DNA of 64,000 nucleotides from an uncultured Candidatus Melainabacteria bacterium (GTDB lineage: Bacteria > Cyanobacteriota > Vampirovibrionia > Gastranaerophilales > Gastranaerophilaceae). The stretch is from NCBI GenBank assembly GCA_934692625.1, contig CAKUUC010000010.1:5337-69336 (forward strand), in the 5' to 3' direction. The translations under genes and the position numbers were made by a program. Below are positions 1-64,000 of the stretch, piece after piece; within the stretch, counting starts at the first letter, position 1; every line of letters starts with the position of its first letter. The notes below the pieces were generated by a model. That model was not told the origin of the DNA, ran no database searches, and saw only the letters and a list, made by a program, of their open reading frames with translations.

Positions 1-27
1 CATGATTTTGCTACATATAATACTTTT

Positions 28-1122
28 TTGAATAAGTTAAATCCTGATGAATGTATTGTTTGTGGCAAGTTGACTCAAGGTATTCCGTTTATTGTGGCGC
101 TTTCTGATTTGGAATTAGACTTAACAAAAGAAGATGTTTTGGGCGAAAGATATCAATTTATTCCTGTCGTAGAAGATTTACAGTTGGTTAAAGTTGATGA
201 ATTCGGTAATAAGATTCCTGTTGAAATGCCACATGCGGAAGAAAAAGTAGAAAAAACAGAAGAAAAAGTTGATACAGAAGTTGATGAATCTGTTGTTGCA
301 TCAATTCCTGTAATTGAGCAAGCGCCGATTGAAGTTGTAGATGAAGTTGAAGAACCTGAACAAAATGTTGAAATTCCGGAACCGGCTAATGTTACGGTTG
401 ACGAAACTCCATCTGGTGAAGTTTTGGATATTGAAGAAGACGATTTGAATTTGTCAGATTCCGAACCTGATTTTGTTGATTCTGATATGATTGTGGAAGA
501 TGATTATCAACAAGATTTGTCGCAACAACCTTCTCTTGACGATTTGCAAGAGCCTGTTGATTTGACACTAGATGCAAATGAACCTGATATTGAGTCATCT
601 ATTGTTGAACCTGTAGGAAATTTACTTGATGATGAACCACCTTTGGAAGAAGATGATTTGGATTCAATTTTGTCAGAAGAACCTCAGCCGGAAGATGATT
701 TTGTAACTGAACCAAGTGTGGAAGAACAAGGCTTACAACAAGGCTATCCGGCATATTCAGAAGATGCATTAACTGAAGATGATTTAAACTTTTTAGAAGA
801 AAATCAATCAAATGTTCCGGAAGAGCCATTTAATGTAGATAAAGCGGTAGATTCAATATTTGATGATGATGAAGAGTTTGAACAACCAATAGAAAACGAA
901 CCGCCGGTAGTTCCTGTTTATCCTGCTGAAGAAAATACAAACAGTGGTGAAAACTTTGAATATAAGCAAGGTGATAGAGTTACTCACCATAGATATGGCA
1001 GAGGGGTTGTTGAAAAGATTATCAAATATGGTAATAAAACTCTTTGTTCAATTTCTTTTGAAAATGTTGGACGACGTTTGCTTGACCCGACAATTACAGA
1101 TTTGAAAAAATTGTCATTTTAG
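28..1122 (+). CDS. Highly acidic low-complexity protein with N-terminal CxxC and a C-terminal PcrA/UvrD-tail-like (DUF3553-type) domain; possibly 5' truncated by the window edge
   Basis: The frame is open back to base 1, so the TTG at 28 is an arbitrary start. It has a long D/E/P/V-rich middle. The C-terminal YKQGDRVTHHRYGRGVVEKI...SISFENVGRRLL resembles the small tail domain of PcrA/UvrD helicases. Confidence 0.5.
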   Translation: MNKLNPDECIVCGKLTQGIPFIVALSDLELDLTKEDVLGERYQFIPVVEDLQLVKVDEFGNKIPVEMPHAEEKVEKTEEKVDTEVDESVVASIPVIEQAPIEVVDEVEEPEQNVEIPEPANVTVDETPSGEVLDIEEDDLNLSDSEPDFVDSDMIVEDDYQQDLSQQPSLDDLQEPVDLTLDANEPDIESSIVEPVGNLLDDEPPLEEDDLDSILSEEPQPEDDFVTEPSVEEQGLQQGYPAYSEDALTEDDLNFLEENQSNVPEEPFNVDKAVDSIFDDDEEFEQPIENEPPVVPVYPAEENTNSGENFEYKQGDRVTHHRYGRGVVEKIIKYGNKTLCSISFENVGRRLLDPTITDLKKLSF

Positions 1123-1181
1123 TTGAAAAATAATGCTATTTGTCAGGTTGATTTAAGGTAAATTTTATTCATTACAAAATG

Positions 1182-1205
1182 AGAGAAGGCTTTTGAGCCT
1201 TCTCT
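1182..1205. terminator. Hairpin between convergent genes (bidirectional terminator candidate)
   Basis: AGAGAAGGCT-TTTG-AGCCTTCTCT is a perfect 10-bp stem flanked by A/T runs. Confidence 0.5.
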
Positions 1206-1232
1206 TAAAAATATTATGCTGCTTATTTTTTG

Positions 1233-2534
1233 TTAAATTTTTCCTATTTGGAAGTATTCAAAACCTTTTTCTGCCAATCTTTTTGCATCGTATTGATTTC
1301 TACCGTCGAAAATAATTGGAGTTTTTAGAGAGTCTTTTAATTTGTCAAAATCAGGACGTCTGAATTCGTTCCATTCGGTTAAAAGAACTACACAGTCTGC
1401 ATTTTGTAATGTTTCGGCAGTAGATTTTGAATAAGTAATTTTGTCACCAAAGTGGAATTTTGCTTGTTCCATTGCTTTTGGGTCAAATGCTTGAACTTTT
1501 GCACCGTGTTCTAGTAGTGAATTAATTATTGTAATTGCAGGCGCTTCACGCATATCGTTAGTTTTTGGCTTGAAAGCAAGTCCCCAGATTGCAAAGGTTT
1601 TGCCTGTTAAATCTGTACCAAAACGGTCAAAGATTTTGTTTAGGAAAATTTTACGTTGTTGTTTGTTTACGTTGTCGGCAGATTGGATAATCGACATTTC
1701 GCAATTGTTGTCGTGACCGGTTTTAATCAATGCTTTTACGTCTTTAGGGAAACAACTTCCGCCATATCCAAGTCCGGGAAAGAGGAATTTGTTACCAATT
1801 CTTGAATCTGTAGACATGCCTATTCTGACCATTTCGGCATCAGCGCCGACTTTTTCGCAGAGGTTTGCAATTTCGTTCATGAACGATATTTTTGTAGCGA
1901 GGAATGAATTTGAGGCATATTTTGTCATTTCTGCTGATTTTACGTCCATTACGATAATTCTGTTACCTGTGCGGAAAAATGGTGAATAAATTTCTTGCAT
2001 AATTGCGGTTGCTTTGTCGGAATTTGAACCGATGATAACACGGTCAGGTTTTAGGAAATCGTCAACGGCATTACCTTGTTTTAAGAATTCAGGATTAGAA
2101 ACGACATCAAACTCGTGGGTTGTGTGTTGCTTGATGATTTCGGTAACTTTTTGAGCAGTGCCGACCGGAACGGTTGATTTGTCAACGATAACTTTGTAGC
2201 CGTTCATTGCTTTGGCGATAGATTTTGCAACTTGAAAAACGTATTGCAAATCAGCAGAACCATCTTCACCTTGTGGAGTTCCAACAGCAATAAAGCAGAC
2301 ATCAGAGGCTTTGACAGCGGAATCGATGTCTGTAGAGAAAGATAGCCGGTTTTCAAGAACATTAGATTTAACAAGTTCTTCAAGTCCTGGTTCGTAGATA
2401 GGAATGATACCGGCTTTTAGTTGGTTAACTTTGTCGATGTTGTTGTCGATACAGATAACATTGTTGCCCATATCCGCAAGACAAGCACCTGCAACCAATC
2501 CGACATATCCCGTTCCTACTACTGTTACTATCAT
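1233..2534 (-). CDS. ugd: UDP-glucose 6-dehydrogenase
   Basis: 433 aa with the N-terminal Rossmann motif VVGTGYVGLVAGACLA, the catalytic region GGSCFPKDV and a full-length family architecture. AAGGAG RBS. Confidence 0.95.
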   Translation of the reverse strand: MIVTVVGTGYVGLVAGACLADMGNNVICIDNNIDKVNQLKAGIIPIYEPGLEELVKSNVLENRLSFSTDIDSAVKASDVCFIAVGTPQGEDGSADLQYVFQVAKSIAKAMNGYKVIVDKSTVPVGTAQKVTEIIKQHTTHEFDVVSNPEFLKQGNAVDDFLKPDRVIIGSNSDKATAIMQEIYSPFFRTGNRIIVMDVKSAEMTKYASNSFLATKISFMNEIANLCEKVGADAEMVRIGMSTDSRIGNKFLFPGLGYGGSCFPKDVKALIKTGHDNNCEMSIIQSADNVNKQQRKIFLNKIFDRFGTDLTGKTFAIWGLAFKPKTNDMREAPAITIINSLLEHGAKVQAFDPKAMEQAKFHFGDKITYSKSTAETLQNADCVVLLTEWNEFRRPDFDKLKDSLKTPIIFDGRNQYDAKRLAEKGFEYFQIGKI

Positions 2535-2554
2535 TTTTTACTCCTTATATTTTC

Positions 2555-5500
2555 TTAAATCCATTCGTTTATATCTTTTTTACTAGTTGTCCATTCGTGG
2601 TTGAATGTTCTTTCTTTTACTTTGCAATATTTGCAAAATGGTATTGGTTTAGCCAAAAATTCAAGAATTTCTTCCATTGATTCTGCTTTGTAAATATCAA
2701 TGCCATCTCTATCAGTCAAAGGAAGATTGTATCCAAAATATTTGTTAAAATGTTCAATATTTGGTGCAATCGTGCATGTATAAAGCTTTCCATCTTTCAA
2801 CATAACGCACCAATTTGCGTGAAAACAGTTCATAAAACTTTCGCCTGCGTTTTGTTTTCCTTCGATATCTAAAGGAAGATGGTAGGTCGTCTTTATTACA
2901 TCTTCAGTATTGTTATAATATTCGTATTTTACTCCGTAACTTTTGGCGGTTTCCTTTGCCTTGTCGTAATCTATGTTTAACGGATATTTTGTTGGTACGA
3001 TTGTTATATCAAATTTGTTGCAGGCATTCCAAAAATCTTCATTTTGTTGATTAAGTAAAAGCCCATTTGTTACTATTTCAATTCTTGTTTTGGGAAAATA
3101 TTTTCGTGATATTTCCATAAATTTATTAATTTCAGGATGTAATAATGGTTCTCCACCCATGAGTTTAATTATTTCTAAATTTTGATTAGATAATTCAGAA
3201 AGTCGTTTTACATCATGCTCGAAACTTTCAATATTTGCTAATTTTTCAGTCGCTAATGGTGAAAAATGGTCGCAACTTTTACATTTTAAGTTGCAATGGT
3301 CGGCAAGATGATAAACAAAACTTCTAAGCGATTTTTGCGGGGTAAGACTTTTTAGAGCAGTTTTATGTTCATTTTCTAAGTTTTTTATTGTTCGTTTATA
3401 GTCATTAAGTGTGCAATTAAAATTTTTAATTTCATTTTTTTGTTGATTTAATTCTGCACTTATTTTTTCTAAAGTTTTAGAAATGGATTCTACTTGAGGA
3501 TTCAAAATTCCTGTTTGGTTTTTCATAAACTTTTCACAATTACTAAGTTTCGGAGTTATAGAACTTATACTTTGCAAGCAAGAATTGACTTTCTCGTATA
3601 ATTCTTTCTTTTTATTACGAAAAGACATTTTTATACCTAAAAAGCGTATAACTTTATAATACTTATTACACGATTCTTGATTTGTTATAGAAAATAGTTT
3701 TTTAGTTAATATAGATTTTGGTTGCAAGTTGTGTTCTAATTCTGCAATATAATCTGTTTTTCTTGCATAATCCCACCATATATAACCTAAATATGCTTCA
3801 ATATTATCCCAAGGTTTTATCTTATCAGCATAATGGATTATGTGTGGATTAGTAATGGCTTCTTCAATTTCTTTTATTCCATAGATTTCGTTAAAATATT
3901 CAATGTCTAAATTGGTGTCTTTTACATAATATTGGGAATATTTTGTCATTAAGTTATATTTTAATGGTAAGATTAAAATATTATTCCGAAAAGCAATGTT
4001 TATAATATCTTGATCTTGTGATTGGAAATTATTTTTTGTTAATTCTAATAACTTGGGAGTTAAATTATCTTTTCTAATTTTATCTAAATTCCAAAGGGTT
4101 ACACCTGCATTTATGTAATTGGAAAGGTCAGTTAATCCTAAAGAGTTATAATAATGTACGTTAGGATTTTTTAGATATCCGAATGCAACAACTCCAGCGA
4201 TATAGCTATTCGTCATATCAGTGTTATACAGATTTGCTAAATCTTGAAGTATTATAGTGTCTATGTCCAAGTAAATAGCTTTTTCAAAATTAGAAGGCAA
4301 TAATTCTGCTATTTTTAGTCGATAATAAGTTGGACTTGTAATATGAAAAATTCTCATTTCTAATGAATCGAAGTCCTCATTTATCATAATGAATTGGATA
4401 TCGGAGTTATAATATCTTTTTACAAGAGTTTCCAATTTATGCTTATTGCTTTCAGAAAATTTGCTATCACAAAGTACATAAACTTTATAATAAGTTTTGA
4501 AGTTTTTATTTTCTAGTAATGAAACTAATGCTGTACTAAGATATTTTGCGCCATTATCGTCGGTAGCAAAAACTACTGGCACGGTTGTGCATTTTTCGAT
4601 AGGTAAATTAGTTGCTTTTCCGTTTGAATATACCCATTGCATAATATTTTGCCATTCATTTCGATTAAAATTCTCTCTGAGAATTTTAGAATTTTTGTAC
4701 CCGTCCAAAAATTCTATACTTAACTTCTTGTAAAAAAGTGCTTTTAAATCGTCTGAAATTCTATTATAGTTCCACATACAAGAATTGTATTTTTTCTTAT
4801 ATACTAATGGATAAAATTTTTCTTTATCTTCTTTTTTATTTAGATATTCTTCGATTTTTTCATATTCATCAAAAATACAATAAATTTTATTTTTATTATT
4901 TACAGAAGATTGCATATTATCTTGTCTATAATAATAAAAAGGTTTATTTATATAGAACGCCTTTCGTGCGTTGAAAATAATTTGATAATAAAACCCTTGG
5001 TCTTGATATGAGGCGCCAGGAGTTGGTAAATGTCTAATATTATGTTGATTTATAAAATCTCTTTTATATATTCCAGCCCAATTTGCAATAGTGCCTGGTG
5101 ATAAATTGCGATTATAAAATTCTGTAATTACTTTATTATAAAGGCATTTATCAGTTATACAATTAGTATAAATAACGTTCCACTTTTTAGACCACCAATA
5201 ATAAAAATCAGCTTTGACAAAATCTACGTCGAATTCGGTGGCTTTGTTGTATAGAACTTCGTACATGTCTTTTGCAACAAAATCATCTGGTTCTACAATG
5301 CCGATATATTCACCTGTTGCCATGTCTAAACCTTTGTTCATCGAGTCGCCATAACCGGAATTCGGTTTGTCAATAATTTTGATACGATTATCTTTTTGTG
5401 CGTATTCTTTGATTATAGAAAGAGAGCTATCTGTAGAGCCATCGTTCACGCAGATTATTTCGATGTCTTGCAATGTTTGATTGATTACGCTGTCCAAACA

Positions 5501-5557
5501 CTCTCTCAAATATTGTTCGACATTGTAAATCGGTATGATTATACTAACCTTCGGCAT
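2555..5557 (-). CDS. Tri-modular glycosyltransferase: GT2 + GT8 + radical SAM domain fusion
   Basis: GT2 N-terminus: MPKVSIIIPIYNVEQYL...VNDGSTD, EPDD. GT8 middle: VVFATDDN, YLDIDTIILQDL, NAGVTLWNL, HYADKIKPW. After a coiled-coil linker comes HCNLKCKSC (CX3CX2C), GGEPLLHP, VTNG and a C-terminal CKYCK. GAAGGAG RBS. Confidence 0.85.
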   Translation of the reverse strand: MPKVSIIIPIYNVEQYLRECLDSVINQTLQDIEIICVNDGSTDSSLSIIKEYAQKDNRIKIIDKPNSGYGDSMNKGLDMATGEYIGIVEPDDFVAKDMYEVLYNKATEFDVDFVKADFYYWWSKKWNVIYTNCITDKCLYNKVITEFYNRNLSPGTIANWAGIYKRDFINQHNIRHLPTPGASYQDQGFYYQIIFNARKAFYINKPFYYYRQDNMQSSVNNKNKIYCIFDEYEKIEEYLNKKEDKEKFYPLVYKKKYNSCMWNYNRISDDLKALFYKKLSIEFLDGYKNSKILRENFNRNEWQNIMQWVYSNGKATNLPIEKCTTVPVVFATDDNGAKYLSTALVSLLENKNFKTYYKVYVLCDSKFSESNKHKLETLVKRYYNSDIQFIMINEDFDSLEMRIFHITSPTYYRLKIAELLPSNFEKAIYLDIDTIILQDLANLYNTDMTNSYIAGVVAFGYLKNPNVHYYNSLGLTDLSNYINAGVTLWNLDKIRKDNLTPKLLELTKNNFQSQDQDIINIAFRNNILILPLKYNLMTKYSQYYVKDTNLDIEYFNEIYGIKEIEEAITNPHIIHYADKIKPWDNIEAYLGYIWWDYARKTDYIAELEHNLQPKSILTKKLFSITNQESCNKYYKVIRFLGIKMSFRNKKKELYEKVNSCLQSISSITPKLSNCEKFMKNQTGILNPQVESISKTLEKISAELNQQKNEIKNFNCTLNDYKRTIKNLENEHKTALKSLTPQKSLRSFVYHLADHCNLKCKSCDHFSPLATEKLANIESFEHDVKRLSELSNQNLEIIKLMGGEPLLHPEINKFMEISRKYFPKTRIEIVTNGLLLNQQNEDFWNACNKFDITIVPTKYPLNIDYDKAKETAKSYGVKYEYYNNTEDVIKTTYHLPLDIEGKQNAGESFMNCFHANWCVMLKDGKLYTCTIAPNIEHFNKYFGYNLPLTDRDGIDIYKAESMEEILEFLAKPIPFCKYCKVKERTFNHEWTTSKKDINEWI

Positions 5558-6542
5558 TTTTTACTCTCCTTCTAAATTTTATTTTTATCCCTAAGATTGT
5601 TAAAATCTTATGTGTTCCATCGTCTGCATTTCGTATTGAGAAAATTGTTTTAAAAATACGTTTACTTAAATATAGGTTTTTATCTTTGATAAAATTTTTA
5701 ATATCTGGATTATATTTTTTCATTTGATATATTTTGATTATTTCATTTAGGGTCAATATATCTGCTATTCCGTTATAATGTTCATTTAATCTACTTAAAG
5801 AATAGTAATTAAGTTTATCCAAGGAATTTTGTTTTGCCATTCGCATATCATCTGATATGCCAGATAACAAATCATTTAACTTTTGTTTTGTCCAAGTTAC
5901 TTTGTTATGACCACATCGATATCCGTAAGTAATTTTATCTATAGCGTAAAAATATCTAGCAGTAATCATTGCCTTAACAAAGAATGGTGGGTCTTGAAAT
6001 CTTTTATAATTTGGATAATAAATATTATTTCTAATTAAAAATTCTCTGTTATATATAAATCTATGATAGCCGTAGTCAAATTGATAATCTTTGTAGCAAA
6101 TAATTTGATTGCTATCAAATAAATATCCACTTAATGTATTTGTATAGTTTTGAGTTATTTGTGGATTAGTATTGGTGAAGCATGCAAATTCACCACCACA
6201 AATTAGAACGTGGTTTTCTTGTGCATTGACATAAAGACTTTCAAGAATATCTTGTGTTGGATAAATATCATCAGGATCTATAAAACAAACAAATTCTCCA
6301 CTTGCTTTGTCTATACCAACGTTACGAGTTTTTCCTACCCCTTCATTCTCTTTATCAATCAAGACAATTCGGTTATCTTTTTGGGCATATTCTTTTAGGA
6401 TTTCAAGTGAATTGTCTGTGGAGCCGTCGTTTATACAAATTATTTCAATATCTCGCAAAGTCTGATTAATTACGCTGTCCAAACACTCCCTCAAATATTT
6501 CTCAACGTTATAAACAGGTATGATTACGCTAACCTTTGGCAT
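5544..6542 (-). CDS. Family 2 glycosyltransferase
   Basis: MPKVSVIIPVYNVEKYLRECLDSVINQTL...INDGSTD, DPDD. The start is moved to the internal ATG at 6542, which follows a GGAAAGGA RBS. The stop overlaps the next gene's start by 14 nt. Confidence 0.85.
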   Translation of the reverse strand: MPKVSVIIPVYNVEKYLRECLDSVINQTLRDIEIICINDGSTDNSLEILKEYAQKDNRIVLIDKENEGVGKTRNVGIDKASGEFVCFIDPDDIYPTQDILESLYVNAQENHVLICGGEFACFTNTNPQITQNYTNTLSGYLFDSNQIICYKDYQFDYGYHRFIYNREFLIRNNIYYPNYKRFQDPPFFVKAMITARYFYAIDKITYGYRCGHNKVTWTKQKLNDLLSGISDDMRMAKQNSLDKLNYYSLSRLNEHYNGIADILTLNEIIKIYQMKKYNPDIKNFIKDKNLYLSKRIFKTIFSIRNADDGTHKILTILGIKIKFRRRVKNAEG

Positions 6543-6710
6543 TACCAAATCCTTTCCGCTACTCTTTATTCTCAATTGCATAAACGAAATCTATGTATCG
6601 CTCTCTATCTTACATATTGCAAAATATGTTAAATAATCTGTTCCTATCCTATCATAAACAGAAATTTTTAGACATTCTATTTAACCTTTTGTGTAGTTTG
6701 TTAAGTTTTT

Positions 6711-6931
6711 AGATTGTCTGAAATGTTGCATAAGGTAAATTTGTTGAAGTTTTTAATCTTTTCAGAATGACGATAGCCTTGCTAGGTTGCCCCAACTTGT
6801 CACTCTGAACAGCACGAACGATAGTGAGTGCGTTGATTCAGAGTCTGTTTTATCTGAAGGTGTAGAACACTTAATATAGCTACGTCGATGGCGTTAATTT
6901 TACGTGTCAGGCAGTGCCTGACCTACGTTTT
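6711..6931 (+). repeat. Dispersed structured repeat, copy 1 (second copy at 61027-61191)
   Basis: Shares an identical 23-mer TTTTTAATCTTTTCAGAATGACG (6750-6772 = 61070-61092), a GTC-[8-bp hairpin]-CTGTTT module and the 3' block TTACGTGTCAGGC.GTGCC.TGACCTAC.TTTT with copy 2. Confidence 0.6.
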
Positions 6932-7150
6932 GCAAGGCAAAATGTTTTTACGTAAAACATTGTTAAATATTCTTGCGATTGTGCGTTTTTAATGCGAAAA
7001 TGTTTGGTAACAGAATGTCTGTTTTTTGAAAAATTTTTGTGTTTCAAATATGACGATTTTTCAAGAATAACGGGTGTATTGAGGGTTTTATTATACTGTT
7101 GTTACAGGCATGGCTGAAGTTGTACACTATTTATTTTATAGGATTATTTT

Positions 7151-8938
7151 ATGGAAAAAATAAAAAAACTAATCGAATTTTTAAAAAATCAACGTTTTGT
7201 GGTGAATTACTGCAGAATGTGGCCATACGTTCGTCCGGTTTGGTTTAGAGCGTTATGTTCAATGCTTATTTGTATTCCAATCGGTTCGCTTGATGCGGTT
7301 ATTGCACTTGCGTTAAAACCTTATATGGACTTGGTTATGGTCGAAAAATCCGTAACTTCTCCTTGGTATATTCCGTTGGGGATTGTTGCGTTTACGTCAA
7401 TTCAAGGTGGGTTAAAATACTTGTCAGCATACCTTTCAACTTGGGTTGGTGGTAGAATTACGAACGGCTTGAAGTTTGATATGTTCAAAAAACTTTTGAC
7501 ATTGCCGACTTCGTTCTATGACAAACGTAATTCCGGAGATATCGTTTTTCAGTTTAACAATCAGGCAGATACTGCGTGTTCAGGCTTGTTGGACAATTTG
7601 AGCGTTTTCACTCAGAGAATTTTCTCATCAATTTCTCTTGTTTGTGTTTTGTTTTACAACTCTTGGCAACTTGCGCTGATTGCGGTTGTAGTTTTGGGTT
7701 GTGCTTTTGCTCCGGTTGCAAAACTTCAAAAACGTATCAAATCAGTTATGGAAAAAACAGTTTTTGCAGATGCTTCGATTATCACGGAATATAACGAAGT
7801 TTTTGCGGGTAACAAGACAATTACTTCTTACAACTTGCAACAAAACGAAACTAATAAATTCTATAATATTTTGAAAAGTATTTTCACATTGAGAATAAAA
7901 ATGGTGCAAAAAACTCAATGGCTTTCTCCAATGATGCACGTAATTGTATCTGTCGGAATTGCGGCGGCTATCGGTTACGGTTCGCACTTGATTATGTCTA
8001 AGCAAATTACTTCCGGTAACTTTGTATCATTTATTACAGCGTTAATTTTGCTTTACACACCTGTTAAAAATATCGGCAATAACTTGAATGCGGTTCAATT
8101 CTCGTTCTTCTCTATCGAAAGAATTTTTGATATTTTGGATATGGTTCCTGCTATCAGAAATAAAGATAATGCAATTGAAATGGGTAGAGAACATACAAGC
8201 ATTCAATTTAACGATGTTTGTTTTGAATATGTGAAAAATGTTCCGGTGTTGAAACATATTAATCTTGATGTAAAACAAGGTGAAACTATTGCGTTTGTTG
8301 GTAATTCTGGCGGTGGAAAAACTACAATCGTAAATTTGTTACCGAGATTTTATGATATAAAATCAGGTTCAATAAAGATTGATGGCGTGGATATTAGAGA
8401 TTATACGTTGGAATCTTTAAGACAAAATATTGCAGTTGTATTTCAGGATAATTTTTTGTTTTCCGGAACGATTAAAGAAAATATTTTGCTAGGTAATGAA
8501 AATGCGACGGATGAACAGGTTCAAAAGGCCTTGAAGATGGCATATTTGGACGATTTCATTTCGACATTGAAAGACGGTATAAATACTCAAATTGGTGAAC
8601 GTGGTATATTGTTGTCAGGTGGTCAAAAACAACGTGTAGCAATTGCCAGAGCCTTTTTGAAAGATGCACCGATAATTATTTTGGACGAAGCAACAAGTGC
8701 ATTAGATAATAAAGCGGAAGCGATTGTTCAAAAAGCGATTGACAACCTAATGCAAGACAAAACGGTATTTGTAATCGCTCACAGATTGTCAACAATTAGA
8801 AATGCTAATAAAATTGTCGTAATCAATCAAGGTGAAGTTGCTGAAACCGGAACACACGAGGAATTGTTGCAAATCGAAAACGGCGCATACAAAACTCTTT
8901 ATGATATGCAGTTCAAAAAACAAGAAGTTAAGGCGTAA
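7151..8938 (+). CDS. ABC transporter, fused permease/ATPase (MsbA-like lipid/glycolipid exporter family)
   Basis: 595 aa. N-terminal six-TM domain, Walker A GNSGGGKTT, signature LSGGQKQRVAIARA and Walker B IIILDEATSALD. Confidence 0.9.
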   Translation: MEKIKKLIEFLKNQRFVVNYCRMWPYVRPVWFRALCSMLICIPIGSLDAVIALALKPYMDLVMVEKSVTSPWYIPLGIVAFTSIQGGLKYLSAYLSTWVGGRITNGLKFDMFKKLLTLPTSFYDKRNSGDIVFQFNNQADTACSGLLDNLSVFTQRIFSSISLVCVLFYNSWQLALIAVVVLGCAFAPVAKLQKRIKSVMEKTVFADASIITEYNEVFAGNKTITSYNLQQNETNKFYNILKSIFTLRIKMVQKTQWLSPMMHVIVSVGIAAAIGYGSHLIMSKQITSGNFVSFITALILLYTPVKNIGNNLNAVQFSFFSIERIFDILDMVPAIRNKDNAIEMGREHTSIQFNDVCFEYVKNVPVLKHINLDVKQGETIAFVGNSGGGKTTIVNLLPRFYDIKSGSIKIDGVDIRDYTLESLRQNIAVVFQDNFLFSGTIKENILLGNENATDEQVQKALKMAYLDDFISTLKDGINTQIGERGILLSGGQKQRVAIARAFLKDAPIIILDEATSALDNKAEAIVQKAIDNLMQDKTVFVIAHRLSTIRNANKIVVINQGEVAETGTHEELLQIENGAYKTLYDMQFKKQEVKA

Positions 8939-8955
8939 GAAAGATAACAAAAAAA

Positions 8956-8984
8956 ATACCCTCAATCTTGAGGGTATTTTTTTA
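8956..8984. terminator. Rho-independent terminator shared by convergent genes
   Basis: ATACCCTCA-ATCT-TGAGGGTAT followed by TTTTTT, with an A-run on the other side. Confidence 0.75.
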
Positions 8985-10067
8985 TGCTTCAGAATTATCT
9001 TTTCCTAAAATTGTTTTGCCAAATAGTTTCAAATATTTGCCTCTGCTATTAAATTTGAGTTGAATAAATCTGCGACGAATACTTTTGAATGCTGTTAAAT
9101 AATAATTTCCTTTTTCAATATTTTTTATGAATTTAGTTTCACAATCATAAAAATATTTATATTCAAATTTAGTATCATTATTTAAGTCTTGAAATAATAT
9201 TTTAAGTTTATCAAAATATTGTTTTCTATATTTTGGTTGAATATCATTATAAAATGAAAAATTTGCCAAGAAAAAGTGTTTATACATTGCTTCTTTTAAA
9301 TCTTCATATAAACCACATTTTTTTACAATATTTTTTACTTCTTCGCATTGGTCTGGCATAATTAATAATCGACTACCTTTTTGGTTTGTTGAGGAATTTT
9401 GACCTTCTTCAACTCTCCAGTGATATAAATAGTCGTGCAATACTGCAATTTTATCAGCCTTACACATTACTTCTGCCATAAATGGAAAGTCTTGATATGA
9501 TGCAGAACGTGTCCCATTAATTATAATATTATTTTTTTTCAAAAATTCTGCTTTATATATATTACTCCAAATTGATGCATGAAACATAAATAATCTTGGG
9601 AATTCTTTTATTTTGAAAGCTCTATCTTGTGGATATTCTTCAATATTTTGAATTTCATCTTGCCATTTTTGATTTTCAAGTTTTTTATTTATTGCTTTTG
9701 AATTATATCTGTAAAAACTTGCTTTGCACACATCAGCATCAAGTTTTTTTGCTTGGTTATAGAGTTTTTCATACATTTCAGGTTCAACCCAGTCGTCAGT
9801 TTCGACAATACCGATGTATTCCCCTGTTGCTGCTTCAATACCTGCGTTAACTGCACTTCCATATCCCCCGTTAGGTTTGTGAATTGGTTTTACTCGAGGG
9901 TCTTTTTGTGCATATTCATCCATAATTGCACCACAATTGTCCGGAGAACCATCATCTACCGGAATTATTTCGATATCTGTTAATGTTTGATTTATTACAC
10001 TTTCAATACATTGTCTAAAATATTTTTCAACATTATATGTTGGCATAACTATTGAAACTTTTGTCAT
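8982..10067 (-). CDS. Family 2 glycosyltransferase
   Basis: MTKVSIVMPTYNVEKYFRQCIESVINQTL...VDDGSPD, ETDD. Paralogous to the two GT2 N-termini upstream. GGAGGA RBS. Confidence 0.85.
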   Translation of the reverse strand: MTKVSIVMPTYNVEKYFRQCIESVINQTLTDIEIIPVDDGSPDNCGAIMDEYAQKDPRVKPIHKPNGGYGSAVNAGIEAATGEYIGIVETDDWVEPEMYEKLYNQAKKLDADVCKASFYRYNSKAINKKLENQKWQDEIQNIEEYPQDRAFKIKEFPRLFMFHASIWSNIYKAEFLKKNNIIINGTRSASYQDFPFMAEVMCKADKIAVLHDYLYHWRVEEGQNSSTNQKGSRLLIMPDQCEEVKNIVKKCGLYEDLKEAMYKHFFLANFSFYNDIQPKYRKQYFDKLKILFQDLNNDTKFEYKYFYDCETKFIKNIEKGNYYLTAFKSIRRRFIQLKFNSRGKYLKLFGKTILGKDNSEA

Positions 10068-10243
10068 TATATTCCTCCAATATCTATAAAATATGCCCCT
10101 TCTTATTGATTAACTCAGGTAAATCGTAGCATAAACAAGGTAAGAAGTTATACATATCATAAAATATGTTAAAATAAATTTAATAATTCTGCCCGCAAAA
10201 TAAATTTTTACAAAATTGTAACGCCAAGTGTAATTGAAAATAC

Positions 10244-10753
10244 TTAAACAGACTTCTTTTCTAACTGCAAAAGGTATTGTTTGATTTTTAGTCCGCCTGC
10301 ATAGCCTGTTAATTCCCCATTTTTCCCAACAACTCTATGACAAGGGATAATTATTGATATCGGATTATGTCCGACTGCTCTGCCAACCGCTTGGGCTGAC
10401 ATTCTTTCAAGCCCTTTTTGTTTAGCGACTTTTTCTGCAATTTCACCATAAGTTGTCGTTTCGCCGTAAGGTATTTCGCATAAAATTTTCCAAACAGATT
10501 GTTTAAATTCATTACCTAAAGGTTTTAGCGGTAAATCGCCAATTTCAATCGCTTCACCTTGAAAATATTTATCAAGCCAAATTTTTATATCTTGAAAAAG
10601 TTTTAAATCTTTTGTTTCAGCCTTTTGCATGTCATATTTGCCACCAAAATACTTTTGACCTTCAAACCATAAACCATTTAGTGCGGTTCCCTCTGAACTC
10701 ATTATTATTTTTCCTACCGGCGAAAGGTATTCAGTTTTGTATAATTTTTCCAT
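10244..10753 (-). CDS. ogt: Methylated-DNA--protein-cysteine methyltransferase
   Basis: 169 aa with the active-site motif IPCHRVV and YGEIA in the helix-turn-wing region. Confidence 0.9.
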   Translation of the reverse strand: MEKLYKTEYLSPVGKIIMSSEGTALNGLWFEGQKYFGGKYDMQKAETKDLKLFQDIKIWLDKYFQGEAIEIGDLPLKPLGNEFKQSVWKILCEIPYGETTTYGEIAEKVAKQKGLERMSAQAVGRAVGHNPISIIIPCHRVVGKNGELTGYAGGLKIKQYLLQLEKKSV

Positions 10754-10819
10754 TTGAATTTTCCAAAATATTTTCGAATAGTTTTATTATACTATGTTTA
10801 AAATATTTTGGCTCAAATT

Positions 10820-12289
10820 CTATAGCGCAACTTCGTTTAGCAAGGCTGAATGTTCGTTTATCAAAGGCAATTCAATAATGAAAGTGTTTTTGTTTCCGCT
10901 GTTATCTAACATAATTTTACCTTCGTGAATTTCAACGATTTTTCTGCAAAAATACAGTCCAAGTCCTACACCACTATTATTTCCAAGATTATCGCCACAA
11001 ACATATTTATCAAAAATATTTGCTTTCAATGTATCTGATATTTTTGCGCTTTCGTTTTGAAAACTAAATCTGTAACATTTGTCGGTTCTTTCGATTGTGA
11101 CGTTTACAACACTGTTGTCAAATGCATAGTTTACTGCATTGTTCAACATATTGGCAAATACTCGGCGCAATTGCATTTCATCACCGTAAATGAAATGTTC
11201 GCAATCTTTCAGTTTTGAATTGATTTTTATTGTCACTCCTTTTGTTTTGCCCAAGTAGTGCACTTCTTTTACGCATTTTTCGATTAAATATAATACGTCA
11301 AAATTCGAAAATTTAAGTTTGATAATTCCGCTATAATCCTTACAAGTTTTTAGTAATGTACAAAGCATATCGCGCATATATTTCGAAGATTCGATAATGA
11401 GTTCCATTATTTCCTGATGACCTTCATCAATTTTTCCGTAATATTCTTTGTACAACATTTCCAGTGAACTAATTTGTGCTTGTAGAGGATTTTTCAAATC
11501 GTGAGTTAAAGTTGCTAAAAATAGGTCACGTTGTTTTTCTAAATGTTTTTCCTTGTCAATATTTTTCGCAATTGAAACAAGTCCGTTAATCTCGTTTTTA
11601 TCAGTAATAATTGGCGCTTTGCTGATTTTATACCAGTGTAATTTTCCGTCTTTATCTATTGCTGCCTTTTCTTTCTTCAGTGGCTTTTTATTTTCCAAAA
11701 CATAATTGTCTTCATTTGCAACTTCTTGCTCTGCTTTTTCCATATCAATGATGATATTTTCAGAATATGTGTCAACTCCGTTAAAAACAAAATTTTTAGC
11801 ATTATCACTAGCAACAATGAGGTTTCGGTCTTTATCTTTCATATAAACTAACAATGGCAAGGTTTCCAAAAGGGTGTTCAATTGGTAGTTTTTCTCAATC
11901 AATCTTGCTTTTAGGTTCTCTTCTTTTGTTACATCAGATGATACAGTCAATAATCCTTCAAGTTTTCTGTTTTGAATAATTGGTGTAGTTGTTTGTTTAA
12001 TTATTTTGTTAATTCCCTCGTGGCGGAAAACATAACTGCGAGTTTCTAAGGTTTCGATAACTCTTTTAGAGTTTTCCATAATTATATCAACACAACTATC
12101 ACCTTTTAAAACTTTTGTTATATGGCTATTCGTGATTGACTTTGCCGTTTCATTGTCAAAATTCATCAACCTTAGAAATGCACGATTGTAAGCAACATAG
12201 TTAAAATTCAAATCTTTAACGGTTACTATATCTTCACAATACTCTAAAATTGCGTTTAATAAATATTCTTTACTCTTTAAATCAATCAT
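10820..12289 (-). CDS. Cytoplasmic PAS-domain sensor histidine kinase (no adjacent response regulator)
   Basis: H-box LATLTHDLKNPL, N box NMLNNAVNYA, G boxes GVGLGLYFCRKIV. Has N-terminal PAS-like repeats and no TM segment. Confidence 0.85.
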   Translation of the reverse strand: MIDLKSKEYLLNAILEYCEDIVTVKDLNFNYVAYNRAFLRLMNFDNETAKSITNSHITKVLKGDSCVDIIMENSKRVIETLETRSYVFRHEGINKIIKQTTTPIIQNRKLEGLLTVSSDVTKEENLKARLIEKNYQLNTLLETLPLLVYMKDKDRNLIVASDNAKNFVFNGVDTYSENIIIDMEKAEQEVANEDNYVLENKKPLKKEKAAIDKDGKLHWYKISKAPIITDKNEINGLVSIAKNIDKEKHLEKQRDLFLATLTHDLKNPLQAQISSLEMLYKEYYGKIDEGHQEIMELIIESSKYMRDMLCTLLKTCKDYSGIIKLKFSNFDVLYLIEKCVKEVHYLGKTKGVTIKINSKLKDCEHFIYGDEMQLRRVFANMLNNAVNYAFDNSVVNVTIERTDKCYRFSFQNESAKISDTLKANIFDKYVCGDNLGNNSGVGLGLYFCRKIVEIHEGKIMLDNSGNKNTFIIELPLINEHSALLNEVAL

Positions 12290-12389
12290 ATCCTAAAAAT
12301 CTGTAACTAATATAGTCATATTACTCTTCTTGTTTAGTGCTTACAATTAACCATTCGGGCAATCTTTTATTCTGACTGATTTTGAGCCA

Positions 12390-12668
12390 TTAACTGTTTT
12401 TTAGAAGTTTTTCCAAAATATTTGTCATTTCTTCAAGTTTCTCATCTTTTTCTTTTTCAGAACCAGATTCAAAAGATTTTTTTACACAATGTGAAAAATG
12501 CGCTTTTAAAATTTCCAAGTTTACTCGTTTTAACAATGATTGACTAGCCAAAACTTGGGTGCTTATATCGATGCAATATCTGTCATCTTCAACCATTTTT
12601 ATCAAACCTTCTATTTGCCCCTTGACGGTTTTTAATAGTCTTATAATTTTTGATTTGTCTGCTTGCAT
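12390..12668 (-). CDS. csoR: CsoR-family metal-sensing transcriptional repressor
   Basis: 92 aa with LKTVKGQIEGLIKMVEDDRYC. The C-x24-H-x3-C ligand pattern (YCID ... AHFSHC) fits the Cu(I)-sensing x-C-H-C fingerprint. AAGGAG RBS. Confidence 0.85.
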   Translation of the reverse strand: MQADKSKIIRLLKTVKGQIEGLIKMVEDDRYCIDISTQVLASQSLLKRVNLEILKAHFSHCVKKSFESGSEKEKDEKLEEMTNILEKLLKNS

Positions 12669-12689
12669 TTATTTCTCCTTAAATATTGC

Positions 12690-12717
12690 AATCCCTGATA
12701 GTATAATATCAGGGATT
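12690..12717 (-). promoter_or_regulatory. Intercistronic 11-bp inverted repeat between the Cys-rich gene and csoR
   Basis: AATCCCTGATA-GTATAA-TATCAGGGATT. There is no T-run after it on the coding strand, so it is more likely an RNA processing/attenuation hairpin or protein site than a full terminator. Confidence 0.4.
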
Positions 12718-12732
12718 GAATGTTTTGCCAAT

Positions 12733-12993
12733 TTATTTTGCACAATTGCACTGTTTTTTTCTAAAAATTCTAAATTTTTTAGTTTTGCAATTGCAGGTGT
12801 CATTTTTGCATTTTAGACAATTGCAATTTTCATCACAGTTATATTCTTGTCCGTTTTGACAACCGCAATCACATGTTTTTGCGCAGTTGCAAGTTACTTT
12901 TTCGCAGCCACAAACACAATCACAAGCAAATACGGAATTTGTTGTTAATAATAATGCACCTAGCATTAATAGTCCTAATGTTAATTTCTTCAT
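12733..12993 (-). CDS. Secreted Cys-rich (metallothionein-like) small protein
   Basis: 86 aa. Signal peptide MKKLTLGLLMLGALLLTTNSVFA, then 17 Cys in about 63 residues arranged as CxC/CxCxC motifs. AAGGAGG RBS. Directly upstream of csoR on the same strand. Confidence 0.7.
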   Translation of the reverse strand: MKKLTLGLLMLGALLLTTNSVFACDCVCGCEKVTCNCAKTCDCGCQNGQEYNCDENCNCLKCKNDTCNCKTKKFRIFRKKQCNCAK

Positions 12994-13016
12994 AGTTGCC
13001 TCCTTATATTCTTTTG

Positions 13017-13033
13017 ATACCCGTACGGGGTAT
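13017..13033. promoter_or_regulatory. Candidate CsoR operator
   Basis: The GC-rich pseudo-palindrome ATACCC-GTAC-GGGGTAT lies immediately downstream of the -10 box of the Cys-rich gene promoter. Confidence 0.55.
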
Positions 13034-13039
13034 GGGTAT

Positions 13040-13068
13040 ATAATAAAGTGGGATTTTTATTTTGTCAA
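13040..13068 (-). promoter_or_regulatory. Sigma-70-type promoter of the Cys-rich gene/csoR operon
   Basis: On the minus strand: TTGACA (13063-13068), a 17-nt spacer, then TATTAT (13040-13045). Confidence 0.55.
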
Positions 13069-13101
13069 GTGGTGATGTTAAAAATTTTGTATATAAACAA
13101 T

Positions 13102-13136
13102 AAAAATAGCCAATAGAAGTGCTTTTGGCTATTTTT
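13102..13136 (-). terminator. Rho-independent terminator of the 92-aa gene
   Basis: AAAAATAGCCAA / TTGGCTATTTTT stem with an 11-nt loop and T-runs on both strands. Confidence 0.6.
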
Positions 13137-13166
13137 ATAAAATATTTGAAAAGTTTTAAAAATTTC

Positions 13167-13445
13167 TTAACGAAGAATTTTATCAAGAATACCGCTTGTT
13201 GAAATACATATTTTTTTATTCAAATCTTCAATCATCAAGTTTTTCTTCAAATTCGCATCGTAAGCTCTTTTCCAATTTTTAACAATAGTTTTTGGGTTGT
13301 TTGAAGAATCGCCTGATTCTGCGGTTAATCTGCGATAGAAAACGTCTTCACTTTTCTTGACTCCACGAGAAGCACATCTTCTAACGTCCATTCTATCTAG
13401 CGTTGCTCCGATAACGGAATTCAATCTGGGGTATATTTTTAACAT
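13167..13445 (-). CDS. Hypothetical protein (92 aa)
   Basis: GAGGAA RBS 8 nt upstream of the ATG and its own terminator downstream. No recognisable motif. Confidence 0.5.
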   Translation of the reverse strand: MLKIYPRLNSVIGATLDRMDVRRCASRGVKKSEDVFYRRLTAESGDSSNNPKTIVKNWKRAYDANLKKNLMIEDLNKKICISTSGILDKILR

Positions 13446-13517
13446 AATTTTTTCCTCAATAAATGTATATCATTTCTTCTTATACAAAAAATTATAAATA
13501 AAAACATACGTCTGTCA

Positions 13518-13815
13518 ATGAGAAATTTGTCCAAAATTTTAATAGTTGAAGATGAAGAACATATTAACCTCTATTGATGATACTGTTGAAATTCGTGTAA
13601 AGGATTATGGTATCGGGATTGCAAAAGAATACCATGAAAAGATTTTTGAAAAATTCTATAGAATTGATAAGGCGCGAAGTCGTGCTAATGGCGGTTCCGG
13701 ATTGGGACTTGCTATTGTCAAAGATATTGTAGAATTGCATAATGGTAAAATTTCTATAGAGAGTGAACAAGGCAAAGGTGCAGAATTTATAATTAAATTG
13801 CCCGATCAATCTTGA
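13518..13815 (+). pseudogene. Remnant of a two-component system: response-regulator N-terminus fused by deletion to a histidine-kinase C-terminus
   Basis: ATG at 13518 encodes MRNLSKILIVEDEEHINLY-stop (receiver start). A shifted frame from 13546 encodes only the G1/G2 end of an HK (EIRVKDYGIGI...FYRID...GGSGLGLAIVK...GKGAEFIIKLP). Confidence 0.6.
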
Positions 13816-13861
13816 AATCGGTTGAATGGGCAATTGTGAAAATTTATAATGATTTTAATTC

Positions 13862-14359
13862 CTATTTATCTGCTTTTTGCGTTACTTCGTTTACCATAGA
13901 TTCAATATTTCTGTATAGGTTACGAAGGAAGGTATCTTCGGTTGTCCAATGTTTTTTAGGCACAAATGCAAGTCTGTCACCATCTTTGTAGCAGCGTATT
14001 CTTGCAGTATATATAGCGTTAGAATTTGTATATGTTTTGTCTGAATCTGCTGCAACAAGTCTACTTTGGTTTTTGCCGTTGTGTAAGTTTGTGACAACTA
14101 AATTTATTTTATCTGACAGTTCTGTACCTAATGATTTGTGTGTTGTCATTTTTTTAGCATCATAAATGTCAACTTTAACACCATTTTTCTTGGCAAATCG
14201 AGATATGGTTTCTCTTGCCAAATACATTTGGTTGAAAGAATCTCCAAATGTATTAGAATCATGAATTTTGAAAAATTTATCTATATTATTTTCGTGTCTA
14301 ACAGTTGCACGGTGTGCCAAATTTGTTTCTAATTTTGTAATCAAATTTCCTATAGCCAT
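13862..14359 (-). CDS. Hypothetical protein (165 aa)
   Basis: The start is moved to the ATG at 14359 (MAIGNLI...), preceded by GAGGT. No recognisable domain. Confidence 0.55.
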   Translation of the reverse strand: MAIGNLITKLETNLAHRATVRHENNIDKFFKIHDSNTFGDSFNQMYLARETISRFAKKNGVKVDIYDAKKMTTHKSLGTELSDKINLVVTNLHNGKNQSRLVAADSDKTYTNSNAIYTARIRCYKDGDRLAFVPKKHWTTEDTFLRNLYRNIESMVNEVTQKADK

Positions 14360-14462
14360 AATTTTTACCTCATTATTTTGTTTCAATTATATATTTATAA
14401 AACCGAAAAAATATTTTTTAAATATAATAATGAGATTATGTGAAGAAAATTGAAGAAAAATT

Positions 14463-15839
14463 TTAATCTTTGCCAAAGTTACGTGGATTTACACCGTGTA
14501 TCCAGTTAGATTCAATTTGTTCTAACGAGATTCCTTTAGTTTCCGGTACAAAGAAGTATACGAATAGTATGCAAAGGAATGATACGGCTGCAAAGCCCCA
14601 GAATGTGTACGCGCCACCGATTTTGTGGATTAAAACCGGAAAGCTTCCTACTACAAGGAAGTTAAATGCAAAGTTTGCAACAGTACAAATGCTCATTGCA
14701 ACCCCTCTGATTTTTAGTGGGAATACTTCTGAAACTAAAATCCAACCGATTGGACCTAAACTCATTGCAAAACATATTATGTATGTTACCAAACTTCCGA
14801 CTGCAACGATTTTTAAACCTGCGCCTAATACATCTTGGTATGCAAAAGCACAACCAAGAGCAGCCAAACTCAACATTACTCCGGTTAATCCGAAATACAA
14901 CAGAGGTTTTCTCCCTAATTTATCCGTGAAAAATACTGCAACAATTGTCATTAAGAAGTTTACAACCCCAATTCCTGTTGTTGCATAAATTGCGTTTAAA
15001 TTTGAATCAAACCCTGCTATTTTAAATATTGTCGGAGCATAGTAAATTATTGTGTTAATTCCTGTACAAATTTGTGCAAACATTATACCAATACCGACAA
15101 CAAACGGCATAATCATCCATTTTTTGAATTTGAATTTTTTGTCTAAGTTTTCGTTAAGCTTTAATGTATGTTTTATTTCTCGGATTTCTTTTTCTGTATC
15201 AACGTCCGGTTCGATTTTTTTCAATACTTTTTGGGCTTCTTCCTCTTTATTTTTAGAGATTAACCATCTTGGAGTATCGCTCATAAAACTCATACCAACT
15301 AGTAATACCAGCCCTGGGAATATTCCGGCAAGTAACATCCAGCGCCAACTGTAAGCAGCAGGTGCAAATGCCGCATTAATAAAGTATGAAAATAATATAC
15401 CTGCTGTAATTGCCCATTGATAAAGTGAAACGAGAGTGCCTCTCACTGCTTTTGGTGCAACTTCTGATAAGTATAGCGGGATTACAAAATTAACTATCCC
15501 AACGGCAAGCCCGACAAAAATTCTTGAAATTATTAGTACATAAACATTTGGTGCTAATCCGCAAAGAATTGAACCTAAAATGAATATGATTGCAGTTGCA
15601 ATGATTATCTTTTTGCGTCCGAATATATCAGCAAGAACTCCGTTTGTTGCAGCGCCAATTACCGCACCTATTAGAACGGCACTAACAACAATACCTTGCA
15701 AAGAAATTGATAAATCCCACGTTTCATTAATAAATAATAATGCACCTGAAATTACTCCGGTATCATAACCGGACAAAAGTCCGCCTAAAGATGCTACAAT
15801 TGCTACAATATATAGCCACAAAAATTTAATCTTATTCAT
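14463..15839 (-). CDS. MFS sugar porter family transporter
   Basis: 458 aa, 12 TM segments. Motifs GRKK, SDTPRWL (PESPRWL-like) and VPETKG. GAGGAG RBS. Confidence 0.9.
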   Translation of the reverse strand: MNKIKFLWLYIVAIVASLGGLLSGYDTGVISGALLFINETWDLSISLQGIVVSAVLIGAVIGAATNGVLADIFGRKKIIIATAIIFILGSILCGLAPNVYVLIISRIFVGLAVGIVNFVIPLYLSEVAPKAVRGTLVSLYQWAITAGILFSYFINAAFAPAAYSWRWMLLAGIFPGLVLLVGMSFMSDTPRWLISKNKEEEAQKVLKKIEPDVDTEKEIREIKHTLKLNENLDKKFKFKKWMIMPFVVGIGIMFAQICTGINTIIYYAPTIFKIAGFDSNLNAIYATTGIGVVNFLMTIVAVFFTDKLGRKPLLYFGLTGVMLSLAALGCAFAYQDVLGAGLKIVAVGSLVTYIICFAMSLGPIGWILVSEVFPLKIRGVAMSICTVANFAFNFLVVGSFPVLIHKIGGAYTFWGFAAVSFLCILFVYFFVPETKGISLEQIESNWIHGVNPRNFGKD

Positions 15840-16058
15840 ATAAACTCCTCGTACTTATATTTTAAAATATATTTCGTTAAACTACCAGTCTAACTTTAAG
15901 AAAATTTAAGAAATTTGAAAAATTTTGCAACATATCTTCACAAACTAGCAATTTGAGTGTACAAAAAACCTTTAATAACATGTAACTAAAGGGGAATAAA
16001 GATGGGAATATTTTTTGTTACGGTTCAAATTATTGCAATTGGTGCATTGTCTAAAAAT

Positions 16059-18329
16059 TTACTCTTTTAGAGCAAATGCAGACCTTGATACATATAATAG
16101 TGTTTCATTAGGAATATAGAAATCTTTTATGCCGTAATTCGCATTTACAAATAGAAATTCCAAGGTTTCTCCATCTTGTAAATCAAGTAGGCTAAAAGGT
16201 ATTTTTAAATCAAGAGTTTCACCATAAGCCGCTTCGATTGATTTTGTGTGCTCCAAGACCCACATATCTCCTGGGATTGACTTAATCAGCCTGATAAGTT
16301 GCAATGAATCCTTTTTTATCGCAATTTGAAGTTCGTTGTGGAATTTTTCCATTGATACCGGAGAAATATTTTCAGTCTTATTTATCAATCTGGCAGGTGA
16401 TAAATCTTGTTTCGGGTTAGATGTTCTAAAATAAACATACATTTGATATGTTCGTTTCAATAACTCAGAATTTTCTCTAATGTATTTATTCATATTGAAT
16501 TTTAAATAGAAATTGTTTTCATCGTTCCCAAATCGAATTTTATCAAATAATTTCGATTCTCTAAGTACCGGACCGTCAGGTATTTCGATGTATCCGGCAT
16601 TATTCCATTCATCATCAGGTGATGTAACAAGTTTACCGTCAATTTTAGGAGAAATAAGCGCTCTTGGATATTTTGAAGGTTTTGTTGCTGACAAATTAAC
16701 TAATGGCTCGTCTAAAAATTCAGGAATATCTAAATCTAAATATCGGTAAACATTTCTCAAATGGGTTCTGAAAAGATAATCAAAAATGTTATCTCTTCCG
16801 GAATCGTTTGGTTCGCCATACCACCAGTACCAATCACTACCTTCACAGATTAATAATTCACGTTGAGCAGCCCACAAATTAGGATTTTGTGGCTCTCTTT
16901 TTGAATACTGCATGAAGTCTTCTCGAACTCGTTTTAAATATGCCCAAGCCAAATCTTTGACAGGTTCATCAATCCAGAATTTGAAGTTTCTGTTTATCCA
17001 AGAGCCTGAAGCTATCTTGTTTAGCGGTTTGTATTCTTTTGCATTGTCTAAGTAGTCCGAGATTAGAACTGTTTCTAATGTTTCATCTTCAGAAATCAAA
17101 GAATATAAAATTTGTAAGAAAGAATCACTGTTTTGCGGATAATTTTCCCAACAATTTTCGCCATCTAATGCTATAGTGAGCAAATGTTCTTGGTCAGGTG
17201 AAGATAAAATCTTACTTTGAATAATTTTAATTCTGTCGTATAAATCATTTGCTGTCGCTTCTGGGTTGTGGTTTTGGTATTCAAAACTAATCAAATTCGG
17301 AATTGTAGATTCTCTGAATATCATTTTGATGTCAGAATTTTCAGTCTTAACTTTGTATGATTTTAACAAATGATAAGGTTCACTGATATAGCCCTTGAAA
17401 TCGTGTTCGAATTCAAAATTGATAGAATTTGCCAAAATTCCTTCGTCAGAAATTGTCCATTTAACTCCTAATTTGCTGAACATATCAAGAGTTTTAGGGC
17501 TTACACAGTGTTCTGACGGCCAAATCCCTTGAGGGCGTTTCCCAAATACTTCTTCAATTCTATCTAATGCCATTTTTGTTTGAAGTTCTGCATCAATTTG
17601 AGTGTTCATTTCAGGTGAATCACCGTTTGGCATTGGATTTTTCTTTACATTTTTAAAGTCCAACAATATCGGTAAAATTGGGTGAAAATACGGACTTGTT
17701 GTGATTTCTATTTTATTTTTTTTGATTAAACTTTTGATACTTGGTATGATTTTTTTTATTAGTTCTCGTTGAATTTCAAGAATATCAATTCTGTCTTCCA
17801 GCGTATAATTTTTACCTTTTTTTACAAGTCTTTTTAGTTTTGGATATTTTGAATAAAACGAGTAATCTATCCACGCTAAGTTGAAAAGTGCCATCAAGTC
17901 TGAATATTCTTGGTTTGATAGTACAGAAATATCATTTCCGCCACTTTCTTGCACAATTTTATATAACCTGTGGTATTCTTTGTTTGGAAGAATCATTGTT
18001 TGATAATTTGCATCAAAAAAATTAGTTATAATAAAAAGTTTATCTTCGTCATTTAATTGATTTTCAGGTTTTAGGGTTAACCTCGAATGAATGTCGTGCG
18101 CTCCGTTTTCTGCATAATTGATTATCGCATCAACTAAAACCGGAACAAAATTGAAATTTAGTTTTAACTTTTCAAATTTTTTAGCCCACAAAACCATCCC
18201 TAAATAATCTTTTACGGCATGCAATCTCACCCAAGGCATTAAAAAATCGCCATTTTCATTCAATTGATAAACCGGTTGGTGCATGTGCCAATAAAAGGCT
18301 ATTGATAATTTTTTGGACTGACTCATCAT
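16059..18329 (-). CDS. Glycoside hydrolase family 57 (alpha-amylase / branching-enzyme-like)
   Basis: FYWHMHQPVY N-terminal motif and GH57-type ALDGENCWE and WYWWYG regions. The start is set at the ATG at 18329 because AAAGGATAGAGT plus 5 nt precedes it, identical to the leader of the neighbouring symporter. Confidence 0.9.
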   Translation of the reverse strand: MMSQSKKLSIAFYWHMHQPVYQLNENGDFLMPWVRLHAVKDYLGMVLWAKKFEKLKLNFNFVPVLVDAIINYAENGAHDIHSRLTLKPENQLNDEDKLFIITNFFDANYQTMILPNKEYHRLYKIVQESGGNDISVLSNQEYSDLMALFNLAWIDYSFYSKYPKLKRLVKKGKNYTLEDRIDILEIQRELIKKIIPSIKSLIKKNKIEITTSPYFHPILPILLDFKNVKKNPMPNGDSPEMNTQIDAELQTKMALDRIEEVFGKRPQGIWPSEHCVSPKTLDMFSKLGVKWTISDEGILANSINFEFEHDFKGYISEPYHLLKSYKVKTENSDIKMIFRESTIPNLISFEYQNHNPEATANDLYDRIKIIQSKILSSPDQEHLLTIALDGENCWENYPQNSDSFLQILYSLISEDETLETVLISDYLDNAKEYKPLNKIASGSWINRNFKFWIDEPVKDLAWAYLKRVREDFMQYSKREPQNPNLWAAQRELLICEGSDWYWWYGEPNDSGRDNIFDYLFRTHLRNVYRYLDLDIPEFLDEPLVNLSATKPSKYPRALISPKIDGKLVTSPDDEWNNAGYIEIPDGPVLRESKLFDKIRFGNDENNFYLKFNMNKYIRENSELLKRTYQMYVYFRTSNPKQDLSPARLINKTENISPVSMEKFHNELQIAIKKDSLQLIRLIKSIPGDMWVLEHTKSIEAAYGETLDLKIPFSLLDLQDGETLEFLFVNANYGIKDFYIPNETLLYVSRSAFALKE

Positions 18330-18571
18330 ACTTAACTCTATCCTTTTCTTCATTGTAACATTTAAAAATTTATAAACAAGCGGTTTAAAATAACGAAAAA
18401 TAACAGGTTTGACTCAATATTAACAGTCATCAACTCCACTAAGTGTAACAGTTGGTAACAAGAATAATATAAATTTATATGTTTCTGCTATACTATTAGT
18501 AGTTAAAGCTGGTTATGGCTTTACCCTAAAGGGAACGGACCTTTTAAACGGCTGAAAGGATAGAGTATTAT

Positions 18572-20212
18572 ATGAAAAAATGGATGACTTTTTTGATGGT
18601 ATTATTATGCGGAATGCAAAGTGCAAGCGCAATGAATGTTGATGCATTTATGGATAAACATATTGCACCGGTATCCGATGTTGTAGCAAATTTAATATTT
18701 TTCCCGATATCGATTTTTGGTTCAAAAGTTCCTTTAATCATTTTTTGGATTTTATTTGCAGGTATATTTTTTACCATATACTACAAAGGAATTTCAATCT
18801 GGGGGTTTAAACACGCCATTGATGTAGTCGCAAAACCTGCCGAAAAATCTGAAGATGGTTGCGGTGAAGTTTCATCATTCCAAGCCTTGGCAACAGCATT
18901 GTCAGGAACTATCGGTATTGGTAGTATTGCCGGTGTTGCAATTTCTATTTCTATCGGAGGTCCGGGAGCTGCTTTTTGGATTTTTGTCGGTGCTATTTTA
19001 GGTATGTCAATCAAGTTTGTTGAAGCAACTTTGGCGGTAAAATATAGAAGATTTAACTTGGATGGCACAGTTTCAGGTGGTCCGATGCACTATATTGCAC
19101 ACGGTTTGACCAGAAAGAATATGCGTTGGTTAGGTCAACCTCTTTCTGTAATTTTCGCAATTCTATGTATTGGTGGCGGTATTACTGGTGGTAATATGAT
19201 TCAAATTAACCAAACGGCACACCAATTGATATTTATTACTGGCGGTGCTCATAGTTTCCTTCACGGTTATGCTTGGGTAATCGGTTTGGTTGTTGCAATT
19301 CTTATCGGATTGGTTGTTGTTGGTGGTATTAAAAGTATAGCTAAAGTTACTACTATTCTTACCCCTACAATGTGCTTGTTATATATTGTTTCAGGACTTA
19401 TCGTAATTGGTGCCAATATTACTCATATTCCGGCAGCAATTGTAGAAATTGTTACAGAAGCTTTCCACCCTACAGCAGTTGCCGGTGGTATCTTTGGTAC
19501 AATTATTATTGGGTTAAGACGTTCTGTTCAGTCAAACGAAGCGGGAACCGGAGCGGCTGCTATTGTTTATGCAACCTCTCAAACTAAAGAACCGGTATCA
19601 CAAGGTTTTGTTGCATTGCTAGAAACATTCTTGACTGGAGTTCTTTGTTTGTTCACATCTTTCGCTATCGTTATTACGAATGTTTTAAAAACAAGTGCAG
19701 TTGGACATATTTCAGGGATTGAACTTGCTTCTAATGCGTTCCAATCTGTTATATCATTCTTCCCGATTATCTTGTCTGTAATTGCTGTTTTGTTTGCAGT
19801 TTCAACTTTGATTTCTTGGGCATATTATGGTCAGAAAGCGTGGACATTCCTTCTTGGAGAAGGCAAAAAACGTGTTCTTACATTTAACCTTATTTATTGC
19901 TTGTTTATTGTAATTGGTTCTGCGATGAACGTTAAATCAATTATTGATATTACTGATGCAATGATGATTGCAATGTGCGTACCAAATATTATTGCACTTT
20001 ATATTTTAGCTCCGGAAATTAAAAAAGATTTGAAAAACTATTGCCAAAGATATAATGTTGGAAGATTAATTAATAGAGGCTGGATTAAAGAAGCTGAAAA
20101 TACAGTAAGTCCGGTTAAAGAAGTTATAATTTCTGAAGAAGCAATAAAAGAAGGAATTATAAAAGACGAAGAAAAAAGCATAGGAGAAGAAGACACATGG
20201 CAGACCAAATAA
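18572..20212 (+). CDS. Sodium:alanine (amino acid) symporter family protein (AGCS)
   Basis: 546 aa polytopic protein. GGPGAAFWIF and QSNEAGTGAAAI motifs are typical of AGCS. Confidence 0.9.
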   Translation: MKKWMTFLMVLLCGMQSASAMNVDAFMDKHIAPVSDVVANLIFFPISIFGSKVPLIIFWILFAGIFFTIYYKGISIWGFKHAIDVVAKPAEKSEDGCGEVSSFQALATALSGTIGIGSIAGVAISISIGGPGAAFWIFVGAILGMSIKFVEATLAVKYRRFNLDGTVSGGPMHYIAHGLTRKNMRWLGQPLSVIFAILCIGGGITGGNMIQINQTAHQLIFITGGAHSFLHGYAWVIGLVVAILIGLVVVGGIKSIAKVTTILTPTMCLLYIVSGLIVIGANITHIPAAIVEIVTEAFHPTAVAGGIFGTIIIGLRRSVQSNEAGTGAAAIVYATSQTKEPVSQGFVALLETFLTGVLCLFTSFAIVITNVLKTSAVGHISGIELASNAFQSVISFFPIILSVIAVLFAVSTLISWAYYGQKAWTFLLGEGKKRVLTFNLIYCLFIVIGSAMNVKSIIDITDAMMIAMCVPNIIALYILAPEIKKDLKNYCQRYNVGRLINRGWIKEAENTVSPVKEVIISEEAIKEGIIKDEEKSIGEEDTWQTK

Positions 20213-20472
20213 TAGTAACCGTTTCAGGAGTCGACAAAGTAGGTATTGTAGCCAAAGTGACAACGGTGTTGGCTGAATATGAAGTTAATATCGAAGATAT
20301 TAAACAAACTCTGATGCAAGGTCATTTTGTAATGTTCATGCTTTGTGATATAGAAAAATCAAAATATTCTTTTAAAGAAATCAAAGAAGCATTGACAGAA
20401 AGTGGAAAAGATTTTGGCATGGAAATTTGGGTTCAAAAAAAAGAAATTATTGATAATATGCACAAAATTTAG
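20197..20472 (+). CDS. ACT domain protein (UPF0237-like)
   Basis: 91 aa. IIVTVSGVDKVGIVAKVTTVLAEYEVNIEDI is a canonical ACT fold start. Overlaps the symporter stop by 16 nt. Confidence 0.8.
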   Translation: MADQIIVTVSGVDKVGIVAKVTTVLAEYEVNIEDIKQTLMQGHFVMFMLCDIEKSKYSFKEIKEALTESGKDFGMEIWVQKKEIIDNMHKI

Positions 20473-20497
20473 ATATTAGAAAAATGAATTTTGAAAG

Positions 20498-20534
20498 AAA
20501 AAGATATCGTGGCGATGTTGCGATATCTTTTTTT
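20498..20534 (+). terminator. Rho-independent terminator
   Basis: AAAAAGATATCG / CGATATCTTTTT stem followed by a T-run. Confidence 0.7.
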
Positions 20535-20907
20535 ATTAGCCGGTTGGATAGATATAATATAGCCGAAGTGTATAATATAATTATGATTATATTTTGTATT
20601 TAATGTATTTATAAATTGAAAATCTTTTTCATACTTCCAGCTATTCTTAAAATTATTGAGCCATAAATTACTTATCGGCTCATTTTTTTTATGATATTTT
20701 TCAAAATAATTAATAAAAAGAGGTACAAACTGGTAGTTGCAAAAGTATTTGAAAGATATTTTTAGGAAGAAATAAGAGAAAATTTTGTGTAAATTTTATG
20801 GAATTTTTCAAAGGAATAGGTAATAATTTTTGAATAGTTGAGTTAGGAATTTATAAAATATTAGTGTAAAGAAATGGATTTTGTGATATATTAAAGATGT
20901 TAAATAT

Positions 20908-20982
20908 GCGGGCATAGTTCAGTGGTAGAATGTCTCCTTCCCAAGGAGAAGATCGCGAGTTCGAGTCTCGTTGCCCGCTCCA
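20908..20982 (+). tRNA. tRNA-Gly (anticodon CCC)
   Basis: Cloverleaf read by hand. Acceptor GCGGGCA/TGCCCGC, D arm GTTC-AGTGGTA-GAAT, anticodon stem TCTCC/GGAGA with loop TTCCCAA, T arm GCGAG-TTCGAGT-CTCGT, discriminator T, encoded CCA. Confidence 0.9.
20938..20979 (+). repeat. attL core (direct repeat of 37149-37190)
   Basis: 42/42 nt identity with 37149-37190. Extends to 47 nt with one mismatch from 20933/37144. Confidence 0.85.
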
Positions 20983-20987
20983 TTAAA

Positions 20988-21013
20988 AAAGAGCCGTTTA
21001 GGCTCTTTATTTG
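20988..21013 (+). terminator. Island-borne terminator hairpin after the tRNA
   Basis: AAAGAGCC-GTTTA-GGCTCTTT followed by ATTTG. Confidence 0.6.
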
Positions 21014-21101
21014 TGTATTGCGGGATATTGAGTATTTTTATAGTTCTTTGGTTATATCAGTAATTTTTCTAAATTGTGCCATTTTGTGCCATGAATTTTC
21101 A

Positions 21102-21914
21102 TCATAGTTGGTACAAATTATTGAGTACCTCTCCTACTTTTTTATACGAAGTTTGTAATGAATGTGTATAAACATCTAAAGTTATAACAGATGAAGAATG
21201 CCCCATAAGTTTTTGTACCGTTTTGGGGTCAACACCATTGGTGACAAGAGAAGTTGAAAAAGTATGTCTTAAATCTTTGAATGTAAAATGACCAATTCCA
21301 CATGCATTTCTAACAGGGAGAAATAAACGATTAAATACATTATCTCCTAAGTACATTTCACCTTTACTATTTGGAAATACATATTTGCAACTACCAGTTT
21401 TTATTCTCTGTTCATTCAAAATCTTTTTTAAACGAGATGGTATAATAAATTTTCTATTAGAAGATTTTGTTTTAGGTGAGCATAAATTTTCTTTATATGC
21501 ACTATATTTTACGTTTATACAATTATTATCAAAATCTACATTTTCCCACATAAGAGCAACTAATTCCCCTCTGCGCATTCCTGTATAAACCGCAGTTGCA
21601 AGCATTGGGTAAAAATTAGGTTTAACTCTTTTGCATGTTTCAAATAGTTTTACTACTTCTTGTGGTGTTAATGCTCTTGCTTCTCTTGATACTACACTTT
21701 CGCAATGAACCTGTTTTACAACATTTTTAAAAATAGCTTCATTTTCAACTTGACGTTCAATTATAGAACCTAGCAAAATTTTATATTTTACCACACTGGC
21801 AGAACTCAAAAGTCTATCATTTTTGAGGTATAAAATAAAATCTTCTACATCTTTTTTACTTATTAAGTATAATTTTGCATTACCAAAGAATGGTAGACCA
21901 CTTAGATTAAACAT
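21102..21914 (-). CDS. int: Tyrosine site-specific recombinase (short, 270 aa)
   Basis: Catalytic signature GMRRGEL (R), KDLRHT (H/K-x-x-R), GHSS and VYTH (Y). The ORF is closed by an in-frame TAG 11 codons upstream, so no N-terminal arm-binding domain is present. Confidence 0.85.
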   Translation of the reverse strand: MFNLSGLPFFGNAKLYLISKKDVEDFILYLKNDRLLSSASVVKYKILLGSIIERQVENEAIFKNVVKQVHCESVVSREARALTPQEVVKLFETCKRVKPNFYPMLATAVYTGMRRGELVALMWENVDFDNNCINVKYSAYKENLCSPKTKSSNRKFIIPSRLKKILNEQRIKTGSCKYVFPNSKGEMYLGDNVFNRLFLPVRNACGIGHFTFKDLRHTFSTSLVTNGVDPKTVQKLMGHSSSVITLDVYTHSLQTSYKKVGEVLNNLYQL

Positions 21915-22097
21915 TGTAAAATTCGGTTGTATCCCTTTTATAATCTATATTTCAAATATTATTACAAATTTGTAACATTATGTGTTGTGATAAGGAGACT
22001 TGACAAAAACATGCCTGTAAACCACCTTATTTAGTGAAATATTATAAAATAATTAAGATTGAACGTTGAGTTATACCACTAATAATATAATTAATAT

Positions 22098-23087
22098 ATG
22101 AATAATAATTTAAAACACCTAATTAAAACATTCAAAGACGAGTTTGGAATTAAACTTGAAGATACAAACATTGATAATATCTTGGGTTTGAAAGAATTAC
22201 ATTTACAACCTTATATCTGGCGACCTTATTTAGAAAAGGAAGAACAATTTTTACAAACTCAGTTAAAAGCCTACTTATACAATGAACAACGTGCTAAGTA
22301 TAACAACCCTATAACAGAATGTGTATTTCAGGAGTATAAGAATAGATATATCCTTGTTTCATATTTGAGTGATTTTAGCAAAGTGAATAAACTATCCGAT
22401 TATACTGATATTATTATAACATTTTATGATGCTTATGAACCAAAGTGTAAAACAATTAGACGTACACTTTCAAAATGTGGTAAAAAGCCTAAACGTTATA
22501 CACGGTTTAGATTAAAACCTGATTCTATACCTGAAATATTTAGCCAAAAGTTCAATGAAATTGGACTATACTTAAACAGAACGAATGATTCACAACAGAT
22601 TTATACCCAAAGATTTTTACCAATGGTATATCTTATAAATAATAACCCTAAATTAACACCTAATATACAAGGACATCATACAAATTATGATACAAGTGTA
22701 GAAATTGGGTCTAAAACCTCTATTTTACCAATTCGTGAAGATTTGCATACAAAAGAGTTCCTCCCATCTAATATAATTGGTAGTGCAGGGTCTAATTTCA
22801 ATATTGCGAAAGGTATAATGTATTCTGATATGTTACAACTGAAGTATTTCAAGGTTAAACCAAAGAAGTATGACCACAAGGTACACGAGAATATTTTTGA
22901 TATTTTAGACCTCTATTTTATACAAAAACTTAGTATATCTGAGATTAAACGATATTTAGAACAGCATAAATCTAATTCTAAACTTGTGTATAACACCATT
23001 AAAAACATTGTAGAACACTTTAAACAATATACACCAGTTTTGACCAAAGAGAATATACAAAAGATAAAAAATAAGCAATTATCTTGA
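22098..23087 (+). CDS. Hypothetical island protein with C-terminal helix-turn-helix-like segment
   Basis: 329 aa. The C-terminal FDILDLYFIQKLSISEIKRYLEQ looks like a sigma-region-4/LuxR-type HTH. The rest is unrecognised. Confidence 0.5.
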   Translation: MNNNLKHLIKTFKDEFGIKLEDTNIDNILGLKELHLQPYIWRPYLEKEEQFLQTQLKAYLYNEQRAKYNNPITECVFQEYKNRYILVSYLSDFSKVNKLSDYTDIIITFYDAYEPKCKTIRRTLSKCGKKPKRYTRFRLKPDSIPEIFSQKFNEIGLYLNRTNDSQQIYTQRFLPMVYLINNNPKLTPNIQGHHTNYDTSVEIGSKTSILPIREDLHTKEFLPSNIIGSAGSNFNIAKGIMYSDMLQLKYFKVKPKKYDHKVHENIFDILDLYFIQKLSISEIKRYLEQHKSNSKLVYNTIKNIVEHFKQYTPVLTKENIQKIKNKQLS

Positions 23088-23230
23088 AAAATGGGGGCAG
23101 AAAACTAAGTATAAATCAGAGTTTGAAATAAGCCTAAAACTCTTTCTACACTTGCAATATACAGGCATGATTTTGGTGCAAAATTTGGTAAACTCGGAGA
23201 GGTAAAATTGTGATATGTAGCAAGGGGTAA

Positions 23231-23551
23231 TTATAAGTTTTTACCAATCAAATATAATATTTTTAATTTATCTTCTGGAAGCCTTTCTACCAATGTAGCT
23301 ATTTCAGTTTTCAGATTTTCAACATTCTCAATCGGTTCAAAATCAAACAAATCTTTCATTGAACAGTTAAACACTTTTATCATATTTGTAAGAGTTTCTG
23401 GATTTGGGAAACTACTACCCAATTCAATGAGTGAAACTTGACGTTGCGTTCGCTCAATCTTTTCACCTAGCTCTTCTTGGGTTAAACCTATTTGATTTCT
23501 ATAATGCTTTATTTTCAACCCTAAAAGGGTTTTCAATTCTATATCGTTCAT
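23231..23551 (-). CDS. XRE-family HTH transcriptional regulator
   Basis: LKIKHYRNQIGLTQEELGEKIERTQRQVSLIELG. The start is moved to the ATG at 23551, preceded by GAGG. Divergent from the defence operon. Confidence 0.8.
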   Translation of the reverse strand: MNDIELKTLLGLKIKHYRNQIGLTQEELGEKIERTQRQVSLIELGSSFPNPETLTNMIKVFNCSMKDLFDFEPIENVENLKTEIATLVERLPEDKLKILYLIGKNL

Positions 23552-23630
23552 TAAAACCTCAATTAAATTATACGTGTTTGCACATCTTAATTGAACGTAA
23601 CTATATCTTGTAAAATTTAACGTTTTATTA

Positions 23631-23687
23631 TATAACATGTTGTAAAATATGATATTATACAGCTTATTTACAACATAAGATGTTATA
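23631..23687. promoter_or_regulatory. Inverted repeat in the divergent XRE/SNF2 control region (candidate operator)
   Basis: TATAACATGTTGTAAA (23631-23646) versus TTTACAACAT-AAGAT-GTTATA (23667-23687). Confidence 0.35.
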
Positions 23688-23706
23688 TTTAAGAGGTAAA
23701 TAATAA

Positions 23707-26700
23707 TTGGAAGTAATAGACAATATAAATAATATTTTAAAAGATGATTTGGCTACTACCATAAAGCCCAATAGTAAAGTGTCTATCGCTTCAGCATGTT
23801 TTTCAATCTATGCCTATAAAGAATTAAAAAAGCAACTTGAAAGCATTGATGAACTACGTTTTATCTTTACATCTCCAGCATTTGTAAAAGAACGAACCCC
23901 TAAAACACAAAGAGAGTTCTACATTCCTAGATTATCAAGAGAAAAAAGTTTATACGGTACAGAATATGAAATAAAACTCCGCAACGAATTAACTCAACGT
24001 TCTATCGCCAAAGAATGTGCAGAATGGATTAAAAGAAAAGTAAAATTCAAGTCTAATATAACAAATGAACAAATGTCTGGTTTTATAAATGTAGAAAGTG
24101 ATGATACTTATACATATTTGCCTGTTAATGGATTTACAACAACTGATATTGGTTGTGAAAAAGGAAACACTCTAACCAATATTGTTACAAGATTTGAAAC
24201 CCCACAAAGTCAAACTTTTTTAAAAACATTTGACACTATTTGGAATGACAAAACAAAACTACAAGATGTTACAGAACAAATCATTGAAAGTATTTCCACC
24301 GTCTATAAAGAAAATTCTGGAGAATTTATATATTTCATAACCTTATACAACATTTTTAATGAATTTTTGCAAGATATTTCAGAAGACAATTTGCCAAATG
24401 ATGCAACTGGATATAAAAACAGTGTAATTTGGAATAAGTTATTTGATTTTCAGAAAGATGCTTGCCTCGCAATTATCAATAAATTAGAAACATATAATGG
24501 TTGTATATTAGCTGATAGCGTGGGCTTAGGTAAAACTTTTACAGCACTATCTGTTATTAAATATTACGAAAACAGAAATAAATCAGTATTAGTTTTATGC
24601 CCTAAAAAGTTAAGCAATAACTGGGTTATGTATAAAAGCAATTACTTAAATAATCCCCTTGCAAATGACAGGCTTAGATACGATGTACTTTATCATACAG
24701 ATTTGTCAAGAGAAAAAGGATTTTCTAACGGTTTAGACTTGTCTTTAATCAACTGGGGAAATTATGACCTTATTGTAATTGATGAATCTCACAATTTCCG
24801 TAACGGCGGAGATATAAAAGATGACAAAGAAAACAGATACCTTCGTTTAATGAATAGAGTCATAAGAAGTGGAGTTCAAACAAAAGTTCTTATGCTTTCT
24901 GCAACCCCAGTAAACAACCGATTTAATGACTTGAAAAATCAACTACAACTTGCCTATGAAGGCGATACTAGAAAAATAGACTCTAAATTAAATACTAAAA
25001 AACCTATTAATGTAATTTTCAGACAAGCACAACAAGCATTTAATGAATGGTCAAAACTCCCAGCAGATGAAAGGACTACTGAATGTTTATTGAATATGCT
25101 TGATTTTGATTTCTTTGAATTGTTAGACAGTGTAACGATTGCTCGGTCAAGAAAACATATTGAAAAATATTATGATACATCAAGTATTGGTAAATTTCCA
25201 ACTCGTCTACCTGTAATTTCGTTAAGACCACCACTAACAGAAAATACCGAAAGGATAAACTACAACCAAATTTATGAACATATAAGTGCTTTAAATCTAA
25301 AAATTTATATGCCTTCATTATTTATATTTCCAAGTAAAGAAGCGAAATATTATGATGTAGAAGCTAAACAAGCAAATATCAAATCTTCTAAAACTGGTCA
25401 AATTGGTCGTGAAGAAGGTATTCGCCGTTTAATGAGTATAAATTTATTAAAAAGGCTTGAAAGCTCTGTCTACTCATTCAAATTAACTCTTACACGAGTA
25501 CAACAACTTATTACATCTACTCTTCAAAATATTGAAAATTTCAAGACAAATGGCACAAATTCTAATATTGAGGTCGATGATTACATTCACCCAGAAAATG
25601 ATTTTGATGATGACGATTTGAATACAAATTTATTTTCAATTGGTAATAAGCTAAAAATAGACTTTAACGATATGGATTATATATCTTGGGAAAGTCAATT
25701 ACAAGCAGACTTAGAGATTTTAAATGATTTGATATTTGAAATTGAAAAAATATCACCTGAAGAAGATGCCAAACTTCAAAAACTTTTAACGTTGATAATA
25801 AACAAAATAGAACACCCTATAAATCCTGATAATAAAAAAGTCATTGTATTTTCGGCCTTTGCCGATACCGCAGAGTATTTATACAAACATATTAGCAAGT
25901 ATGTAAAAGAAAATTTTGGTATAGAAAGTGCAATGGTTACAGGTTCAAAAGACGGTGTTACAACTTTATCAAAAATCAAAACAGATTTGAATACGGTTCT
26001 AACATATTTTTCACCACGCTCCAAAGATAAAGATTTAATCTATCCAAATGATAATAGACAAATTGATATTTTAATTGCTACGGATTGTATTTCAGAAGGT
26101 CAAAACTTGCAAGACTGTGACTATCTGATAAACTATGATATTCATTGGAATCCTGTAAGAATTATCCAACGTTTTGGGCGTATTGACAGAATTGGCAGTA
26201 AAAACGATGTAATACAACTGGTTAATTTTTGGCCAGATTTAACGCTTGATGAATATATCAACTTAAAAGCTCGTGTTGAAACAAGAATGAAAGTTACAGT
26301 TATGACTTCAACTGGAACAGGTGCAGACAATGTTCTTGATGAAAGCGAAAAAGAAGACTTGGAATACAGAAAAAGACAGCTCCAAAAACTACAATCAGAA
26401 GTTGTTGATATTGAAGATATGAACTCAGGCATTAATATTATGGACTTGGGACTAAACGAATTTAGGTTAGATTTGTTGTCTTATATGAAAGATAACCCTG
26501 ATGTTGAAAATTCTCCGTCTGGTTTACACGCAATAGTAAAAGGTGATAAAGAGTTAAAATCTGGTGTCATTTATATCCTTAAAAATGTATCAAACACCAT
26601 AAATATAGATAATCAAAACAGATTACACCCATTTTATATGGTTTATATCGCAGATGATGGAGAAGTTATTTGTAATTACTTACAACCTAAAAGCCTACTT

Positions 26701-26961
26701 GATTTGATGCGCAAACTTGGCAAACAAAATCCAGAGCCAAATAGTGAATTATGCAAAATATTTAATCAAGAAACACAAGATGGCAAAAATATGGGTAAAT
26801 ATTCAAAACTTTTGGAAGAAACAATTTGCTCAATTATTGACGTAAAAGATGAAAGTGATTTTGAAAGTTTGTTTTCTACTGGCGAAAGTTCTTATATGAA
26901 AAACACTATTTCTGGACTTGATGACTTTGAACTCATTTGTTTTTTGGTAGTAAAGGAGTAA
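23707..26961 (+). CDS. SNF2-family helicase with extra N-terminal (PLD-like/unknown) region
   Basis: 1084 aa, TTG start after AAGAGG. Motif I ADSVGLGKT, motif II VIDESHNFRN, SATPVNN, and helicase-C motifs DCISEGQNLQ and HWNPVRIIQRFGRIDRIGS. Confidence 0.9.
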   Translation: MEVIDNINNILKDDLATTIKPNSKVSIASACFSIYAYKELKKQLESIDELRFIFTSPAFVKERTPKTQREFYIPRLSREKSLYGTEYEIKLRNELTQRSIAKECAEWIKRKVKFKSNITNEQMSGFINVESDDTYTYLPVNGFTTTDIGCEKGNTLTNIVTRFETPQSQTFLKTFDTIWNDKTKLQDVTEQIIESISTVYKENSGEFIYFITLYNIFNEFLQDISEDNLPNDATGYKNSVIWNKLFDFQKDACLAIINKLETYNGCILADSVGLGKTFTALSVIKYYENRNKSVLVLCPKKLSNNWVMYKSNYLNNPLANDRLRYDVLYHTDLSREKGFSNGLDLSLINWGNYDLIVIDESHNFRNGGDIKDDKENRYLRLMNRVIRSGVQTKVLMLSATPVNNRFNDLKNQLQLAYEGDTRKIDSKLNTKKPINVIFRQAQQAFNEWSKLPADERTTECLLNMLDFDFFELLDSVTIARSRKHIEKYYDTSSIGKFPTRLPVISLRPPLTENTERINYNQIYEHISALNLKIYMPSLFIFPSKEAKYYDVEAKQANIKSSKTGQIGREEGIRRLMSINLLKRLESSVYSFKLTLTRVQQLITSTLQNIENFKTNGTNSNIEVDDYIHPENDFDDDDLNTNLFSIGNKLKIDFNDMDYISWESQLQADLEILNDLIFEIEKISPEEDAKLQKLLTLIINKIEHPINPDNKKVIVFSAFADTAEYLYKHISKYVKENFGIESAMVTGSKDGVTTLSKIKTDLNTVLTYFSPRSKDKDLIYPNDNRQIDILIATDCISEGQNLQDCDYLINYDIHWNPVRIIQRFGRIDRIGSKNDVIQLVNFWPDLTLDEYINLKARVETRMKVTVMTSTGTGADNVLDESEKEDLEYRKRQLQKLQSEVVDIEDMNSGINIMDLGLNEFRLDLLSYMKDNPDVENSPSGLHAIVKGDKELKSGVIYILKNVSNTINIDNQNRLHPFYMVYIADDGEVICNYLQPKSLLDLMRKLGKQNPEPNSELCKIFNQETQDGKNMGKYSKLLEETICSIIDVKDESDFESLFSTGESSYMKNTISGLDDFELICFLVVKE

Positions 26962-26964
26962 AAA

Positions 26965-27615
26965 TTGCTATTTAGTGAAAAGACACAATTAAATAGAATT
27001 ATGCCAAAGGCAAAGTTTATGAAACTTGCAGAACTATCAACACCTGTAAGAGCGGAATTTCAAAACAATGTTGAAAGACTGATTTTGGCAAATATTTTAC
27101 GACAAGAAACTACTAATATCTCAAAAGGTAAAAATGTTCAGGAGATAGATGTTTTTGAATTTTTGCTTAAAGAAAAACATGTGTCTAACAATTTGATAAA
27201 AGAAATTGATGTTGCAATACCTAAATATATTCTTTTCGTTTTCAAGTGTAATAATGCCATTCAACTTGCAATTTCTTATAAAGAGCCTTCTATAAATGAC
27301 AATAAATATAAGGTTATAAAGACCTATAAAACAGAATGGCAAAAACAAGAGGATATAAAGCTTGAAATTACAGGGCTTGACTTAGATGCAGTATATAACA
27401 GTTTTATAACCCAAATAGCAAATGGACAAGTAGAAACAGATGAAACAACAGATATAAAAAGTGCGGTCGAAAAATCTATCAATGTAGAAAAACTTCAAAA
27501 GAAAATTGAAACACTAAAATCCAAAATCCGCAAAGAACCACAATTCAATAAACAACTGATAATGAAAAAAGAATTGAAAGAACTTCAAAAAACATTGGAG
27601 GAAGTACATGGTTAA
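26965..27615 (+). CDS. DUF4391-like protein
   Basis: 216 aa, TTG start after AAGGAG. The pattern IMPKAKF...ILANILRQETTNI...VQEIDVFEFLLKEK...IPKYILFVF matches my memory of DUF4391, which typically follows SNF2 helicases. Confidence 0.65.
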   Translation: MLFSEKTQLNRIMPKAKFMKLAELSTPVRAEFQNNVERLILANILRQETTNISKGKNVQEIDVFEFLLKEKHVSNNLIKEIDVAIPKYILFVFKCNNAIQLAISYKEPSINDNKYKVIKTYKTEWQKQEDIKLEITGLDLDAVYNSFITQIANGQVETDETTDIKSAVEKSINVEKLQKKIETLKSKIRKEPQFNKQLIMKKELKELQKTLEEVHG

Positions 27616-29803
27616 AGATATAGAATTTAAACAAATTCAAAATAATAGAATTTTTGATAGTTCTTTTGAAAAATTTGAAAATAATAATATAATTTCATTT
27701 TCTCCAAAAGGAATTATAGTAATTTATGCCCCTAATGGAACAGGTAAAACGAGTTTTATTGAAGCTTTATCTGGCTTAAAAGATACTAAACTTAAGTTTA
27801 AATATAATAATAAAGAATATGACACAGGTGAAAACATTTTCTCTACTATTCAAGATCAGAATGATAGAAATATTATTCAAGGTAATACTAAAGATTTTTA
27901 TCTTGGTAAAAATGTTCGAAAAGAATTTGAATTGGAAGAAAGTTTGGAAAATATTAGAAAAAATGTTGTTGATAAAATTATAGAAATAGCTACAACTCAT
28001 AAAATGAAAAATTTATCTTCTTTGTTGTTAGATTGCTTTACTGAGAATGAAAAAGATTTCTTATCAAAGGCTATAAATAACAAAAACAAACTAAATAGTG
28101 CAACAAATAAAGATATTATTTCATTTGTTAATAAAATACCTGAAATAACCGAGTTAAAATATGATACTAATAAATTTAACTTTTTAGAAAATGATTTATC
28201 ACAAAAAACTTCCACAATTAAATTACTTGAAAATTTAAAAAATGAAGAACTTAAACAAAATAAAGATATTATAAAATTTGAAGAAAATAATGATGCAATA
28301 AAAATCCTAAACAAATATTCCAACCACAATTGTATAATATGTGATAGTGAAATTGATAGAGAATTATTGTTAAAAGCAAAACAAGATAAGCAAATATCTA
28401 TAAAAAAGACATTAGATGATAATACTAAAAAAATTTTAGAAGAAGTATTAAACATTGACTTACAAAAAGACCCTTTTAACATCAAATCAATTATTTTAAA
28501 AGCGATTGAAACTGGAGATAAGACGGTCTTAAATCCACTAATAGATGACATTGAAAAATATAAAAACTTTTTTAAAGAACAAATTTTATATGATATTAAA
28601 AATATTGAAGGGTTTAAAACATTTGAAAAAATAGAAACTAAATATAGTGATTTAATTGCAAAACAACCAGATATTGAAAATGAAGATATCGAATTTATCC
28701 AACAATATATTAAAGATTGTATGAATAAAGACTTTCAAATAAGCCGAGCTGAAGGGAAAAAATACTTACAAATACAACTTGATGAGCAAGATTTTTTAGG
28801 AAAAGATAGAAAAGATTTACCTTTAAGCACAGGTGAACAAAATTTTCTATCACTTTTTATGGAATTTCTAAGGGTCAAAAACTCTGAAAATCCAATAGTT
28901 GTAATTGATGACCCTATATCCAGTTTTGATTCTATTTATAAGAATAAAATTATATATTCAATTGTAAAAGTATTACAAAACAAACAAATTATCCTTTTAA
29001 CACATAATACTGATGTTATAAGATTATTAAAATCACAAGCTGGAAAAACTTTTAATTTGTATATATTAAACAATACTAAAGGTTCTGATAATAATGGATT
29101 TATTTCTATAAATAATAAAGAACTTAAACTATTAACTGATTTAGCAGAATTAACCAAATTTTTTAGAGAAGATGTTTTTGAACAAATAAAAGATGTTAAT
29201 CTATTTTTATATTCAATGATTCCTTTTCTAAGAGGATATGCACATATAACAGGAAATGAAGATGCGTATGAACAATTAACTAAATTAATGCATGGTTATA
29301 TGGCTGAAAATATCGATATTGCCGCTATTTATAAAAGTATATTTGGAAATAAGAACAACAAAATCCCAACGGTGTTTTCAAAAAATATTACTGATATTTT
29401 AAATCTAAAGGACTTTGGAGAAATTATCAATCAAGACAACTATCCTTTATTAAACAAAACATTAAGACATACCCTAACATATCTATATTTAAGATTACTC
29501 GTAGAAAAAACGTTAGTTGAAAAATTTCAAATAGATCCCAATAAACATAAGACGTTAGGAAGTATCATATCTGTTGCATTTCCAAATGATAAGAACACTA
29601 TAATATTGAAAAATCGTATTCGTTTGACATCTAAGAAAACATTAATCAATGAATTTAATCATTTTGAAGGGAATTTAAGTATTTTTCAGCCAGCAATAGA
29701 TATAACTGATGCAACTTTAGAAAAAGAAAAAAAAGATATTGAAGATTTTGTAAAAAAGTTAAAGAAAGAGGTAAGTGGTGGAAAAGATGAGATTGGAAAG
29801 TAA
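27608..29803 (+). CDS. ABC/AAA_13-type ATPase with coiled-coil zinc hook, RloC/PrrC-like (candidate anticodon nuclease)
   Basis: 731 aa. Walker A APNGTGKTS, a roughly 360-aa K/E-rich insert with CIIC (28331-28342), signature LSTGEQ, Walker B VVIDDP, LLTHN, then a roughly 250-aa C-terminal domain (LRHTLTYLYLRLLVEK, LINEFNHFEG). Confidence 0.7.
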   Translation: MVKDIEFKQIQNNRIFDSSFEKFENNNIISFSPKGIIVIYAPNGTGKTSFIEALSGLKDTKLKFKYNNKEYDTGENIFSTIQDQNDRNIIQGNTKDFYLGKNVRKEFELEESLENIRKNVVDKIIEIATTHKMKNLSSLLLDCFTENEKDFLSKAINNKNKLNSATNKDIISFVNKIPEITELKYDTNKFNFLENDLSQKTSTIKLLENLKNEELKQNKDIIKFEENNDAIKILNKYSNHNCIICDSEIDRELLLKAKQDKQISIKKTLDDNTKKILEEVLNIDLQKDPFNIKSIILKAIETGDKTVLNPLIDDIEKYKNFFKEQILYDIKNIEGFKTFEKIETKYSDLIAKQPDIENEDIEFIQQYIKDCMNKDFQISRAEGKKYLQIQLDEQDFLGKDRKDLPLSTGEQNFLSLFMEFLRVKNSENPIVVIDDPISSFDSIYKNKIIYSIVKVLQNKQIILLTHNTDVIRLLKSQAGKTFNLYILNNTKGSDNNGFISINNKELKLLTDLAELTKFFREDVFEQIKDVNLFLYSMIPFLRGYAHITGNEDAYEQLTKLMHGYMAENIDIAAIYKSIFGNKNNKIPTVFSKNITDILNLKDFGEIINQDNYPLLNKTLRHTLTYLYLRLLVEKTLVEKFQIDPNKHKTLGSIISVAFPNDKNTIILKNRIRLTSKKTLINEFNHFEGNLSIFQPAIDITDATLEKEKKDIEDFVKKLKKEVSGGKDEIGK

Positions 29804-31640
29804 GGATATTACTGACGAAAATATAAAAAAGATTTTGGAGTTGTTTCCGAATGTTGCAACTGAGGCGAAAGATGAAAATGGTGAATTAAGAACAGCGATT
29901 GATTTTGATAAACTAAAACAGGAATTGTCAAAAGATGTTGTTGAAGGTGAAGAATGCTATGCTTTTACTTGGGTTGGCAAAAAAGAAGCGATGGTTGAAG
30001 CAAATAGACCAATCAGAAAAACATTGAGACCTTGTAGAGATAAATCATTAAATTGGGAAGATACTGAAAACATCTACATAGAAGGTGATAACCTTGAAGC
30101 TTTAAAACTCTTGCAAGAAAGTTATTTAGGTAAAATCAAAATGATTTATATAGATCCACCTTATAATACAGGAAATGACTTTGTTTATAAAGATAATTTT
30201 ACGCAAGATAAAGATAGTTATAATGAAGAACTCGGCATAAAAGATGAAGATGAAAATAGATTGTTCCAAAATACAGAATCTAACGGAAGATTTCATAGTG
30301 ATTGGTGTTCAATGATATATTCAAGGTTAAAACTTGCAAGGAATTTATTATCAGATGACGGTGTAATTTTTATTTCGATTGATGATAATGAAGTTAGAAA
30401 TTTGAAAAATATATGTGATGAAGTCTTTGGATATGAAAATATAATCTCACAATTTGTGTGGGAAAAGAAAACTTCTGGTGGGCAACACGCACACAATGTT
30501 TTAGATTTCCACGAATATATATTAGCTTATGCAAAATCAATATCTCAAATAATTGAATTTGCTGTGCCTAGAACGAAAAAACAACTAGCATCATTCACTC
30601 AAGAAGATGAATTTGTTAAAGCTAGGGGAAGGTATTTATTAAGTCCATTAAAGTCTTGGTTGGATTATAGAAAAACATTAATTTATGATATAGAATGCCC
30701 AGATGGTTCAATACTTAATACTCAATGGGTTTGTGCGAAAGATACTTTTGAAAAATTAAAATATGAAAATCGAATTGTTTTTAAAAAAAATAATAAAGGT
30801 GAATGGTCTGTTTATAAAAAGCAATATTCAAACGAAGAGGGTGGCTTTGTAAAACCAGCATCGATAATCACTGAGTATGGTCAAACAATGCATGGCAAAA
30901 AAGAAATTAAAGAATTATTTGAAAATAAAGACATAATAAGTTTTCCAAAACCAACCAAATTGATAAAATACCTTTTACAAATGCAAAGCGAGTCAGATAT
31001 AATTCTAGACTTCTTCTCTGGTTCAGCAACTACTGCTCATGCCTGTATGCAACTTAATGCAGAAGATGGCGGAAATCGAAAATTTATTATGGTTCAACTT
31101 CCTGAAAAAACTGATGAAAAATCTGAGGCTTTTAAAGCTGGTTATAAAAACATTTGTGAAATTGGGGAAGAACGTATTAGACGTGCAGGGCAACAGATTC
31201 TGAATCAAGTTCAGAATGACGGTAAAAAGATTGATGTTGGGTTCAGAGTTTTCAAAGTTGATGATACTAACATGAAAGATATATATTATTCACCTAATGA
31301 AACAAACCAAAAACAATTAGGCTTATACGAAAGCAATATCAAAGATGACAGAACTGACGAAGATTTGTTATATGGTTGTTTGTTAGATTGGGGTGTAGAA
31401 TTATCGCTTCCACACAGAGTTGAAATTATTGATGACAAACGTGTTCATATAGTAGATGAAGATGCTCTTGTTGCGTGTTTTGAAGAAAATATTCCAGAAA
31501 GTGTTATTCGTAAAATTGCAGGCATGAAACCATTAAGAGTTGTATTCAGAGATAGTTCATTCAATAGTGACGACAACAAAATCAATGTTGAAGAAATATT
31601 CAAACTTATCACTCCTGATACAAGGGTTAAGGTTATTTAG
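29787..31640 (+). CDS. mod: Type III-like DNA methyltransferase (Mod; beta-class N6A/N4C)
   Basis: DPPYNTG (motif IV) precedes DFFSGSATTAHA (motif I). ATG at 29787 preferred over GTG at 29775. Overlaps the upstream gene. Confidence 0.9.
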   Translation: MRLESKDITDENIKKILELFPNVATEAKDENGELRTAIDFDKLKQELSKDVVEGEECYAFTWVGKKEAMVEANRPIRKTLRPCRDKSLNWEDTENIYIEGDNLEALKLLQESYLGKIKMIYIDPPYNTGNDFVYKDNFTQDKDSYNEELGIKDEDENRLFQNTESNGRFHSDWCSMIYSRLKLARNLLSDDGVIFISIDDNEVRNLKNICDEVFGYENIISQFVWEKKTSGGQHAHNVLDFHEYILAYAKSISQIIEFAVPRTKKQLASFTQEDEFVKARGRYLLSPLKSWLDYRKTLIYDIECPDGSILNTQWVCAKDTFEKLKYENRIVFKKNNKGEWSVYKKQYSNEEGGFVKPASIITEYGQTMHGKKEIKELFENKDIISFPKPTKLIKYLLQMQSESDIILDFFSGSATTAHACMQLNAEDGGNRKFIMVQLPEKTDEKSEAFKAGYKNICEIGEERIRRAGQQILNQVQNDGKKIDVGFRVFKVDDTNMKDIYYSPNETNQKQLGLYESNIKDDRTDEDLLYGCLLDWGVELSLPHRVEIIDDKRVHIVDEDALVACFEENIPESVIRKIAGMKPLRVVFRDSSFNSDDNKINVEEIFKLITPDTRVKVI

Positions 31641-31652
31641 GGAGGCGGAATA

Positions 31653-34600
31653 ATGAAACTTAAATTTAAACATCAAAAATTCCAATCAGACGCAGCCAAA
31701 GCGGTTGTTGATATATTCGCAGGTCAACCTTGTTTTTCTCCAACATCTTATATGATGGATATGGGATTTACCAAATCAGGAGATAACCAAATTAGTCAAA
31801 CATCGTTGCTTAATTATACTGGTTTTTGTAATCACGCAATAGTTCCAAACTTAAACAGAAATATAATCATTGACAACATGCAAAAAATCCAACGATTAAA
31901 CCAACTTGAACCATCAAAAGAAGTTATCAGCGGATTTAACCTAACTGTTGAAATGGAAACAGGTACTGGTAAAACTTATACTTACATAAAAACAATGTTT
32001 GAACTAAACAAACACTACGGTTGGAGTAAATTTATTATCGTAGTTCCTAGTATTGCGATTAGAGAAGGGGTTTACAAATCCTTTAATATTACGCAAGAAC
32101 ATTTTGCGGAAGAATACGGCAAGAAAATAAAATTCTTTATCTACAATTCTAAAAGATTAAACGAAATAGAACAATTCGCAAACGACGGCGGACTTAATGT
32201 AATGATTATCAACTCTCAAGCCTTTAATGCTCGTGGAAAAGATGCTCGTAGAATTTATATGAAGTTAGATAGTTTCCGCAGTAGAAGACCTATTGATGTA
32301 ATTGCAAAAACTAACCCAATCCTTATCATTGATGAACCGCAATCAGTTGAGGGTAAAATAACTAAGGAAAAACTAATTGAGTTTAACCCACTTATTACAC
32401 TTCGATATTCTGCGACTCCAAAAGAAAAATATAATTTGGTTTACAGACTAGATGCGGTAGAAGCTTATAACAAAAAACTTGTCAAAAAAATTGCAGTAAA
32501 AGGTGTTACTATTCAAGGCAGCGATGCAACAAACGGCTATTTATACCTACAAAATATAAATTTGTACAAAGACAAAGCACCAATGGCAAACATTGAATTT
32601 GACCAAAAAGGTACAAACAAAATTCGTAAAAATAGTAAACTTTTAAAAGAAGGTGACAATCTTTATCCTTTATCTGGTGAATTAGACGAGTACAAAAACA
32701 ATTATATTATTACCAAAATTGACGGCAGAGATAACTCCGTAACATTTTTAAACGGAACAAAGATTTTTGTCGGCAATGTCTTAGGCGAAGAAAACGAAGA
32801 CCAAATAAGACGTATTCAAATCCGAGAAACTATACTTGCACATATAGAAAAAGAACGTAAATTGTTTTTCAAAGGTATAAAAGTTTTATCATTATTCTTT
32901 ATTGATGAAGTAGCAAAATATAAGCAATATGATGAATCAAACAACGAACTAAACGGAATTTATGCGGATATGTTTGAAGAAGAATATGAAAATATTATGA
33001 ATGAACTTCAAATAAAATTCGGCGAAGATGATTATATCAGATACCTAAAAGGAATTTCCGCAAAAAGTACACATGCAGGTTATTTCTCAATCGATAAAAA
33101 AAGTAAAAAAATAATCAATTCAACCGAAGATAAAAAAGAAGGTGGTTCAAATGCTGTTGATGCTTTTGATTTAATCATGAGGAACAAAGAAAGATTACTT
33201 AGTTTTGACGAACCTGTTAGATTTATCTTTTCACATTCTGCACTTAGAGAAGGTTGGGATAATCCAAACGTATTCCAAATTTGTACACTTAGAAAAACAA
33301 ACAGCACAGATAAAAAACGTCAAGAAATTGGGCGAGGTTTAAGACTTTGCGTAAACCAAAACGGAGAAAGAATGGATTCTAGCAAACTAGGTGAAACCGT
33401 TCACGATATAAATATTTTAACCGTAATTGCTAATGAAAGTTATGCTAGCTTTACAGAAAAATTACAATCAGAAATTGCTGAAATCACAACCGATAGACCG
33501 CAAGAGGTTAATGAAAAACTATTTGAAGGTAAATTGATTACAAATGCGAATGGCGAAGAACAAACTATTGACATCAATTTAGCGAAAAGAATACACAATT
33601 TATTTATTCGAAACAATTATATTGATGACGATAATAAACTTACAGAAGTTTACTATGAAGCTCAAAAAACAGGAAATATTGCTCTCCCTGAAAACCTTGT
33701 AGGTTATGAAGATTCTATTATAAAAATTGTAGATATGATTTACAACCCAAATACAATGGCTCCTGAAAATTTGAACGAAAGCAAACCTAAACTTGAAATT
33801 GATAAAGAGAAATTAAACAAAAAAGAATTTCAAGAATTGTGGAAAAGAATTAACACAAAAACCGCTTATGTCGTGAATTTTGAAACAAATGAGTTGATAG
33901 AAAAATCAATAAAATCTATTGATAAAAACTTAGCCGTAACAAGGTTGTATTCAGTAATACAAACAGGTTCTATGGATAAAATCGATTCAAAAGAAGCTTT
34001 AGAAAAAGGAACAGCTTTTGATAACGGGAAAATTTACAAAGAAGATATAAAAACCTTACATTGTGGAATTAAATATGACTTAATTGGCAAAATCGTTGAA
34101 GAAACAAAACTTACTCGTAAATCCGTTGTAAAAATTTTACAAGGTATTCACTCAGAAACATTCAACCAATTTAAAATAAACCCAGAAGATTTTATCATTA
34201 AGGTTTCTAATTTGATAAATGAAGAAAAAGCAACTGTTATTATAGAACATATCACATATAACAAGCTGGAAGAAGCTTATCAGACGGATATATTTGCAGA
34301 ACCTGAGATGAAAACAATTACAAACAAAAATTCACTTCCTGTTGAAAAGAATTTGTACAATTATCTTGTATATGATTCTGAAGTTGAAAAAGAATTTGGT
34401 GAAGATTTGGATAAAAACACAGATGTTTCAGTCTATGTAAAACTTCCAAAAGGTTTTTATATTAACACTCCTGTTGGGCATTACAACCCAGATTGGGCAA
34501 TCGCATTTAATGAAGGCTCAGTAAAGCATGTTTATTTTGTTGCAGAAACAAAAGGCTCAATGAGTTCACTACAACTAAAACCTATTGAACAAGCCAAAAT

Positions 34601-34700
34601 AAATTGTGCAAGAGAGCATTTTAAAACGATTAGTTCAGATAGTGTTCAGTATGATGTTGTAGATAATTATCAGGCACTACTTGATAAGGTTATGAGGTAG
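31653..34700 (+). CDS. res: Type III-like restriction enzyme Res subunit (helicase + PD-(D/E)xK nuclease)
   Basis: 1015 aa. METGTGKTYT, IIDEPQ, YSATP, SHSALREGWDNPNVF and the C-terminal YNPDW...FVAETKG nuclease motif. GGGAGG RBS. Confidence 0.9.
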   Translation: MKLKFKHQKFQSDAAKAVVDIFAGQPCFSPTSYMMDMGFTKSGDNQISQTSLLNYTGFCNHAIVPNLNRNIIIDNMQKIQRLNQLEPSKEVISGFNLTVEMETGTGKTYTYIKTMFELNKHYGWSKFIIVVPSIAIREGVYKSFNITQEHFAEEYGKKIKFFIYNSKRLNEIEQFANDGGLNVMIINSQAFNARGKDARRIYMKLDSFRSRRPIDVIAKTNPILIIDEPQSVEGKITKEKLIEFNPLITLRYSATPKEKYNLVYRLDAVEAYNKKLVKKIAVKGVTIQGSDATNGYLYLQNINLYKDKAPMANIEFDQKGTNKIRKNSKLLKEGDNLYPLSGELDEYKNNYIITKIDGRDNSVTFLNGTKIFVGNVLGEENEDQIRRIQIRETILAHIEKERKLFFKGIKVLSLFFIDEVAKYKQYDESNNELNGIYADMFEEEYENIMNELQIKFGEDDYIRYLKGISAKSTHAGYFSIDKKSKKIINSTEDKKEGGSNAVDAFDLIMRNKERLLSFDEPVRFIFSHSALREGWDNPNVFQICTLRKTNSTDKKRQEIGRGLRLCVNQNGERMDSSKLGETVHDINILTVIANESYASFTEKLQSEIAEITTDRPQEVNEKLFEGKLITNANGEEQTIDINLAKRIHNLFIRNNYIDDDNKLTEVYYEAQKTGNIALPENLVGYEDSIIKIVDMIYNPNTMAPENLNESKPKLEIDKEKLNKKEFQELWKRINTKTAYVVNFETNELIEKSIKSIDKNLAVTRLYSVIQTGSMDKIDSKEALEKGTAFDNGKIYKEDIKTLHCGIKYDLIGKIVEETKLTRKSVVKILQGIHSETFNQFKINPEDFIIKVSNLINEEKATVIIEHITYNKLEEAYQTDIFAEPEMKTITNKNSLPVEKNLYNYLVYDSEVEKEFGEDLDKNTDVSVYVKLPKGFYINTPVGHYNPDWAIAFNEGSVKHVYFVAETKGSMSSLQLKPIEQAKINCAREHFKTISSDSVQYDVVDNYQALLDKVMR

Positions 34701-34802
34701 AAGAAAAGAGGTAAAAAATAAAAGGGTATAGCTATTCTTATATTCTTTTGGATTGGAATGAACTTTTTTAAATCCAAATCGTTCTAATATTAGGAGAAAA
34801 TT

Positions 34803-35216
34803 ATGAAAAAACTTTTTGCAATTATATTTGTATCTTTGTTATTAACTGGTAGTGCATTTGCTGGTAACACCTACAACCAATACGGTAGTAAAACAGGTTC
34901 GTACAGAACAAATGGCTCTACAACCACAACTTATGATAGATACGGTTCGCGCACAGGCTCTTACAAAACTAACGGCAACACAACCACAAAATACGACCAG
35001 TACGGTTCAAGACAAGGCACAATCAAAAAGACAACATCTGGTTACACCACATACGATAAATATGGGAGTCGAACAGGTAGTTATAAGACAAACTCTAACG
35101 GTACAACCACATCTTATGACAAATACGGTAGAAAAACAGGCTCGTTCAAAACAGATTCCACAGGTAGAACAACTCAATACGACCGCTACGGCAGAAAAGT
35201 TGGAAGTTTTAAGTAA
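34803..35216 (+). CDS. Secreted tandem-repeat protein (six roughly 20-aa YD-x-YG-x-x-TGSYKT repeats)
   Basis: Signal peptide MKKLFAIIFVSLLLTGSAFA, then YDRYGSRTGSYKTNGNTTTK-type units six times. AGGAG RBS. Confidence 0.7.
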   Translation: MKKLFAIIFVSLLLTGSAFAGNTYNQYGSKTGSYRTNGSTTTTYDRYGSRTGSYKTNGNTTTKYDQYGSRQGTIKKTTSGYTTYDKYGSRTGSYKTNSNGTTTSYDKYGRKTGSFKTDSTGRTTQYDRYGRKVGSFK

Positions 35217-35346
35217 TAATGCATATATTCACTTTTGCAAAAATTTTAAACAAATTTAATCTGTTTTTCACTGGCTCATTACTGGCTCATAAAATTTAAA
35301 CAAAATAGTAAAAAAAACAATATTTATAATACTTTTCGCACAATAT

Positions 35347-36687
35347 TTACTGGCTCATTACTGGCTCACTGATATTCAATTTGTAAATAATGTTTTTATT
35401 TTCTCCAGCCGAAACAAAAATATTTCTATCACATAAAGTCGTAATATCCCTTTTCGCTTGTGCTCGTGAAGCCTCTGTAATTTCTTGGTAGATTTTTGTT
35501 GTAATATACCCTTGTTCTACTACATATTTGATAGCCTTATTTTGTCTTTCATTTAAGCCATTGTATTGTTTGTACATCTGTAGAATAAAACCACCTTGAG
35601 ATGTTTCAAATATTGGAGCTGGAATCCCTTGTTTCAGGCATGCCGTAATCATACGTTTTATACCTGTGCCAAATTGTTCAACATAACCCGCCATATAGAT
35701 AATTTTCATAATCAATGGATTTCTTGACTTTGATGTATGAGATACGGTTAATTTATCAAGAGTTAAACCTCCAAATAAATCCCCAGAGTTATAAATCCAA
35801 ATACTATCTCCGAAAATTTTAATCTGTATTGCTGAACTAAAATCAAAGTAGTCTTTGTGAATAATAGCATTTAAAACAGCTTCTCTCAATGCTGGCAACG
35901 GATAATCCCAAATATCTTCTCTTTGAAATCCTTTAATTTCTGCTCTCATATTTATAAACAATTTCAAAACAGAGTCAACATCTTCAATTTGTTCAAATAA
36001 ATTACCTGTGATATTTTTGTCACTTATAATTACGGATTCATCATCACCCTTAAATAAACCAACCCTAATAGTTGCTGTCGATAGTAATTTTTGTGGATTC
36101 TTGCCAAATAATAAAATTGCTCCATTTGTAAGTTTATTATCAATAATAAGTTCTAATTGAGTCAAAAGGTCGGTTATACTTAACTCTTTTGCTTCTTCTG
36201 GCAATCTTCCCTTATTTGTCGCAAGTTTAACAAATTTTTGAACTGTTTTCTCATCTATATCATCAAGCGTAAAACTATTAGTTATAGAGTCCCAACTTAT
36301 ATCTTTTAATAATAATTTCTTTAGTTCTTCTTTATTTGCTTCTCTTGTCGTGTTTCCAACTCTTTTGTAATACTTATTTTTATAAGCAATAGGCACAGAT
36401 GATTTTTCAACCGTGATTTTTAGAATGTCTTTATCTTCAATATGTAAAAGTTCAACATTTGGTTGAATGCCTGTTAAATCAATAATTTTGTTAGTTAGTG
36501 CCTCTTGTTTTCCATTAGACAAATCAATACCTACAATATTTTTTGTTTCATCTTCAACACCAAGAATAATGCAACCCCCATCAGTATTTGAAAAGGCAGA
36601 AATAGACTTGAATAATCCTTCACTTACTTCTTGTTTATATTCAATAACATTGCATTCATCTAACAAATTTTCTAAATCTTTATTCAT
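35347..36687 (-). CDS. AlbA_2 (Schlafen-like) + HATPase_c_4 + C-terminal wHTH protein (often mis-annotated as RecG-like)
   Basis: VIEYKQEVSEGLFKSISAFSNTDGGCIILGVED is AlbA_2-like. REAVLNAIIHKDY is HATPase_c_4-like. The C-terminal NERQNKAIKYVVEQGYITTKIYQEI is a wHTH. Confidence 0.75.
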   Translation of the reverse strand: MNKDLENLLDECNVIEYKQEVSEGLFKSISAFSNTDGGCIILGVEDETKNIVGIDLSNGKQEALTNKIIDLTGIQPNVELLHIEDKDILKITVEKSSVPIAYKNKYYKRVGNTTREANKEELKKLLLKDISWDSITNSFTLDDIDEKTVQKFVKLATNKGRLPEEAKELSITDLLTQLELIIDNKLTNGAILLFGKNPQKLLSTATIRVGLFKGDDESVIISDKNITGNLFEQIEDVDSVLKLFINMRAEIKGFQREDIWDYPLPALREAVLNAIIHKDYFDFSSAIQIKIFGDSIWIYNSGDLFGGLTLDKLTVSHTSKSRNPLIMKIIYMAGYVEQFGTGIKRMITACLKQGIPAPIFETSQGGFILQMYKQYNGLNERQNKAIKYVVEQGYITTKIYQEITEASRAQAKRDITTLCDRNIFVSAGENKNIIYKLNISEPVMSQ

Positions 36688-36693
36688 ACCTGT

Positions 36694-36722
36694 ATTATAC
36701 CAAAGATTTTAGCCGCAAGCAA
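36694..36722 (-). promoter_or_regulatory. Promoter giving a leaderless or near-leaderless AlbA_2 mRNA
   Basis: Minus strand: TTGCTT, 17 nt, TATAAT, then only 6 nt (ACAGGT) before the ATG at 36687. No RBS. Confidence 0.45.
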
Positions 36723-37148
36723 TTTTTAACTATAGAATATAAAGCATGGGTCATACCTTATGATATAGTTTTTCTCGTGTCACTAATATCAAGAGTATAA
36801 AAGCCTTTGCGGATTTGTCTAACTTAAAAATGGTGGGGCATGCATGGGGCATTCATAGACTACACACAACTAGCATATACAAAATATTGGAACTAGGTAT
36901 TTAATAAAAGTAGGGAGGGTATAGCTAAAAAAAATACTAATCTAAGTATAACAGTTTGGTTGAAATGCGCATCATAGTACAAACATAGTTCTATAATTTT
37001 TGTGCCATTTTGTGACATAAATGTATAATAATGGGTATAAATCTATCTAAATTTAAAAACTTAAAACTTGTCTGAAATGCTTTATCCATCTAACTTTATA
37101 CCAGATTGTATCAAAATAGTAAAATATATCAAAATTGGCTTTATCTCT

Positions 37149-37190
37149 TTCCCAAGGAGAAGATCGCGAGTTCGAGTCTCGTTGCCCGCT
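37149..37190 (+). repeat. attR core (displaced native 3' part of tRNA-Gly, no CCA)
   Basis: Identical to 20938-20979 but followed by AAT instead of CCA. Confidence 0.85.
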
Positions 37191-37204
37191 AATCTTTGCA
37201 TTAT

Positions 37205-37325
37205 GGGGGCAACGACGAGAACTCCTATTGGGTTTGAGCGACCTGTGAGCAGAGTGCGAAGGCCTTTTGCGAAAGAACGAAGTTCTGCAAGCAAAATTCG
37301 AAGACACGTTTAAGGCGAAGCGGTC
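37205..37325 (+). other. GC-rich segment of unknown nature (candidate structured RNA or relic)
   Basis: About 52% G+C by hand count in an AT-rich context. Open in three frames at once (ORFs 37053-37307, 37068-37313, 37082-37294). Lies between the native tRNA trailer and a strong terminator. Confidence 0.25.
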
Positions 37326-37330
37326 AAGAC

Positions 37331-37386
37331 AAAAAAGATATAAAACAAAGACCAGAACTATCTAGTCTTTGTTTTATATCTTTTTT
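37331..37386. terminator. Strong bidirectional terminator
   Basis: 22-bp perfect stem AAAAAAGATATAAAACAAAGAC / GTCTTTGTTTTATATCTTTTTT with a 12-nt loop. Confidence 0.8.
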
Positions 37387-37399
37387 AGCATCACGTAAT

Positions 37400-40393
37400 T
37401 TATGCAGACAGTGTGAAGATTTCGTAAATCTCTTCGTCTGTAAGTTCTGTAATAATCTTTTCACCTTCGTAAACTGCCAAGTCTGCAAGTTCTTTTTTAG
37501 ACTTAAGCATTTCATCAATTTTTTCTTCAAAGGTTCCAAGTGTTATCATACGGTGTACCATTACGTTTTTATCTTGTCCAATACGATATGTACGGTCTGT
37601 TGCTTGATCTTCAACTGCAGGGTTCCACCACAAGTCGTAGTGAATAACGTTTGTTGCGCTGGTTAAGTTCAAACCTGTTCCACCTGCTTTTAGTGACAAT
37701 ATCATAACCTTGTATTGGTCTTCTGTTTGAAATTTTTCAATAAGTTCTTCACGTTGAGCAACTGTCAAACTTCCATGGAAGAACAATGGTTCAGTGTTGC
37801 ATTCTTGTGAAATTACTTTGCACAATATATCGCCCATTTCCTTGTATTGTGTGAAAATAAGCGTTTTTTCGTCATTATCGATAATGTTTTGAACCAAATC
37901 CAAACATTTTTCCATTTTACCGGACAATTCTCTGCCCATATCGCCTGATTTTAGGAATTGATAAGGGTGGTTACAAATTTGTTTAAGTGCTGTAATAAGT
38001 TTGAAGATGTTTCCACGTCTGTTAACTCCGGTAAATCCGCTAATTTTGGTCATCATTTCATTAAGAGTTTTTTCATAAAGAACTGCTTGAACCTTAGACA
38101 AGTAGCAGTATTCGTTGAGTACCATTTTTTCCGGCAAGTCGGAAATTACGTTTTTATCAGTTTTCAAACGTCTTAAGACAAACGGAGAGATTGACATTCT
38201 CAATTTGCCGGCTCTTGAATGTTCTTTAAATCTTTCGATAGGAATTGCATAACTTTTTTGGAATTCTCTCAATGAGCCCAAGTAACCTTTGTTGATAAAG
38301 TCGAAAATGCTCCACAATTCTGTTAATCTGTTTTCAACCGGTGTACCTGTCATTGCAATTTTTACATCTGATTTTAACATTTTGATAGCCAAAGTTTGTG
38401 CTGTGTCAGGGTTTTTGATGTTTTGGGCTTCATCAACAATAATCATACTCCAACCCTGTTTTTTGAGTTCTTCGACATCTATTCTCATTATTGCGTAAGT
38501 TGTTAAAATTACATCGTGATTAACATCGAGTTTTCTGTCTGCTCCGTGATAAATTACTGCATCAATTTCAGGGGCAAAAAGTTGAAGTTCTTTCATCCAG
38601 TTCCCCATAAGAGTTGTTGGACAAATTACTAAAACCGGTTTTTTCAAGCGGTTTTCTTCCTTCATTTTTAGGATTAAACTTATAACCTGAATTGTTTTAC
38701 CTAATCCCATATCATCGGCAATACATGCACCAAAACCTTTGACTATATTTGTCCATAACCATCTCAAACCGATTTCTTGATAAGGTCTTAATTCACCTTT
38801 CAGGCCTTTTGGTAATGTCATTTCTACAGGTTTTGTAAAGTCAGAGAGAACTCTTGCAAATGCTGCATCGTAGTCAAATTCATATTGATCAAGTTGACCT
38901 GATAATGATGCATGGATAAGTTCCATTCGTGACATAGATTTAAGGTTAGATTTTGCAATTTGTTCAAAAATCTTTTTGCCTTCTTCTTTGTCAACCAAAA
39001 CGTATTTATTTTTGTATTTGATTAGACCGTTGTTATTATCAAGTAATTTTTGGTATTCTTCCAAAGAAATTTTTTCATTTCCAATGGCAATTTCATAAGA
39101 AAATTCCAAGATATCGTCTAGTGATACTTTTGATGCGGAAGTATTGTTATTGATTAAGTTTGCTAAATCTTCCGAGCGGGATTCTTTTACTTTTGCATTG
39201 ATAGAAGCTCTCGGGATAACAATATTTTGCAATGCTTCTGGCAAAATAACTTCAATTTGTGCTTTTTGAAGATAGTATGTAGTTTGAGTAATGATTTTAT
39301 ATACTTCATTCAAATTCAAATCTAAGTATAATTTGTCTTCATCTTCAAAAACTTGTTCAAGTTCCGGCATATAGCGCAAAGCGTAATTCAATTGTTTTTC
39401 AACAATTCTTGAAATATCAGATGCTTTTGCTCCAAATACTTCATCTTCTGTATACAGACTGTCAATTAAGACACTTTCGTCAGTTTTTCTATTTTTGATA
39501 TAGACTTTTAGTCTAAACATATCATCATCTGCGTTTTCAATTTTGAAAAACGGAATTACGTCGTATTTACCCAAATATAGTTCATCAAACCACTGAGCGA
39601 AACTTTCTGCGTAATCTTTACCTTTGATAACTGCTTTTTGTTCTAAATCTTTTAATAAGTATTGACCAGATTTTACATCTTTAAATCTATACATTTTTAT
39701 GCCTAAAAATTTATAAATTACATAATTTAAGTATGTATAAATAAATTCATAGACAAAGTTTTTAGGAATTTCACCATCGATAAACAAATCTTCCGGCATG
39801 CATTCTTCAAATTGGTTGACAATTCTTGCCATTTTTGAATTGTTGATAATTGGTTCATAAACAATTCGGAACATTTGTCCGTAACGTTTGACTGTTGGAA
39901 TGAAATACAATTTTTCAATCAATTTCATAACAAAGTATGTCAATTTATTCAAATAGATAAATGTTGGTGATAAATCGGCTAAATCTACAATGTTTCCAAA
40001 TCCGCCAAAGTAGTCCATAATAATGTCCCAAGCCATAAAGTATCCGACTTCATCTTTGAAAACTTCTGACTTAAATCTGAATAATGAGCCTTTTGATTTT
40101 AAATAATATTGAAAATTGTTTGTTGGAGTAACAAAAAAGGATAGGTTATTTTTGTATGATAATTTAGAAGGTTTGTTTATCAAATAGAAATTTGTGTTAC
40201 GAGTAGGAGCGTTTGGGCTCAAAAATACACCGGCAAATTCGTCTTCAATGATTTGGTATATCATACTCAACGTGTAACGAAAATCTTTGTTTTTGAAATG
40301 TTCCGGATTTTCACTCAGGTTAAAAAATAACTCATCTACGTTGTTCTTTTTGAACGAAAAATCAATGTTTAAATCTTCTATTTTGTTACTCAT
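37400..40393 (-). CDS. SNF2-family helicase (chromosomal, RapA/YwqA-like)
   Basis: 997 aa. ADDMGLGKT, IVDEAQNIKN, MTGTPVEN, helicase-C LKAGGTGLNLT and WWNPAVEDQATDRTYRIGQ. Confidence 0.9.
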   Translation of the reverse strand: MSNKIEDLNIDFSFKKNNVDELFFNLSENPEHFKNKDFRYTLSMIYQIIEDEFAGVFLSPNAPTRNTNFYLINKPSKLSYKNNLSFFVTPTNNFQYYLKSKGSLFRFKSEVFKDEVGYFMAWDIIMDYFGGFGNIVDLADLSPTFIYLNKLTYFVMKLIEKLYFIPTVKRYGQMFRIVYEPIINNSKMARIVNQFEECMPEDLFIDGEIPKNFVYEFIYTYLNYVIYKFLGIKMYRFKDVKSGQYLLKDLEQKAVIKGKDYAESFAQWFDELYLGKYDVIPFFKIENADDDMFRLKVYIKNRKTDESVLIDSLYTEDEVFGAKASDISRIVEKQLNYALRYMPELEQVFEDEDKLYLDLNLNEVYKIITQTTYYLQKAQIEVILPEALQNIVIPRASINAKVKESRSEDLANLINNNTSASKVSLDDILEFSYEIAIGNEKISLEEYQKLLDNNNGLIKYKNKYVLVDKEEGKKIFEQIAKSNLKSMSRMELIHASLSGQLDQYEFDYDAAFARVLSDFTKPVEMTLPKGLKGELRPYQEIGLRWLWTNIVKGFGACIADDMGLGKTIQVISLILKMKEENRLKKPVLVICPTTLMGNWMKELQLFAPEIDAVIYHGADRKLDVNHDVILTTYAIMRIDVEELKKQGWSMIIVDEAQNIKNPDTAQTLAIKMLKSDVKIAMTGTPVENRLTELWSIFDFINKGYLGSLREFQKSYAIPIERFKEHSRAGKLRMSISPFVLRRLKTDKNVISDLPEKMVLNEYCYLSKVQAVLYEKTLNEMMTKISGFTGVNRRGNIFKLITALKQICNHPYQFLKSGDMGRELSGKMEKCLDLVQNIIDNDEKTLIFTQYKEMGDILCKVISQECNTEPLFFHGSLTVAQREELIEKFQTEDQYKVMILSLKAGGTGLNLTSATNVIHYDLWWNPAVEDQATDRTYRIGQDKNVMVHRMITLGTFEEKIDEMLKSKKELADLAVYEGEKIITELTDEEIYEIFTLSA

Positions 40394-40473
40394 ATTTTTA
40401 CCTTTATAAAGTTTGTTTGGGTGATAAATTTAATAAGCGGATAGATTAAAAAATCTATCCGCTTTTAGTATAT

Positions 40474-42000
40474 TTATTTAATTAATGATTTACCTGTCAT
40501 TTCTGCAGGTTGCTTAATATCAAGCAGTTGCAACACTGTTGGAGCAACATCACAAAGAGCACCTGTTGGTCTTAATTCAGCATCTTTTGGACCATTGATT
40601 AAGACAAATGGAACTTCATTTGTTGTGTGTGCAGTTTGAGGTTTTCCGGTTGATTCATCAACCATAACTTCTGAATTACCGTGGTCTGCTGTTAATAGCA
40701 TTGTGATGTCGTGTTCTTTACAAGCAGCAGCAATTTTACCGACACATTCATCAACAACTTTGCACGCTTTTGTTGCGGCTTCAATAACACCGGTATGACC
40801 AACCATATCAGGGTTTGCAAAGTTTACTAGAATGAATTGATATTTAGGGGCATTGATTGCATTCAAAACGTTGTCACAAACTTCGTAAGCGCTCATTTCA
40901 GGTTGCATATCATAAGTTGCAACTTTGGGAGAAGCAACAAGAACACGAGTTTCGTGAGGTTGAGGTTCATCAATTCCGCCGTTGAAGAAGAATGTAACGT
41001 GTGCATATTTTTCGGTTTCTGCTGTTCTGAATTGGTTAATTCCGTTTGCTTCCAAAACATCACCTAAAATATTTACAAGTTTTTCTTTCGGGAATGCAAC
41101 TGGGAATGTGAAAGTTGCTTCGTAACTTGTCATTGTTGTGTACAAAATATTTTTAAGAACTTTTTTACGTTTGAATCCGTCGAAATCTGCAAAATTGATA
41201 GCTTTTGTTATTTCTCTTGCTCTATCAGGACGATAGTTGAAGAAAATTATTGAATCGTTATCGTGAATTCTTGATTCTTCACCACCAATAACGGTTGGCA
41301 ATACAAATTCATCGGTTTCGCCTTTAGCGTAAGATTGTTTAACTCCTTCAATAGCAGATGGAGCGTGTTCACCTTCGCCTAATAGCAATGCGTTGTAACC
41401 TTTTTCAACTCTGTCCCAACGATTATCCCTGTCCATGATGTAGTAACGTCCGATAATTGTTGCAATAGGAGGAAAATTGTATTTTTTCAATTCATCTTCA
41501 ACAACTTGCAAGTATTCACAAGCACTTGAAGGTGGTGTGTCACGACCATCTAAGAATGCGTGAACGTAAACTTTTTTCAAACCTGAATCTGCTGCCATTT
41601 TGATTAATGCTAGAACGTGGTCGAGTGATGAGTGAACACCACCAGTTGAAACTAATCCATAGATATGAAGTGCAGAGTTGTGTTTTTTAGCATGTTCAAT
41701 TGCATTCAAAAATCTTTCGTTTTTGAAGAAAGAACCATCTTTGATTGCGTTGTTAATTTTTGACAAATCTTGGTAAACAATTCTTCCAGCGCCCAAATTC
41801 AAGTGGCCGACTTCTGAATTACCCATTTGACCGTGCGGTAAACCTACGTTTTCGCCATCAGCTTTGATTTGAATAAATTTTTCTTCGTTTTCCAATTTCG
41901 GAACATTAACAGGGTGTGCCAATTTTGTAGCATCGTACTTTTCAGAACCTGTTGAAATGCCCCAACCGTCCATTATACATAATAAAACTCGTTTAGTCAT
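40474..42000 (-). CDS. gpmI: 2,3-bisphosphoglycerate-independent phosphoglycerate mutase
   Basis: 508 aa. ILDGWG-like CIMDGWG, MGNSEVGHLNLGAGR and ADHGN motifs. Confidence 0.95.
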   Translation of the reverse strand: MTKRVLLCIMDGWGISTGSEKYDATKLAHPVNVPKLENEEKFIQIKADGENVGLPHGQMGNSEVGHLNLGAGRIVYQDLSKINNAIKDGSFFKNERFLNAIEHAKKHNSALHIYGLVSTGGVHSSLDHVLALIKMAADSGLKKVYVHAFLDGRDTPPSSACEYLQVVEDELKKYNFPPIATIIGRYYIMDRDNRWDRVEKGYNALLLGEGEHAPSAIEGVKQSYAKGETDEFVLPTVIGGEESRIHDNDSIIFFNYRPDRAREITKAINFADFDGFKRKKVLKNILYTTMTSYEATFTFPVAFPKEKLVNILGDVLEANGINQFRTAETEKYAHVTFFFNGGIDEPQPHETRVLVASPKVATYDMQPEMSAYEVCDNVLNAINAPKYQFILVNFANPDMVGHTGVIEAATKACKVVDECVGKIAAACKEHDITMLLTADHGNSEVMVDESTGKPQTAHTTNEVPFVLINGPKDAELRPTGALCDVAPTVLQLLDIKQPAEMTGKSLIK

Positions 42001-42092
42001 TTTGAAATCCCTTCTTTCCAGTGTACGCTAGCAAGAGTTTATCAAAAACATGTTTTTTTTTCAATGATAAATTTTAAAGCCCAAAACGCGCT

Positions 42093-43376
42093 CTAGTTCG
42101 GGATTTTTACGCAAAATTCTGTTCGTACACCCTCTTCGCTTGTTGCAATTATTTCTCCACCATGAGCCATTGCGATTTGTTGAGATAAATAGAGCCCTAA
42201 ACCTGTTCCGACTTTGCGGAGTTTTTTTGCTGCTGAGTAGTATTTATTAAATATCATTTTTAATTCGTCTTTTGAAATTCCTTGTCCGTAATCAATGACA
42301 GAAATCGTTATGCCTTCTTGATATTTGCCAATTTTTATGTCGATAAATTTTTGGGTATTACTGTGGTCAATGGCATTCGAGATGAGATTTTTAATTACTC
42401 TGCGAAGTTGCATCGCGTCAGCGTTTATCAAATTTATTGATTCTGATGGAATGTATTTGATTTCGATTTTATTTTCAGCAGCAATCGGTTGCATTTCTGT
42501 AATGATTTCTTCAATAAACGGATTGATTTCAATGTCGCTTCGTATAAGTTTTATTCCTTGTTCTCGTAATTTGTATGTTTCCAAGAGGATTTGTACAAGT
42601 TCAAGTAGGTTTTGATTAGATGTTTTCATACTGTCAAGTGCGTATTTCTGTTTGTCAGAAATTTCTCCAAACTTGTTTGCTAAAAATAAATCAATAATGT
42701 TCGAGGCTGCAACGATAGGAACTTTCAAGTCATGAGTAAGTGTTGCTACAAAATCATCTTTCAACGTTTCAATTTCTTTTTCTGTTGTAATGTCTTTTAT
42801 AATTAAGACAAATCTTTTTTTCTCAAGTGAGGTCAAAGGTTGAGAGTTTATTATAAAATTGTTTGTCGGAGTATGCTTGATGAATATTTCTGTATTGTTT
42901 AGGCCTGAAATGTCAAAATCTTCGTCTTTTACCGGTTGGATAAATTCAAAAACATTTTTGCCGATAATATCTCGCCCTTTAATTCCAAACCAATTCAAAA
43001 TTTTTGGTGTTGCTCGTAAAATTTCAAATTTTTCATTGATAATCAAAATTCCATCAGATAAGGAATTAATAACTGATTCCAAAAGTTTGTTTTGCCTCAT
43101 CAATTCTGTTTGATATTCAATAATCATTTTTTCTCTGTCATTAAGGGTTTCAACCATTCTATTGATACTATCGGTAACATTTTGATAGGTTGGGTGTTCT
43201 ACTTTTTCGATTTTAGTTGATAAATTTCCGTATCTGATAGAGTCAACTGTTGTTGTGACTTTGCCTAAATAATCATTTATTTTTGACCATCTTTTATTCG
43301 TTCTTCTGGTAATGAAAAATAGGCTGATAAATACCAGAATTACGCAAATATTGACTAAATAAAAATATGAAAACAT
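42093..43376 (-). CDS. Membrane sensor histidine kinase (TM + HAMP-like + PAS + HisKA/HATPase)
   Basis: N-terminal TM, H-box VATLTHDLKVPI, N box LISNAIDHS and GTGLGLYLSQQIA. Confidence 0.85.
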   Translation of the reverse strand: MFSYFYLVNICVILVFISLFFITRRTNKRWSKINDYLGKVTTTVDSIRYGNLSTKIEKVEHPTYQNVTDSINRMVETLNDREKMIIEYQTELMRQNKLLESVINSLSDGILIINEKFEILRATPKILNWFGIKGRDIIGKNVFEFIQPVKDEDFDISGLNNTEIFIKHTPTNNFIINSQPLTSLEKKRFVLIIKDITTEKEIETLKDDFVATLTHDLKVPIVAASNIIDLFLANKFGEISDKQKYALDSMKTSNQNLLELVQILLETYKLREQGIKLIRSDIEINPFIEEIITEMQPIAAENKIEIKYIPSESINLINADAMQLRRVIKNLISNAIDHSNTQKFIDIKIGKYQEGITISVIDYGQGISKDELKMIFNKYYSAAKKLRKVGTGLGLYLSQQIAMAHGGEIIATSEEGVRTEFCVKIPN

Positions 43377-43468
43377 GTATGACTTTTTATCTTTCTTTTT
43401 TTGAAATTCTCTCTTTATGCTATAATTATACCAGACAGATTGATATTTGTTAAGATGTTGAGGTTTTT

Positions 43469-43951
43469 ATGTCAGGAATTAAGCTTCCAAAAACAGTAAA
43501 AATGGTTATAACCGATTTTGATGGTATAGTTACAGATAATTGCGTTTATATTAACGAAGATTTTTCAATGAGTAGAAAACTAAATTTTAAAGATGTTATG
43601 GGCTTTTCAATTTTAAGAAAGAATGGATATGAAATAGCGATTATTTCCGGAGAAAAGAATTCTGCAATTGAAACAATGGCTAAGAAATTTAAAATTGATG
43701 AAATTCATCAAAATATAAGAAATAAAATTGAAGTTTTGAAAATGATTATTGAAAAATATAATTTGAGTCAAGAAGAATACGTTTATCTGGGCGATGATGT
43801 AAACGATTTGGAATGTTTAAAGTTTGCAAAGTATAAAATTTCCGTGCCACATGCTGTTGACAAAGTTAAAAAAGTTGATAATATACAAATAACGCAAAGT
43901 CAGGCTGGTGATGGAGCATTTAGAGAGGTAGCAGATTGTTTGGTTGGTTAG
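43469..43951 (+). CDS. kdsC: KdsC-family HAD phosphatase (KDO-8-phosphate phosphatase-like)
   Basis: ITDFDGIVTDN, GDDVNDL and GDGAFREVADCL. Confidence 0.7.
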   Translation: MSGIKLPKTVKMVITDFDGIVTDNCVYINEDFSMSRKLNFKDVMGFSILRKNGYEIAIISGEKNSAIETMAKKFKIDEIHQNIRNKIEVLKMIIEKYNLSQEEYVYLGDDVNDLECLKFAKYKISVPHAVDKVKKVDNIQITQSQAGDGAFREVADCLVG

Positions 43952-45423
43952 AAAAAATCAGGTCAGAAATTAAAAACCTTAACTTGTCGATAACTTCATA
44001 TCAAAAAGATACGGTAATTCAATCCTTACCAACGATTGCTTATGTTAACAAAGCCAAAAAATATATAGATAAGAAACAACTTGATGAAGCCGAACGTTTG
44101 TTACATCGTGCATTGGATATTTCGGAACAAGATGCCTTGGTTTATAAATATCTTGGTAAAATTCGAGAACGTAAAAATGATTTTGAAAATGCAATAAAAT
44201 ACTATGACAAATCCGCAAAATTGAATGCTAATGACAAAGAAATTTGGCTACGTTTAGGGATGTGTCAACTCAATACAAAACTGTTGGATGAAGCTATAAT
44301 TTCTTTTGAAAAGGCAAACAAGGTTTCTCCGATGAATACAGATGTTTATACCGGTTGGGGTATGACATTGATGAGATTGAAAAAGTATAAAAATGCCAAA
44401 GATAAATTTGTAATGGCGACCAAAATCAATAAGTACAATTATACAGCAATTCTTTTATCTGCGGTAATGGAAGTCAGATTGGGCGAGTATGAACCTGCAG
44501 AAATGAAGTTGGCATTTTTGACAAAAATAGCACCAAATGAGAGTAGCACTTATGAATATGCGAATTTGATGCTTATCAAGTCAAATTATCAGGAAGCGGA
44601 ATTATATGCAAATAAGTCAATAAATATTAATCCGCAAATGTTGCCGTCGTATTTCATATTGGGTGAAATTTATTCGACACAAAAAGATATTGCCAAGACA
44701 GAAAAAGTGTTCAGAACTGCGATTAGTAACGATTTGGAAAACTCAACTCTTCACTTTGAGTGGGGAAAAGCTTATATGCGACTTTTGGAATTTGAAAAAG
44801 CGCACGAACAGTTTGCTGTCGCTTTGCAAGAAGAACCAAATTTTATGGAAGCGAAAATCGGAATTGCTTTAACAAGTGCGTATAATGGTGATTTTTCAAT
44901 TTTGGATGAGATTGAAGAAAAATATTCCGAAAATGTGTACGTGCAAGAGGCAATGGGTTTTGAAAAATATTCAAAGGGTGAATATGCCGAATCAATTGAT
45001 TTATTTAAAAAGGCTTTGAAGTTTGACCCTCAAGAGTATTACAATGTTTTGAATATTGCAAGGGCTTATCGGCAACTTGGTGACAAAACAAAAACAAAAG
45101 AGTATTTTGAAAAATTTACAACGGAGAATCCACAATATTTACCGGCACTTGTAGAATATTCAAAATGGCTGATGTCGCTTGAAGATTATGCAGATGCACA
45201 ACGTAAACTTCGTAAAGCAGAAAAGATTAATGAAAAAAATGTCGAAGTGTTAAATTTGTTATTTTATTGCGCTTATAAACTTGTAAAAGATAATGTTTGC
45301 GAATATAATATAAAGGAAGCAATTTCGGTTGCTAACAAAATAAAAAATTTGGGTTCTTTTGAATATGAAAATGAAGAAAAGGAACTTGAAGCAATTCTAG
45401 ATAATTTGCAGGGGAATAACTAA
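43936..45423 (+). CDS. Tetratricopeptide repeat protein
   Basis: 495 aa of TPR-like A-x-x-Y/F-x-K-A-L repeats. TTG start after GAGAGG. Confidence 0.8.
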   Translation: MFGWLEKIRSEIKNLNLSITSYQKDTVIQSLPTIAYVNKAKKYIDKKQLDEAERLLHRALDISEQDALVYKYLGKIRERKNDFENAIKYYDKSAKLNANDKEIWLRLGMCQLNTKLLDEAIISFEKANKVSPMNTDVYTGWGMTLMRLKKYKNAKDKFVMATKINKYNYTAILLSAVMEVRLGEYEPAEMKLAFLTKIAPNESSTYEYANLMLIKSNYQEAELYANKSININPQMLPSYFILGEIYSTQKDIAKTEKVFRTAISNDLENSTLHFEWGKAYMRLLEFEKAHEQFAVALQEEPNFMEAKIGIALTSAYNGDFSILDEIEEKYSENVYVQEAMGFEKYSKGEYAESIDLFKKALKFDPQEYYNVLNIARAYRQLGDKTKTKEYFEKFTTENPQYLPALVEYSKWLMSLEDYADAQRKLRKAEKINEKNVEVLNLLFYCAYKLVKDNVCEYNIKEAISVANKIKNLGSFEYENEEKELEAILDNLQGNN

Positions 45424-45424
45424 A

Positions 45425-46690
45425 TTGAAAAAGATTATCGTACAAAAATTTGGCGGAACTTCAGTTGCCGATACAGACAAAATCAAGAATGTAGCAAAAA
45501 CAGTTATCCGTGAAAAAAATAACGGGAATGATGTAGTTGTAGTTGTTTCAGCAATGGGACATACGACAGACCATCTTGTAAAAATGGCTTATGATATCAA
45601 TGCAAATCCTTCAAGCAGAGAGATGGATATGCTTTTGTCTACAGGGGAATGTGTTTCTATTGCTCTTTTGACTATGGCTATTCAAGCGCAAGGATATAAG
45701 GCAGTTAGTTTCAATGCTACACAAATTGGTATTTTGACAGAAAATGTGCACTCAAAGGCAAGAATTATTGATATAAAAACCGAAAAACTTAAAAAGAATT
45801 TGAATGAAGGTAATATCATTGTTGTTGCAGGATTTCAAGGTGTTACAGAAGATGGCGAAATTACTACATTAGGTCGTGGTGGTTCAGATACGTCTGCCGT
45901 TGCTTTGGCTGCCGCTTTGAACGCTGAAAGATGCGATATTTATACAGATGTTGAAGGTGTTTATACGACAGATCCGAGAGTTGTTCCAAATGCTTCCAGA
46001 TTAGATATTGTATCTTATGAAGAAATGCTTGAATTGGCTCATGCAGGAGCAAATGTACTTCACCCGAGAAGTGTAGAAACCGCAAAACAATATTCTGTTC
46101 CACTTAGGGTACGTAGCAGTTTTAATTTAGATAATATGGGAACTTTAATAGTAGGAGTTGACAAAATGGAAATAAACAAACCGGTTACAGGAGTTGCAGC
46201 GGATTCATCACAAGTAAGAGTAGTTGTCTGTGAAGTTCCGGACACTCCGGGGGAAGCGGCAACATTATTTAGCAGTCTTGCTGAAAAAAATGTTTCAGTT
46301 GATATGATTATTCAATCTTATGCTCGCAAAACCTCAAAAACTAATGATATTGCGTTCACTATTTCAAAAGAAGATTTGCCAAAAGCACTTGATGTTTTGG
46401 AAGAAGTAAAGCGTAAATTGGGTGCTGCAGATGTTCGGATTGATGAAAATATTTCAAAGGTTTCAATTATTGGTGCAGGCATGATTGATAGACCCGGGAT
46501 TGCATCAACAATGTTTGAAACACTTGCAAATGCCGGTATTAACATCAAGATGATTTCAACAAGTGAAATCAAAATCAGTTGTTTGATTAACAAAGAAGAT
46601 GCTAATGCGGCAGTAAAAGCGTTGCACGAAGTATTCAATCTTGGTTGTGACGAGATTGCTGATGTTAAAGGCACTTTGCCTGACGTATAA
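45425..46690 (+). CDS. lysC: Aspartate kinase
   Basis: VQKFGGTSV, GRGGSDT and two C-terminal ACT domains. TTG start. Confidence 0.95.
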   Translation: MKKIIVQKFGGTSVADTDKIKNVAKTVIREKNNGNDVVVVVSAMGHTTDHLVKMAYDINANPSSREMDMLLSTGECVSIALLTMAIQAQGYKAVSFNATQIGILTENVHSKARIIDIKTEKLKKNLNEGNIIVVAGFQGVTEDGEITTLGRGGSDTSAVALAAALNAERCDIYTDVEGVYTTDPRVVPNASRLDIVSYEEMLELAHAGANVLHPRSVETAKQYSVPLRVRSSFNLDNMGTLIVGVDKMEINKPVTGVAADSSQVRVVVCEVPDTPGEAATLFSSLAEKNVSVDMIIQSYARKTSKTNDIAFTISKEDLPKALDVLEEVKRKLGAADVRIDENISKVSIIGAGMIDRPGIASTMFETLANAGINIKMISTSEIKISCLINKEDANAAVKALHEVFNLGCDEIADVKGTLPDV

Positions 46691-46803
46691 CAAGTTTTTA
46701 TTATTCAAACAGGGAATTTTTGTAAAAATTCTCTGTTTGAACTAGCAAATTAATTATTTTCTGTATTTATATATGTGTAGTGTTTAAAAAATAGGAAAAA
46801 CTA

Positions 46804-48213
46804 ATGGGTATATTATTAGATGACGGGTTTACGACAAAGGGTATACGAAAATCTGACTATGTAGGTTTTGGTAGTAAAAAAACGTTAAAAGAAGTTAAAA
46901 ATTACAATACTTCTCAGGATAATTCGTTAAAAAAACTAGGTACAACAGCCGCTGCAGTTGGGGCACTAGGTAGTGGTGCTATATTGTTGTATATGGGAGT
47001 TAAGGGTATAGATTACCCAAAAGCAATTCATAAAATATACCAAGGTAGAGTGTCTGATATTGCACAGATTGTTGTGAAATTCAAAGATGAAACATTAGAG
47101 GTTTTTGAGCAACATTATAAAAAGCTTACGCCTTATGTTAAAAATTATGTTCAATTAGGAATGTTTAATTCTGAAAAGGCAGAAAAAGGCATAAACTCAG
47201 CAACAGAAACAAATGGCGTTTTGAAAACTTTAGACGAAGCATTAGGGCAGGTAAGAGATATTAGACACCGGAAAGATAGGGTACATTCAGAAGTTGACAA
47301 CTTCCGTTCTGCTATTTATGAAATTAATGACCCTGCATATAAAGCCGTTAGCCAATTGAGAAACGGACGAGGTTTTGACGTTCTGGACAAATCTATAATG
47401 CCGAAATCACAAAATGCTAAATATCAGGCTATTATTGATGAATATGAATCAAAACTCGGTAAGATGAAACGAAATACCGATAAAACTCTGTTCACGATAC
47501 AAAACCAGATTACGGACGAATATTTACATAATGCATCTGACAAGATGGTACAAGCTATTTTAAAAGTTCGTCGTAACCACATCAATAGTGAAGAAAAATT
47601 GATGGAAACTTCTTTTGCAAAAGTCGCAGAATTGTTGAATTTGCAAGGAGATTTTTTGCCGTTGTTTAAAAAAGGTTTGACTTTGAAAGATATAAAACAA
47701 CTTCCTTCAGAAAATTTAAAGCCTAAAACTCTTTCTGCTAGGGCTAAAAATTTGATACCGGAACCGTTTGTTCAAAAAGTTCTTGAAAAGACTGATTTCA
47801 CAGATATTTCAAGAAAAGAATTGCAAGATATTTATAATAGTATTCCTATTGATTTTGATATTCGCCAACTCAATTTGGTGACGGATAGGATAAGATTACA
47901 ACAAGCAGTTTTGAATGCTGAAGGCAATAATACTTCTGAATATCGAACAATTGCGGCAAAACTTGAATTTTTGTCAGCGAGTTTAAAAGATTTTGGAACA
48001 GAACAGTTGTTGCAAAAATGTGACAAAGACTTTTCAGGTTTGAATAAAGAGCAACTAAAAGCAAAAATGTATTATGTAAATAAAGAAGCCAGAAAACTCG
48101 GAATGGCTTATGTTGGAGAAATCGAAGACTTTTTGACCTATAAAACTGTAAATCCGACATTTCAAACTGCATTAAAAACTGTCAAATCAAATCCTGAATA
48201 TTACTTTATGTAG
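46804..48213 (+). CDS. Hypothetical membrane-anchored protein (469 aa)
   Basis: One TM (LGTTAAAVGALGSGAILLYMGV) followed by a helical K/E-rich region. No known motif. Confidence 0.6.
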   Translation: MGILLDDGFTTKGIRKSDYVGFGSKKTLKEVKNYNTSQDNSLKKLGTTAAAVGALGSGAILLYMGVKGIDYPKAIHKIYQGRVSDIAQIVVKFKDETLEVFEQHYKKLTPYVKNYVQLGMFNSEKAEKGINSATETNGVLKTLDEALGQVRDIRHRKDRVHSEVDNFRSAIYEINDPAYKAVSQLRNGRGFDVLDKSIMPKSQNAKYQAIIDEYESKLGKMKRNTDKTLFTIQNQITDEYLHNASDKMVQAILKVRRNHINSEEKLMETSFAKVAELLNLQGDFLPLFKKGLTLKDIKQLPSENLKPKTLSARAKNLIPEPFVQKVLEKTDFTDISRKELQDIYNSIPIDFDIRQLNLVTDRIRLQQAVLNAEGNNTSEYRTIAAKLEFLSASLKDFGTEQLLQKCDKDFSGLNKEQLKAKMYYVNKEARKLGMAYVGEIEDFLTYKTVNPTFQTALKTVKSNPEYYFM

Positions 48214-48367
48214 GATGATTTTGTTGATTATTTATTTTTTCTTGAATTGTTACGAAATGTAAATAGTATATAAAATATAGATACATTTTAGGCAATTTTT
48301 CAAGATAAAAATACTTTATATATATGTAAGGGAAATGAATAAAAGACAAATCAAGGGGGATTATAAA

Positions 48368-48538
48368 ATGGGAAAAAATTATGAAATGGTTACTTTGAAA
48401 GCATATATCGAAAACTTAGAAGATAAAAATGTTGTTTCATTGAATGATAAATCAATCGAATTGGCAGTAGAAAAATATTTAATCAGTCAAAAACGTGCCG
48501 AATCAAATGCTAAAACACTTGAAGCATTGTTGGCATAG
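48368..48538 (+). CDS. Small hypothetical protein (56 aa)
   Basis: ATG at 48368 follows AAGGGGGA. A terminator follows the stop. Confidence 0.45.
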   Translation: MGKNYEMVTLKAYIENLEDKNVVSLNDKSIELAVEKYLISQKRAESNAKTLEALLA

Positions 48539-48550
48539 AAAAAAGATATA

Positions 48551-48587
48551 AGGGATTAGGGCAAAGGTTCTAATCCCTTTTGATTTT
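48551..48587 (+). terminator. Rho-independent terminator
   Basis: AGGGATTAG / CTAATCCCT stem followed by a T-rich tail. Confidence 0.6.
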
Positions 48588-48649
48588 CTGTTTTTTGTAA
48601 ATTTTAGTAATATGTGTGAAGTTTGATTATTTTTGAGTATAATTGTCTT

Positions 48650-49648
48650 ATGGCTGAGAGTAAAAAAATACTTGCAATAAATTTCGGTGGAATTGGGGAC
48701 GAAATATTTTTTCTTCCGACTTTGATTTCGCTAAAAAAAGAATTTCCTAATTCAGAAATTACTTTAGCACTTGAACCTAGAAGCAAAAGTGTTAAAGATT
48801 TAACATCAATAATTGATAATTTGTTACTTGTTGATGTTAAGGGTAAAAATAAGTATTTGGAGATGCTAAAGCTTTTGTTTTGGGCAAGATGCGGCAAGTA
48901 TGATATTGTTGTATCTTCCGGCGGAAATAAATTAATTAGTATTTTGTTATTTTTAACAGGTATAAAAGTTCGTTGTGGTTACAATACCGGCAAATTGAGT
49001 GAGTTATTGCTTACACATGCTGTTCCGCTAAATAAAAATCAATATGCTTGCAAAATGTATCACGACTTAATTCGAGATTTGACATCTTTTAATACAGAAC
49101 TTCCTGAAATAGATATTGTAAGACGTGAAAAGAATGCAAATTCTGTACTTATTCACCCAGGGGTGAGCAAGTTGAGTGTCCAAAAGGGTTGTATTAAAAC
49201 AATTACTCCGGAAGTTTGGGCTAAAACTATAGATTTACTTGTTGCAGAAGGTAAAAAAGTTCAACTTGTCGGTGGCCCAGATGATAAAGAATGTATTGAA
49301 AAAATTCTACAAAATGTAAGAACTCAAAATTTTACAAATTTATATGGAACTACTAAAAGTCTGAAAGATTTAGCAGAATTGATTTCATCGGCGGATAAGT
49401 TTTTATGTTCTGATTCAGCACCGTTACATGTTGCTGTGGCACTACATACCAAAACGTATGTGATTTTTGGACCGACGGATGTAAACGCTCTCATTCCAAA
49501 AAATAACAATGTAATTCCGATTTTGGCAGATGACAATTGTCCGCTAAAACCGTGTTTATGGGCAAGACGCCAAACAACTTGTGATGATTTGAAATGTTTA
49601 AATATTACACCTGCTCAAATTGTTAAAAAAGTTTGTGAAAATAATTAA
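48650..49648 (+). CDS. GT9 family ADP-heptose:LPS heptosyltransferase
   Basis: KKILAINFGGIGDEIFFLPTL and LCSDSAPLHVAVAL...IFGPT motifs. Start taken at the internal ATG at 48650 (uncertain). Confidence 0.8.
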   Translation: MAESKKILAINFGGIGDEIFFLPTLISLKKEFPNSEITLALEPRSKSVKDLTSIIDNLLLVDVKGKNKYLEMLKLLFWARCGKYDIVVSSGGNKLISILLFLTGIKVRCGYNTGKLSELLLTHAVPLNKNQYACKMYHDLIRDLTSFNTELPEIDIVRREKNANSVLIHPGVSKLSVQKGCIKTITPEVWAKTIDLLVAEGKKVQLVGGPDDKECIEKILQNVRTQNFTNLYGTTKSLKDLAELISSADKFLCSDSAPLHVAVALHTKTYVIFGPTDVNALIPKNNNVIPILADDNCPLKPCLWARRQTTCDDLKCLNITPAQIVKKVCENN

Positions 49649-49738
49649 GTTATGTAACAATATGCGTGTTTTTTGCAAAAACGTCAAAAAAAAATACTTT
49701 ATATAGATGTGATATGTAGTGTAGTATAGGTATTTTTC

Positions 49739-50362
49739 ATGGCATTTAGTCCTTTAGCAACATACGCATTTGTAGGTACAAATTATGACAAAGTCGCAAG
49801 CGGTGACTGGACACGTTACCCTGTGCTTGGCGGTCAATGTGTCAATGCGCTTCAAGCAACTGTTGAAACTGCTGCAAAACACAGCACAAAAGCGGCTCAT
49901 GTTGCAGATGAAGCAACCTCAATATTTTCAAAATGGGCAAAATCAGACAAAGTGTTTAATGGTTTATCAAAAACCGTAAAATTTGTTAAAAATAATATTA
50001 ACCCGTTGATTGTAGCATCAGGTGCAACAAAAGTTATTCTTGCTAAAAAAGAAGATAGAGAAAAAACTCTATTTTCAGAAGGTGCAATGATTTTGGGTAT
50101 GTTTGCTGGTGAAGGCTGGATGAAGAAAAATCTTGATACAAAAGTCTTGAGTAAACTTCCTATTGATAAAAAATGGGCACCGATAGTTAAAGGTATATTG
50201 TTTGTTACAGGGTCTATAACTGCATCAACAATTGGTCAAAAAATCGGGGAAGCTGTTTTTGCCAAACTTGATAAGAGTAGGCACAAAAATGCTGAAGTTC
50301 GAAAAATGTTCCAGCTCGACCCAAAGACAAATACTTATCAACTGAAAGAAATGAAAGCATAA
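49739..50362 (+). CDS. Hypothetical protein (207 aa)
   Basis: Clean ORF with hydrophobic segments (ILFVTGSITASTIG). No recognised domain. Confidence 0.55.
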   Translation: MAFSPLATYAFVGTNYDKVASGDWTRYPVLGGQCVNALQATVETAAKHSTKAAHVADEATSIFSKWAKSDKVFNGLSKTVKFVKNNINPLIVASGATKVILAKKEDREKTLFSEGAMILGMFAGEGWMKKNLDTKVLSKLPIDKKWAPIVKGILFVTGSITASTIGQKIGEAVFAKLDKSRHKNAEVRKMFQLDPKTNTYQLKEMKA

Positions 50363-50415
50363 ATTTGCAATTTCCCTTTTGATTACGTTATAATTTCATC
50401 AAAAGAGGTGAAATT

Positions 50416-51252
50416 ATGGCTGAAATAAAAATTACAAAAATGCAGGGTTGCGGAAACGATTTCGTAATCTTAGATTATTCTGAATATCAAAAGACAGGAT
50501 TGCCAATGAACGAATTGGCGCAAAGACTTTGCGACAGACACTTTGGAATTGGGGCTGACGGAATGATTATTCCTGATTTGTCAAAGAATTATGACACTGA
50601 TATAGCGTGGTATTTCTACAATTCTGACGGGTCAATTGCGCAGATGTGCGGAAATGGAATGAGATGTTTTGCAAAATATGTTTATGACAAAAAATTAGTT
50701 AATAAAAAGTGTTTCAGTGTTCAAACTTTGGCAGGAGTAATAAAGCCGGAAATTCAAGATGATGGCAATGTCAGAGTGGATATGGGAATTCCTGAGTTTG
50801 AGCATTCCAAAATCCCATTCAAAGGTGAAACAACAGTGAAAATAAAAGATAAAACTTTTGAAATCACGCCGGTATCAATGGGTAATCCTCACTGCGTTAT
50901 ATTTTCAGAAGAAAATCCTATGGAATTGGCGGAAAATTACGGACCAATTATGGAAAAGCACCCGTATTTCCCTGAGAAAACTAACACTGAATTCGTAAAA
51001 ATCATTTCTAAAAACGAAATAGAAATGCGAGTTTATGAACGTGGTTGTGGAATTACTTTAGCGTGCGGAACGGGGGCATGTGCTTGTATTGCAGCAGGAG
51101 TTTTAAATAACTTAACAGATGAAAAAGTCAAAGTGAATCTGCTTGGGGGCGTTGTAAACGTTGAATGGTGCAGAAATTCAGAATTCCATAAAAATCATAT
51201 TTTTCTCATTGGACCTGCAGAATACAGTTTTGTCGCAAATTACATGTTGTAA
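50416..51252 (+). CDS. dapF: Diaminopimelate epimerase
   Basis: MQGCGNDFVILD, GNGMRCF and ACGTGACA catalytic Cys motifs. Confidence 0.95.
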   Translation: MAEIKITKMQGCGNDFVILDYSEYQKTGLPMNELAQRLCDRHFGIGADGMIIPDLSKNYDTDIAWYFYNSDGSIAQMCGNGMRCFAKYVYDKKLVNKKCFSVQTLAGVIKPEIQDDGNVRVDMGIPEFEHSKIPFKGETTVKIKDKTFEITPVSMGNPHCVIFSEENPMELAENYGPIMEKHPYFPEKTNTEFVKIISKNEIEMRVYERGCGITLACGTGACACIAAGVLNNLTDEKVKVNLLGGVVNVEWCRNSEFHKNHIFLIGPAEYSFVANYML

Positions 51253-51317
51253 AATTTAATTTTTTCATGATACTATAAGGATATAAACTGAAAAATAGTA
51301 CAAAAGGAGAATTATAA

Positions 51318-51617
51318 ATGAAAAATTATGAATTGATGGTTATATTCAAACCTAATCTAGATGCTGAAGAAGTTGATAAAGCAATTGAAAAAATTGAATC
51401 AACAGTTAACGAATTCGGTGGAAACGTTGTTTCTACAGAAAAAAGTGGCAGAAAAAAATTGGCTTATGATATCCAAAATTTCAGAGATGGTTTCTTCTCT
51501 ACAATGGTTTTGGCTTTGCCGGCAGACAAAGTTGCTGAATTCAAAAGACAATTAAGATTGACTGACAGCATTTTGAGAACAATGTTTGTTGAAACAAAAG
51601 CTAAAGCTTCAGTATAG
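51318..51617 (+). CDS. rpsF: 30S ribosomal protein S6
   Basis: MKNYELMVIFKPNL...GRKKLAYDI. Part of the rpsF-ssb-rpsR arrangement. Confidence 0.95.
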   Translation: MKNYELMVIFKPNLDAEEVDKAIEKIESTVNEFGGNVVSTEKSGRKKLAYDIQNFRDGFFSTMVLALPADKVAEFKRQLRLTDSILRTMFVETKAKASV

Positions 51618-51639
51618 TAAAATAATTAAGGAAGAATAA

Positions 51640-52050
51640 ATGACATTAGCAAAAGCAGTAGTAACAGGTATAGTTTACAAAACTCCTAAAACAGGTTTCA
51701 CCTCAAACAATGTTGCAGTTTCGTCTTTCGTATTGAATATCGGAACTCAAGATGAAATTTTGGTGAGAGTTATTTCTAAAAGAAATTCTTTAGAATCTGT
51801 TGTGCAAGGACTTTCTAAAAATCAAAAAGTTTTGGTTGAAGGTCGTTTGCAAAATGGAATTAGCAAAATGGATGATGGAACTGAAAAAAGAGTTTTTGAA
51901 ATTGAAGCCTCTACTATTGAGTTGATGGGCGGAAGTTCATCTTCATCAGACAGTTCATCTTCTGACGGTGATATAATTACTTTTGGAGATATGGATAGCG
52001 CTGATTCTAACACTGATGTGTTGATGGATGATGAAGAAGTTCCGTTCTAA
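51640..52050 (+). CDS. ssb: Single-stranded DNA-binding protein (divergent OB fold, acidic tip)
   Basis: Sits between rpsF and rpsR. Has a Ser-rich linker and a C-terminal DDEEVPF tip. Confidence 0.85.
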   Translation: MTLAKAVVTGIVYKTPKTGFTSNNVAVSSFVLNIGTQDEILVRVISKRNSLESVVQGLSKNQKVLVEGRLQNGISKMDDGTEKRVFEIEASTIELMGGSSSSSDSSSSDGDIITFGDMDSADSNTDVLMDDEEVPF

Positions 52051-52103
52051 GGAAAAATAAATTTTAGTAAAAGTAACTACAAGGCTAGAAAGGCAAGATA
52101 AAA

Positions 52104-52331
52104 ATGGCAAGACAAGACGATAAAAAGAAACGTAAAAATTGCAGTCTTTGTGCAGATAAAGTTGAAGCTATCGATTACAAGGACGCAGCAAAATTAAGAA
52201 GATACTTAACAGAAGCTGGAAAAATTATTCCTAGAAGAATTACCGGCAACTGTGCTGAACACCAAAGAATGATTGCAAGAGCAATCAAAAAAGCAAGAGA
52301 AGCAGCAATTATTAGCTACACTTTTGACTAA
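52104..52331 (+). CDS. rpsR: 30S ribosomal protein S18
   Basis: C-x-x-C...IDYKD...LRRYLTEAGKIIPRRITG. Confidence 0.95.
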   Translation: MARQDDKKKRKNCSLCADKVEAIDYKDAAKLRRYLTEAGKIIPRRITGNCAEHQRMIARAIKKAREAAIISYTFD

Positions 52332-52372
52332 TTATTGGTTAATATTAGTAGGTCAGTATTCACACTGACAGT

Positions 52373-52416
52373 AAAAAAAGAACCTTGTCAATATTTGGGC
52401 GAGGTTCTTTTTTTTA
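52373..52416. terminator. Bidirectional terminator between rpsR and rnhB
   Basis: AAAAAAAGAACCT / AGGTTCTTTTTTT stem. Confidence 0.75.
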
Positions 52417-52418
52417 TT

Positions 52419-53057
52419 TTAAAATAGACTTAATTGTTTTTGTTTTTCAAAGTGTTTTTTTAAAAAAGAGGCTCTATGATACTTTGTTAATCCGTATTTA
52501 TCAATGGCAGCAAGGTGTTCTGCTGTTAAATAACCTGCATTTTTACTCCAGTTGTATTCAGGAAATTCTTGAGCCAATTCTTGCATGTACCTGTCACGAG
52601 AAACTTTTGCCAAAATACTTGCGGCAGCAATTGATGCCGATTTTCCATCTCCTTTAATAATAAATTTTTGTGGAAATTGATAATTTTTTATCAATTTGTT
52701 GCCATCTACAAGTGTTACAAATTCTTTTAAATTCGCTTGTTTAATGACATTTTCGCACGCAAGTTTCATTGCTTTAAGCGAGGAATTCAAAATGTTAATT
52801 CGTTCAATTTCTTCAACTTCAACGTTTACGATAGAATTTATTGTATTATTCAATATTGTGTCATATAGATTGTTGCGAACTTTTGCGGATAATTTTTTAG
52901 AATCGTTCAAACGTGCTAAATCAGCCATTAAAGACTCCGTAATTTCAGGAAAGTACACAGCTGCTGAAAAAACACCGCCTGCGGCAGGTCCTCTGCCGGC
53001 TTCATCTGTCCCGATTACGGCTTTAAAGTTTTTATCAAATTCAAACAATTCATTCAT
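52419..53057 (-). CDS. rnhB: Ribonuclease HII
   Basis: IGTDEAGRGPAAGGV and ASILAKVSRD. Confidence 0.95.
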   Translation of the reverse strand: MNELFEFDKNFKAVIGTDEAGRGPAAGGVFSAAVYFPEITESLMADLARLNDSKKLSAKVRNNLYDTILNNTINSIVNVEVEEIERINILNSSLKAMKLACENVIKQANLKEFVTLVDGNKLIKNYQFPQKFIIKGDGKSASIAAASILAKVSRDRYMQELAQEFPEYNWSKNAGYLTAEHLAAIDKYGLTKYHRASFLKKHFEKQKQLSLF

Positions 53058-53060
53058 AAA

Positions 53061-54341
53061 TTATGCCTTTTTTACCTGTTCAAACAATTTTTCAAAAGTC
53101 GGAAAAGAAATATTTACCCATTCAAATTCATTAATAGTAATTTCTTTTTCTGTGATTAGTCCTGCTACATATAGACTCATTGCAAGTCTGTGGTCATTGT
53201 ATGTGTCAACTGTACAGTCGCCTTTTAACAACGTTTTACCTTTAATAATCATTCCATCTTGCGTTTCTTCGATGTTTGCCCCGAGTTTTTTCAATTCAGT
53301 GACAACTGTTGTAATTCGGTCGGATTCTTTGTTGCGTAAATCTGTCGCATCAGTGATAACGGTTTCACCTTGTGCTTGAGTTGCAAGTACTGCTATTATA
53401 GGGATTTCATCTATCAGACGAGGAATTATTTCGCCTGAAATTTTGCAACCTTTTAGTTGTGAATATTTGACTTTTATATCTCCTACAATTTCACCGCAAA
53501 CTTCTTTTTTATCTAGAATTGTGATTTGTCCGCCCATTTTGGTAACGATTTCTAGTATTCCTGTGCGAGTCGGATTTAATCCGATATTTTTCAAAATTAA
53601 ACAAGAATTTGGAATAATTAACGCTGCTGCAATAAAATATGCAGCAGATGAAATATCACCGCATATCTCCATATTAATAGGTTTTAGTTCAGATTTTTCG
53701 ATAGTTACGGTGTTTTTATCGCTTGTAATATTTGCCCCCATATATTTTAGTAAAATTTCACTGTGGTTACGTGACAAATATGGTTCAGAAACGGTTGTTT
53801 TGCCTTGAGCGAAAAGACCGGCAAGTAAAAGACATGATTTAACTTGTGCAGAGGCTATTTTTGAAGAATAAGAAATTCCATAAAGTTGAGAGCCGGTTAT
53901 ATTTAGTGGTGCTTTGTCGTTATTTGAAGTGATTTTTGCACCCATTTGAGTTAATGGCGCAATAATTCGTTTCATTGGACGTTTGGAAAGGCTTTCGTCG
54001 CCACACAAAACTGATGAAAAGTTTTGACCTGCTAAAACTCCTGTTACAAGACGCATTGTTGTTCCGGAATTTCCACAGTATAAAGTTTGTGTCGGTTGGA
54101 TAAGTTTTCCTGAGGAATTTATAACGACCGTACCTTGTTCAATTTCTTCAATCTCAACACCAAGATTTTTGAAAAGATGGAGAGTTGAATGCGGGTCTTG
54201 TCCATCAGAAAAATTTTTTATTATTGAACGACCTTTAGCAAGAGATGAAAAAATTATCGCTCTGTGTGAGAGTGATTTGTCAGAAGGAATTTCAATTTCG
54301 CCTTTCAAATATTTGAAATTTTTGGTGATATTTTTTTGCAT
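53061..54341 (-). CDS. aroA: 3-phosphoshikimate 1-carboxyvinyltransferase (EPSP synthase)
   Basis: PSDKSLSHRA, GNSGTTMRL and DHRLAMS. Confidence 0.95.
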   Translation of the reverse strand: MQKNITKNFKYLKGEIEIPSDKSLSHRAIIFSSLAKGRSIIKNFSDGQDPHSTLHLFKNLGVEIEEIEQGTVVINSSGKLIQPTQTLYCGNSGTTMRLVTGVLAGQNFSSVLCGDESLSKRPMKRIIAPLTQMGAKITSNNDKAPLNITGSQLYGISYSSKIASAQVKSCLLLAGLFAQGKTTVSEPYLSRNHSEILLKYMGANITSDKNTVTIEKSELKPINMEICGDISSAAYFIAAALIIPNSCLILKNIGLNPTRTGILEIVTKMGGQITILDKKEVCGEIVGDIKVKYSQLKGCKISGEIIPRLIDEIPIIAVLATQAQGETVITDATDLRNKESDRITTVVTELKKLGANIEETQDGMIIKGKTLLKGDCTVDTYNDHRLAMSLYVAGLITEKEITINEFEWVNISFPTFEKLFEQVKKA

Positions 54342-54413
54342 AAAACAATGTTAGCATAAAATCCTCTGTTTATATCATTTAAAAATAATAATATATGATA
54401 CGATAGTACTGTT

Positions 54414-55331
54414 ATGAATAAGAATTATATTTTTATAGGAATTGCTGGAATAATTTCTCTTTATGCTGTTTTATGTTTGGTATCTCAACCGTTTGCAAAT
54501 GTTGTGTTGTCAACTATTATTGTTTTGGGTGGCATATTAGGTACGTTATTTTTTGTATTCCAAAGACAACTTTATCAGTTTAGTATAAATTTTACGCCGG
54601 TAGAATTTAGACTTGGTCAAAATGCCTTGAGAAATCAAAATTGTATGGTTCAATATTTCCCAAATGAAAAGCTTATTGTTATGGATAATCTCGGAGATAA
54701 TACTATTGGAAAAAGAACTTTTACGGTAAAAAAAGCAACTGTAGATGTTGATAAATATTGGTTTAAAATTTGCAGAATTTTCAATAAGTATGCTACACTT
54801 GATTCTCTAGCGGCATTTTGCAGACGTGGCACTCCAGTTGATATTATAACCTTGTCACCGGCGAAAAAAGTGCAAGAAGCGGCTCCAAAGAAGAAAGTTG
54901 TTGATAGTTCTCTTTATAACAAAATTCCTGAAGCGAACAGACCTCAAGTAAAAATGCCTGAGATTGCAAGCTTTAATGAATTATCTCAACCTCAACATGT
55001 TACAAAGGCTGAAGATGAAGCAACATATAATGAAGACTTCTTGAATTTGAGTGATATTATGCAGCAATCAACTGCAAAAATAAATATTAATACAGCAACC
55101 GCCAGTGAAATCTCCGTTTTACCTGGTATCAATATTGCGATTGCTAAAAGAGTTGTTGAATATAGAGATTTGAACGGTGGGTTTAAATCTATTGATGAAT
55201 TTTTACAAGTTGCCGAAGTTAAAGAACATTTCATTCCAAAGATAAAGGAAATGATTGCTATTGACGGAGCATCTCAAAACAACAATTCTGCCATTGAAAA
55301 ACAGAATGAAGGTCGACTTTTGGATTGGTAA
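54414..55331 (+). CDS. ComEA-like membrane protein with C-terminal helix-hairpin-helix DNA-binding domain
   Basis: Two N-terminal TM segments. C-terminal ININTATASEISVLPGINIAIAKRVVEYRDLNGGFKSIDEF. Confidence 0.75.
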   Translation: MNKNYIFIGIAGIISLYAVLCLVSQPFANVVLSTIIVLGGILGTLFFVFQRQLYQFSINFTPVEFRLGQNALRNQNCMVQYFPNEKLIVMDNLGDNTIGKRTFTVKKATVDVDKYWFKICRIFNKYATLDSLAAFCRRGTPVDIITLSPAKKVQEAAPKKKVVDSSLYNKIPEANRPQVKMPEIASFNELSQPQHVTKAEDEATYNEDFLNLSDIMQQSTAKININTATASEISVLPGINIAIAKRVVEYRDLNGGFKSIDEFLQVAEVKEHFIPKIKEMIAIDGASQNNNSAIEKQNEGRLLDW

Positions 55332-55936
55332 TGCTAGACCTGTATAAAATAATTCCGCAAACTGAAGTTGAAGGACCGAATAAACGATTTTGCATTTGGG
55401 TACAAGGATGTAAAAAGCATTGTGTAGGGTGTTGGGCAAAAGAAACTTGGGAGTTTGGAATTGGTAAAAATTACTCGGTTGAAGAACTTTTTCAGCTTAT
55501 AAAGGCGCAAAAAGATATTGAAGGTGTAACTTTTCTTGGTGGAGAACCGTTTGAACAAGCCGAAAACCTTTCAAAACTTGCGCAAAAAGTAAAAGAAATT
55601 GGCTTGTCAGTTGTTTGTTTTACCGGTTATACAATAGAGGAGTTACGAAATAAAAATTCTTCTGCAATAACAGCACTTTTAGAAAATATTGATTTACTTA
55701 TTGATGGCGGATTTGAAAAAGAAAACTTTGACCTCTCAAGACCTTGGGTTGGCTCATCTAATCAACGTTATATCTTTTTGAGCGATGTTTATTCGCCTGA
55801 TACAATTAAAAAATATACTAACAAGGTAGAGGTTAGAATTTCTCGAGGTGGAAAGTTGGAAATTAACGGTATGGGTGACTTTGAGAAGATTAAAAAAGAT
55901 TTTTATTTACAACTCGGAAAAAATAATGTAGAATAG
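55331..55936 (+). CDS. nrdG: NrdG-family radical SAM activase (anaerobic RNR activating protein-like), no nrdD nearby
   Basis: VEGPNKRFCIWVQGCKKHCVGCWAKETW (CX3CX2C), LGGEPF, FTGYTIEEL and LIDGGF...RPWVGSSNQ all parallel E. coli NrdG. The ATG overlaps the comEA-like stop as TAATG. Confidence 0.75.
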   Translation: MLDLYKIIPQTEVEGPNKRFCIWVQGCKKHCVGCWAKETWEFGIGKNYSVEELFQLIKAQKDIEGVTFLGGEPFEQAENLSKLAQKVKEIGLSVVCFTGYTIEELRNKNSSAITALLENIDLLIDGGFEKENFDLSRPWVGSSNQRYIFLSDVYSPDTIKKYTNKVEVRISRGGKLEINGMGDFEKIKKDFYLQLGKNNVE

Positions 55937-55961
55937 ATACGGAAAAAGAGAGTTTACAACT

Positions 55962-57581
55962 ATGGATAATAAAATTGTAATGCAGTTATCAAGACTGTTC
56001 AGGGCAAGATTTCCTTATGTTTACATTACAACATGGGAAGAAGAACGTGCAATAAATTTAATCAAGAAAATTGCGAGTTCACAAAATCTTATAAAAGTTA
56101 CTCGAGATGTATATATTTGGACACAAACAAAAGGTTTTACATTAAACGGTAACCTTATCGAAGGCACAACCAGTCCTGACAAAGCATTGGATTTTATCAG
56201 AAATTGCAATAAAAATGCTATTTTTATAATGTGTGATTTTCATGTTTATTTTGGTGTCAAAGGTCGACAGGTAGATTATAATGTCGTGAGAAAAATTCGT
56301 GACAGTATTTCTGATATTAAAACCAGTTCCTTCAGAAAGAATGTTATATTTATGGCTCCGGAACTAATTATTCCCGAAACAATGCAAAAAGAAGTTTCGA
56401 TTATTGATTTGCCATTGCCAACGCTTGACGAAATTAAAGCCAAATTAGAAAAAATGATTGCGCAAAATAGTCAAATTGATACGTCAGGACTTAACGAAGA
56501 AGTCAAAGAAAAACTTTGCAAAGCGGCATTGGGTTTGACATTGCAAGAGGCTGAAAATGCTTTTGCGCTAGCGATGGTAAATGATGGTTGTATTGATGAA
56601 AGAGATTTGAGTGTAATATTGGAACAAAAAATTCAGGTTATCAGAAAAACAGGAATTTTGGATTACATAAACACAAATATTCAGATTAGTGATGTTGGTG
56701 GACTTGAAAATTTGAAAAATTGGCTCAATAAAAGAAATAATTCTTGGTCTGAATCGGCTAAAAAATATTGTCTTCCGGCGCCGAAAGGTGTTCTGATTAC
56801 AGGGGTTCCTGGATGTGGTAAAAGTTTGACAGCAAAGGCAATGAGTGCTGCGTGGCAATTACCGTTGCTTAAACTCGATTTTGGTAAGATTTTCTCAGGA
56901 ATTGTTGGTAGTTCTGAGGAAAATATGCGAAAAGCAATCAAAACTGCAGAAGCGGTTTCCCCATCAATTCTTTGGGTCGATGAAATTGAAAAAAGTTTGA
57001 GCGGATTAAATTCAAACGGTGATAGTGGGACTTCTTCAAGAATTTTTGGAACATTTTTAACTTGGATGCAAGAAAAAACTGCACCGGTATTTGTAATTGC
57101 AACTGCGAATAATATCGAAGGTTTGCCGCCTGAACTCCTTAGAAAAGGGCGTTTTGATGAAATTTTCTTTGTTGATTTACCGACAAAAAAAGAACGTATT
57201 GAAATCTTTAAACTTCACCTTTCAAAACGTTTGAAAGATAAAGAAGTTGCAAGCAAACTGGAATTGAATGACGAATTGTTTGAAAAACTTGCAGATTTAA
57301 CAGAAGGTTTTGTGGGTGCAGAAATTGAACAGGCTGTTATAAGTGCGTTATATGAGGCATTTTTCCAAAAGAAACCGTTAGAATTTCAAGATTTGGAAAA
57401 TGTAATAAAAACAATTGTTCCACTTACAAAAACTCAAAAAGAAAAAATCCTACAATTAAGACAGTGGGCAAATATTCGTGCAGTTACGGCAACAAAACGA
57501 GATGATATGGAACAGTACAATCTCGGCGATGATAACAAAGATATAAACAGCTCTCGAGGTGGCAGAGCGCTAGATGTATAA
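55962..57581 (+). CDS. AAA+ ATPase, Ycf46-like architecture
   Basis: N-terminal roughly 250-aa non-ATPase domain (FPYVYITTWEEERA, IFIMCDFHVYF, IIDLPLPTLDEI) plus one AAA module (GVPGCGKS, ILWVDEIEK, ATANNIEGLPPELLRKGRFDE). Confidence 0.85.
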   Translation: MDNKIVMQLSRLFRARFPYVYITTWEEERAINLIKKIASSQNLIKVTRDVYIWTQTKGFTLNGNLIEGTTSPDKALDFIRNCNKNAIFIMCDFHVYFGVKGRQVDYNVVRKIRDSISDIKTSSFRKNVIFMAPELIIPETMQKEVSIIDLPLPTLDEIKAKLEKMIAQNSQIDTSGLNEEVKEKLCKAALGLTLQEAENAFALAMVNDGCIDERDLSVILEQKIQVIRKTGILDYINTNIQISDVGGLENLKNWLNKRNNSWSESAKKYCLPAPKGVLITGVPGCGKSLTAKAMSAAWQLPLLKLDFGKIFSGIVGSSEENMRKAIKTAEAVSPSILWVDEIEKSLSGLNSNGDSGTSSRIFGTFLTWMQEKTAPVFVIATANNIEGLPPELLRKGRFDEIFFVDLPTKKERIEIFKLHLSKRLKDKEVASKLELNDELFEKLADLTEGFVGAEIEQAVISALYEAFFQKKPLEFQDLENVIKTIVPLTKTQKEKILQLRQWANIRAVTATKRDDMEQYNLGDDNKDINSSRGGRALDV

Positions 57582-57596
57582 GAAAGGTAAAATTCA

Positions 57597-58856
57597 ATGT
57601 CAATAACACTGATGGCATATCCTATGGCATTTTTGATAGCACCGGAAAAGGCTCCAAAAGAACACCTTAGAGAAAAAAAAGGCTCCTGCAATAATAATTC
57701 AAAGTTGGCAATGAAAAATCTTAAATTTATAAGAGTTTTGTCTAATATTACTTTTAATGAATTTAGAATTATTGTATCAAGACTTGATGTAAAACCATTA
57801 CATGACAATTGTTTGTATGAGATTAATACAGGGTTAGAAATTGAACCGCTTGTTGAAGGTAAGTTTGTAACATTCAAGCTTTCTGGAACTGCGAATGCTC
57901 ATTCTTTACAAACATCTTCTGAAAATTTTTTTAAAGAATTAGATGCCATAACAGGTAGAAATGTTCGTCTGCTCGGTGGACAGGAAATTTTTTATTATAA
58001 CTATACGACTGATTATCAAAAAGCGTCTGATATTTACAAGAGTTTAAAAGACGGGAATGCAAGTCAAATTTTCACGACTGAGAATGACGAAATTGTTGCA
58101 AATTTGAATAATCAGAGCGTAAAATATTACAAAAATGAATTTAGTCCATTTTATTTTTTGGAAGTTGAACAAAAAATTAGTATTATGAATATCGGAATGG
58201 ACGATGCTTCTGGGCAGTATGCAACTTACGGACTTACCAATTTAAAAATTCAAACCAATATTAAAGTTGCAGAATTGAAAAAACTTTTGCTCAAAGCAGG
58301 TTATGATTTATATTTGGCAAACGGGCAAACTCCGCTAAAAAATAATTATGTAACATTGAATTGGGTTGACCAAGATGGGTATTATGTTGCAGAGTTTTCC
58401 GGACAAAATAATAATGCTATAACTCGAGAAGCAGAAGAAATTTTTAGAAAATTGAATATTGCTGCAGGTAGGGATTTGCGTTCGATAAACGACACAACGA
58501 CAACTATTTATACATACAATACCAATTATACTGATAAAGGTGTTCTGTTAAATACTCTATATGAACACGGGGCAGAAGAAATGGTTGAAGAAGGCGAAAC
58601 TATCACTTGTAAATTGTTTGGTATGGAAATGAAGTATTATAAACAAGATTCAGGCGCTTATGCTCTTGATATAACACAAATTTCTGATACTACACAGTGC
58701 GAAGGAGTTTTGAATGATTTGAATCAAGAATATGGAATGAACTTGCAAGAAATAACTTATAACAAAATTAAAGAACGTTTAGAACAAGAAAATTTGCACC
58801 TTGAAAGTGAAACTGTACTTGATGATAATTCGATAGTTTTGACGATTGAGATTTAA
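57597..58856 (+). CDS. Uncharacterised protein made of two tandem roughly 150-aa repeats (possibly DUF1257/Ycf35-related)
   Basis: Residues 41-192 align with 215-361 (FKLSG/AEFSG, ENFFKELDAITGRNVR/EEIFRKLNIAAGRDLR, VKYYKNEFSPFYFLEVEQ/MKYYKQDSGAYALDITQ). GAAAGG RBS. Confidence 0.6.
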   Translation: MSITLMAYPMAFLIAPEKAPKEHLREKKGSCNNNSKLAMKNLKFIRVLSNITFNEFRIIVSRLDVKPLHDNCLYEINTGLEIEPLVEGKFVTFKLSGTANAHSLQTSSENFFKELDAITGRNVRLLGGQEIFYYNYTTDYQKASDIYKSLKDGNASQIFTTENDEIVANLNNQSVKYYKNEFSPFYFLEVEQKISIMNIGMDDASGQYATYGLTNLKIQTNIKVAELKKLLLKAGYDLYLANGQTPLKNNYVTLNWVDQDGYYVAEFSGQNNNAITREAEEIFRKLNIAAGRDLRSINDTTTTIYTYNTNYTDKGVLLNTLYEHGAEEMVEEGETITCKLFGMEMKYYKQDSGAYALDITQISDTTQCEGVLNDLNQEYGMNLQEITYNKIKERLEQENLHLESETVLDDNSIVLTIEI

Positions 58857-58866
58857 GAGGATTTGA

Positions 58867-59076
58867 ATGGGCAAGATTAAAATAAAATTACTTCCTGATG
58901 GAACGATACAAATGGATACAGAAGGCATTAAAGGTGCAAAATGCGCAGATTATGCCAAAGTTTTTCAGCGCTTGACTGATGCAAAGATTTACCAACTGAA
59001 AAAAACAGAAGAGTACTACCAACAAGAAATTCTTGAGGCAGAAGAAACAGAAGAGTTGAAAAATACAGAGTATTAA
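58867..59076 (+). CDS. DUF2997-like small protein
   Basis: 69 aa. MGKIKIKLLPDGTIQMDTEGIKGAKCADYAKVFQ...TEEYY matches my memory of the DUF2997 consensus. GAGGA RBS. Confidence 0.6.
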   Translation: MGKIKIKLLPDGTIQMDTEGIKGAKCADYAKVFQRLTDAKIYQLKKTEEYYQQEILEAEETEELKNTEY

Positions 59077-59170
59077 GGTTTTCTAATACTTTTCATTTCA
59101 TTGATAATATCTGTGATTTATAGTAAACTCTTATTATAAACATAAAATTTACGCAGAAAGGCTGGAATAT

Positions 59171-59737
59171 ATGGCGATAAGAAAAGTTTTAAGATATGGT
59201 GAACCTTCATTAAGAGAACCATCAAAAGAAGTTCATAAAGTTTCTAAAAAAATCTCTGATTTGGTTAGAGATTTGCTAGATACAATGTATGCTCAAAATG
59301 GTGTTGGGCTTGCTGCGCCACAAATTGGTGAAAATTTGAGAGTATTCGTAATTGATGTTGCAACCGGCAATGAACCTCTTAATCCTATTGTATTTATTAA
59401 TCCTAAAATTATTAAAAAAAGTGGAGCAATAAAAAGCAATGAGGGTTGTTTGAGTTTTCCGGAAGCGTATACAGATGTTAAACGTTATAAAAATATTATG
59501 GTCAAAGCGACAAATGAACACGGAAAGCCATTTGTTATGGAAGCAAAAGATGGTACATTGTTGGCTCGTGCAATACAACACGAAAACGATCACTTGGACG
59601 GAATTTTGTTTATTGACCATTGTATAAATAGATTTGAAACAGAAGAAATCTTAAAAAAATACAATCTGCCGGATATTGACCTCGACAGATTGATTGACGA
59701 AAAAGACTTAGAGGAAGAATTGAATAAAAATGATTAA
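59171..59737 (+). CDS. def: Peptide deformylase
   Basis: GVGLAAPQIG, EGCLSFP and QHENDHLDG. Confidence 0.95.
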   Translation: MAIRKVLRYGEPSLREPSKEVHKVSKKISDLVRDLLDTMYAQNGVGLAAPQIGENLRVFVIDVATGNEPLNPIVFINPKIIKKSGAIKSNEGCLSFPEAYTDVKRYKNIMVKATNEHGKPFVMEAKDGTLLARAIQHENDHLDGILFIDHCINRFETEEILKKYNLPDIDLDRLIDEKDLEEELNKND

Positions 59738-60641
59738 AATTGTATTTTTCGGAACTCCTGATATTGGGTTAAAATCTTTGGAATACTTGTATAATTCAAA
59801 CAAAATAGATGTGTTGGCGGTCGTGACACAACCTGACAAACCTGCAGGTAGAGGTCATAAGTTGCAAATGTCACCAATCAAAAAGTTTGCAGTAGAACAC
59901 AATTTGCCGGTGTTTCAACCAAAATCAATAAGAAAAGAACCTGAAATTCAAGAAGAGTTGAGAAAATTACAACCTGATTTTTTTGTCACATTTGCTTTTG
60001 GACAAATCTTATCTCAAGAAGTTTTGGATATCCCGAAATATGAAACGATAAATTTACACGCTTCTCTTCTTCCAAAATATAGAGGCGCTAACCCTATTCA
60101 AAGAGCAATTATTAATGGTGACAAAGAAACAGGCATCTGCACAATGATAACAGAATTAGGACTTGATTGCGGTGATATTTGTCAAAAACTTGTTATTCCG
60201 ATTTCTGCAACAATGAATTGTGAAGAGTTGTGGAATGAAATTGCAGAAAAATCCCCTAAAATGATTGAAGAAACATTGATATGGTTGAAAAATAAGACTC
60301 TTATACCTGTCAAACAGTGTGAAGATGGTGTTTGTATGGCGAACAAATTAAAGAAAGAAGAATGTTTGATTGACTGGTCAAATAGTAATACAGATATTCA
60401 TAATTTGGTGAGAGGAATTTGTCGCTGTCCGAGTGCATATTTTATGTTTAATGACAAAATTATTAAAGTGCTGGAAACTGAACCTGTTGATGGTTCTGGA
60501 GAAGAAGGAAAAATTGTAAATTCTGATAAAACGGGGATTTTTGTTGGTTGTGGAAGCGGACTTTTGAAAATTATCAAAGTAAAACCTGAAGGAAAAGGTG
60601 AAATGCTTGCCAGAGATTGGTATAATGGAGTTAAAAAATAA
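59730..60641 (+). CDS. fmt: Methionyl-tRNA formyltransferase
   Basis: IVFFGTPD, NLHASLLPKYRGANPIQ. Overlaps the def stop. Confidence 0.95.
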   Translation: MIKIVFFGTPDIGLKSLEYLYNSNKIDVLAVVTQPDKPAGRGHKLQMSPIKKFAVEHNLPVFQPKSIRKEPEIQEELRKLQPDFFVTFAFGQILSQEVLDIPKYETINLHASLLPKYRGANPIQRAIINGDKETGICTMITELGLDCGDICQKLVIPISATMNCEELWNEIAEKSPKMIEETLIWLKNKTLIPVKQCEDGVCMANKLKKEECLIDWSNSNTDIHNLVRGICRCPSAYFMFNDKIIKVLETEPVDGSGEEGKIVNSDKTGIFVGCGSGLLKIIKVKPEGKGEMLARDWYNGVKK

Positions 60642-60994
60642 TGATAACAAAGGGTATTCGTGGAGCGATAACTGTCGAGAACAATACTAAAGAAGCATTA
60701 GAAAACGCAACTTTAGAATTGTTGTGTGAAATGTTTGAAAAAAACGGACTTGAAGGAACTTCAAAGATTTCGCATGTGATATTTACAACAACGAAAGACT
60801 TAGATGCTGCGTTCCCTGCTATGTTTCCTCGATTGGCATTTGGTTGGAAAGATGTTGCGATGATGTGTTTTCACGAACTTGATGTCCCGAATTCACTAAA
60901 GATGTGTTTGCGAATTTTGCTTGTAGTAAATTGTGATGAAGACTTTAAACCTCAATTTGTTTACCTCAAAGGTGCAAAAGATTTAAGAAAATAA
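60641..60994 (+). CDS. aroH: Chorismate mutase, AroH type
   Basis: IRGAITVENNTKE...FTTTKDLDAAFPA...GW. TAATG overlap with fmt. Confidence 0.9.
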   Translation: MITKGIRGAITVENNTKEALENATLELLCEMFEKNGLEGTSKISHVIFTTTKDLDAAFPAMFPRLAFGWKDVAMMCFHELDVPNSLKMCLRILLVVNCDEDFKPQFVYLKGAKDLRK

Positions 60995-61026
60995 TTTTAA
61001 CGAACAAAGATAGCAGCAAGTTGTCC

Positions 61027-61191
61027 AGATTCTGAATAAGATAAAATCTACGCAATTAGAATTGCTTGATTTTTAATCTTTTCAGAATGACGTCCAATCA
61101 GTCATTCCGGCCTCCGAGCCGGAATCTGTTTCTTATGCTGATGTTTAATGGTATAATGTTACGTGTCAGGCGGTGCCGTGACCTACATTTT
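61027..61191 (+). repeat. Dispersed structured repeat, copy 2
   Basis: See copy 1. Here the central hairpin is ATTCCGGC-CTCCGA-GCCGGAAT (61104-61125). Confidence 0.6.
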
Positions 61192-61546
61192 ATAATTTTG
61201 CTATCGAATTTTGCATAAAAAAAACAGACAAGTCGCCCTGTCCGCTTATTTCATTTCTGAAACAAAAAAGGATTCACATTAACCTAAAATTTTTTAAACC
61301 CGTAAACCCTGTTTATTATTAAAAACAAAAGGAGTATCTATTTTCAAGTCGTTGATTGTTTTGGCAATCTCGTTTCTTATAATTTCATAATACTATAAAG
61401 TATATATTTTTTCTAACATTTTTATATACTCTTTCAAAAGATTTACAATTATTTTAGGTATAATTGTGAAAAGCGTTAGTAGGCAAAGGTTTTGAATAGA
61501 ATCTTATCTTATAAAAAAATTTACATAATATTTTTTCAAGAACTAT

Positions 61547-61592
61547 AAAAAACACTTGCCATAACCTAAAAGGGTAACAGACAAGTGTTTTT
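61547..61592. terminator. Terminator hairpin downstream of the TPR gene
   Basis: AAAAAACACTTG / CAAGTGTTTTT stem with a 23-nt loop. Confidence 0.65.
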
Positions 61593-61636
61593 GAACGATT
61601 TTTATTCGAAATATTTATAAATATTAATCACAAAAA

Positions 61637-63409
61637 TTAAGATAATCTTCGGATAATTTCGTGCGCTTCTTCGCACTCTTCAAAGGTTTCGGTAATTTTT
61701 TCGGCGTATTTTAGTGCTTCGTCATTATTGCCAAGTTTTTCATTACATTTTGCCAAATTTAACAAAATATTGATATTCATTGGTGCTTTTTCAAGCATAC
61801 TTTCAAATATTGATTTTGCTTGTTCATAGTTGCCCAATTCGTAATAGCACAAGCCTAGCAGATTTTGCGCATCAGGCAATTTTTCTAACTCATAAGCCTT
61901 AACCAAGTATGTTTTAGCCTGTTCGTAATCTCCTATCAAATGATAAATTCGTCCAGCAATGAATAGTAAAAATGCAGATTCTGAACATTTTGGCAAGACT
62001 GCATCAATTTGTTGTTTTGCTTGTTCATACTGTTTTAAGTGTGTTTTATTCAATGCTGAAAAAGCAAGAGCCGTTGGTATTTCTGGGTCAATTTCGATTG
62101 CTTTTTGATACATTTTGTCCGCTAGTTCGAATTGTGAGGTTGAATGCAAATAATTTGCGTATTCGACAACAATTGAATAATTATCAGGTTCTAGTGAATA
62201 AGCTTTTTCAAACTCTTCTTTTGCATAATCAAACAATCTTTTGTTCAAATAAATTACACCCAAATCCTTGTGTGCTGCTGCATATTCAGGGTTTAGTCCG
62301 CAAACTTTTTTCAAAATTTGTTCTGCTCTATCTGTGTCAGAAGATTTTTGGCAAAGAACCGCAAGTTCATAATATGTTTCAAAAGAAACAGTGCCTTGCT
62401 TTATTATTCGTTCATAAACTTCTTTTGCATTGCCATATTGACCTGTTTGGATATAAATCCCTGCAAGTTTTTTCAAGATATTTGTTGCTTTTGGTGTTAA
62501 CATAATCAACTGTTTGAGCAATTCAATCGCAATTTCAAATTCTCCAAGAACTTGATAGCAACACGCTAAATTATATTTATAACTAGGCTTTTGCGGATAT
62601 GTTGCTGATAAATATTTGTAATGTTCAATTGCTTCTTTGAACTTTCCTGCTTTAACTTCTGATAAAGCCCAAGCCGTTATATAACTGTCTTCATCAGGTT
62701 CGCATTCGTGCGCTTTGGCAAAATATTCACACGCTTCTTTATGTTTATTTTTCAATTGCAAAATTGTTGCCATATTGAAATATGTTAAACCGTCTGTTTC
62801 GTCTAGTTTTGACGCTTTTTCATAAGTTTCGTAGGCTTTGTCCAAATTTCCGATTGTCAAATAACAAGTTCCTAAATTGTTATACAATTGAAAATTATCC
62901 GGATTCATTGAAATTGCTTTTTCAATATATTCAACGCTTTCTTCAAATCTTTTTGCAGCCATACAAGCGGTACCAAGAATATAATAAATCGAATAATCTT
63001 CGGTATTTACCAATTCCAATGCTTTTTTGCCTGTTTCGATTGCTTTGTCGTATTCTTCTAATTTAATATAAATAATAGTCAAGCTTTTGTAGGCATCAAT
63101 ATATTCTGGTCGAAGTTCCAAAACTTGTTTGTAAGCGTGTTTTGCTGCAATCAAGTCGGATAAATTATCATAACAACACCCTAAATAGTACCAACATAGC
63201 GCATCATCAGGACGATATTTTACAACATCTTCCAATATAGAACGTGCAGAATCATATTGTTCCATATTCACGTCGCACAAGGCAAGTAGGCGCTGTGCAT
63301 CATAATCTTTTGGGTCATTTTTAACTATTTCCGACAATTCAGATTTTGCCTTGTCGAATTCTCCTGAGTCAATCAACTCATATAATCTATCAATTTCTTT
63401 ATCTTCCAT
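61637..63409 (-). CDS. Tetratricopeptide repeat protein (590 aa)
   Basis: About 15 consecutive TPR units (A..Y..AL.L.P). GAGGTG RBS. Confidence 0.85.
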   Translation of the reverse strand: MEDKEIDRLYELIDSGEFDKAKSELSEIVKNDPKDYDAQRLLALCDVNMEQYDSARSILEDVVKYRPDDALCWYYLGCCYDNLSDLIAAKHAYKQVLELRPEYIDAYKSLTIIYIKLEEYDKAIETGKKALELVNTEDYSIYYILGTACMAAKRFEESVEYIEKAISMNPDNFQLYNNLGTCYLTIGNLDKAYETYEKASKLDETDGLTYFNMATILQLKNKHKEACEYFAKAHECEPDEDSYITAWALSEVKAGKFKEAIEHYKYLSATYPQKPSYKYNLACCYQVLGEFEIAIELLKQLIMLTPKATNILKKLAGIYIQTGQYGNAKEVYERIIKQGTVSFETYYELAVLCQKSSDTDRAEQILKKVCGLNPEYAAAHKDLGVIYLNKRLFDYAKEEFEKAYSLEPDNYSIVVEYANYLHSTSQFELADKMYQKAIEIDPEIPTALAFSALNKTHLKQYEQAKQQIDAVLPKCSESAFLLFIAGRIYHLIGDYEQAKTYLVKAYELEKLPDAQNLLGLCYYELGNYEQAKSIFESMLEKAPMNINILLNLAKCNEKLGNNDEALKYAEKITETFEECEEAHEIIRRLS

Positions 63410-63447
63410 AACACCTCAATTATATCACAAATTTGTCTTATAGCACG

Positions 63448-64000
63448 CTATTTTGTACATTTTGCTATTTTTATTGTCATTGCTTTTTTTACCAATTTAT
63501 TTAGTATTTCTTGTGGTAAATGCGACAAAATGCCTGCAATCACAGAATCTTTTCCAATTAAATATGAAGGTTTGACTTTCTTTTTCAGTGCAATTTCTTT
63601 GATTTTTTGTGCTGCAACAGTGACATTTAAACCTTTATTAGTATTTTTAAGTGCATTATTTTTCAAAAATTCTAATTCTTTTTCATATTCTTTATTATTT
63701 TCTAGTGTTTCAGTATTGCTTTTTACAGATTTTTCCCAGATTGGAGTTGAAATTACTCCTGGTTTTACGGAAACGATTTCAAGTTTTTTGTGAGTTTCTA
63801 GTGATAATGCATTGAAAAATATATCTAGGCTTCTTTTAGAGGCACAGTAAGGGCTGATAAACGGAAAATGTCCAAAACTTGACATTGAACTTATATTTAT
63901 AATTCTTGTATTGTCTAGTATTGGTAATAATTCTTGTGTAAATTTGATATGTGCAAAAGTGTTCACTTGAAACTGTTTGCGCAGTTTATCTATATCTAAA
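63448..64000 (-). CDS. Short-chain dehydrogenase/reductase, 5' end beyond the window
   Basis: IINISSMSS...YCASK (Ser and YxxxK catalytic residues). The reading frame stays open from 63966 to base 64000. Confidence 0.8.
   Translation of the reverse strand, partial: LDIDKLRKQFQVNTFAHIKFTQELLPILDNTRIINISSMSSFGHFPFISPYCASKRSLDIFFNALSLETHKKLEIVSVKPGVISTPIWEKSVKSNTETLENNKEYEKELEFLKNNALKNTNKGLNVTVAAQKIKEIALKKKVKPSYLIGKDSVIAGILSHLPQEILNKLVKKAMTIKIAKCTK

What the first reader, a model, noticed from the sequence alone, without database searches (positions are those of the whole stretch)
2555..5557. 1000-aa GT2 + GT8 + radical SAM fusion in the surface-glycan locus
One uninterrupted ORF joins three modules. 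The first is a GT2 module (aa 1 to about 230). The second is a GT8 module (aa about 325-590, with a DxD motif in YLDIDTI and HYADKIKPW) ending in the amphipathic FS.xN...K..R.LGIKMSF tail that also terminates the neighbouring stand-alone GT2. The third follows a roughly 90-aa coiled-coil-like linker and is a radical SAM domain (HCNLKCKSC = CX3CX2C, GGEPLLHP, VTNG, C-terminal CKYCK). Bifunctional GT2-GT8 proteins are known. A covalently attached radical SAM enzyme suggests a radical-mediated sugar modification (epimerisation, C-methylation, dehydration or C-C coupling) coupled directly to glycosyl transfer. I cannot match this to a described enzyme.
Basis: partly seen in the sequence, partly recalled or inferred. 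Interest (0 to 1): 0.6.

Follow-up and report, generated by a model that had tools for sequence, protein, structure and literature searches.

The report
Glycosyltransferase fused to sugar-tailoring radical enzyme
A gut bacterium of the Gastranaerophilales group makes one 1000-residue protein that joins two sugar-adding enzymes to a radical iron-sulfur enzyme whose closest solved relatives oxidise sugars; a sister strain carries a different tailoring enzyme at exactly that spot, so this looks like an unstudied, swappable way of varying a cell-surface sugar coat.

Summary
Window 2555-5557, on the minus strand, is one 1000-aa ORF with four parts:
- GT2 (aa 1-310)
- GT8 (324-611)
- a small beta motif (622-647) followed by two long helices (649-738)
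- a C-terminal radical SAM domain (746-1000)

It is not an assembly artefact. The exact protein lies on 19 public contigs, and 11 variants at 93-99.9% identity are all 1000 aa long.

The radical SAM domain has the CX3CX2C motif plus four further cysteines conserved in at least 310 of 311 relatives. Its model (pLDDT 96) matches SpeY best, a twitch radical SAM sugar dehydrogenase (TM 0.72), then BtrN. It belongs to a large family with no curated name: 1,823 clusters at 50% identity. Members almost always sit in glycan loci of anaerobes, often as the C-terminal module of glycosyltransferases.

A syntenic sister locus is 90-94% identical in DNA. It replaces exactly the helical linker plus radical SAM cassette with a linker plus TupA-type ATP-grasp, the domain that amidates glucuronate on the growing capsule chain in Campylobacter Cj1438.

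Best reading: a cassette-borne tailoring domain that abstracts a sugar C-H on the nascent glycan, giving epimerisation or oxidation. The reaction itself is untested.

The parts
4628..5557 (-). GT2 module (aa 1-310), including the helical acceptor-side subdomain
   Evidence: Pfam PF00535 aa 5-122, E 1.5e-35. NCBIfam PRK10073 aa 2-245, 147 bits. AF2 pLDDT mostly above 90.
3725..4588 (-). GT8 module (aa 324-611) with DxD (YLDIDTI) and HYADKIKPW
   Evidence: Pfam PF01501 aa 328-586, E 3.4e-34, model positions 2-252 of 253. NCBIfam LPS 3-alpha-galactosyltransferase model aa 324-589, E 3.9e-15, below its cutoff.
3617..3694 (-). Junction beta motif (aa 622-647; FS.xN...K..R.LGIKMSF)
   Evidence: Predicted as three short strands. 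The same motif ends the neighbouring GT2. It opens the closest stand-alone radical SAM protein, P0122. It lies just upstream of the radical SAM domain in about 20 other fusions. Only 1 of its 26 sites varies among 12 variants. Identity with the sister allele P0003 stops right after it.
3323..3616 (-). Helical, coiled-coil-like linker (aa 648-745)
   Evidence: AF2 helices 649-680 and 688-738. One heptad register is 73% hydrophobic. It is the fastest-evolving part, with 26.5% variable sites.
2558..3322 (-). Twitch-type radical SAM domain (aa 746-1000)
   Evidence: Pfam Radical_SAM and Fer4_12. AF2 pLDDT 96.3. Foldseek top hit SpeY 7wzv, E 1.9e-15, TM 0.72 over 275 columns; BtrN second. A profile of the family hits SpeY at E 4.7e-20.
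3272..3295 (-). CX3CX2C radical SAM cluster motif (C755, C759, C762)
   Evidence: Conserved in 309, 310 and 311 of 311 family domains.
2624..2827 (-). Auxiliary-cluster region: C911, C928, C975, C978, plus the semi-conserved C917
   Evidence: C911 is conserved in 310 of 311 domains; C928, C975 and C978 in 311 of 311; C917 in 261 of 311. The cysteines flank a beta hairpin (919-921, 924-926) and a helix (930-941), as in a twitch domain.
2581..3601 (-). Swappable cassette (linker plus radical SAM), replaced by linker plus TupA ATP-grasp in the syntenic sister locus L009
   Evidence: blastn of window against L009 gives 90.6% identity up to window 3602, no similarity across 3601-2581, and 93.9% from 2580 onward. 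Identity resumes at the stop codon and Ugd start. P0003 Pfam ATPgrasp_TupA, E 2.3e-59.
1233..2534 (-). UDP-glucose 6-dehydrogenase (Ugd), 20 nt downstream in the same operon
   Evidence: Pfam UDPG_MGDP_dh N, central and C domains. NCBIfam TuaD model 547 bits and NDP-sugar dehydrogenase 471 bits.
5544..6581 (-). Upstream GT2 (345 aa) overlapping the fusion start by 14 nt. Its middle part (window 5655-6333) is also replaced in the sister locus.
   Evidence: blastn gap. Protein comparison: the N-terminal 80 aa and the last 35 aa are near-identical, the middle is unrelated.
7151..8938 (+). MsbA-type ABC exporter, divergently transcribed
   Evidence: NCBIfam MsbA_lipidA 533 bits against a cutoff of 602. 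It is one of three close paralogues in the genome. Similar exporters lie in 17 of 80 radical SAM loci.
8982..10067 (-). Third GT2 of the locus (361 aa)
   Evidence: Pfam PF00535, E 9.4e-41.

Best explanation
The gene encodes a modular glycan-assembly enzyme of a gut Gastranaerophilales-type bacterium.

Proposed mechanism:
- Two transferase domains, an inverting GT2 and a retaining GT8, add sugars to a lipid-linked surface glycan on the cytoplasmic face of the membrane. UDP-glucuronate comes from the co-transcribed Ugd. Export is by an MsbA-type ABC transporter.
- A conserved beta motif and a helical, coiled-coil-like spacer tether a C-terminal tailoring domain.
- That domain is a twitch-type radical SAM enzyme with one SAM-binding and one auxiliary [4Fe-4S] cluster. 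It makes a 5'-deoxyadenosyl radical, abstracts a hydrogen from a sugar carbon of the residue just added to the growing chain, and resolves the sugar radical in one of two ways. Either a hydrogen returns to the opposite face (epimerisation, with Cys917 as candidate donor), or an electron passes to the auxiliary cluster (oxidation to a keto sugar).
- The linker-plus-tailoring cassette is exchangeable. A sister strain carries a glucuronate-amidating ATP-grasp at the same position, together with a different acceptor half in the neighbouring GT2. The locus therefore works as a glycan-variation (serotype-like) switch.

Shown here: the architecture, the fold, the cluster-ligand conservation, the cassette swap and the family's genomic context.

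Inferred: the substrate (glycan-bound sugar), the reaction type and the timing.
For: - Domains.
- Independent assemblies: the exact protein is on 19 contigs, and 11 variants are all 1000 aa.
- Radical SAM model pLDDT 96.3. The best PDB fold match is the twitch radical SAM dehydrogenase SpeY (E 1.9e-15, TM 0.72, 275 columns), followed by BtrN bound to its aminocyclitol substrate. The sequence profile hits SpeY at E 4.7e-20.
- Seven cysteines are conserved in at least 309 of 311 domains. The GGE glutamate and Y858 are invariant; the TNG asparagine is conserved in 310 of 311.
- The radical SAM domain is as constrained as the GT2 domain: 4.7% against 4.8% variable sites.
- Of the 120 top full-length hits, 44 carry this domain, in all but one case ending within a few residues of the C-terminus of a GT2 or GT8 protein (P0004: 21 residues short).
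- Stand-alone members sit directly beside glycosyltransferases. Further fused members, GT8-rSAM and GT2-rSAM, lie in GT loci.
- The closest relative, P0122, is the same beta motif-coil-radical SAM unit as a separate gene. It overlaps the preceding GT gene and is followed by Ugd.
- The cassette swap with a TupA ATP-grasp occurs in an otherwise 90-94% identical syntenic locus. The neighbouring GT2 core is swapped as well.
- Precedent: Cj1438 is GT2 plus a linker domain plus a TupA-like ATP-grasp. The ATP-grasp amidates GlcA at the growing chain end, and that step must happen before the next transferase acts (PMC11800379).
- Radical SAM sugar epimerases are known: the HygY reference title appears in PMC10991966, and AbmJ is described in PMC9978623.
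Against: - No member of this family has been assayed. Identity to SpeY is only 21-22%, and the sequence-level alignment covers only the N-terminal half.
- The domain scores far below the NCBIfam twitch subfamily cutoff: 39.6 bits against 170.
- No conserved partner enzyme points to a particular product.
- Ugd adjacency is clade-specific. It appears in only 2 of 80 diverse loci, so a glucuronate substrate cannot be generalised.
- ATP-grasp and radical SAM also co-occur in one protein or locus (P0070 and P0082). They are therefore not strict functional alternatives.
- I could not align Cys917 with the catalytic Cys of HygY, because that sequence and the primary papers were not available.
Confidence: 0.6

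Rival explanations
1. The radical SAM domain acts on the nucleotide-sugar donor rather than on the glycan. For example, it could convert UDP-glucuronate by radical epimerisation or BlsE-like decarboxylation, and so supply an unusual donor directly to the fused transferases (substrate channelling).
For: Ugd lies immediately downstream here and in two related architectures. BlsE, a radical SAM decarboxylase of a glucuronate moiety, is among the sequence hits at E 1.6e-7 with the profile. BtrN acts on a free small molecule.
Against: SpeY, the best match, acts on an already glycosylated intermediate (my knowledge; the PDB title is). The allelic counterpart, a TupA ATP-grasp, acts on chain-bound GlcA in Cj1438. 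BlsE is not among the top 50 fold matches. Ugd is absent from 78 of 80 diverse loci.
Confidence: 0.15
2. The C-terminal domain is a chain terminator or length ruler, analogous to WbdD or WbbB. The coiled coil would hold the modifying domain at a fixed distance from the polymerising GTs, and the radical modification of the non-reducing end would stop elongation and license export.
For: A helical linker of about 90 residues with heptad character lies between the GTs and the modifying domain. The linker varies in length and sequence among relatives. Coiled-coil N-terminal extensions are common in stand-alone members.
Against: The locus has an MsbA-type exporter, and no Wzm/Wzt-type ABC-2 transporter gene is among the annotated neighbours. 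The locus holds only four GT domains, which suggests an oligosaccharide. The Cj1438 precedent shows tailoring on every repeat and as a prerequisite for elongation, not termination. Some loci hold 2-3 radical SAM paralogues.
Confidence: 0.15
3. The radical SAM domain performs chemistry unrelated to sugar C-H oxidation or epimerisation. Examples are cross-linking, modification of the lipid carrier, or modification of a protein or peptide, as many SPASM and twitch enzymes do.
For: Weaker fold matches include peptide-modifying enzymes: CteB, anSME, SkfB and EpeE. No functional data exist for the family.
Against: The domain is consistently fused or adjacent to glycosyltransferases across many phyla. 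No precursor-peptide-like genes or RiPP recognition domain were seen. The best match by a wide margin is a sugar dehydrogenase (TM 0.72 against 0.50 or less).
Confidence: 0.08
4. The fusion is an assembly or frameshift artefact that joins separate genes.
For: In the closest relative, the radical SAM unit is a separate gene overlapping the preceding GT gene.
Against: The exact 1000-aa product is on 19 contigs from three sources, and 11 distinct variants are all 1000 aa. Homologues at 41-43% identity cover the full length.
Confidence: 0.02

Closest known systems
SpeY (twitch radical SAM dehydrogenase, spectinomycin biosynthesis; PDB 7wzv, 7wzx, 7x0b)
   Same: Best sequence and fold match: profile E 4.7e-20; Foldseek E 1.9e-15, TM 0.72 over 275 columns. 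Both are about 300 residues with CX3CX2C, GGEPLLHP and TNG motifs and a C-terminal twitch region. SpeY acts on a secondary alcohol of a sugar in a glycoside (reaction from my knowledge; entry title).
   Different: Only 21-22% identity. SpeY is a stand-alone enzyme of an actinomycete antibiotic pathway. This domain is the C-terminal module of a GT2-GT8 protein in a surface-glycan locus. It has its own conserved residues (H754, D782, Y858, K889, D897, Q902, N915, D951, W989) and an extra Cys917.
BtrN (2-deoxy-scyllo-inosamine dehydrogenase, founding twitch radical SAM enzyme; PDB 4m7t)
   Same: Second-best fold match (E 7.5e-8, TM 0.50). Four auxiliary-cluster cysteines are arranged as one before a beta hairpin, one after it, and a CX2C after a helix. 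The matching spacing in BtrN is from my memory.
   Different: The structural match is much weaker. BtrN oxidises a free aminocyclitol and has no GT fusion.
HygY (twitch radical SAM sugar 2'-epimerase of hygromycin B biosynthesis)
   Same: A twitch radical SAM enzyme acting on a glycoside sugar. A single Cys decides between epimerase and dehydrogenase outcomes (paper title seen). The family here has one non-ligand Cys (C917) conserved in 84% of members.
   Different: No sequence or structure of HygY was available here, so I could not test the equivalence of Cys917 to its catalytic Cys.
Campylobacter jejuni Cj1438 (GT2, linker domain, TupA-like ATP-grasp capsule enzyme)
   Same: Same design: an N-terminal polymerising GT2, a linker, and a C-terminal tailoring domain acting on the sugar at the growing chain end (PMC11800379). 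The sister allele P0003 carries exactly this kind of ATP-grasp (E 2.3e-59) next to Ugd.
   Different: In the window's allele the ATP-grasp is replaced by a radical SAM domain. An extra GT8 module is present. The exporter is MsbA-type rather than KpsMT.
WbdD and WbbB (coiled-coil chain-length regulators of ABC-dependent O-antigen synthesis)
   Same: A modifying domain is separated from polymerising activity by a long helical spacer.
   Different: The modifying chemistry differs (kinase/methyltransferase or Kdo transferase). No Wzm/Wzt exporter is in this locus. The ruler function is untested.

Membership tests
Radical SAM superfamily (PF04055) | CX3CX2C motif ligating the SAM-binding [4Fe-4S] cluster | tested here: met
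   C755, C759 and C762, conserved in 309-311 of 311 relatives.
Radical SAM superfamily (PF04055) | Pfam score above the gathering threshold, and SAM-binding GGE and ribose motifs | tested here: met
   32.7 bits against 29.5. G801-G802-E803 are invariant among 64 relatives (E803 in 311 of 311); N831 is conserved in 310 of 311.
Radical SAM superfamily (PF04055) | Reductive cleavage of SAM to the 5'-deoxyadenosyl radical | not testable with these tools
   Needs anaerobic biochemistry.
Twitch-domain radical SAM enzymes (BtrN, SpeY, HygY type) | C-terminal beta hairpin plus helix carrying cysteine ligands for one auxiliary [4Fe-4S] cluster | tested here: met
   C911 lies before the hairpin 919-926, C928 after it, then helix 930-941, then C975-x2-C978. 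C911 is conserved in 310 of 311 domains, C928, C975 and C978 in 311 of 311.
Twitch-domain radical SAM enzymes (BtrN, SpeY, HygY type) | Whole-domain fold similarity to solved members | tested here: met
   SpeY TM 0.72, E 1.9e-15. BtrN TM 0.50, E 7.5e-8.
Twitch-domain radical SAM enzymes (BtrN, SpeY, HygY type) | Dehydrogenation or epimerisation of a sugar or cyclitol carbinol | not testable with these tools
   No assay was possible and no characterised close homologue exists.
NCBIfam NF033640 N_Twi_rSAM subfamily | Score at or above the curated cutoff of 170 bits | tested here: not met
   39.6 bits. The domain is not a member of this named subfamily, and no NCBIfam model claims the domain.
GT2 glycosyltransferases (PF00535) | GT-A Rossmann-like N-terminal domain with a DxD-type motif, above the Pfam threshold | tested here: met
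   123 bits against 23.3, aa 5-122. NDGSTD and EPDD motifs are present.
GT8 glycosyltransferases (PF01501) | Full-length GT8 domain with DxD and the C-terminal H...K motif | tested here: met
   119 bits against 24.3, model positions 2-252 of 253. DID at 431-433 and HYADKIKPW at 574-582.
Cj1438-type GT plus tailoring-domain capsule enzymes | C-terminal TupA-like ATP-grasp that amidates GlcA | tested here: not met
   The window's protein has a radical SAM domain there. The sister allele P0003 does have ATPgrasp_TupA, E 2.3e-59. The design is shared; the domain is not.
WbdD/WbbB-type coiled-coil terminators | Coiled-coil spacer, plus a Wzm/Wzt ABC-2 exporter that recognises the terminal modification | tested here: inconclusive
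   A helical spacer with heptad character is present. The only exporter in the locus is MsbA-type. Oligomeric state is unknown.

The most novel reading that the evidence does not exclude
This domain may represent a very large, uncharacterised family of twitch radical SAM enzymes: about 1,800 clusters at 50% identity, spread through anaerobic and microaerophilic bacteria including Helicobacter and Campylobacter species. These enzymes would epimerise or oxidise unactivated sugar carbons of bacterial surface glycans while the chain is being built. They would be delivered as plug-in cassettes (beta motif, coiled coil, radical SAM) that recombine at conserved junction motifs to switch glycan structure between strains. 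It would be the first radical SAM chemistry shown in polysaccharide or lipooligosaccharide assembly.
Probability: 0.45. Interest if true: 0.75.

Novelty: new variant of a known kind. Interest (0 to 1): 0.6.

Why it matters
In the pathways I know, surface-glycan diversity comes from nucleotide-sugar pathways, transferase specificity, and non-radical decorations such as acetyl, methyl, pyruvyl, phosphoryl and amide groups.

A radical SAM domain hard-wired to the transferases would add an oxygen-free way of inverting or oxidising unactivated sugar carbons after transfer. That would create residues that no nucleotide-sugar pathway in the cell supplies.

The family is large and patchy:
- 1,823 clusters at 50% identity.
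- Present in only 5 of 25 genomes of the same genus.
- In this lineage it swaps with an ATP-grasp cassette at a defined junction.

This pattern is what would be expected of a determinant of strain-level antigenic or phage-receptor variation in gut anaerobes.

The family also offers candidate biocatalysts for late-stage epimerisation of glycosides. The natural allele pair (radical SAM against ATP-grasp on a 91%-identical GT2-GT8 chassis) is a ready-made experimental system.

Tried and rejected
I used independent public assemblies instead.
2. Primary papers on SpeY and HygY. They are not in the library. Only the PDB entry title and a reference title could be cited, so I could not test whether Cys917 is equivalent to HygY's catalytic Cys.
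3. Search for a conserved partner enzyme. I clustered all ORFs around 80 diverse family members. Nothing besides the radical SAM itself occurs in more than 13 loci. The top partner is a generic NDP-sugar SDR, and NCBIfam could not assign it to UDP-xylose synthase. Aminotransferases occur in only 3 loci. No product-defining partner emerged.
4. General Ugd association. I rejected this: 2 of 80 loci. It recurs only in the close clade.
5. I first guessed that PF22674 (C2185-like_N) was the coiled coil or junction motif. I rejected this. Those N-terminal extensions look like small Rossmann-like domains, and Pfam did not hit P0001 there.
6. Literature searches for radical SAM enzymes in capsule, O-antigen or GT fusions found nothing relevant.
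7. B12-dependent or HemN-like methylase: the Pfam and NCBIfam hits in aa 746-1000 are all radical SAM/Fer4 families, with none for another domain type.
8. The model coordinates are not exposed, so I could not measure cluster-ligand distances or the position of Cys917 relative to the active site.


Full report
**1. The observation**

The window holds an uninterrupted 1000-codon ORF at 2555..5557, on the minus strand rather than the plus strand. Its start overlaps the end of an upstream GT2 gene (5544..6581) by 14 nt. Its stop lies 20 nt before a UDP-glucose 6-dehydrogenase gene (1233..2534). All three are on the minus strand, so they look like one operon.

Pfam places four families on the protein:
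- Glycos_transf_2 on aa 5-122, E 1.5e-35
- Glyco_transf_8 on aa 328-586, E 3.4e-34, nearly the whole model
- Radical_SAM on aa 753-840, 32.7 bits against a gathering cutoff of 29.5
- Fer4_12 on aa 750-853

A full-length AlphaFold2 model (mean pLDDT 88.7) shows five parts:
- a GT2 module, aa 1-310
- a GT8 module, aa 324-611
- a small three-stranded beta unit, aa 622-647, which is the shared 'tail' motif
- two long helices, aa 649-680 and 688-738
- a compact C-terminal domain, aa 746-1000

One heptad register of the linker is 73% hydrophobic.

**2. Not an artefact**

- The exact protein is recorded on 19 contigs from NCBI, ENA and Logan.
- Its 90% cluster holds 11 further distinct variants (93-99.9% identity), all exactly 1000 aa, plus one fragment.
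- P0004 (1086 aa) at 43% identity has the same three-domain layout; P0005 (968 aa, 41%) aligns over the full length but has no GT8 Pfam hit on record.

Among the 12 natural variants, the share of variable sites differs by region:

| Region | Variable sites |
|---|---|
| Radical SAM domain | 4.7% |
| GT2 | 4.8% |
| GT8 | 10.3% |
| Helical linker | 26.5% |

The radical SAM domain is therefore a selected, functional part of the protein, and the linker is a loosely constrained spacer.

**3. What the C-terminal domain is**

No NCBIfam model claims it. The best radical SAM hits are MoaA at 41 bits and the twitch subfamily NF033640 at 39.6 bits, against a cutoff of 170.

A search with the isolated domain found more than 1,800 proteins at 90% clustering. 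Typical members are 280-400 aa and 50-72% identical, and none carries a functional name. An exhaustive profile search of 1.84 billion 50%-identity representatives gave 1,823 clusters at E 1e-30 or better.

In 311 aligned domains the following are conserved:
- The three CX3CX2C cysteines, in 309-311.
- Four further cysteines: C911 in 310, and C928, C975 and C978 in all 311.
- Also highly conserved: the GGE glutamate E803 and Y858 (both invariant), the TNG asparagine N831 (310 of 311), T856, and several polar residues (H754, D782, K889, D897, Q902, N915, D951, W989).
- A fifth C-terminal cysteine, C917, in 84%.

The domain model built on a 64-sequence alignment has pLDDT 96.3. C911 sits just before a beta hairpin, C928 just after it, a helix follows, and then comes the C975-x2-C978 pair. 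From my knowledge of BtrN, that is the twitch-domain arrangement for an auxiliary [4Fe-4S] cluster.

Foldseek against the PDB puts 'Twitch Radical SAM Dehydrogenase SpeY' (7wzv, 7wzx, 7x0b) first by a wide margin: E 1.9e-15, TM 0.72, 275 aligned columns, 21-22% identity. BtrN with its substrate is second (E 7.5e-8, TM 0.50). MoaA, CteB, viperins, anSME and EpeE follow. SpeY is also the best sequence hit, at E 6.8e-17 with the single sequence and 4.7e-20 with the profile.

From my own knowledge, SpeY oxidises a secondary alcohol on the sugar of a spectinomycin precursor. Its relative HygY epimerises C2' of a glycoside. [quoted passage not shown] Another radical SAM sugar epimerase, AbmJ, is mentioned in PMC9978623. 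The primary SpeY and HygY papers are not held in the library.

**4. Where the family lives**

Of the 120 best full-length hits, 44 carry this same domain. In all but one it ends within a few residues of the C-terminus of a GT2, GT8, GT2-GT8, GT2-ATP-grasp or GT2-GT9 protein (in P0004, 21 residues short). Six more are tandem radical SAM-radical SAM proteins.

Stand-alone members sit inside glycan loci:
- Bacteroidales: GT4, ABC-2 permease, ABC ATPase, TupA ATP-grasp, radical SAM, GT/methyltransferase, and a 1473-aa multi-GT protein.
- Endomicrobium: two MsbA-like exporters, GT2-GT9, GT2, radical SAM.
- Another metagenome: GT2, GT2, GT2-GT2-ATP-grasp, radical SAM, Ugd.
- Butyrivibrio: a row of GT2 genes and UDP-galactopyranose mutase.

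Two fused members lie in similar settings: a GT8-radical SAM protein after two GT2 genes, and a GT2-radical SAM protein directly after a GT2-GT9 gene.

A scan of one genome per species found 489 relatives. They come from Gastranaerophilales (closest, 65%), Smithella and Syntrophales, Clostridia, Lachnospiraceae, Bacteroidales, Spirochaetes, Synergistaceae, Selenomonadaceae, Endomicrobia, Helicobacter sp. MIT 05-5294 (two copies) and Campylobacter novaezeelandiae. These are all anaerobes or microaerophiles.

Around 80 such genes, single-sequence searches found:

| Neighbour type | Loci of 80 |
|---|---|
| GT2 | 35 |
| MsbA-like exporter | 17 |
| TupA ATP-grasp | 7 |
| GT8 | 7 |
| Ugd | 2 |

At least ten loci hold two or three paralogous copies. 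Clustering all neighbouring ORFs revealed no conserved partner enzyme.

The family is accessory. Only 5 of 25 genomes of the same genus and 2 of 16 others of the same order have it.

**5. The cassette swap**

P0003 is 91% identical to the window's protein over aa 1-647. It then continues with a different short coil and a TupA-like ATP-grasp (E 2.3e-59) in place of the radical SAM domain.

Its locus (L009) is syntenic with the window: histidine kinase, Ogt, GT2, MsbA-like exporter, GT2, the fusion, Ugd and the acidic protein. At the DNA level the two are 90-94% identical, apart from the intergenic region upstream of the operon and two coding segments:
- Window 3601-2581, the linker plus radical SAM, against the linker plus ATP-grasp in L009. 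Identity resumes at the stop codon.
- Window 6333-5655, the middle of the upstream GT2. There the proteins keep near-identical first 80 and last 35 residues but have unrelated cores.

The boundaries coincide with the conserved GT2 N-terminus and the conserved beta motif. Only 1 of the motif's 26 sites varies among the natural variants.

The closest stand-alone relative, P0122 (72% in the core), is the same unit, beta motif plus coil plus radical SAM, as a separate 397-aa gene. That gene overlaps the preceding 948-aa GT2 gene and is again followed by Ugd. The mobile unit is therefore the beta motif, coil and tailoring domain together, and it occurs both fused and split.

**6. Mechanistic reading**

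The best-studied parallel is C. jejuni Cj1438. It consists of a GT2 (1-325), a linker domain (326-452) and a TupA-like ATP-grasp (453-776). The ATP-grasp amidates the GlcA at the non-reducing end of the growing capsule chain, and the next transferase accepts only the amidated sugar (PMC11800379). The sister allele P0003 with its adjacent Ugd fits that scheme directly.

By position and by fold, the radical SAM domain in the window's allele is most likely also a co-synthetic tailoring enzyme acting on the sugar just added. It would abstract a hydrogen atom from a sugar carbon and produce either the epimer or the keto sugar.

The co-replacement of the neighbouring GT2 core is what one would expect if that transferase must recognise the differently tailored acceptor. 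This is inference.

The semi-conserved Cys917 is a candidate hydrogen-atom donor, which would favour epimerisation. The 16% of members lacking it might be dehydrogenases. This is also inference and could not be tested.

The MsbA-type exporter in the locus scores 533 bits on the MsbA model, just under its cutoff, and is one of three paralogues in the genome. Together with the GT8 (LPS-type) module and the GT9 fusions in relatives, this suggests a lipid-linked oligosaccharide, possibly a lipooligosaccharide-type glycan, assembled in the cytoplasm. A SAM-dependent, reductant-dependent enzyme requires a cytoplasmic location.

**7. Rivals**

- Action on the UDP-sugar donor, for example UDP-GlcA. 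This is supported by Ugd adjacency in this clade and by weak similarity to BlsE. The SpeY and Cj1438 analogies, and the lack of Ugd in most loci, count against it.
- A WbdD- or WbbB-like terminator or ruler role for the coil plus modifying domain. This is possible, but the exporter type and the Cj1438 precedent do not favour it.
- Non-sugar chemistry. This is unlikely given the context.
- Artefact. This is excluded as far as public assemblies allow.

**8. Novelty**

Twitch radical SAM sugar dehydrogenases and epimerases are known from aminoglycoside and aminocyclitol antibiotic pathways. I found no description of such a domain in surface-glycan assembly, or fused to glycosyltransferases, in the searchable literature. 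No curated family covers it.

Earlier agents of this scan met similar GT-radical SAM fusions in other genomes and reached the same general reading. These are AI notes, not independent evidence.

New here are four points:
- SpeY, rather than BtrN, is the closest structure.
- The family has now been sized and its ligand conservation measured.
- The transferable unit (beta motif, coil, domain) has been defined.
- There is a natural allele pair that swaps radical SAM for ATP-grasp on a nearly identical GT2-GT8 chassis.

I class it as a new variant of a known kind. The architecture and fold are well supported. The reaction is unknown.

Noticed in passing
window 5655-6333 (inside the GT2 gene 5544-6581): The middle (acceptor-side) two thirds of the neighbouring GT2 is replaced by unrelated sequence in the syntenic sister locus L009. 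Its first 80 or so and last 35 or so residues stay near-identical. This is a second intragenic cassette swap in the same operon.
   Followed up: partly
window 3617-3694; also window 5544-5650 (tail of the neighbouring GT2), P0122 aa 42-75, L048 ORF N-terminus: The motif 'FS.xN..(6-12)..K...hLG[ILV]K[ILFM]x[FILV]' is predicted as a small beta meander. It marks module junctions in many multi-GT proteins. It is sometimes duplicated exactly 40 residues apart (P0009, P0018, P0037, P0070, P0082). It coincides with a recombination breakpoint. It may be a docking or membrane-association element.
   Followed up: partly
P0047, P0048, P0051, P0055, P0066, P0069; loci L030, L033, L050, L051, L053, L058, L068, L074, L087, L089: Tandem didomain proteins made of two copies of this radical SAM family, and loci with two or three adjacent paralogues. 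This suggests several distinct radical tailoring steps per glycan.
   Followed up: no
G005:C22:63776-64615, G005:C52:2818-3657, G011:C1:170003-170839 (same-genus genomes): The family's homologue in two species of the same genus carries one in-frame TAA. It may be decaying there.
   Followed up: no
window 7151-8938; G000:C13:30687-32417; G000:C8:81067-82848: The 1.94-Mb genome encodes three MsbA-like half-transporters at 52-59% identity. One is embedded in this glycan locus. The Endomicrobium radical SAM locus also has two adjacent copies.
   Followed up: partly
P0245, P0253, P0259-P0261, P0273, P0276, P0278, P0284, P0285 (representatives): Many mid-length family members (370-440 aa) carry an N-terminal Rossmann-like domain of about 100 aa (GxGxxG-type; PF22674 C2185-like_N or PglD_N-like) instead of a coiled coil. 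The same small domain ends several GT2 proteins in the Butyrivibrio locus L014.
   Followed up: no
window 6750-6810 against L009 7350-7409: The intergenic region between the GT operon and the divergent exporter gene is rearranged between the two strains. Only a 61-nt island is conserved. It overlaps the structured repeat flagged by another first-stage note.
   Followed up: no

Follow-up and report, generated by a model that had tools for sequence, protein, structure and literature searches.

In its textbook form, bacterial copper defence is composed of a sensor, a chaperone and a P-type ATPase. The locus described here belongs to the window that we analysed, a stretch of 64,000 nucleotides from an uncultured Candidatus Melainabacteria bacterium of the family Gastranaerophilaceae. 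It raises the question of what a CsoR-type repressor controls when the only gene sharing its operon codes for a small cysteine-rich protein and the genome carries neither CopA nor CopZ. Our answer, to which we assign a probability of about 0.6, is that the product of this operon would be a periplasmic, metallothionein-like copper sink derepressed by Cu(I). This reading is supported by sequence and by comparison with related genomes, through a CsoR-type repressor, a putative operator placed on a sigma-70 promoter and, as sole cargo, a CxC-rich protein predicted to be exported.

Promoter, operator and transcript structure

On the minus strand, the elements follow one another in this order: the terminator of the upstream gene, the promoter TTGACA-17-TATTAT, ATACCCCGTACGGGTAT at the predicted transcript start, a ribosome-binding site (RBS), the pre-protein gene, a hairpin and csoR (Table 1). 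The terminator, with a folding energy of -15.2 kcal/mol (z -4.78), insulates the operon. A gene for a PAS histidine kinase located downstream (10820-12289) was rejected as an operon member, since it adjoins csoR only in the closest relatives (L001, L071) and not in L002, L005 or others.

Table 1. Coordinates of the features of the csoR operon and of its boundaries within the window.
Feature	Position	Strand	Remarks
Intrinsic terminator of the upstream gene	13101..13133	-	Stem AAUAGCCAA/UUGGCUAUU, then U-run UUUUUAUUGUUU
-35 hexamer TTGACA	13063..13068 (13068-13063)	-	11/12 match together with -10
-10 hexamer TATTAT	13040..13045 (13045-13040)	-	17-nt spacer after -35
Extra ATACCC half-site	13034..13039 (13039-13034)	-	Abuts -10; ATACCY kept in relatives
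Predicted CsoR-type operator ATACCCCGTACGGGTAT	13017..13033	.	TAC-N9-GTA, G/C tracts; spans predicted +1 to +17
RBS AAGGAGG	12999..13005	-	5 nt ahead of ATG; AGGAG-type sites kept in relatives
Predicted Sec-type signal peptide	12925..12993	-	MKK, Leu-rich core, SVFA/C; without twin arginine
Mature 63-aa Cys-rich protein and stop codon	12733..12924	-	17 Cys, 9 CxC, C-terminal motif TKKFRIFRKKQCNCAK
Possible weak internal csoR promoter, TTGGCA-17-TATTAT with TG	12703..12731	-	10/12; -10 in the hairpin loop
Intercistronic RNA hairpin	12689..12718	-	12 pairs, 6-nt loop; -18 kcal/mol, z -3.55
RBS of csoR, AAGGAG	12675..12680	-	Sequence
csoR, 92 aa	12390..12668 (12668-12390)	-	PF02583 E=6e-26, profile positions 1-78 of 78

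The initial annotation of this DNA, made by reading the sequence, had described a consensus-like promoter (TTGACA, 17 nt, TATTAT). This promoter is present, and both promoter and operator are kept in position in 17 of 20 class I related loci, the flanks of which are otherwise unrelated. TTGACA is found in 18 of the 20 class I upstream regions. Promoter-like matches taken alone are not significant in this AT-rich DNA (10 found vs 8.8 expected).

The pseudo-palindrome previously placed at 13017-13033 exists exactly as written on the plus strand (ATACCCGTACGGGGTAT; ATACCCCGTACGGGTAT on the coding strand, 13033-13017) and consists of 6-bp arms and a 5-nt centre. Read at 13032-13018 as TAC-CCCGTACGG-GTA, it has the form of a type-2 G/C-tract pseudo-palindrome. 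The published rule for type-2 CsoR operators is TAC-N9-GTA (or TAC-X9-GTA), with ATATACCCCTNAGGGGTATAT as consensus (PMC3902906). Its proposed resemblance to CsoR operators holds up, since the element fits this rule, is similar to the consensus and is phylogenetically footprinted in the same 17 loci. CsoR from S. lividans shows modular binding where additional TAC/GTA repeats exist (PMC3902906), and an extra half-site is found here next to the operator. The motif ATACCC-N3-7-GGGTRT occurs just 3 times in the 1.94-Mb genome, the operon copy being the only one located on a promoter. A perfect ATACCCCAGGGGTAT at C4:16438-16452 was considered as a second operator and discarded; it lies inside a 635-aa coding frame and was taken as a chance occurrence. 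One related locus, L003, shows no operator within 140 nt upstream, which counts against the copper-sink reading.

An 11-bp inverted repeat had also been reported between both cistrons, at 12690-12717. The repeat itself is real and slightly longer (12 pairs), but its interpretation has been corrected. Among 20 related loci, 14 have such a hairpin, with unrelated stem sequences and, in several cases, a U-tract behind it. A role as a second protein operator was discarded on these grounds, since the structure is conserved but the stem sequence is not. Judging from the sequence, the repeat is an RNA hairpin that would act as a leaky terminator or as a stabiliser of the mRNA end. Hexamers resembling the possible internal csoR promoter are found only in the closest relatives, L001 and L004, and this promoter is tentative because it is not conserved more widely.

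The cysteine-rich cargo protein

The 86-aa ORF located at 12993-12733 on the minus strand encodes a predicted Sec-type pre-protein with 63 mature residues. The earlier description of an 86-aa protein with a signal peptide and 17 Cys in about 63 residues is thereby confirmed, and 9 CxC motifs were counted. The signal peptide starts with MKKLTLG, carries no RR, and its predicted cleavage site lies after NSVFA and before a Cys. In relatives, the cleavage sites are of the types FAN/E, FAQ/C and FAG/E, and many members of the family carry N, Q, G, K, Y or S at +1. Since an A-x-A-like site is conserved but a Cys at +1 is not, processing by signal peptidase I is favoured over a lipoprotein. The lipoprotein reading of VFA/C was therefore rejected: the site does not conform to the lipobox [LVI][ASTVI][GAS]C, Phe at -2 is atypical and the +1 Cys varies across the family.

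Cysteine represents 27% of the mature protein. All 17 Cys are situated after the cleavage site; there is no CC, no His and no Met, and only 9 of the 63 residues are hydrophobic. The C-terminal tail KKFRIFRKK-CNC is basic and aromatic and corresponds to a family motif, KKF-x-F-K/R-K-x-C-x-C. AlphaFold, with an alignment of just 12 sequences, gave neither a confident fold nor helices (pLDDT 42.9, pTM 0.17). Metallothioneins, as a functional class, are small proteins without a stable apo fold, extremely rich in Cys arranged as CxC/CxxC and poor in aromatic or hydrophobic residues, and the predicted mature protein shows this profile. Searches of Pfam and NCBIfam returned no match at E<=0.1, so that the protein is not a member of any described metallothionein family, SmtA/BmtA and MymT included. 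Four relatives gave no credible Pfam match at E<=1, only two sub-threshold chance matches. The family to which the protein belongs has no name and comprises at least 46 clusters (50% identity). The initial annotation had considered an exported CxC-rich protein as sole cargo to be unusual: as far as sequence and comparison show, it is indeed the sole co-transcribed cargo, but the size of the family speaks against its uniqueness.

The protein could instead be a disulfide-rich secreted or envelope peptide with a structural, adhesive or antimicrobial role, its cysteines oxidised by a VKOR-thioredoxin enzyme, and no metal sponge at all. CsoR control would then merely tie the peptide to copper or redox stress. 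Sec-exported Cys-rich proteins of diderm bacteria are usually disulfide-bonded, and the genome does encode a VKOR-thioredoxin fusion, a periplasmic disulfide oxidase of cyanobacterial type. Oxidation of the exported cysteines by this enzyme could abolish thiolate binding, which counts against the copper-sink reading. Due to the presence of the fusion, the argument that free thiols are favoured by the lack of periplasmic disulfide machinery was dropped. Longer paralogues without an adjoining csoR (L008-L010, L012-L014) also fit a disulfide-bonded peptide. However, disulfide-knot folds keep their Cys in pairs, whereas close orthologues of this protein have 16, 17 or 18 Cys, odd totals included, with single Cys positions gained, lost or substituted. 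Neither a hydrophobic core nor a confident fold is apparent. In relatives, tandem duplication of modules reaches 59 Cys within 200 aa, as happens in metallothioneins that scale their capacity. The gene is also found in tight linkage with a sensor of the Cu(I) type and its operator. Besides, published work describes the Gastranaerophilales as non-respiring organisms that live strictly by fermentation (PMC4040986), which makes the oxidising power available to VKOR uncertain. On balance, we regard disulfide bonding as an unlikely explanation of these cysteines.

The regulator and the copper genes of the genome

The second gene is the only member of the CsoR/RcnR family (Trns_repr_metal) in the genome. 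Its previous identification as a CsoR with the spacing C-x24-H-x3-C is corroborated by the PF02583 match and by the conservation of ligands and second-shell residues with respect to solved Cu(I) CsoRs. The key residues are Y31, C32, H57, C61, E80, Q38 and R10-L-L-K13. The ligands (C32-x24-H57-x3-C61) constitute an x-C-H-C fingerprint, in which the first Cys belongs to helix 2 and the His and second Cys, spaced by four positions, to helix 2', and which aligns with 4M1P, 4ADZ and 2HH7. These entries, the best matches among solved structures, are without exception Cu(I) CsoRs (2e-17 for 4M1P), and RYCIDI, H-x3-C, Gln38 and Glu80 align among them. Y31 is the Tyr of RYCIDI, and the helix 3 Glu of the G. 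thermodenitrificans CsoR has its counterpart in E80. Work on the M. tuberculosis and B. subtilis CsoR proteins indicates that a Tyr/Glu second shell couples Cu(I) binding to DNA release. Unlike RcnR or InrS, the protein has no N-terminal His, and its nearest NCBIfam model is that of RicR, a copper repressor.

The comparison was extended to 201 genomes of the order Gastranaerophilales. A homology search for exported CxC-rich genes next to csoR, recommended in the initial annotation, was fruitful: 14 genomes of the order, as well as metagenome loci, have such a gene immediately upstream of their csoR orthologue, within differing neighbourhoods. CsoRs with copper ligands mostly follow a small Cys-rich gene, which is of the exported type in those 14 genomes and codes for a cytosolic peptide of 37-41 aa in about 20. 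The search for relatives of the cytosolic mini-peptide yielded 3 unnamed clusters only. No CsoR-family gene adjoins copA or copZ among the 201 genomes.

Typical CsoR regulons encode CopA/CopZ. This statement, already made for the locus, can now be sharpened, since the source genome has neither. The genome (1.94 Mb, 97.8% complete) contains no HMA domain and therefore no CopZ or classical CopA. Likewise, all 26 genomes sampled within the genus lack HMA domains, as do 13 of the 14 with the operon. The single P-type ATPase is of the Zn/Cd type, as indicated by its CPC, N-x7-K and D-x-G-x7-N motifs and by its scores (529 bits with TIGR01512 vs 411 bits with TIGR01511), and has an ArsR/SmtB-type neighbour. 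Neither a multicopper oxidase nor a haem-copper oxidase (COX1) was found in the genome.

The inducer and ligand might also be another thiophilic species, such as Ni, Zn, Cd, Ag, Hg, reactive sulfur or electrophiles, the sensor not being copper-specific in vivo. Metallothioneins are frequently promiscuous, and members of the CsoR/RcnR family sense Ni/Co, formaldehyde or persulfide. To our knowledge, CstR-type persulfide sensors lack the ligand His that is present here. InrS has CsoR-like x-C-H-C ligands and yet is a Ni sensor (PMC3320959), and persulfide sensors have been reported within the same family (bioRxiv 10.1101/2021.07.25.453692). However, the combination of x-C-H-C with a Tyr/Glu second shell and without an N-terminal His is typical of Cu(I) CsoRs, and a CxC protein with many Cys and no His is well suited to Cu(I). 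An RcnR-like gene (His3) exists separately in the genus, where its partner is a CDF efflux protein. Zn and Cd would already be covered by their own ATPase with its ArsR/SmtB-type neighbour. An inducer other than copper is thus rather improbable.

Proposed function and comparison with known systems

With copper as the probable inducer, the operon would constitute a self-contained, autoregulated copper response. In the absence of copper, CsoR tetramers would bind the G/C-tract operator TAC-N9-GTA. Since this operator begins right after the -10 hexamer and covers the transcript start, bound CsoR would block a strong sigma-70 promoter. Binding of cytoplasmic Cu(I) to C32, H57 and C61 would cause CsoR to leave the DNA and the operon to be transcribed. 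The first and main product would be the 86-aa pre-protein, which would be exported through Sec and processed by signal peptidase I, rendering a 63-residue, intrinsically unfolded protein. In the anoxic periplasm, the mature protein would bind Cu(I) in thiolate clusters in a metallothionein-like manner, and less copper would reach the cytoplasm. The tail KKFRIFRKK-CNC may serve to keep the protein attached to the surfaces of the envelope, and the hairpin, acting as a leaky terminator, could pass only a fraction of the transcripts into csoR, resulting in a high sponge-to-repressor ratio. The sink would be the only recognisable copper defence of the genome, because no CopA, CopZ or multicopper oxidase is present. 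The combination of a cytoplasmic sensor and an extracytoplasmic sink is an indirect logic, useless for copper already inside the cell, and this counts against the proposal.

A very improbable variant is that the pre-protein is a sacrificial carrier that loads Cu(I) in the cytoplasm, leaves via Sec and replaces an efflux pump: the sensor is cytoplasmic, no copper exporter is recognisable in the genome, the cargo is the only co-regulated gene and the operons of cytosolic mini-metallothioneins with CsoR indicate that the lineage also buffers copper intracellularly, but Sec translocates chains in the unfolded state, Cu(I) clusters bound by several Cys would cross-link the chain and are expected to block the translocon or to be stripped there, and we know of no precedent for a Sec-borne copper carrier.

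The periplasmic copper sink that we favour shares traits with several characterized systems. In M. tuberculosis, RicR, a CsoR paralogue, represses the Cu(I) metallothionein MymT (PMC3944814, PMC7558416). Both systems combine a CsoR-family repressor of the Cu(I) type, a small Cys-rich protein and a G/C-tract palindrome on the promoter. However, MymT is a cytosolic protein of 4.9 kDa without signal peptide and shows no detectable sequence similarity to the operon protein; besides, M. tuberculosis possesses copper ATPases in addition to a RicR regulon of several scattered genes. In contrast, the cargo described here is predicted to be Sec-exported and is co-transcribed with its repressor in a genome without CopA or CopZ. 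With the CsoR-copZA systems of B. subtilis, G. thermodenitrificans (4M1P) and S. lividans (4ADZ), the operon has in common the repressor fold family, the C-H-C site, the Tyr/Glu shell and a type-2 TAC-N9-GTA operator overlapping the promoter, but it regulates neither a chaperone nor an ATPase.

As proposed here for the operon protein, the Cys-lined Csp1 of methanotrophs is exported and accommodates numerous Cu(I) ions extracytoplasmically (PMC7558416). Csp1 is, however, a pre-folded four-helix bundle tetramer that is exported by Tat and stores copper for an enzyme (PMC7558416), whereas the operon protein has a Sec signal with no RR and no predicted helices, and its host lacks a recognisable copper enzyme. 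Membership in the Csp1 family was consequently rejected, as no four-helix bundle, twin-arginine signal or family match was obtained. In composition, the operon protein resembles bacterial and eukaryotic metallothioneins such as SmtA/BmtA and the fungal Cu-thioneins, which are small, contain more than 25% Cys, are rich in CxC and poor in hydrophobic residues, have no stable apo fold and scale their capacity through module duplication. The operon protein differs from them in matching no Pfam or NCBIfam metallothionein model, in its signal peptide and in its conserved basic C-terminal motif. The bacterial metallothioneins known to us, such as SmtA and MymT, are cytosolic. In the literature searched, we found no exported or periplasmic bacterial metallothionein and no description of copper handling in Melainabacteria.

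Dietary copper is heavily supplemented in livestock feed. Most genomes of this animal-gut lineage are devoid of HMA-domain proteins, and their copper-type sensors are wired to small Cys-rich proteins, either exported or cytosolic. It is conceivable, although we hold it only tentatively and at somewhat less than even odds, that gut Gastranaerophilaceae are pump-free and rely on a CsoR-derepressed, Sec-exported metallothionein family as their only copper defence, in replacement of CopA/CopZ. In that case, bacteria would have their first known family of exported metallothioneins. Should the exported type bind copper, it would represent a new family of proteins and a way of stopping copper at the envelope without a pump. 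It would also offer a small natural scaffold with which metals could be captured on the cell surface, and a simple module of sensor, operator and cargo for the study of anaerobes that face dietary copper.

Structure of the operon and its intercistronic hairpin

Re-reading of the sequence recovered, in place, each item of the initial annotation, which had described a CsoR-controlled secreted metallothionein-like protein. The 64-nt spacer between both ORFs contains the hairpin and the AAGGAG site.

Features of the operon
Feature	Position	Strand	Remarks
Intrinsic terminator of upstream gene	13133-13101	-	-15.2 kcal/mol, z -4.78, U-run after
-35 TTGACA	13068-13063	-	17-nt spacer to -10
-10 TATTAT	13045-13040	-	17 nt after TTGACA
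ATACCC half-site	13039-13034	-	directly 3' of -10
Pseudo-palindrome ATACCCCGTACGGGTAT	13033-13017	-	about +1 to +17 of predicted transcript
AAGGAGG ribosome-binding site	13005-12999	-	ahead of ATG at 12993
ORF 1, 86-aa Cys-rich pre-protein	12993-12733	-	MKKLTLGLLMLGALLLTTNSVFA/CDCVCGC...TKKFRIFRKKQCNCAK (slash, cleavage)
Weak promoter-like pair TTGGCA-17-TATTAT	12731-12703	-	overlaps hairpin; window and closest relatives
Intercistronic hairpin, 12 pairs	12718-12689	-	-18 kcal/mol, z -3.55
ORF 2, 92-aa CsoR-family protein	12668-12390	-	AAGGAG site ahead of start

A strong hairpin lies between the cistrons in 14 of 20 related loci (z -3 to -7), with stems of unrelated sequence and, in several of them (L024, L037, L064, L065, L069, L070), a U-tract behind it. 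Five loci have nearly no spacer or no hairpin, and in L061 the csoR start could not be placed. Since the structure is kept while the stem sequences are unrelated, and U-tracts follow in several cases, the inverted repeat noted initially is an RNA element. It is best read as a leaky terminator or 3'-end protector, which would raise the ORF 1 message above that of csoR. The idea that another protein binds there was rejected because the stems of the relatives are unrelated in sequence. The overlapping TTGGCA-17-TATTAT pair is tentatively regarded as a basal csoR promoter.

A PAS-PAS-HisKA-HATPase histidine kinase gene (10820-12289, minus strand) begins 100 nt after csoR. No terminator is predicted in this gap, and read-through co-transcription is possible. 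The kinase gene adjoins the csoR 3' end in the closest relatives only, and for this reason it was rejected as a member of the conserved unit. A perfect sigma-70 consensus (TTGACA-16-TATAAT, 12/12; 13491-13518, minus strand) is present upstream of a 92-aa ORF (13167-13445) that has no family match.

The operator and the CsoR regulator

In published type-2 CsoR sites, G/C tracts are framed by TAC-X9-GTA, and streptomycetes have the consensus ATATACCCCTNAGGGGTATAT (PMC3902906). The window operator reads TAC-CCCGTACGG-GTA, and that of the related locus L002, ATACCCCGTAGGGGTATAT, is nearly identical to the streptomycete consensus. Because the hexamer pair alone carries no statistical significance at 32% GC (10 pairs found versus 8.8 expected), the case for promoter and operator rests on the comparison of 20 loci in which an exported Cys-rich gene is followed by an orthologous csoR. 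A clear TAC-N9-GT(A/G) site with G/C tracts is found just 3' of the -10 in 17 of them, including L024, where its distance upstream of the gene is greater by about 95 nt; two loci carry a degenerate site at this position and only L003 has none. Elsewhere in these loci, flanks, spacers and leaders cannot be aligned. The resemblance of the palindrome to a CsoR operator, initially proposed, is thus supported by both the known pattern and its conservation. The motif ATACCC-N3-7-GGGTRT occurs three times in the whole 1.94-Mb genome, and the operon copy is the only one within a promoter. A perfect copy on contig 4 was discarded as a second operator, since it is inside a 635-aa coding frame.

The CsoR ORF aligns with the whole PF02583 model (E=6e-26), and its nearest NCBIfam model is RicR, with RcnR and FrmR far behind. 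Among seven solved relatives, the top five are Cu(I) CsoRs (4M1P at 2e-17, then 4ADZ, 2HH7, 7MQ1 and 7MQ3) and the nickel sensor InrS is the weakest match. Alignment to these relatives places C32, H57 and C61 on the Cu(I) ligand positions, as expected from the initial assignment of this gene, and Y31 (within RYCIDI) and E80 as the second-shell pair. Q38 and R10-L-L-K13 align with the DNA-binding Gln and RLxR motifs described for S. lividans CsoR (PMC3902906). The N-terminal His of the RcnR/InrS kind is absent. This csoR is the single CsoR/RcnR-family gene of the genome.

The Cys-rich protein, predicted to be exported

The 86-aa protein begins with a classical Sec signal, made up of MKK, a Leu-rich core of 15 residues and V-F-A/C, that has no twin arginine. 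Since an A-x-A-like cleavage site is kept across the family and the next residue varies (C, N, Q, G, K, Y or S), its members are predicted to be cut by signal peptidase I and to carry no lipid anchor. In agreement with the initial description, the mature protein has 63 residues, 17 of them Cys (27%), with nine CxC motifs; CC, His and Met are all absent, and just nine residues are hydrophobic, four of these within the C-terminal FRIF. No family in Pfam or NCBIfam matches it. Four related clusters were returned when 5.8 billion proteins were searched by word index, and 46 (clustered at 50% identity) when 1.84 billion representatives were searched with a full HMMER profile. With the exception of a few of the lowest-scoring matches, these clusters share a signal peptide and a repeated C-x-K-x-C-D-C-G-C-Q-x-G-E-x-C-x-C-type module, usually with a C-terminal KKF-x-F-(K/R)-K-x-(K)-C-x-C motif.

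Comparison of nine close orthologues shows 13 Cys columns that never change and seven that vary by single substitution (C/Y, C/R, C/G, C/S, C/T), with totals of 16, 17 or 18 Cys. In other family members the module is amplified, up to 59 Cys in 200 aa. The two 59-Cys genes (L050:987-1589 and L057:972-1622; tandem modules of about 30 residues, CEKCKCAKCDCKNCKCKKCDCKCDECAKAN) keep the operator upstream and csoR downstream. AlphaFold2, run with 12 sequences, gave a pLDDT of 42.9, a pTM of 0.17 and virtually no secondary structure. The odd and drifting Cys counts, the lack of a core and the module amplification point to a metallothionein-like protein rather than a disulfide-knotted domain.

The main reservation comes from a VKOR-thioredoxin fusion (C4:117951-119057, minus strand; L074, L075), a periplasmic disulfide oxidase of the cyanobacterial DsbAB type with both domains in one 421-aa frame, which could oxidise the exported cysteines. 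Although this enzyme would suit a disulfide-rich peptide with another role, such a peptide is unlikely given the drifting Cys counts and the missing fold. Such a fusion would not be expected in an organism presumed to live strictly by fermentation, and it matters for the redox state in which exported Cys are held.

Apart from ORF 1, no gene of the window's genome is convincingly Cys-rich. Longer exported paralogues (121-168 aa, 22-31 Cys, acidic C-terminus ...GCPLEDIIETEEK) occur in L008-L010 and L012-L014, starting at 6001 in each locus except L013 (3148). They have neither an adjacent csoR nor a CsoR operator, and have in common the element TTGTAA-N8-TTACAA, situated upstream within ATTGTAACATGTATTTTACAAAATGTAAAG, which may be the site of another regulator.

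In its logic the operon most resembles RicR-MymT of M. tuberculosis (PMC3944814; PMC7558416), and among known exported copper stores Csp1, a four-helix bundle that leaves by Tat, comes nearest (PMC7558416). The Cys-rich protein belongs to neither of these families nor to any described metallothionein family. CsoR-family control of a metallothionein is known; the exported cargo, the unnamed family and the pump-less genome are new. The literature searched describes neither a naturally exported bacterial metallothionein nor copper handling in Melainabacteria.

Copper handling in the order and in the genome of the window

All CsoR-family loci (L019-L073) of 201 Gastranaerophilales genomes were fetched. 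PF02583 is present in 52 of these genomes and HMA in 26, mainly from other families; none of 26 sampled genomes of the window's genus has HMA. The loci form four classes. CxC-rich exported genes adjoining csoR, whose search the initial annotation had suggested, were found in 14 genomes (class I), with CsoR at least 56% identical to the window's and Cys-rich proteins of 84-220 aa and 17-59 Cys encoded directly upstream; 13 of the 14 lack HMA. In class II (about 20 genomes; CsoR of about 40-46% identity, RYCPDI...H-x3-C), the gene directly upstream encodes a cytosolic 37-41-aa peptide with 10-11 Cys (MAKCSNPHCKCVNCKCGDNCTC...), also behind TACCCC...GGGTA sites. Examples are L033:1833-1952, L027:2785-2904, L035:2855-2974, L040:1391-1510 and about 16 more loci, with the peptide MAKCSNPHCKCVNCKCGDNCTCTEDKCNCPPECNELPKK, devoid of a signal peptide, directly ahead of the distinct CsoR (RYCPDI...THLEEC). 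The near identity of this operon across several genera suggests a mobile element. Its peptide ORF is mostly uncalled in databases, has no Pfam match and has relatives in three unnamed clusters.

In class III, an RcnR-like protein with His3 is followed by a CDF efflux protein (PF01545), and the two probably form a sensor-exporter pair for Ni/Co or Zn. This pair occurs in the window's genus (L019-L023, L025, L026; N-terminal M-x-H, C/H/H-C ligands) and is absent from the window's own genome. Class IV (L039, L042, L043, L049, L060, L062) has lost the metal-binding Cys/His, with at most one stray Cys, and is a putative non-metal branch of the CsoR family; a conserved 451-aa gene lies directly downstream.

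Among the 201 genomes, no CsoR-family gene stands beside copA or copZ. Because of this and of the class I and II linkages, the copper-type CsoRs of the order appear to be mostly wired to small Cys-rich proteins, cytosolic or exported. The operon is also found in MAGs labelled Acutalibacteraceae, Bacteroidaceae and Methanomethylophilaceae (L003, L004 and L005; 59-94% protein identity). L004 shares the window's synteny and was placed in its genus (G096); the three labels are probably wrong. Several operon-bearing relatives are MAGs from animal guts and rumen that bear the label Candidatus Melainabacteria.

Gastranaerophilales are described as diderm-type obligate fermenters of 1.8-2.3 Mb that lack respiration (PMC4040986), a description that the window's genome fits in size and lifestyle. 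The assembly of the window (33% GC, 22 contigs, 97.8% complete) has no HMA domain in a profile search whose control detects HMA in 13 of 14 reference genomes, and therefore neither CopZ nor classical CopA. The sole P-type ATPase (C13:34349-36274, minus strand; CPC, N-x7-K and D-x-G-x7-N motifs) scores 529 bits with the Cd/Zn subfamily model versus 411 with the Cu model, and is a predicted Zn/Cd-type P1B-2 pump without HMA domain. A putative divergent ArsR/SmtB-type gene, judged so by eye, lies upstream of it, and a TTGAA-N6-TTCAA repeat is located in their common promoter region. With separate Zn/Cd and RcnR-type-metal systems in the genome or genus, it is improbable that Ni, Zn, Cd, Ag or sulfur species would be the inducer or ligand of the operon instead of Cu(I).

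From the observed gene anatomy, ligand set, operator conservation, linkage and lack of pumps, we infer a Cu(I)-derepressed, exported copper sink. Most likely, apo-CsoR on the operator at +1 would block the promoter until cytoplasmic Cu(I) frees it; the pre-protein would then be produced in quantity, exported and cleaved. The thiolates of the mature protein would bind Cu(I) in the anoxic periplasm, lowering copper flux into a cell unable to pump copper out, and its basic, aromatic tail may tether this sponge to anionic envelope surfaces. Read-through of the hairpin would restore CsoR and close the loop. It is conceivable, though without precedent and highly improbable, that the pre-protein is a sacrificial carrier by which cytoplasmic copper leaves through Sec. 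The genome has neither multicopper nor haem-copper oxidases. Since recognisable copper pumps and copper oxidases are absent, copper apparently acts on this organism solely as a poison, to which the operon is its only recognisable response.

Follow-up and report, generated by a model that had tools for sequence, protein, structure and literature searches.

The question raised by this locus is how a block of defence genes came to lie between two copies of the end of a glycine tRNA gene in a pig-gut Candidatus Melainabacteria bacterium, and whether it can still leave. The window analyzed (64 kb) contains an intact tRNA-Gly(CCC) gene (20908-20982, + strand; ARAGORN; Rfam tRNA, 69.5 bits), the end of which an earlier note had reported to recur as a direct repeat, 42 nt exact or 47 nt with one mismatch. 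Both copies (repeat family D5; 20933-20979 and 37144-37190) were recovered at these positions, the single mismatch being C at 20937 versus T at 37148, and the 47-nt pair is unique in the whole 1.94-Mb assembly. The boundaries comprise:

20933..20979, + strand: attL core, identity segment of 47 nt (anticodon stem to discriminator base)
tRNA-Gly(CCC) 3' part, from the anticodon stem onwards, with the encoded CCA: now from the island side of attL
20980..21013, + strand: island-borne CCA and terminator hairpin (stem-loop 20988-21008; terminator scan)
37144..37190, + strand: attR core, the native 3' part of the tRNA gene, displaced
37191..37331, + strand: tRNA-linked structured RNA module, outside the island (family alignment and covariation)

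The island extends from 20980 to 37190 of the window (16,211 bp). In L106, a contig of this species from a pig-gut metagenome, which encodes an identical ACT protein and agrees with the window in its flanking genes on either side, an intact tRNA-Gly is followed directly by the sequence that begins at 37191, and the nearest species genome (G001) has the same empty site. Because both flanks are joined in L106 exactly as predicted, the 16,211 bp are a true insertion with exact boundaries, polymorphic within the species. The partial tRNA repeats and the unoccupied site with a single att copy are those of a site-specific tRNA island; what is missing is a functional recombinase beside the att site, int being without codons 1-91. 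The search for an empty site that the earlier note had proposed thus bears out its view that tRNA-derived repeats bound the island, and its description of the intervening content as accessory agrees with the absence of this content from the nearest relatives and its patchy distribution across the genus. The attL-type core also bounds sister islands in four relatives (G098, G022, G009 and G013), the island-borne variant T of position 37148 is likewise present at attR of G098, G009 and G013, and the hairpin that now closes the tRNA transcript is kept in the attL arms of G098, G022 and G068. The sequence to the right of attR is evidently not plain chromosome but a structured RNA module that stood behind the tRNA before the island arrived; it lies directly 3' of tRNA-Gly in both empty sites, its copy in the window lacks the 3' closing strand, and no Rfam family matched it.

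The tyrosine recombinase gene, placed by the earlier note about 120 nt inside attL, has its stop codon 122 nt from the att core and carries the scar of a deletion:

21102..21914, - strand: tyrosine integrase, truncated, 270 aa (Pfam Phage_integrase only, residues 81-253)
21895..21896, - strand: deletion scar, 1,047 bp of G098 and G022 missing (DNA alignment A3)

Its open frame of 280 codons, with an in-frame stop approximately 10-11 codons upstream, fits the earlier description of a 270-aa ORF closed 11 codons upstream. The intact close homologues within the genus are all 355-367 aa. In the G098 integrase (355 aa), Arm-DNA-bind_4 (residues 11-47) is followed by a SAM-like core-binding domain (57-127) and then the catalytic domain; upstream of its gene lies an excisionase-like gene of the HTH_17 type (103 aa), and G013 carries the same int and excisionase pair. 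Lambda-type (heterobivalent) integrases were defined by three domains, one at the N-terminus for arm binding, one for core binding and a catalytic one bearing the residues R..K..HxxR..H/W..Y, and this three-domain architecture (Arm-DNA-bind_4, Phage_int_SAM_3/4, Phage_integrase) is found in the G098 and G013 enzymes; of these, the window integrase retains only the catalytic domain and a portion of the core-binding domain. In the window and G098 integrases alike, K takes the place of the first His of HxxR (KDLRH).

Residues 7-270 of the window integrase correspond to residues 92-355 of the G098 enzyme (96% identity) and match the XerD model only from position 38; joined in frame to residues 92-355 of the complete enzyme are six codons of foreign origin and one hybrid Leu codon. 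In the DNA alignment with G098 there is a single clean gap of 1,047 bp. It takes in xis, upstream non-coding DNA and codons 1-91 of int, which encode the arm-binding domain and roughly half the core-binding domain. By this comparison, the 270-aa integrase is evidently a remnant left by the deletion, not a natural minimal enzyme. The alignment with full-length homologues (355 aa with an arm-binding domain, the N-terminus being absent here), which the earlier note had suggested, confirms its statement that the arm-binding N-domain is lacking; its term 'minimal integrase' has to be given up, the protein representing no special enzyme class and xis having been lost too. Because the identical truncated protein occurs in the same context on at least 22 independent metagenome contigs, assembly error is excluded. 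Nowhere in the assembly (97.8% complete) is there a match to the deleted segment; the other tyrosine recombinases encoded in it are at most 30% identical to the integrase, and there is no replacement for the lost int and xis elsewhere in the genome. The truncated gene is in frame, with catalytic residues present and a promoter-like site ahead, and its dN/dS versus G098 is 0.08, which may mostly reflect history before the deletion. From the loss of domains, integrase activity would be expected to have been lost, although the remnant might have kept some function or acquired a new one.

Lambda-type integrases also bind arm sites, and candidates were sought in the non-coding arms, with the P-arm alignment (A4) taking in the window, G098, G009, G030 and G022:

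21075..21092, + strand: candidate P' arm-type site, TGTGCCAT twice (starts 10 nt apart; core 96 nt away)
36850..37143, + strand: P arm, approximately 300 nt non-coding, conserved in all sister elements
37001-37018, + strand: second candidate arm-type site, TGTGCCAT and TGTGACAT (126 nt before the core)

Of the two motifs that the earlier note had described as shared by the arms, one stands. The doubled TGTGNCAT, in the form TGTGCCATTTTGTG[C/A]CAT, occurs at 21075-21092 and 37001-37018 (the starts given before, 21074 and 37000, take in a shared preceding T) and nowhere else in the window (2 matches in 64 kb versus 0.01 expected, far above chance). The P' site is conserved in G098 and G022, and in G013 it co-varies to TGTGACAT twice at the same position, with conserved distances from the core and compensating sequence change. 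The doubled TGTGNCAT is a credible candidate for an arm-type site, which may function in recombination. The other motif, ATAGTTCT (21040-21047 and 36985-36992), is rejected as a chance match: 66% of shuffles of two arms of such composition share an 8-mer and it is absent from both arms of a relative with an intact integrase, and therefore it is not above chance.

Sister islands sharing the att core and arms are present in G098, G022, G009, G030 and G013. The family has a common backbone (int, xis, an ORF of approximately 300 aa and an HTH regulator), conserved arms (P', approximately 120 nt; P, approximately 300 nt) and interchangeable defence cargo (Type III R-M/SNF2 in the window and G022; type II CRISPR-Cas9 in G013, the sister element of which is 59% identical). 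Island blocks are 92-93% identical to G022 versus 71-85% for the core flanks, which points to horizontal spread. The gene content of the window island is:

22098..23087, + strand: backbone ORF, 329 aa, always adjoining the int/xis module in the element family
23231..23638, - strand: XRE-type HTH regulator (Pfam HTH_3, E = 2.7e-9), divergent from the defence operon
23707..26961, + strand: SNF2-family helicase, 1084 aa (PADLOC 'HKD+Snf2' candidate; C-terminal half DrmD-like)
26965..27615, + strand: DUF4391 protein (Pfam, E = 1.1e-37)
27608..29803, + strand: AAA_13 / SMC-like ATPase, 731 aa, in an exchangeable operon slot
29775..31640, + strand: Type III methyltransferase, Mod (PADLOC MTase_III, E = 1e-227)
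31653..34700, + strand: Type III restriction enzyme, Res (PADLOC REase_III, E = 9e-296; NCBIfam PRK15483)
34803..35216, + strand: Tyr/Gly-rich repeat protein, 137 aa (60-63-nt tandem units; repeat families D1, D3 and D8)
35347..36687, - strand: Schlafen/AlbA_2 and HATPase_c_4 protein, 446 aa (Pfam; PHROG 12156)

Mod and Res are adjacent, co-oriented and both full-length matches, as in a Type III R-M system. The slot of the AAA_13 protein is occupied in G022 by a trypsin-like peptidase and a 210-aa ORF. The 329-aa ORF has no match in Pfam, PADLOC or PHROGs and only 15 homologues, and its AF2 model (pLDDT 65.6) has no Foldseek PDB match. A Tyr/Gly-rich repeat protein is found near tRNA-Gly(CCC) in several relatives too. 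No excisionase, replication or transfer genes were recognized in the island by Pfam, PADLOC, PHROGs or NCBIfam, as had been noted before from the sequence.

Very probably, the island entered tRNA-Gly(CCC) by means of a lambda-type (heterobivalent) integrase and then suffered the 1,047-bp deletion, which made it a fixed, CIME-like passenger. The attP would have contained the tRNA sequence between the anticodon stem and the 3' end, along with CCA and a terminator. With strand exchange taking place 3' of the mismatch in the anticodon stem, a working tRNA would have been restored at attL and the native 3' part displaced to attR. After integration, the deletion took xis and the first 91 integrase codons and joined the remainder of int in frame to a start codon lying upstream. 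With its att sites intact and no working Int or Xis in the genome, the island would be fixed, moving only with both supplied in trans. Because int carries the 1,047-bp deletion, the island would no longer be able to move on its own; that it is immobilized or helper-dependent, as the earlier note had supposed, is probably correct, int being truncated and xis deleted with no replacement in the genome.

Several other readings bear on this history. The repeat at 37144-37190 might have arisen by local duplication or be a tRNA pseudogene without relation to the island, with ordinary chromosomal genes in between, a prior possibility raised by the earlier note and favored by nothing else; it is practically ruled out, being refuted by the exact within-species empty site and by the P arms of sister elements, where the same partial tRNA closes the conserved arm in five other genomes, and the island content is missing from the nearest relatives. 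It is very improbable that the 270-aa protein is a functional 'minimal' Xer/Cre-type recombinase that acts on the core sites without arm binding and keeps the island autonomously mobile. Its catalytic domain is complete, and many samples share the same intact ORF, with the low dN/dS mentioned above, but it begins at XerD model position 38, so the first helices of the core-binding domain are gone; its first seven codons derive from unrelated upstream DNA, the intact close relatives all possess the arm-binding domain, the candidate arm sites of the family could not be bound, and the island is at one locus in every contig seen. No better placed is a degraded prophage or phage satellite, to which the full-length integrase (closest, at 28-30% identity over its full length, to those of temperate phages of Firmicutes) and the resemblance of the XRE regulator and excisionase to phage lysogeny modules would lend themselves. 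However, no capsid, terminase, portal, primase or packaging gene is present in the window, G098 or G013 element, the only PHROGs matches of the window copy being to an integrase, a regulator and a 'DNA helicase' (the Schlafen-like protein), and the intact elements are only about 10-16 kb.

A true CIME, from which an incoming element of the G098 or G013 type supplying Int and Xis in trans would excise or co-transfer the island by acting on the cores and the TGTGNCAT arm sites, is a reasonable though doubtful prospect, and it extends the best explanation instead of replacing it. Both att cores and both arms survive intact and hardly differ from their counterparts in the element whose integrase is full-length, related elements with intact int and xis circulate within the genus, and tandem accretion and co-transfer of CIMEs are documented in other families (PMC5704250), but the contigs examined contain no tandem array or second element at the site, and the helper is absent from the genome. 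More speculatively, the int-xis-ORF329-HTH backbone might define an undescribed family of elements of approximately 10-16 kb in gut Melainabacteria-like bacteria, neither phage nor conjugative, that shuttles complete defence systems into tRNA-Gly(CCC), with the orphan protein of approximately 300 aa as a new mobility or transfer factor and the truncated in-frame integrase kept for some secondary role. The element family yielded no genes for conjugation, replication or packaging.

The preferred history of integration followed by deletion leaves the current understanding of integrative elements unchanged. It offers a clean, fully bounded example of a defence island captured and then locked into the chromosome, and a warning that short integrase ORFs should not be taken for 'minimal' enzymes. 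In this little-studied gut lineage, whole defence systems, Cas9 included, ride one int/xis chassis to one tRNA, and the candidate arm site (TGTGNCAT twice) together with the intact Int/Xis pair of G098 makes a ready test system.

As in tRNA islands and prophages with lambda-type integrases, the identity segment spans the tRNA from its anticodon stem to its 3' end, reportedly the anticodon-loop class of tRNA sites in the 2002 survey by Williams of integrase sublocation preference, and int lies beside the rebuilt tRNA; the intact family members share the three-domain Int and the upstream HTH_17 excisionase, and candidate arm-type sites are repeated in both arms. The window copy differs in lacking xis and the integrase N-terminus, and the family in being confined to one genus of gut bacteria, with at most 30% identity to any characterized integrase. 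The operon resembles Type III R-M systems in its full-length Mod and Res, and DISARM and BREX-type operons in combining an SNF2 helicase (DrmD-like C-terminal half) with a methyltransferase; it differs from all three in placing SNF2, DUF4391 and an exchangeable third gene ahead of mod-res in one operon, and the DISARM hallmarks DrmA, DrmB and DrmC were not found in the island.

CIMEs are remnants of ICEs or IMEs in which attL and attR persist and the integration and transfer genes have been lost (PMC5704250; ICEberg 2.0, PMC6323972). Here, attL and attR are retained, the recombination module has been inactivated by deletion (xis deleted, int truncated), transfer genes are absent, the cargo is kept and rescue by a related element is plausible; unlike a CIME, however, the island still has a truncated int ORF, and its parental family is without conjugation or mobilization genes, so that an origin as an ICE or IME is not demonstrable. 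No relaxase, coupling protein or T4SS was found in the window copy, G098 or G013, and no relaxase, oriT or T4SS genes are recognizable in any family member. The absence of transfer genes is a property of the parental family too, not only of the window copy. The tycheposons of Prochlorococcus, which have replication modules (primase/helicase) and recombinases of a distinct group (bioRxiv 10.1101/2020.12.28.424599), differ from the window island, which has no replication module, but are likewise small tyrosine-recombinase elements that integrate at particular tRNA genes, vary in their cargo (defence genes being part of it), degrade where they have inserted and give rise to variable islands beside the tRNA. 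Thus, the locus is a decayed, att-flanked island of a known, CIME-like kind, with phage-defence cargo, in a pig-gut bacterium.

The 16,211 bp that separate the two att cores are a precise insertion in tRNA-Gly(CCC), polymorphic within the species, because a 66-kb pig-gut metagenome contig (L106) consists, base for base, of the left flank of the window, the intact tRNA and then the sequence from 37191 onwards. Recomputation, with ARAGORN and Rfam for the tRNA and a repeat finder for the repeat, confirmed the coordinates and sizes that the earlier note had given, with these results:

20908-20982, a single tRNA-Gly(CCC) (ARAGORN and Rfam)
20933-20979 and 37144-37190, att direct repeat of 47 nt with one mismatch, copies 16,211 bp apart (repeat finder)
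21102-21914, minus strand, integrase ORF of 270 aa, ending 122 nt from the att core, within an open frame of 280 codons

The repeat sequence occurs at these two sites only in a scan of the whole 1.94-Mb assembly, and Rfam finds nothing except the tRNA in the island and in the module right of attR. The G+C content is ~29% within the island versus ~33-36% outside. At the single mismatch, the C of attL is the C of all native tRNAs and the T of attR is also found at attR of three relatives of the same genus (G098, G009 and G013), which places strand exchange 3' of this anticodon-stem position. A crossover in the anticodon loop, flanked by the inverted repeat of the anticodon stem, would be consistent with this pattern.

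A first search for an empty site found the tRNA within 1.5 kb of the gene for a 997-aa SNF2 protein in none of 19 relatives; since synteny around that gene differs between species, the empty site was reached through the left flank. The gene immediately to the left of the tRNA codes for an ACT protein of 91 aa, and exact matches to this protein were then sought in public assemblies. At least 16 contigs encoding the identical protein carry the island, and the empty arrangement occurs in three places, L106 among them, with the two sides just 720 nt apart. To the left of the tRNA all three have genes for glycoside hydrolase 57, an alanine symporter and the ACT protein, and to its right those for the 997-aa SNF2 protein and iPGM. 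In G001, the closest species (flanks 88-89% identical), the tRNA-Gly is likewise followed directly by the homologue of window 37191-37331, without the island. The empty junction anticipated by the earlier note is therefore present both in the same species and in its nearest relative, and the island reading holds: its boundaries are not displaced, and the right-hand repeat is not an unrelated tRNA pseudogene. Island DNA is patchy in the genus, with any match in 20 of 76 genomes and none in G001 or G007.

The one metagenome contig that matched in a scan for the empty junction (L104, OIYG01000168.1, from another gut metagenome) was rejected as an empty site, its arrangement being different: at 330-740, tRNA-Gly(CCC) and 22 nt of the same trailer (AATCTTTGCATTATGGGTAGCA) run into a cas9-like gene starting MGKKVFAFDMGKTSIGFCV, a Cas9-like RuvC-I motif, with no integrase between tRNA and gene. 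This locus suggests that the downstream side of tRNA-Gly(CCC) is a hotspot for defence genes.

The DNA immediately right of attR is not island DNA. It is a member of a tRNA-linked repeat family found 50-250 nt downstream of many tRNA genes in the genus (Leu-GAG, Leu-CAG, Met, His, Arg-TCT, Val and Gly-CCC), of which the copies in the assembly of the window (G000) include these:

37191-37331 of the window, Gly copy
G000:C4:36250-36386 (L080), module copy
G000:C3:138462-138600 (L081), module copy

The family, for which Rfam has no match, possesses a conserved core of ~95 nt (GAGCGACCTGTGAGCAGAGTGCGAAGG...CGTAGACACGTTTAATGCGAACAGGTCAAGACA) with compensatory changes in its apical stem and a T-stem-like strand before it; in complete copies, 15-18 nt that duplicate the 3' end of the upstream tRNA itself come after the core, as if the module were an insert in the T-loop of a partly copied tRNA. 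G001 and G098 have the Gly copy in complete form; in the window and in the same-species empty-site contig it lacks the closing strand. The right end of the module is the exact point at which synteny is lost (window 37331-37400 versus G001 L057 3396-4700 and G000:C14:26600-27700): next after the tRNA-Gly, G001, G098, G009 and G003 have a small Cys-rich ORF and then rpsI-rplM-truA-rpoA; in the window species this side directly adjoins the terminator of the gene for the 997-aa SNF2 protein, and rpoA-truA-rplM-rpsI is on another contig. The rearrangement is older than the island, since it is also present in the empty-site contig of the same species. Many other species have the 997-aa gene 10-19 kb away from the left flank, the two being in inverted orientation.

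The "minimal integrase" of the earlier note is, to judge from alignment with full-length homologues, the remnant of a deletion, by which the only unusual-looking feature of the island is explained. The arm-binding N-domain is indeed missing, but the ORF does not encode a minimal enzyme, about half of the core-binding domain having been lost as well: the remnant matches the XerD model only from position 38, the full-length protein from position 3. The homologous element at the same tRNA in G098 encodes an integrase of 355 aa (Arm-DNA-bind_4, 11-47; SAM-like core-binding, 57-127; catalytic, 166-338), with a gene for a 103-aa HTH_17 excisionase-like protein just upstream, and residues 7-270 of the window protein correspond to residues 92-355 of this integrase (96% identity). 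In a three-way DNA alignment with G098 and G022, the window has a single clean 1,047-bp gap between ...CTAAGTGGTC and TACCATTCTTTGG..., covering xis, int codons 1-91 and upstream non-coding DNA, and Leu92 is now fused in frame to the start codon of a short ORF (MFNLSG) that lay upstream. Other close homologues in the genus have 355-367 aa (G098, G013 and G010), and the G022 copy, which carries frameshifts and stops, decayed separately.

At least 22 independent ENA and Logan contigs encode precisely this 270-aa protein among the same neighbouring genes, so the deletion is real and is established in nature. A search of the whole 97.8%-complete assembly for the deleted segment gave no match, and other tyrosine recombinases there are at most 30% identical; among genome contigs, apart from two known records, the full-length integrase has only matches of at most 37% identity. 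The dN/dS of the remnant versus G098 (0.08) may be due mainly to the period that preceded the deletion. With a promoter-like site (21977-22006, minus strand; TTGTCA, 18 nt, CATAAT) 60-90 nt before the chimeric start codon, transcription of the remnant may continue.

Both att arms are conserved in the window, G098, G022, G009, G030 and G068 (left, 20980-21101; right, ~300 nt, ~36850-37143). Of the two motifs that the earlier note proposed as recombinase sites, the TGTGNCAT pair stands as candidate arm-type sites: matches to the 18-mer TGTGMCATTTTGTGMCAT are confined to 21075-21092 and 37001-37018, two versus 0.01 expected, and each arm of the G013 element has TGTGACAT...TGTGACA(T/G), nearly as far from the core as in the window, this kept position with changed sequence being the best available evidence. 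The other motif, ATAGTTCT, is attributable to chance: neither G098 arm contains it, and in 66% of shuffles the two arms would have some 8-mer in common.

Between the repeats the gene order is integrase, a 329-aa ORF without family (22098-23087, plus strand), a divergent XRE regulator, a single defence operon (SNF2 helicase, DUF4391, AAA_13 ATPase, Type III Mod and Type III Res), a Tyr/Gly-rich repeat protein and a Schlafen/AlbA_2-HATPase_c_4 protein. As the earlier note had held, no excisionase, replication or transfer gene is recognised in the island; the same applies to conjugation and packaging genes. The 329-aa ORF has no match in Pfam, PADLOC, PHROGs or NCBIfam and only 15 homologues, and its AF2 model (pLDDT 65.6) has no Foldseek PDB match below E = 0.1; a weak HNH-like motif that it shares with the G013 backbone ORF was not significant and was rejected. 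The literature on DUF4391 was uninformative.

The operon in G022 (L058 = G022:C5:2600-22500) is otherwise 92-93% identical to that of the window, but has a trypsin-like peptidase (278 aa) and a 210-aa ORF in the AAA_13 slot between DUF4391 and mod (L058 9386-10838 versus window 27608-29803), and G022 has an AAA_14/DUF4143 ATPase in place of the Schlafen-like gene. A mod segment (window ~30470-30998) has no match in G022, which may have a different target-recognition domain there. The Tyr/Gly-rich repeat protein gene is found within 2 kb of tRNA-Gly(CCC) in several species:

34803-35216 of the window
G068:C3:34117-34724 (L068)
G009:C4:223597-223924
G003:C15:28221-28687

In G068 the first 103 nt of the attL arm, broken off inside the first TGTGCCAT, run directly into this gene, and the locus resembles a relic of this element family left by an internal deletion.

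Horizontal transfer of the island between species is indicated by sequence comparison with G022, in which the island blocks are 92-93% identical and the core flanks 71-85%, in a different genomic context. Versus G098, flank (91%) and island (91-95%) identities are similar, and shared ancestry cannot be told apart from transfer between close relatives. Both genomes belong to the same GTDB genus as the window, with island DNA 92-100% identical. A sister element of ~9.6 kb occupies the same tRNA-Gly(CCC) in G013, with the same att core (2766-12332 of L062, G013:C5:48000-62000); it encodes a 356-aa integrase (59% identity), its own excisionase (86 aa, HTH_17) and, as cargo, a type II CRISPR-Cas locus with a 1034-aa Cas9-like protein (HNH and RuvC domains), Cas1 and Cas2.

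The island is real, was correctly read by the earlier note and is ordinary in kind. The reading as a prophage or satellite was rejected, no structural or packaging gene having been recognised. The intact element family fits the classical picture of a tRNA-targeting integrative element of lambda type: full-length comparison gives 28-30% identity between its integrase and those of temperate Firmicutes phages, and the integrase also matches the structures of Tn1549 Int and lambda Int. The window copy answers to the definition of a cis-mobilizable element (CIME), having retained its att sites and lost recombination genes (PMC5704250), but the family shows no visible conjugative or mobilisation ancestry. 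The replication module of tycheposons is absent from the family, but like tycheposons its members are tRNA-seeded cargo shuttles decaying in place (bioRxiv 10.1101/2020.12.28.424599).
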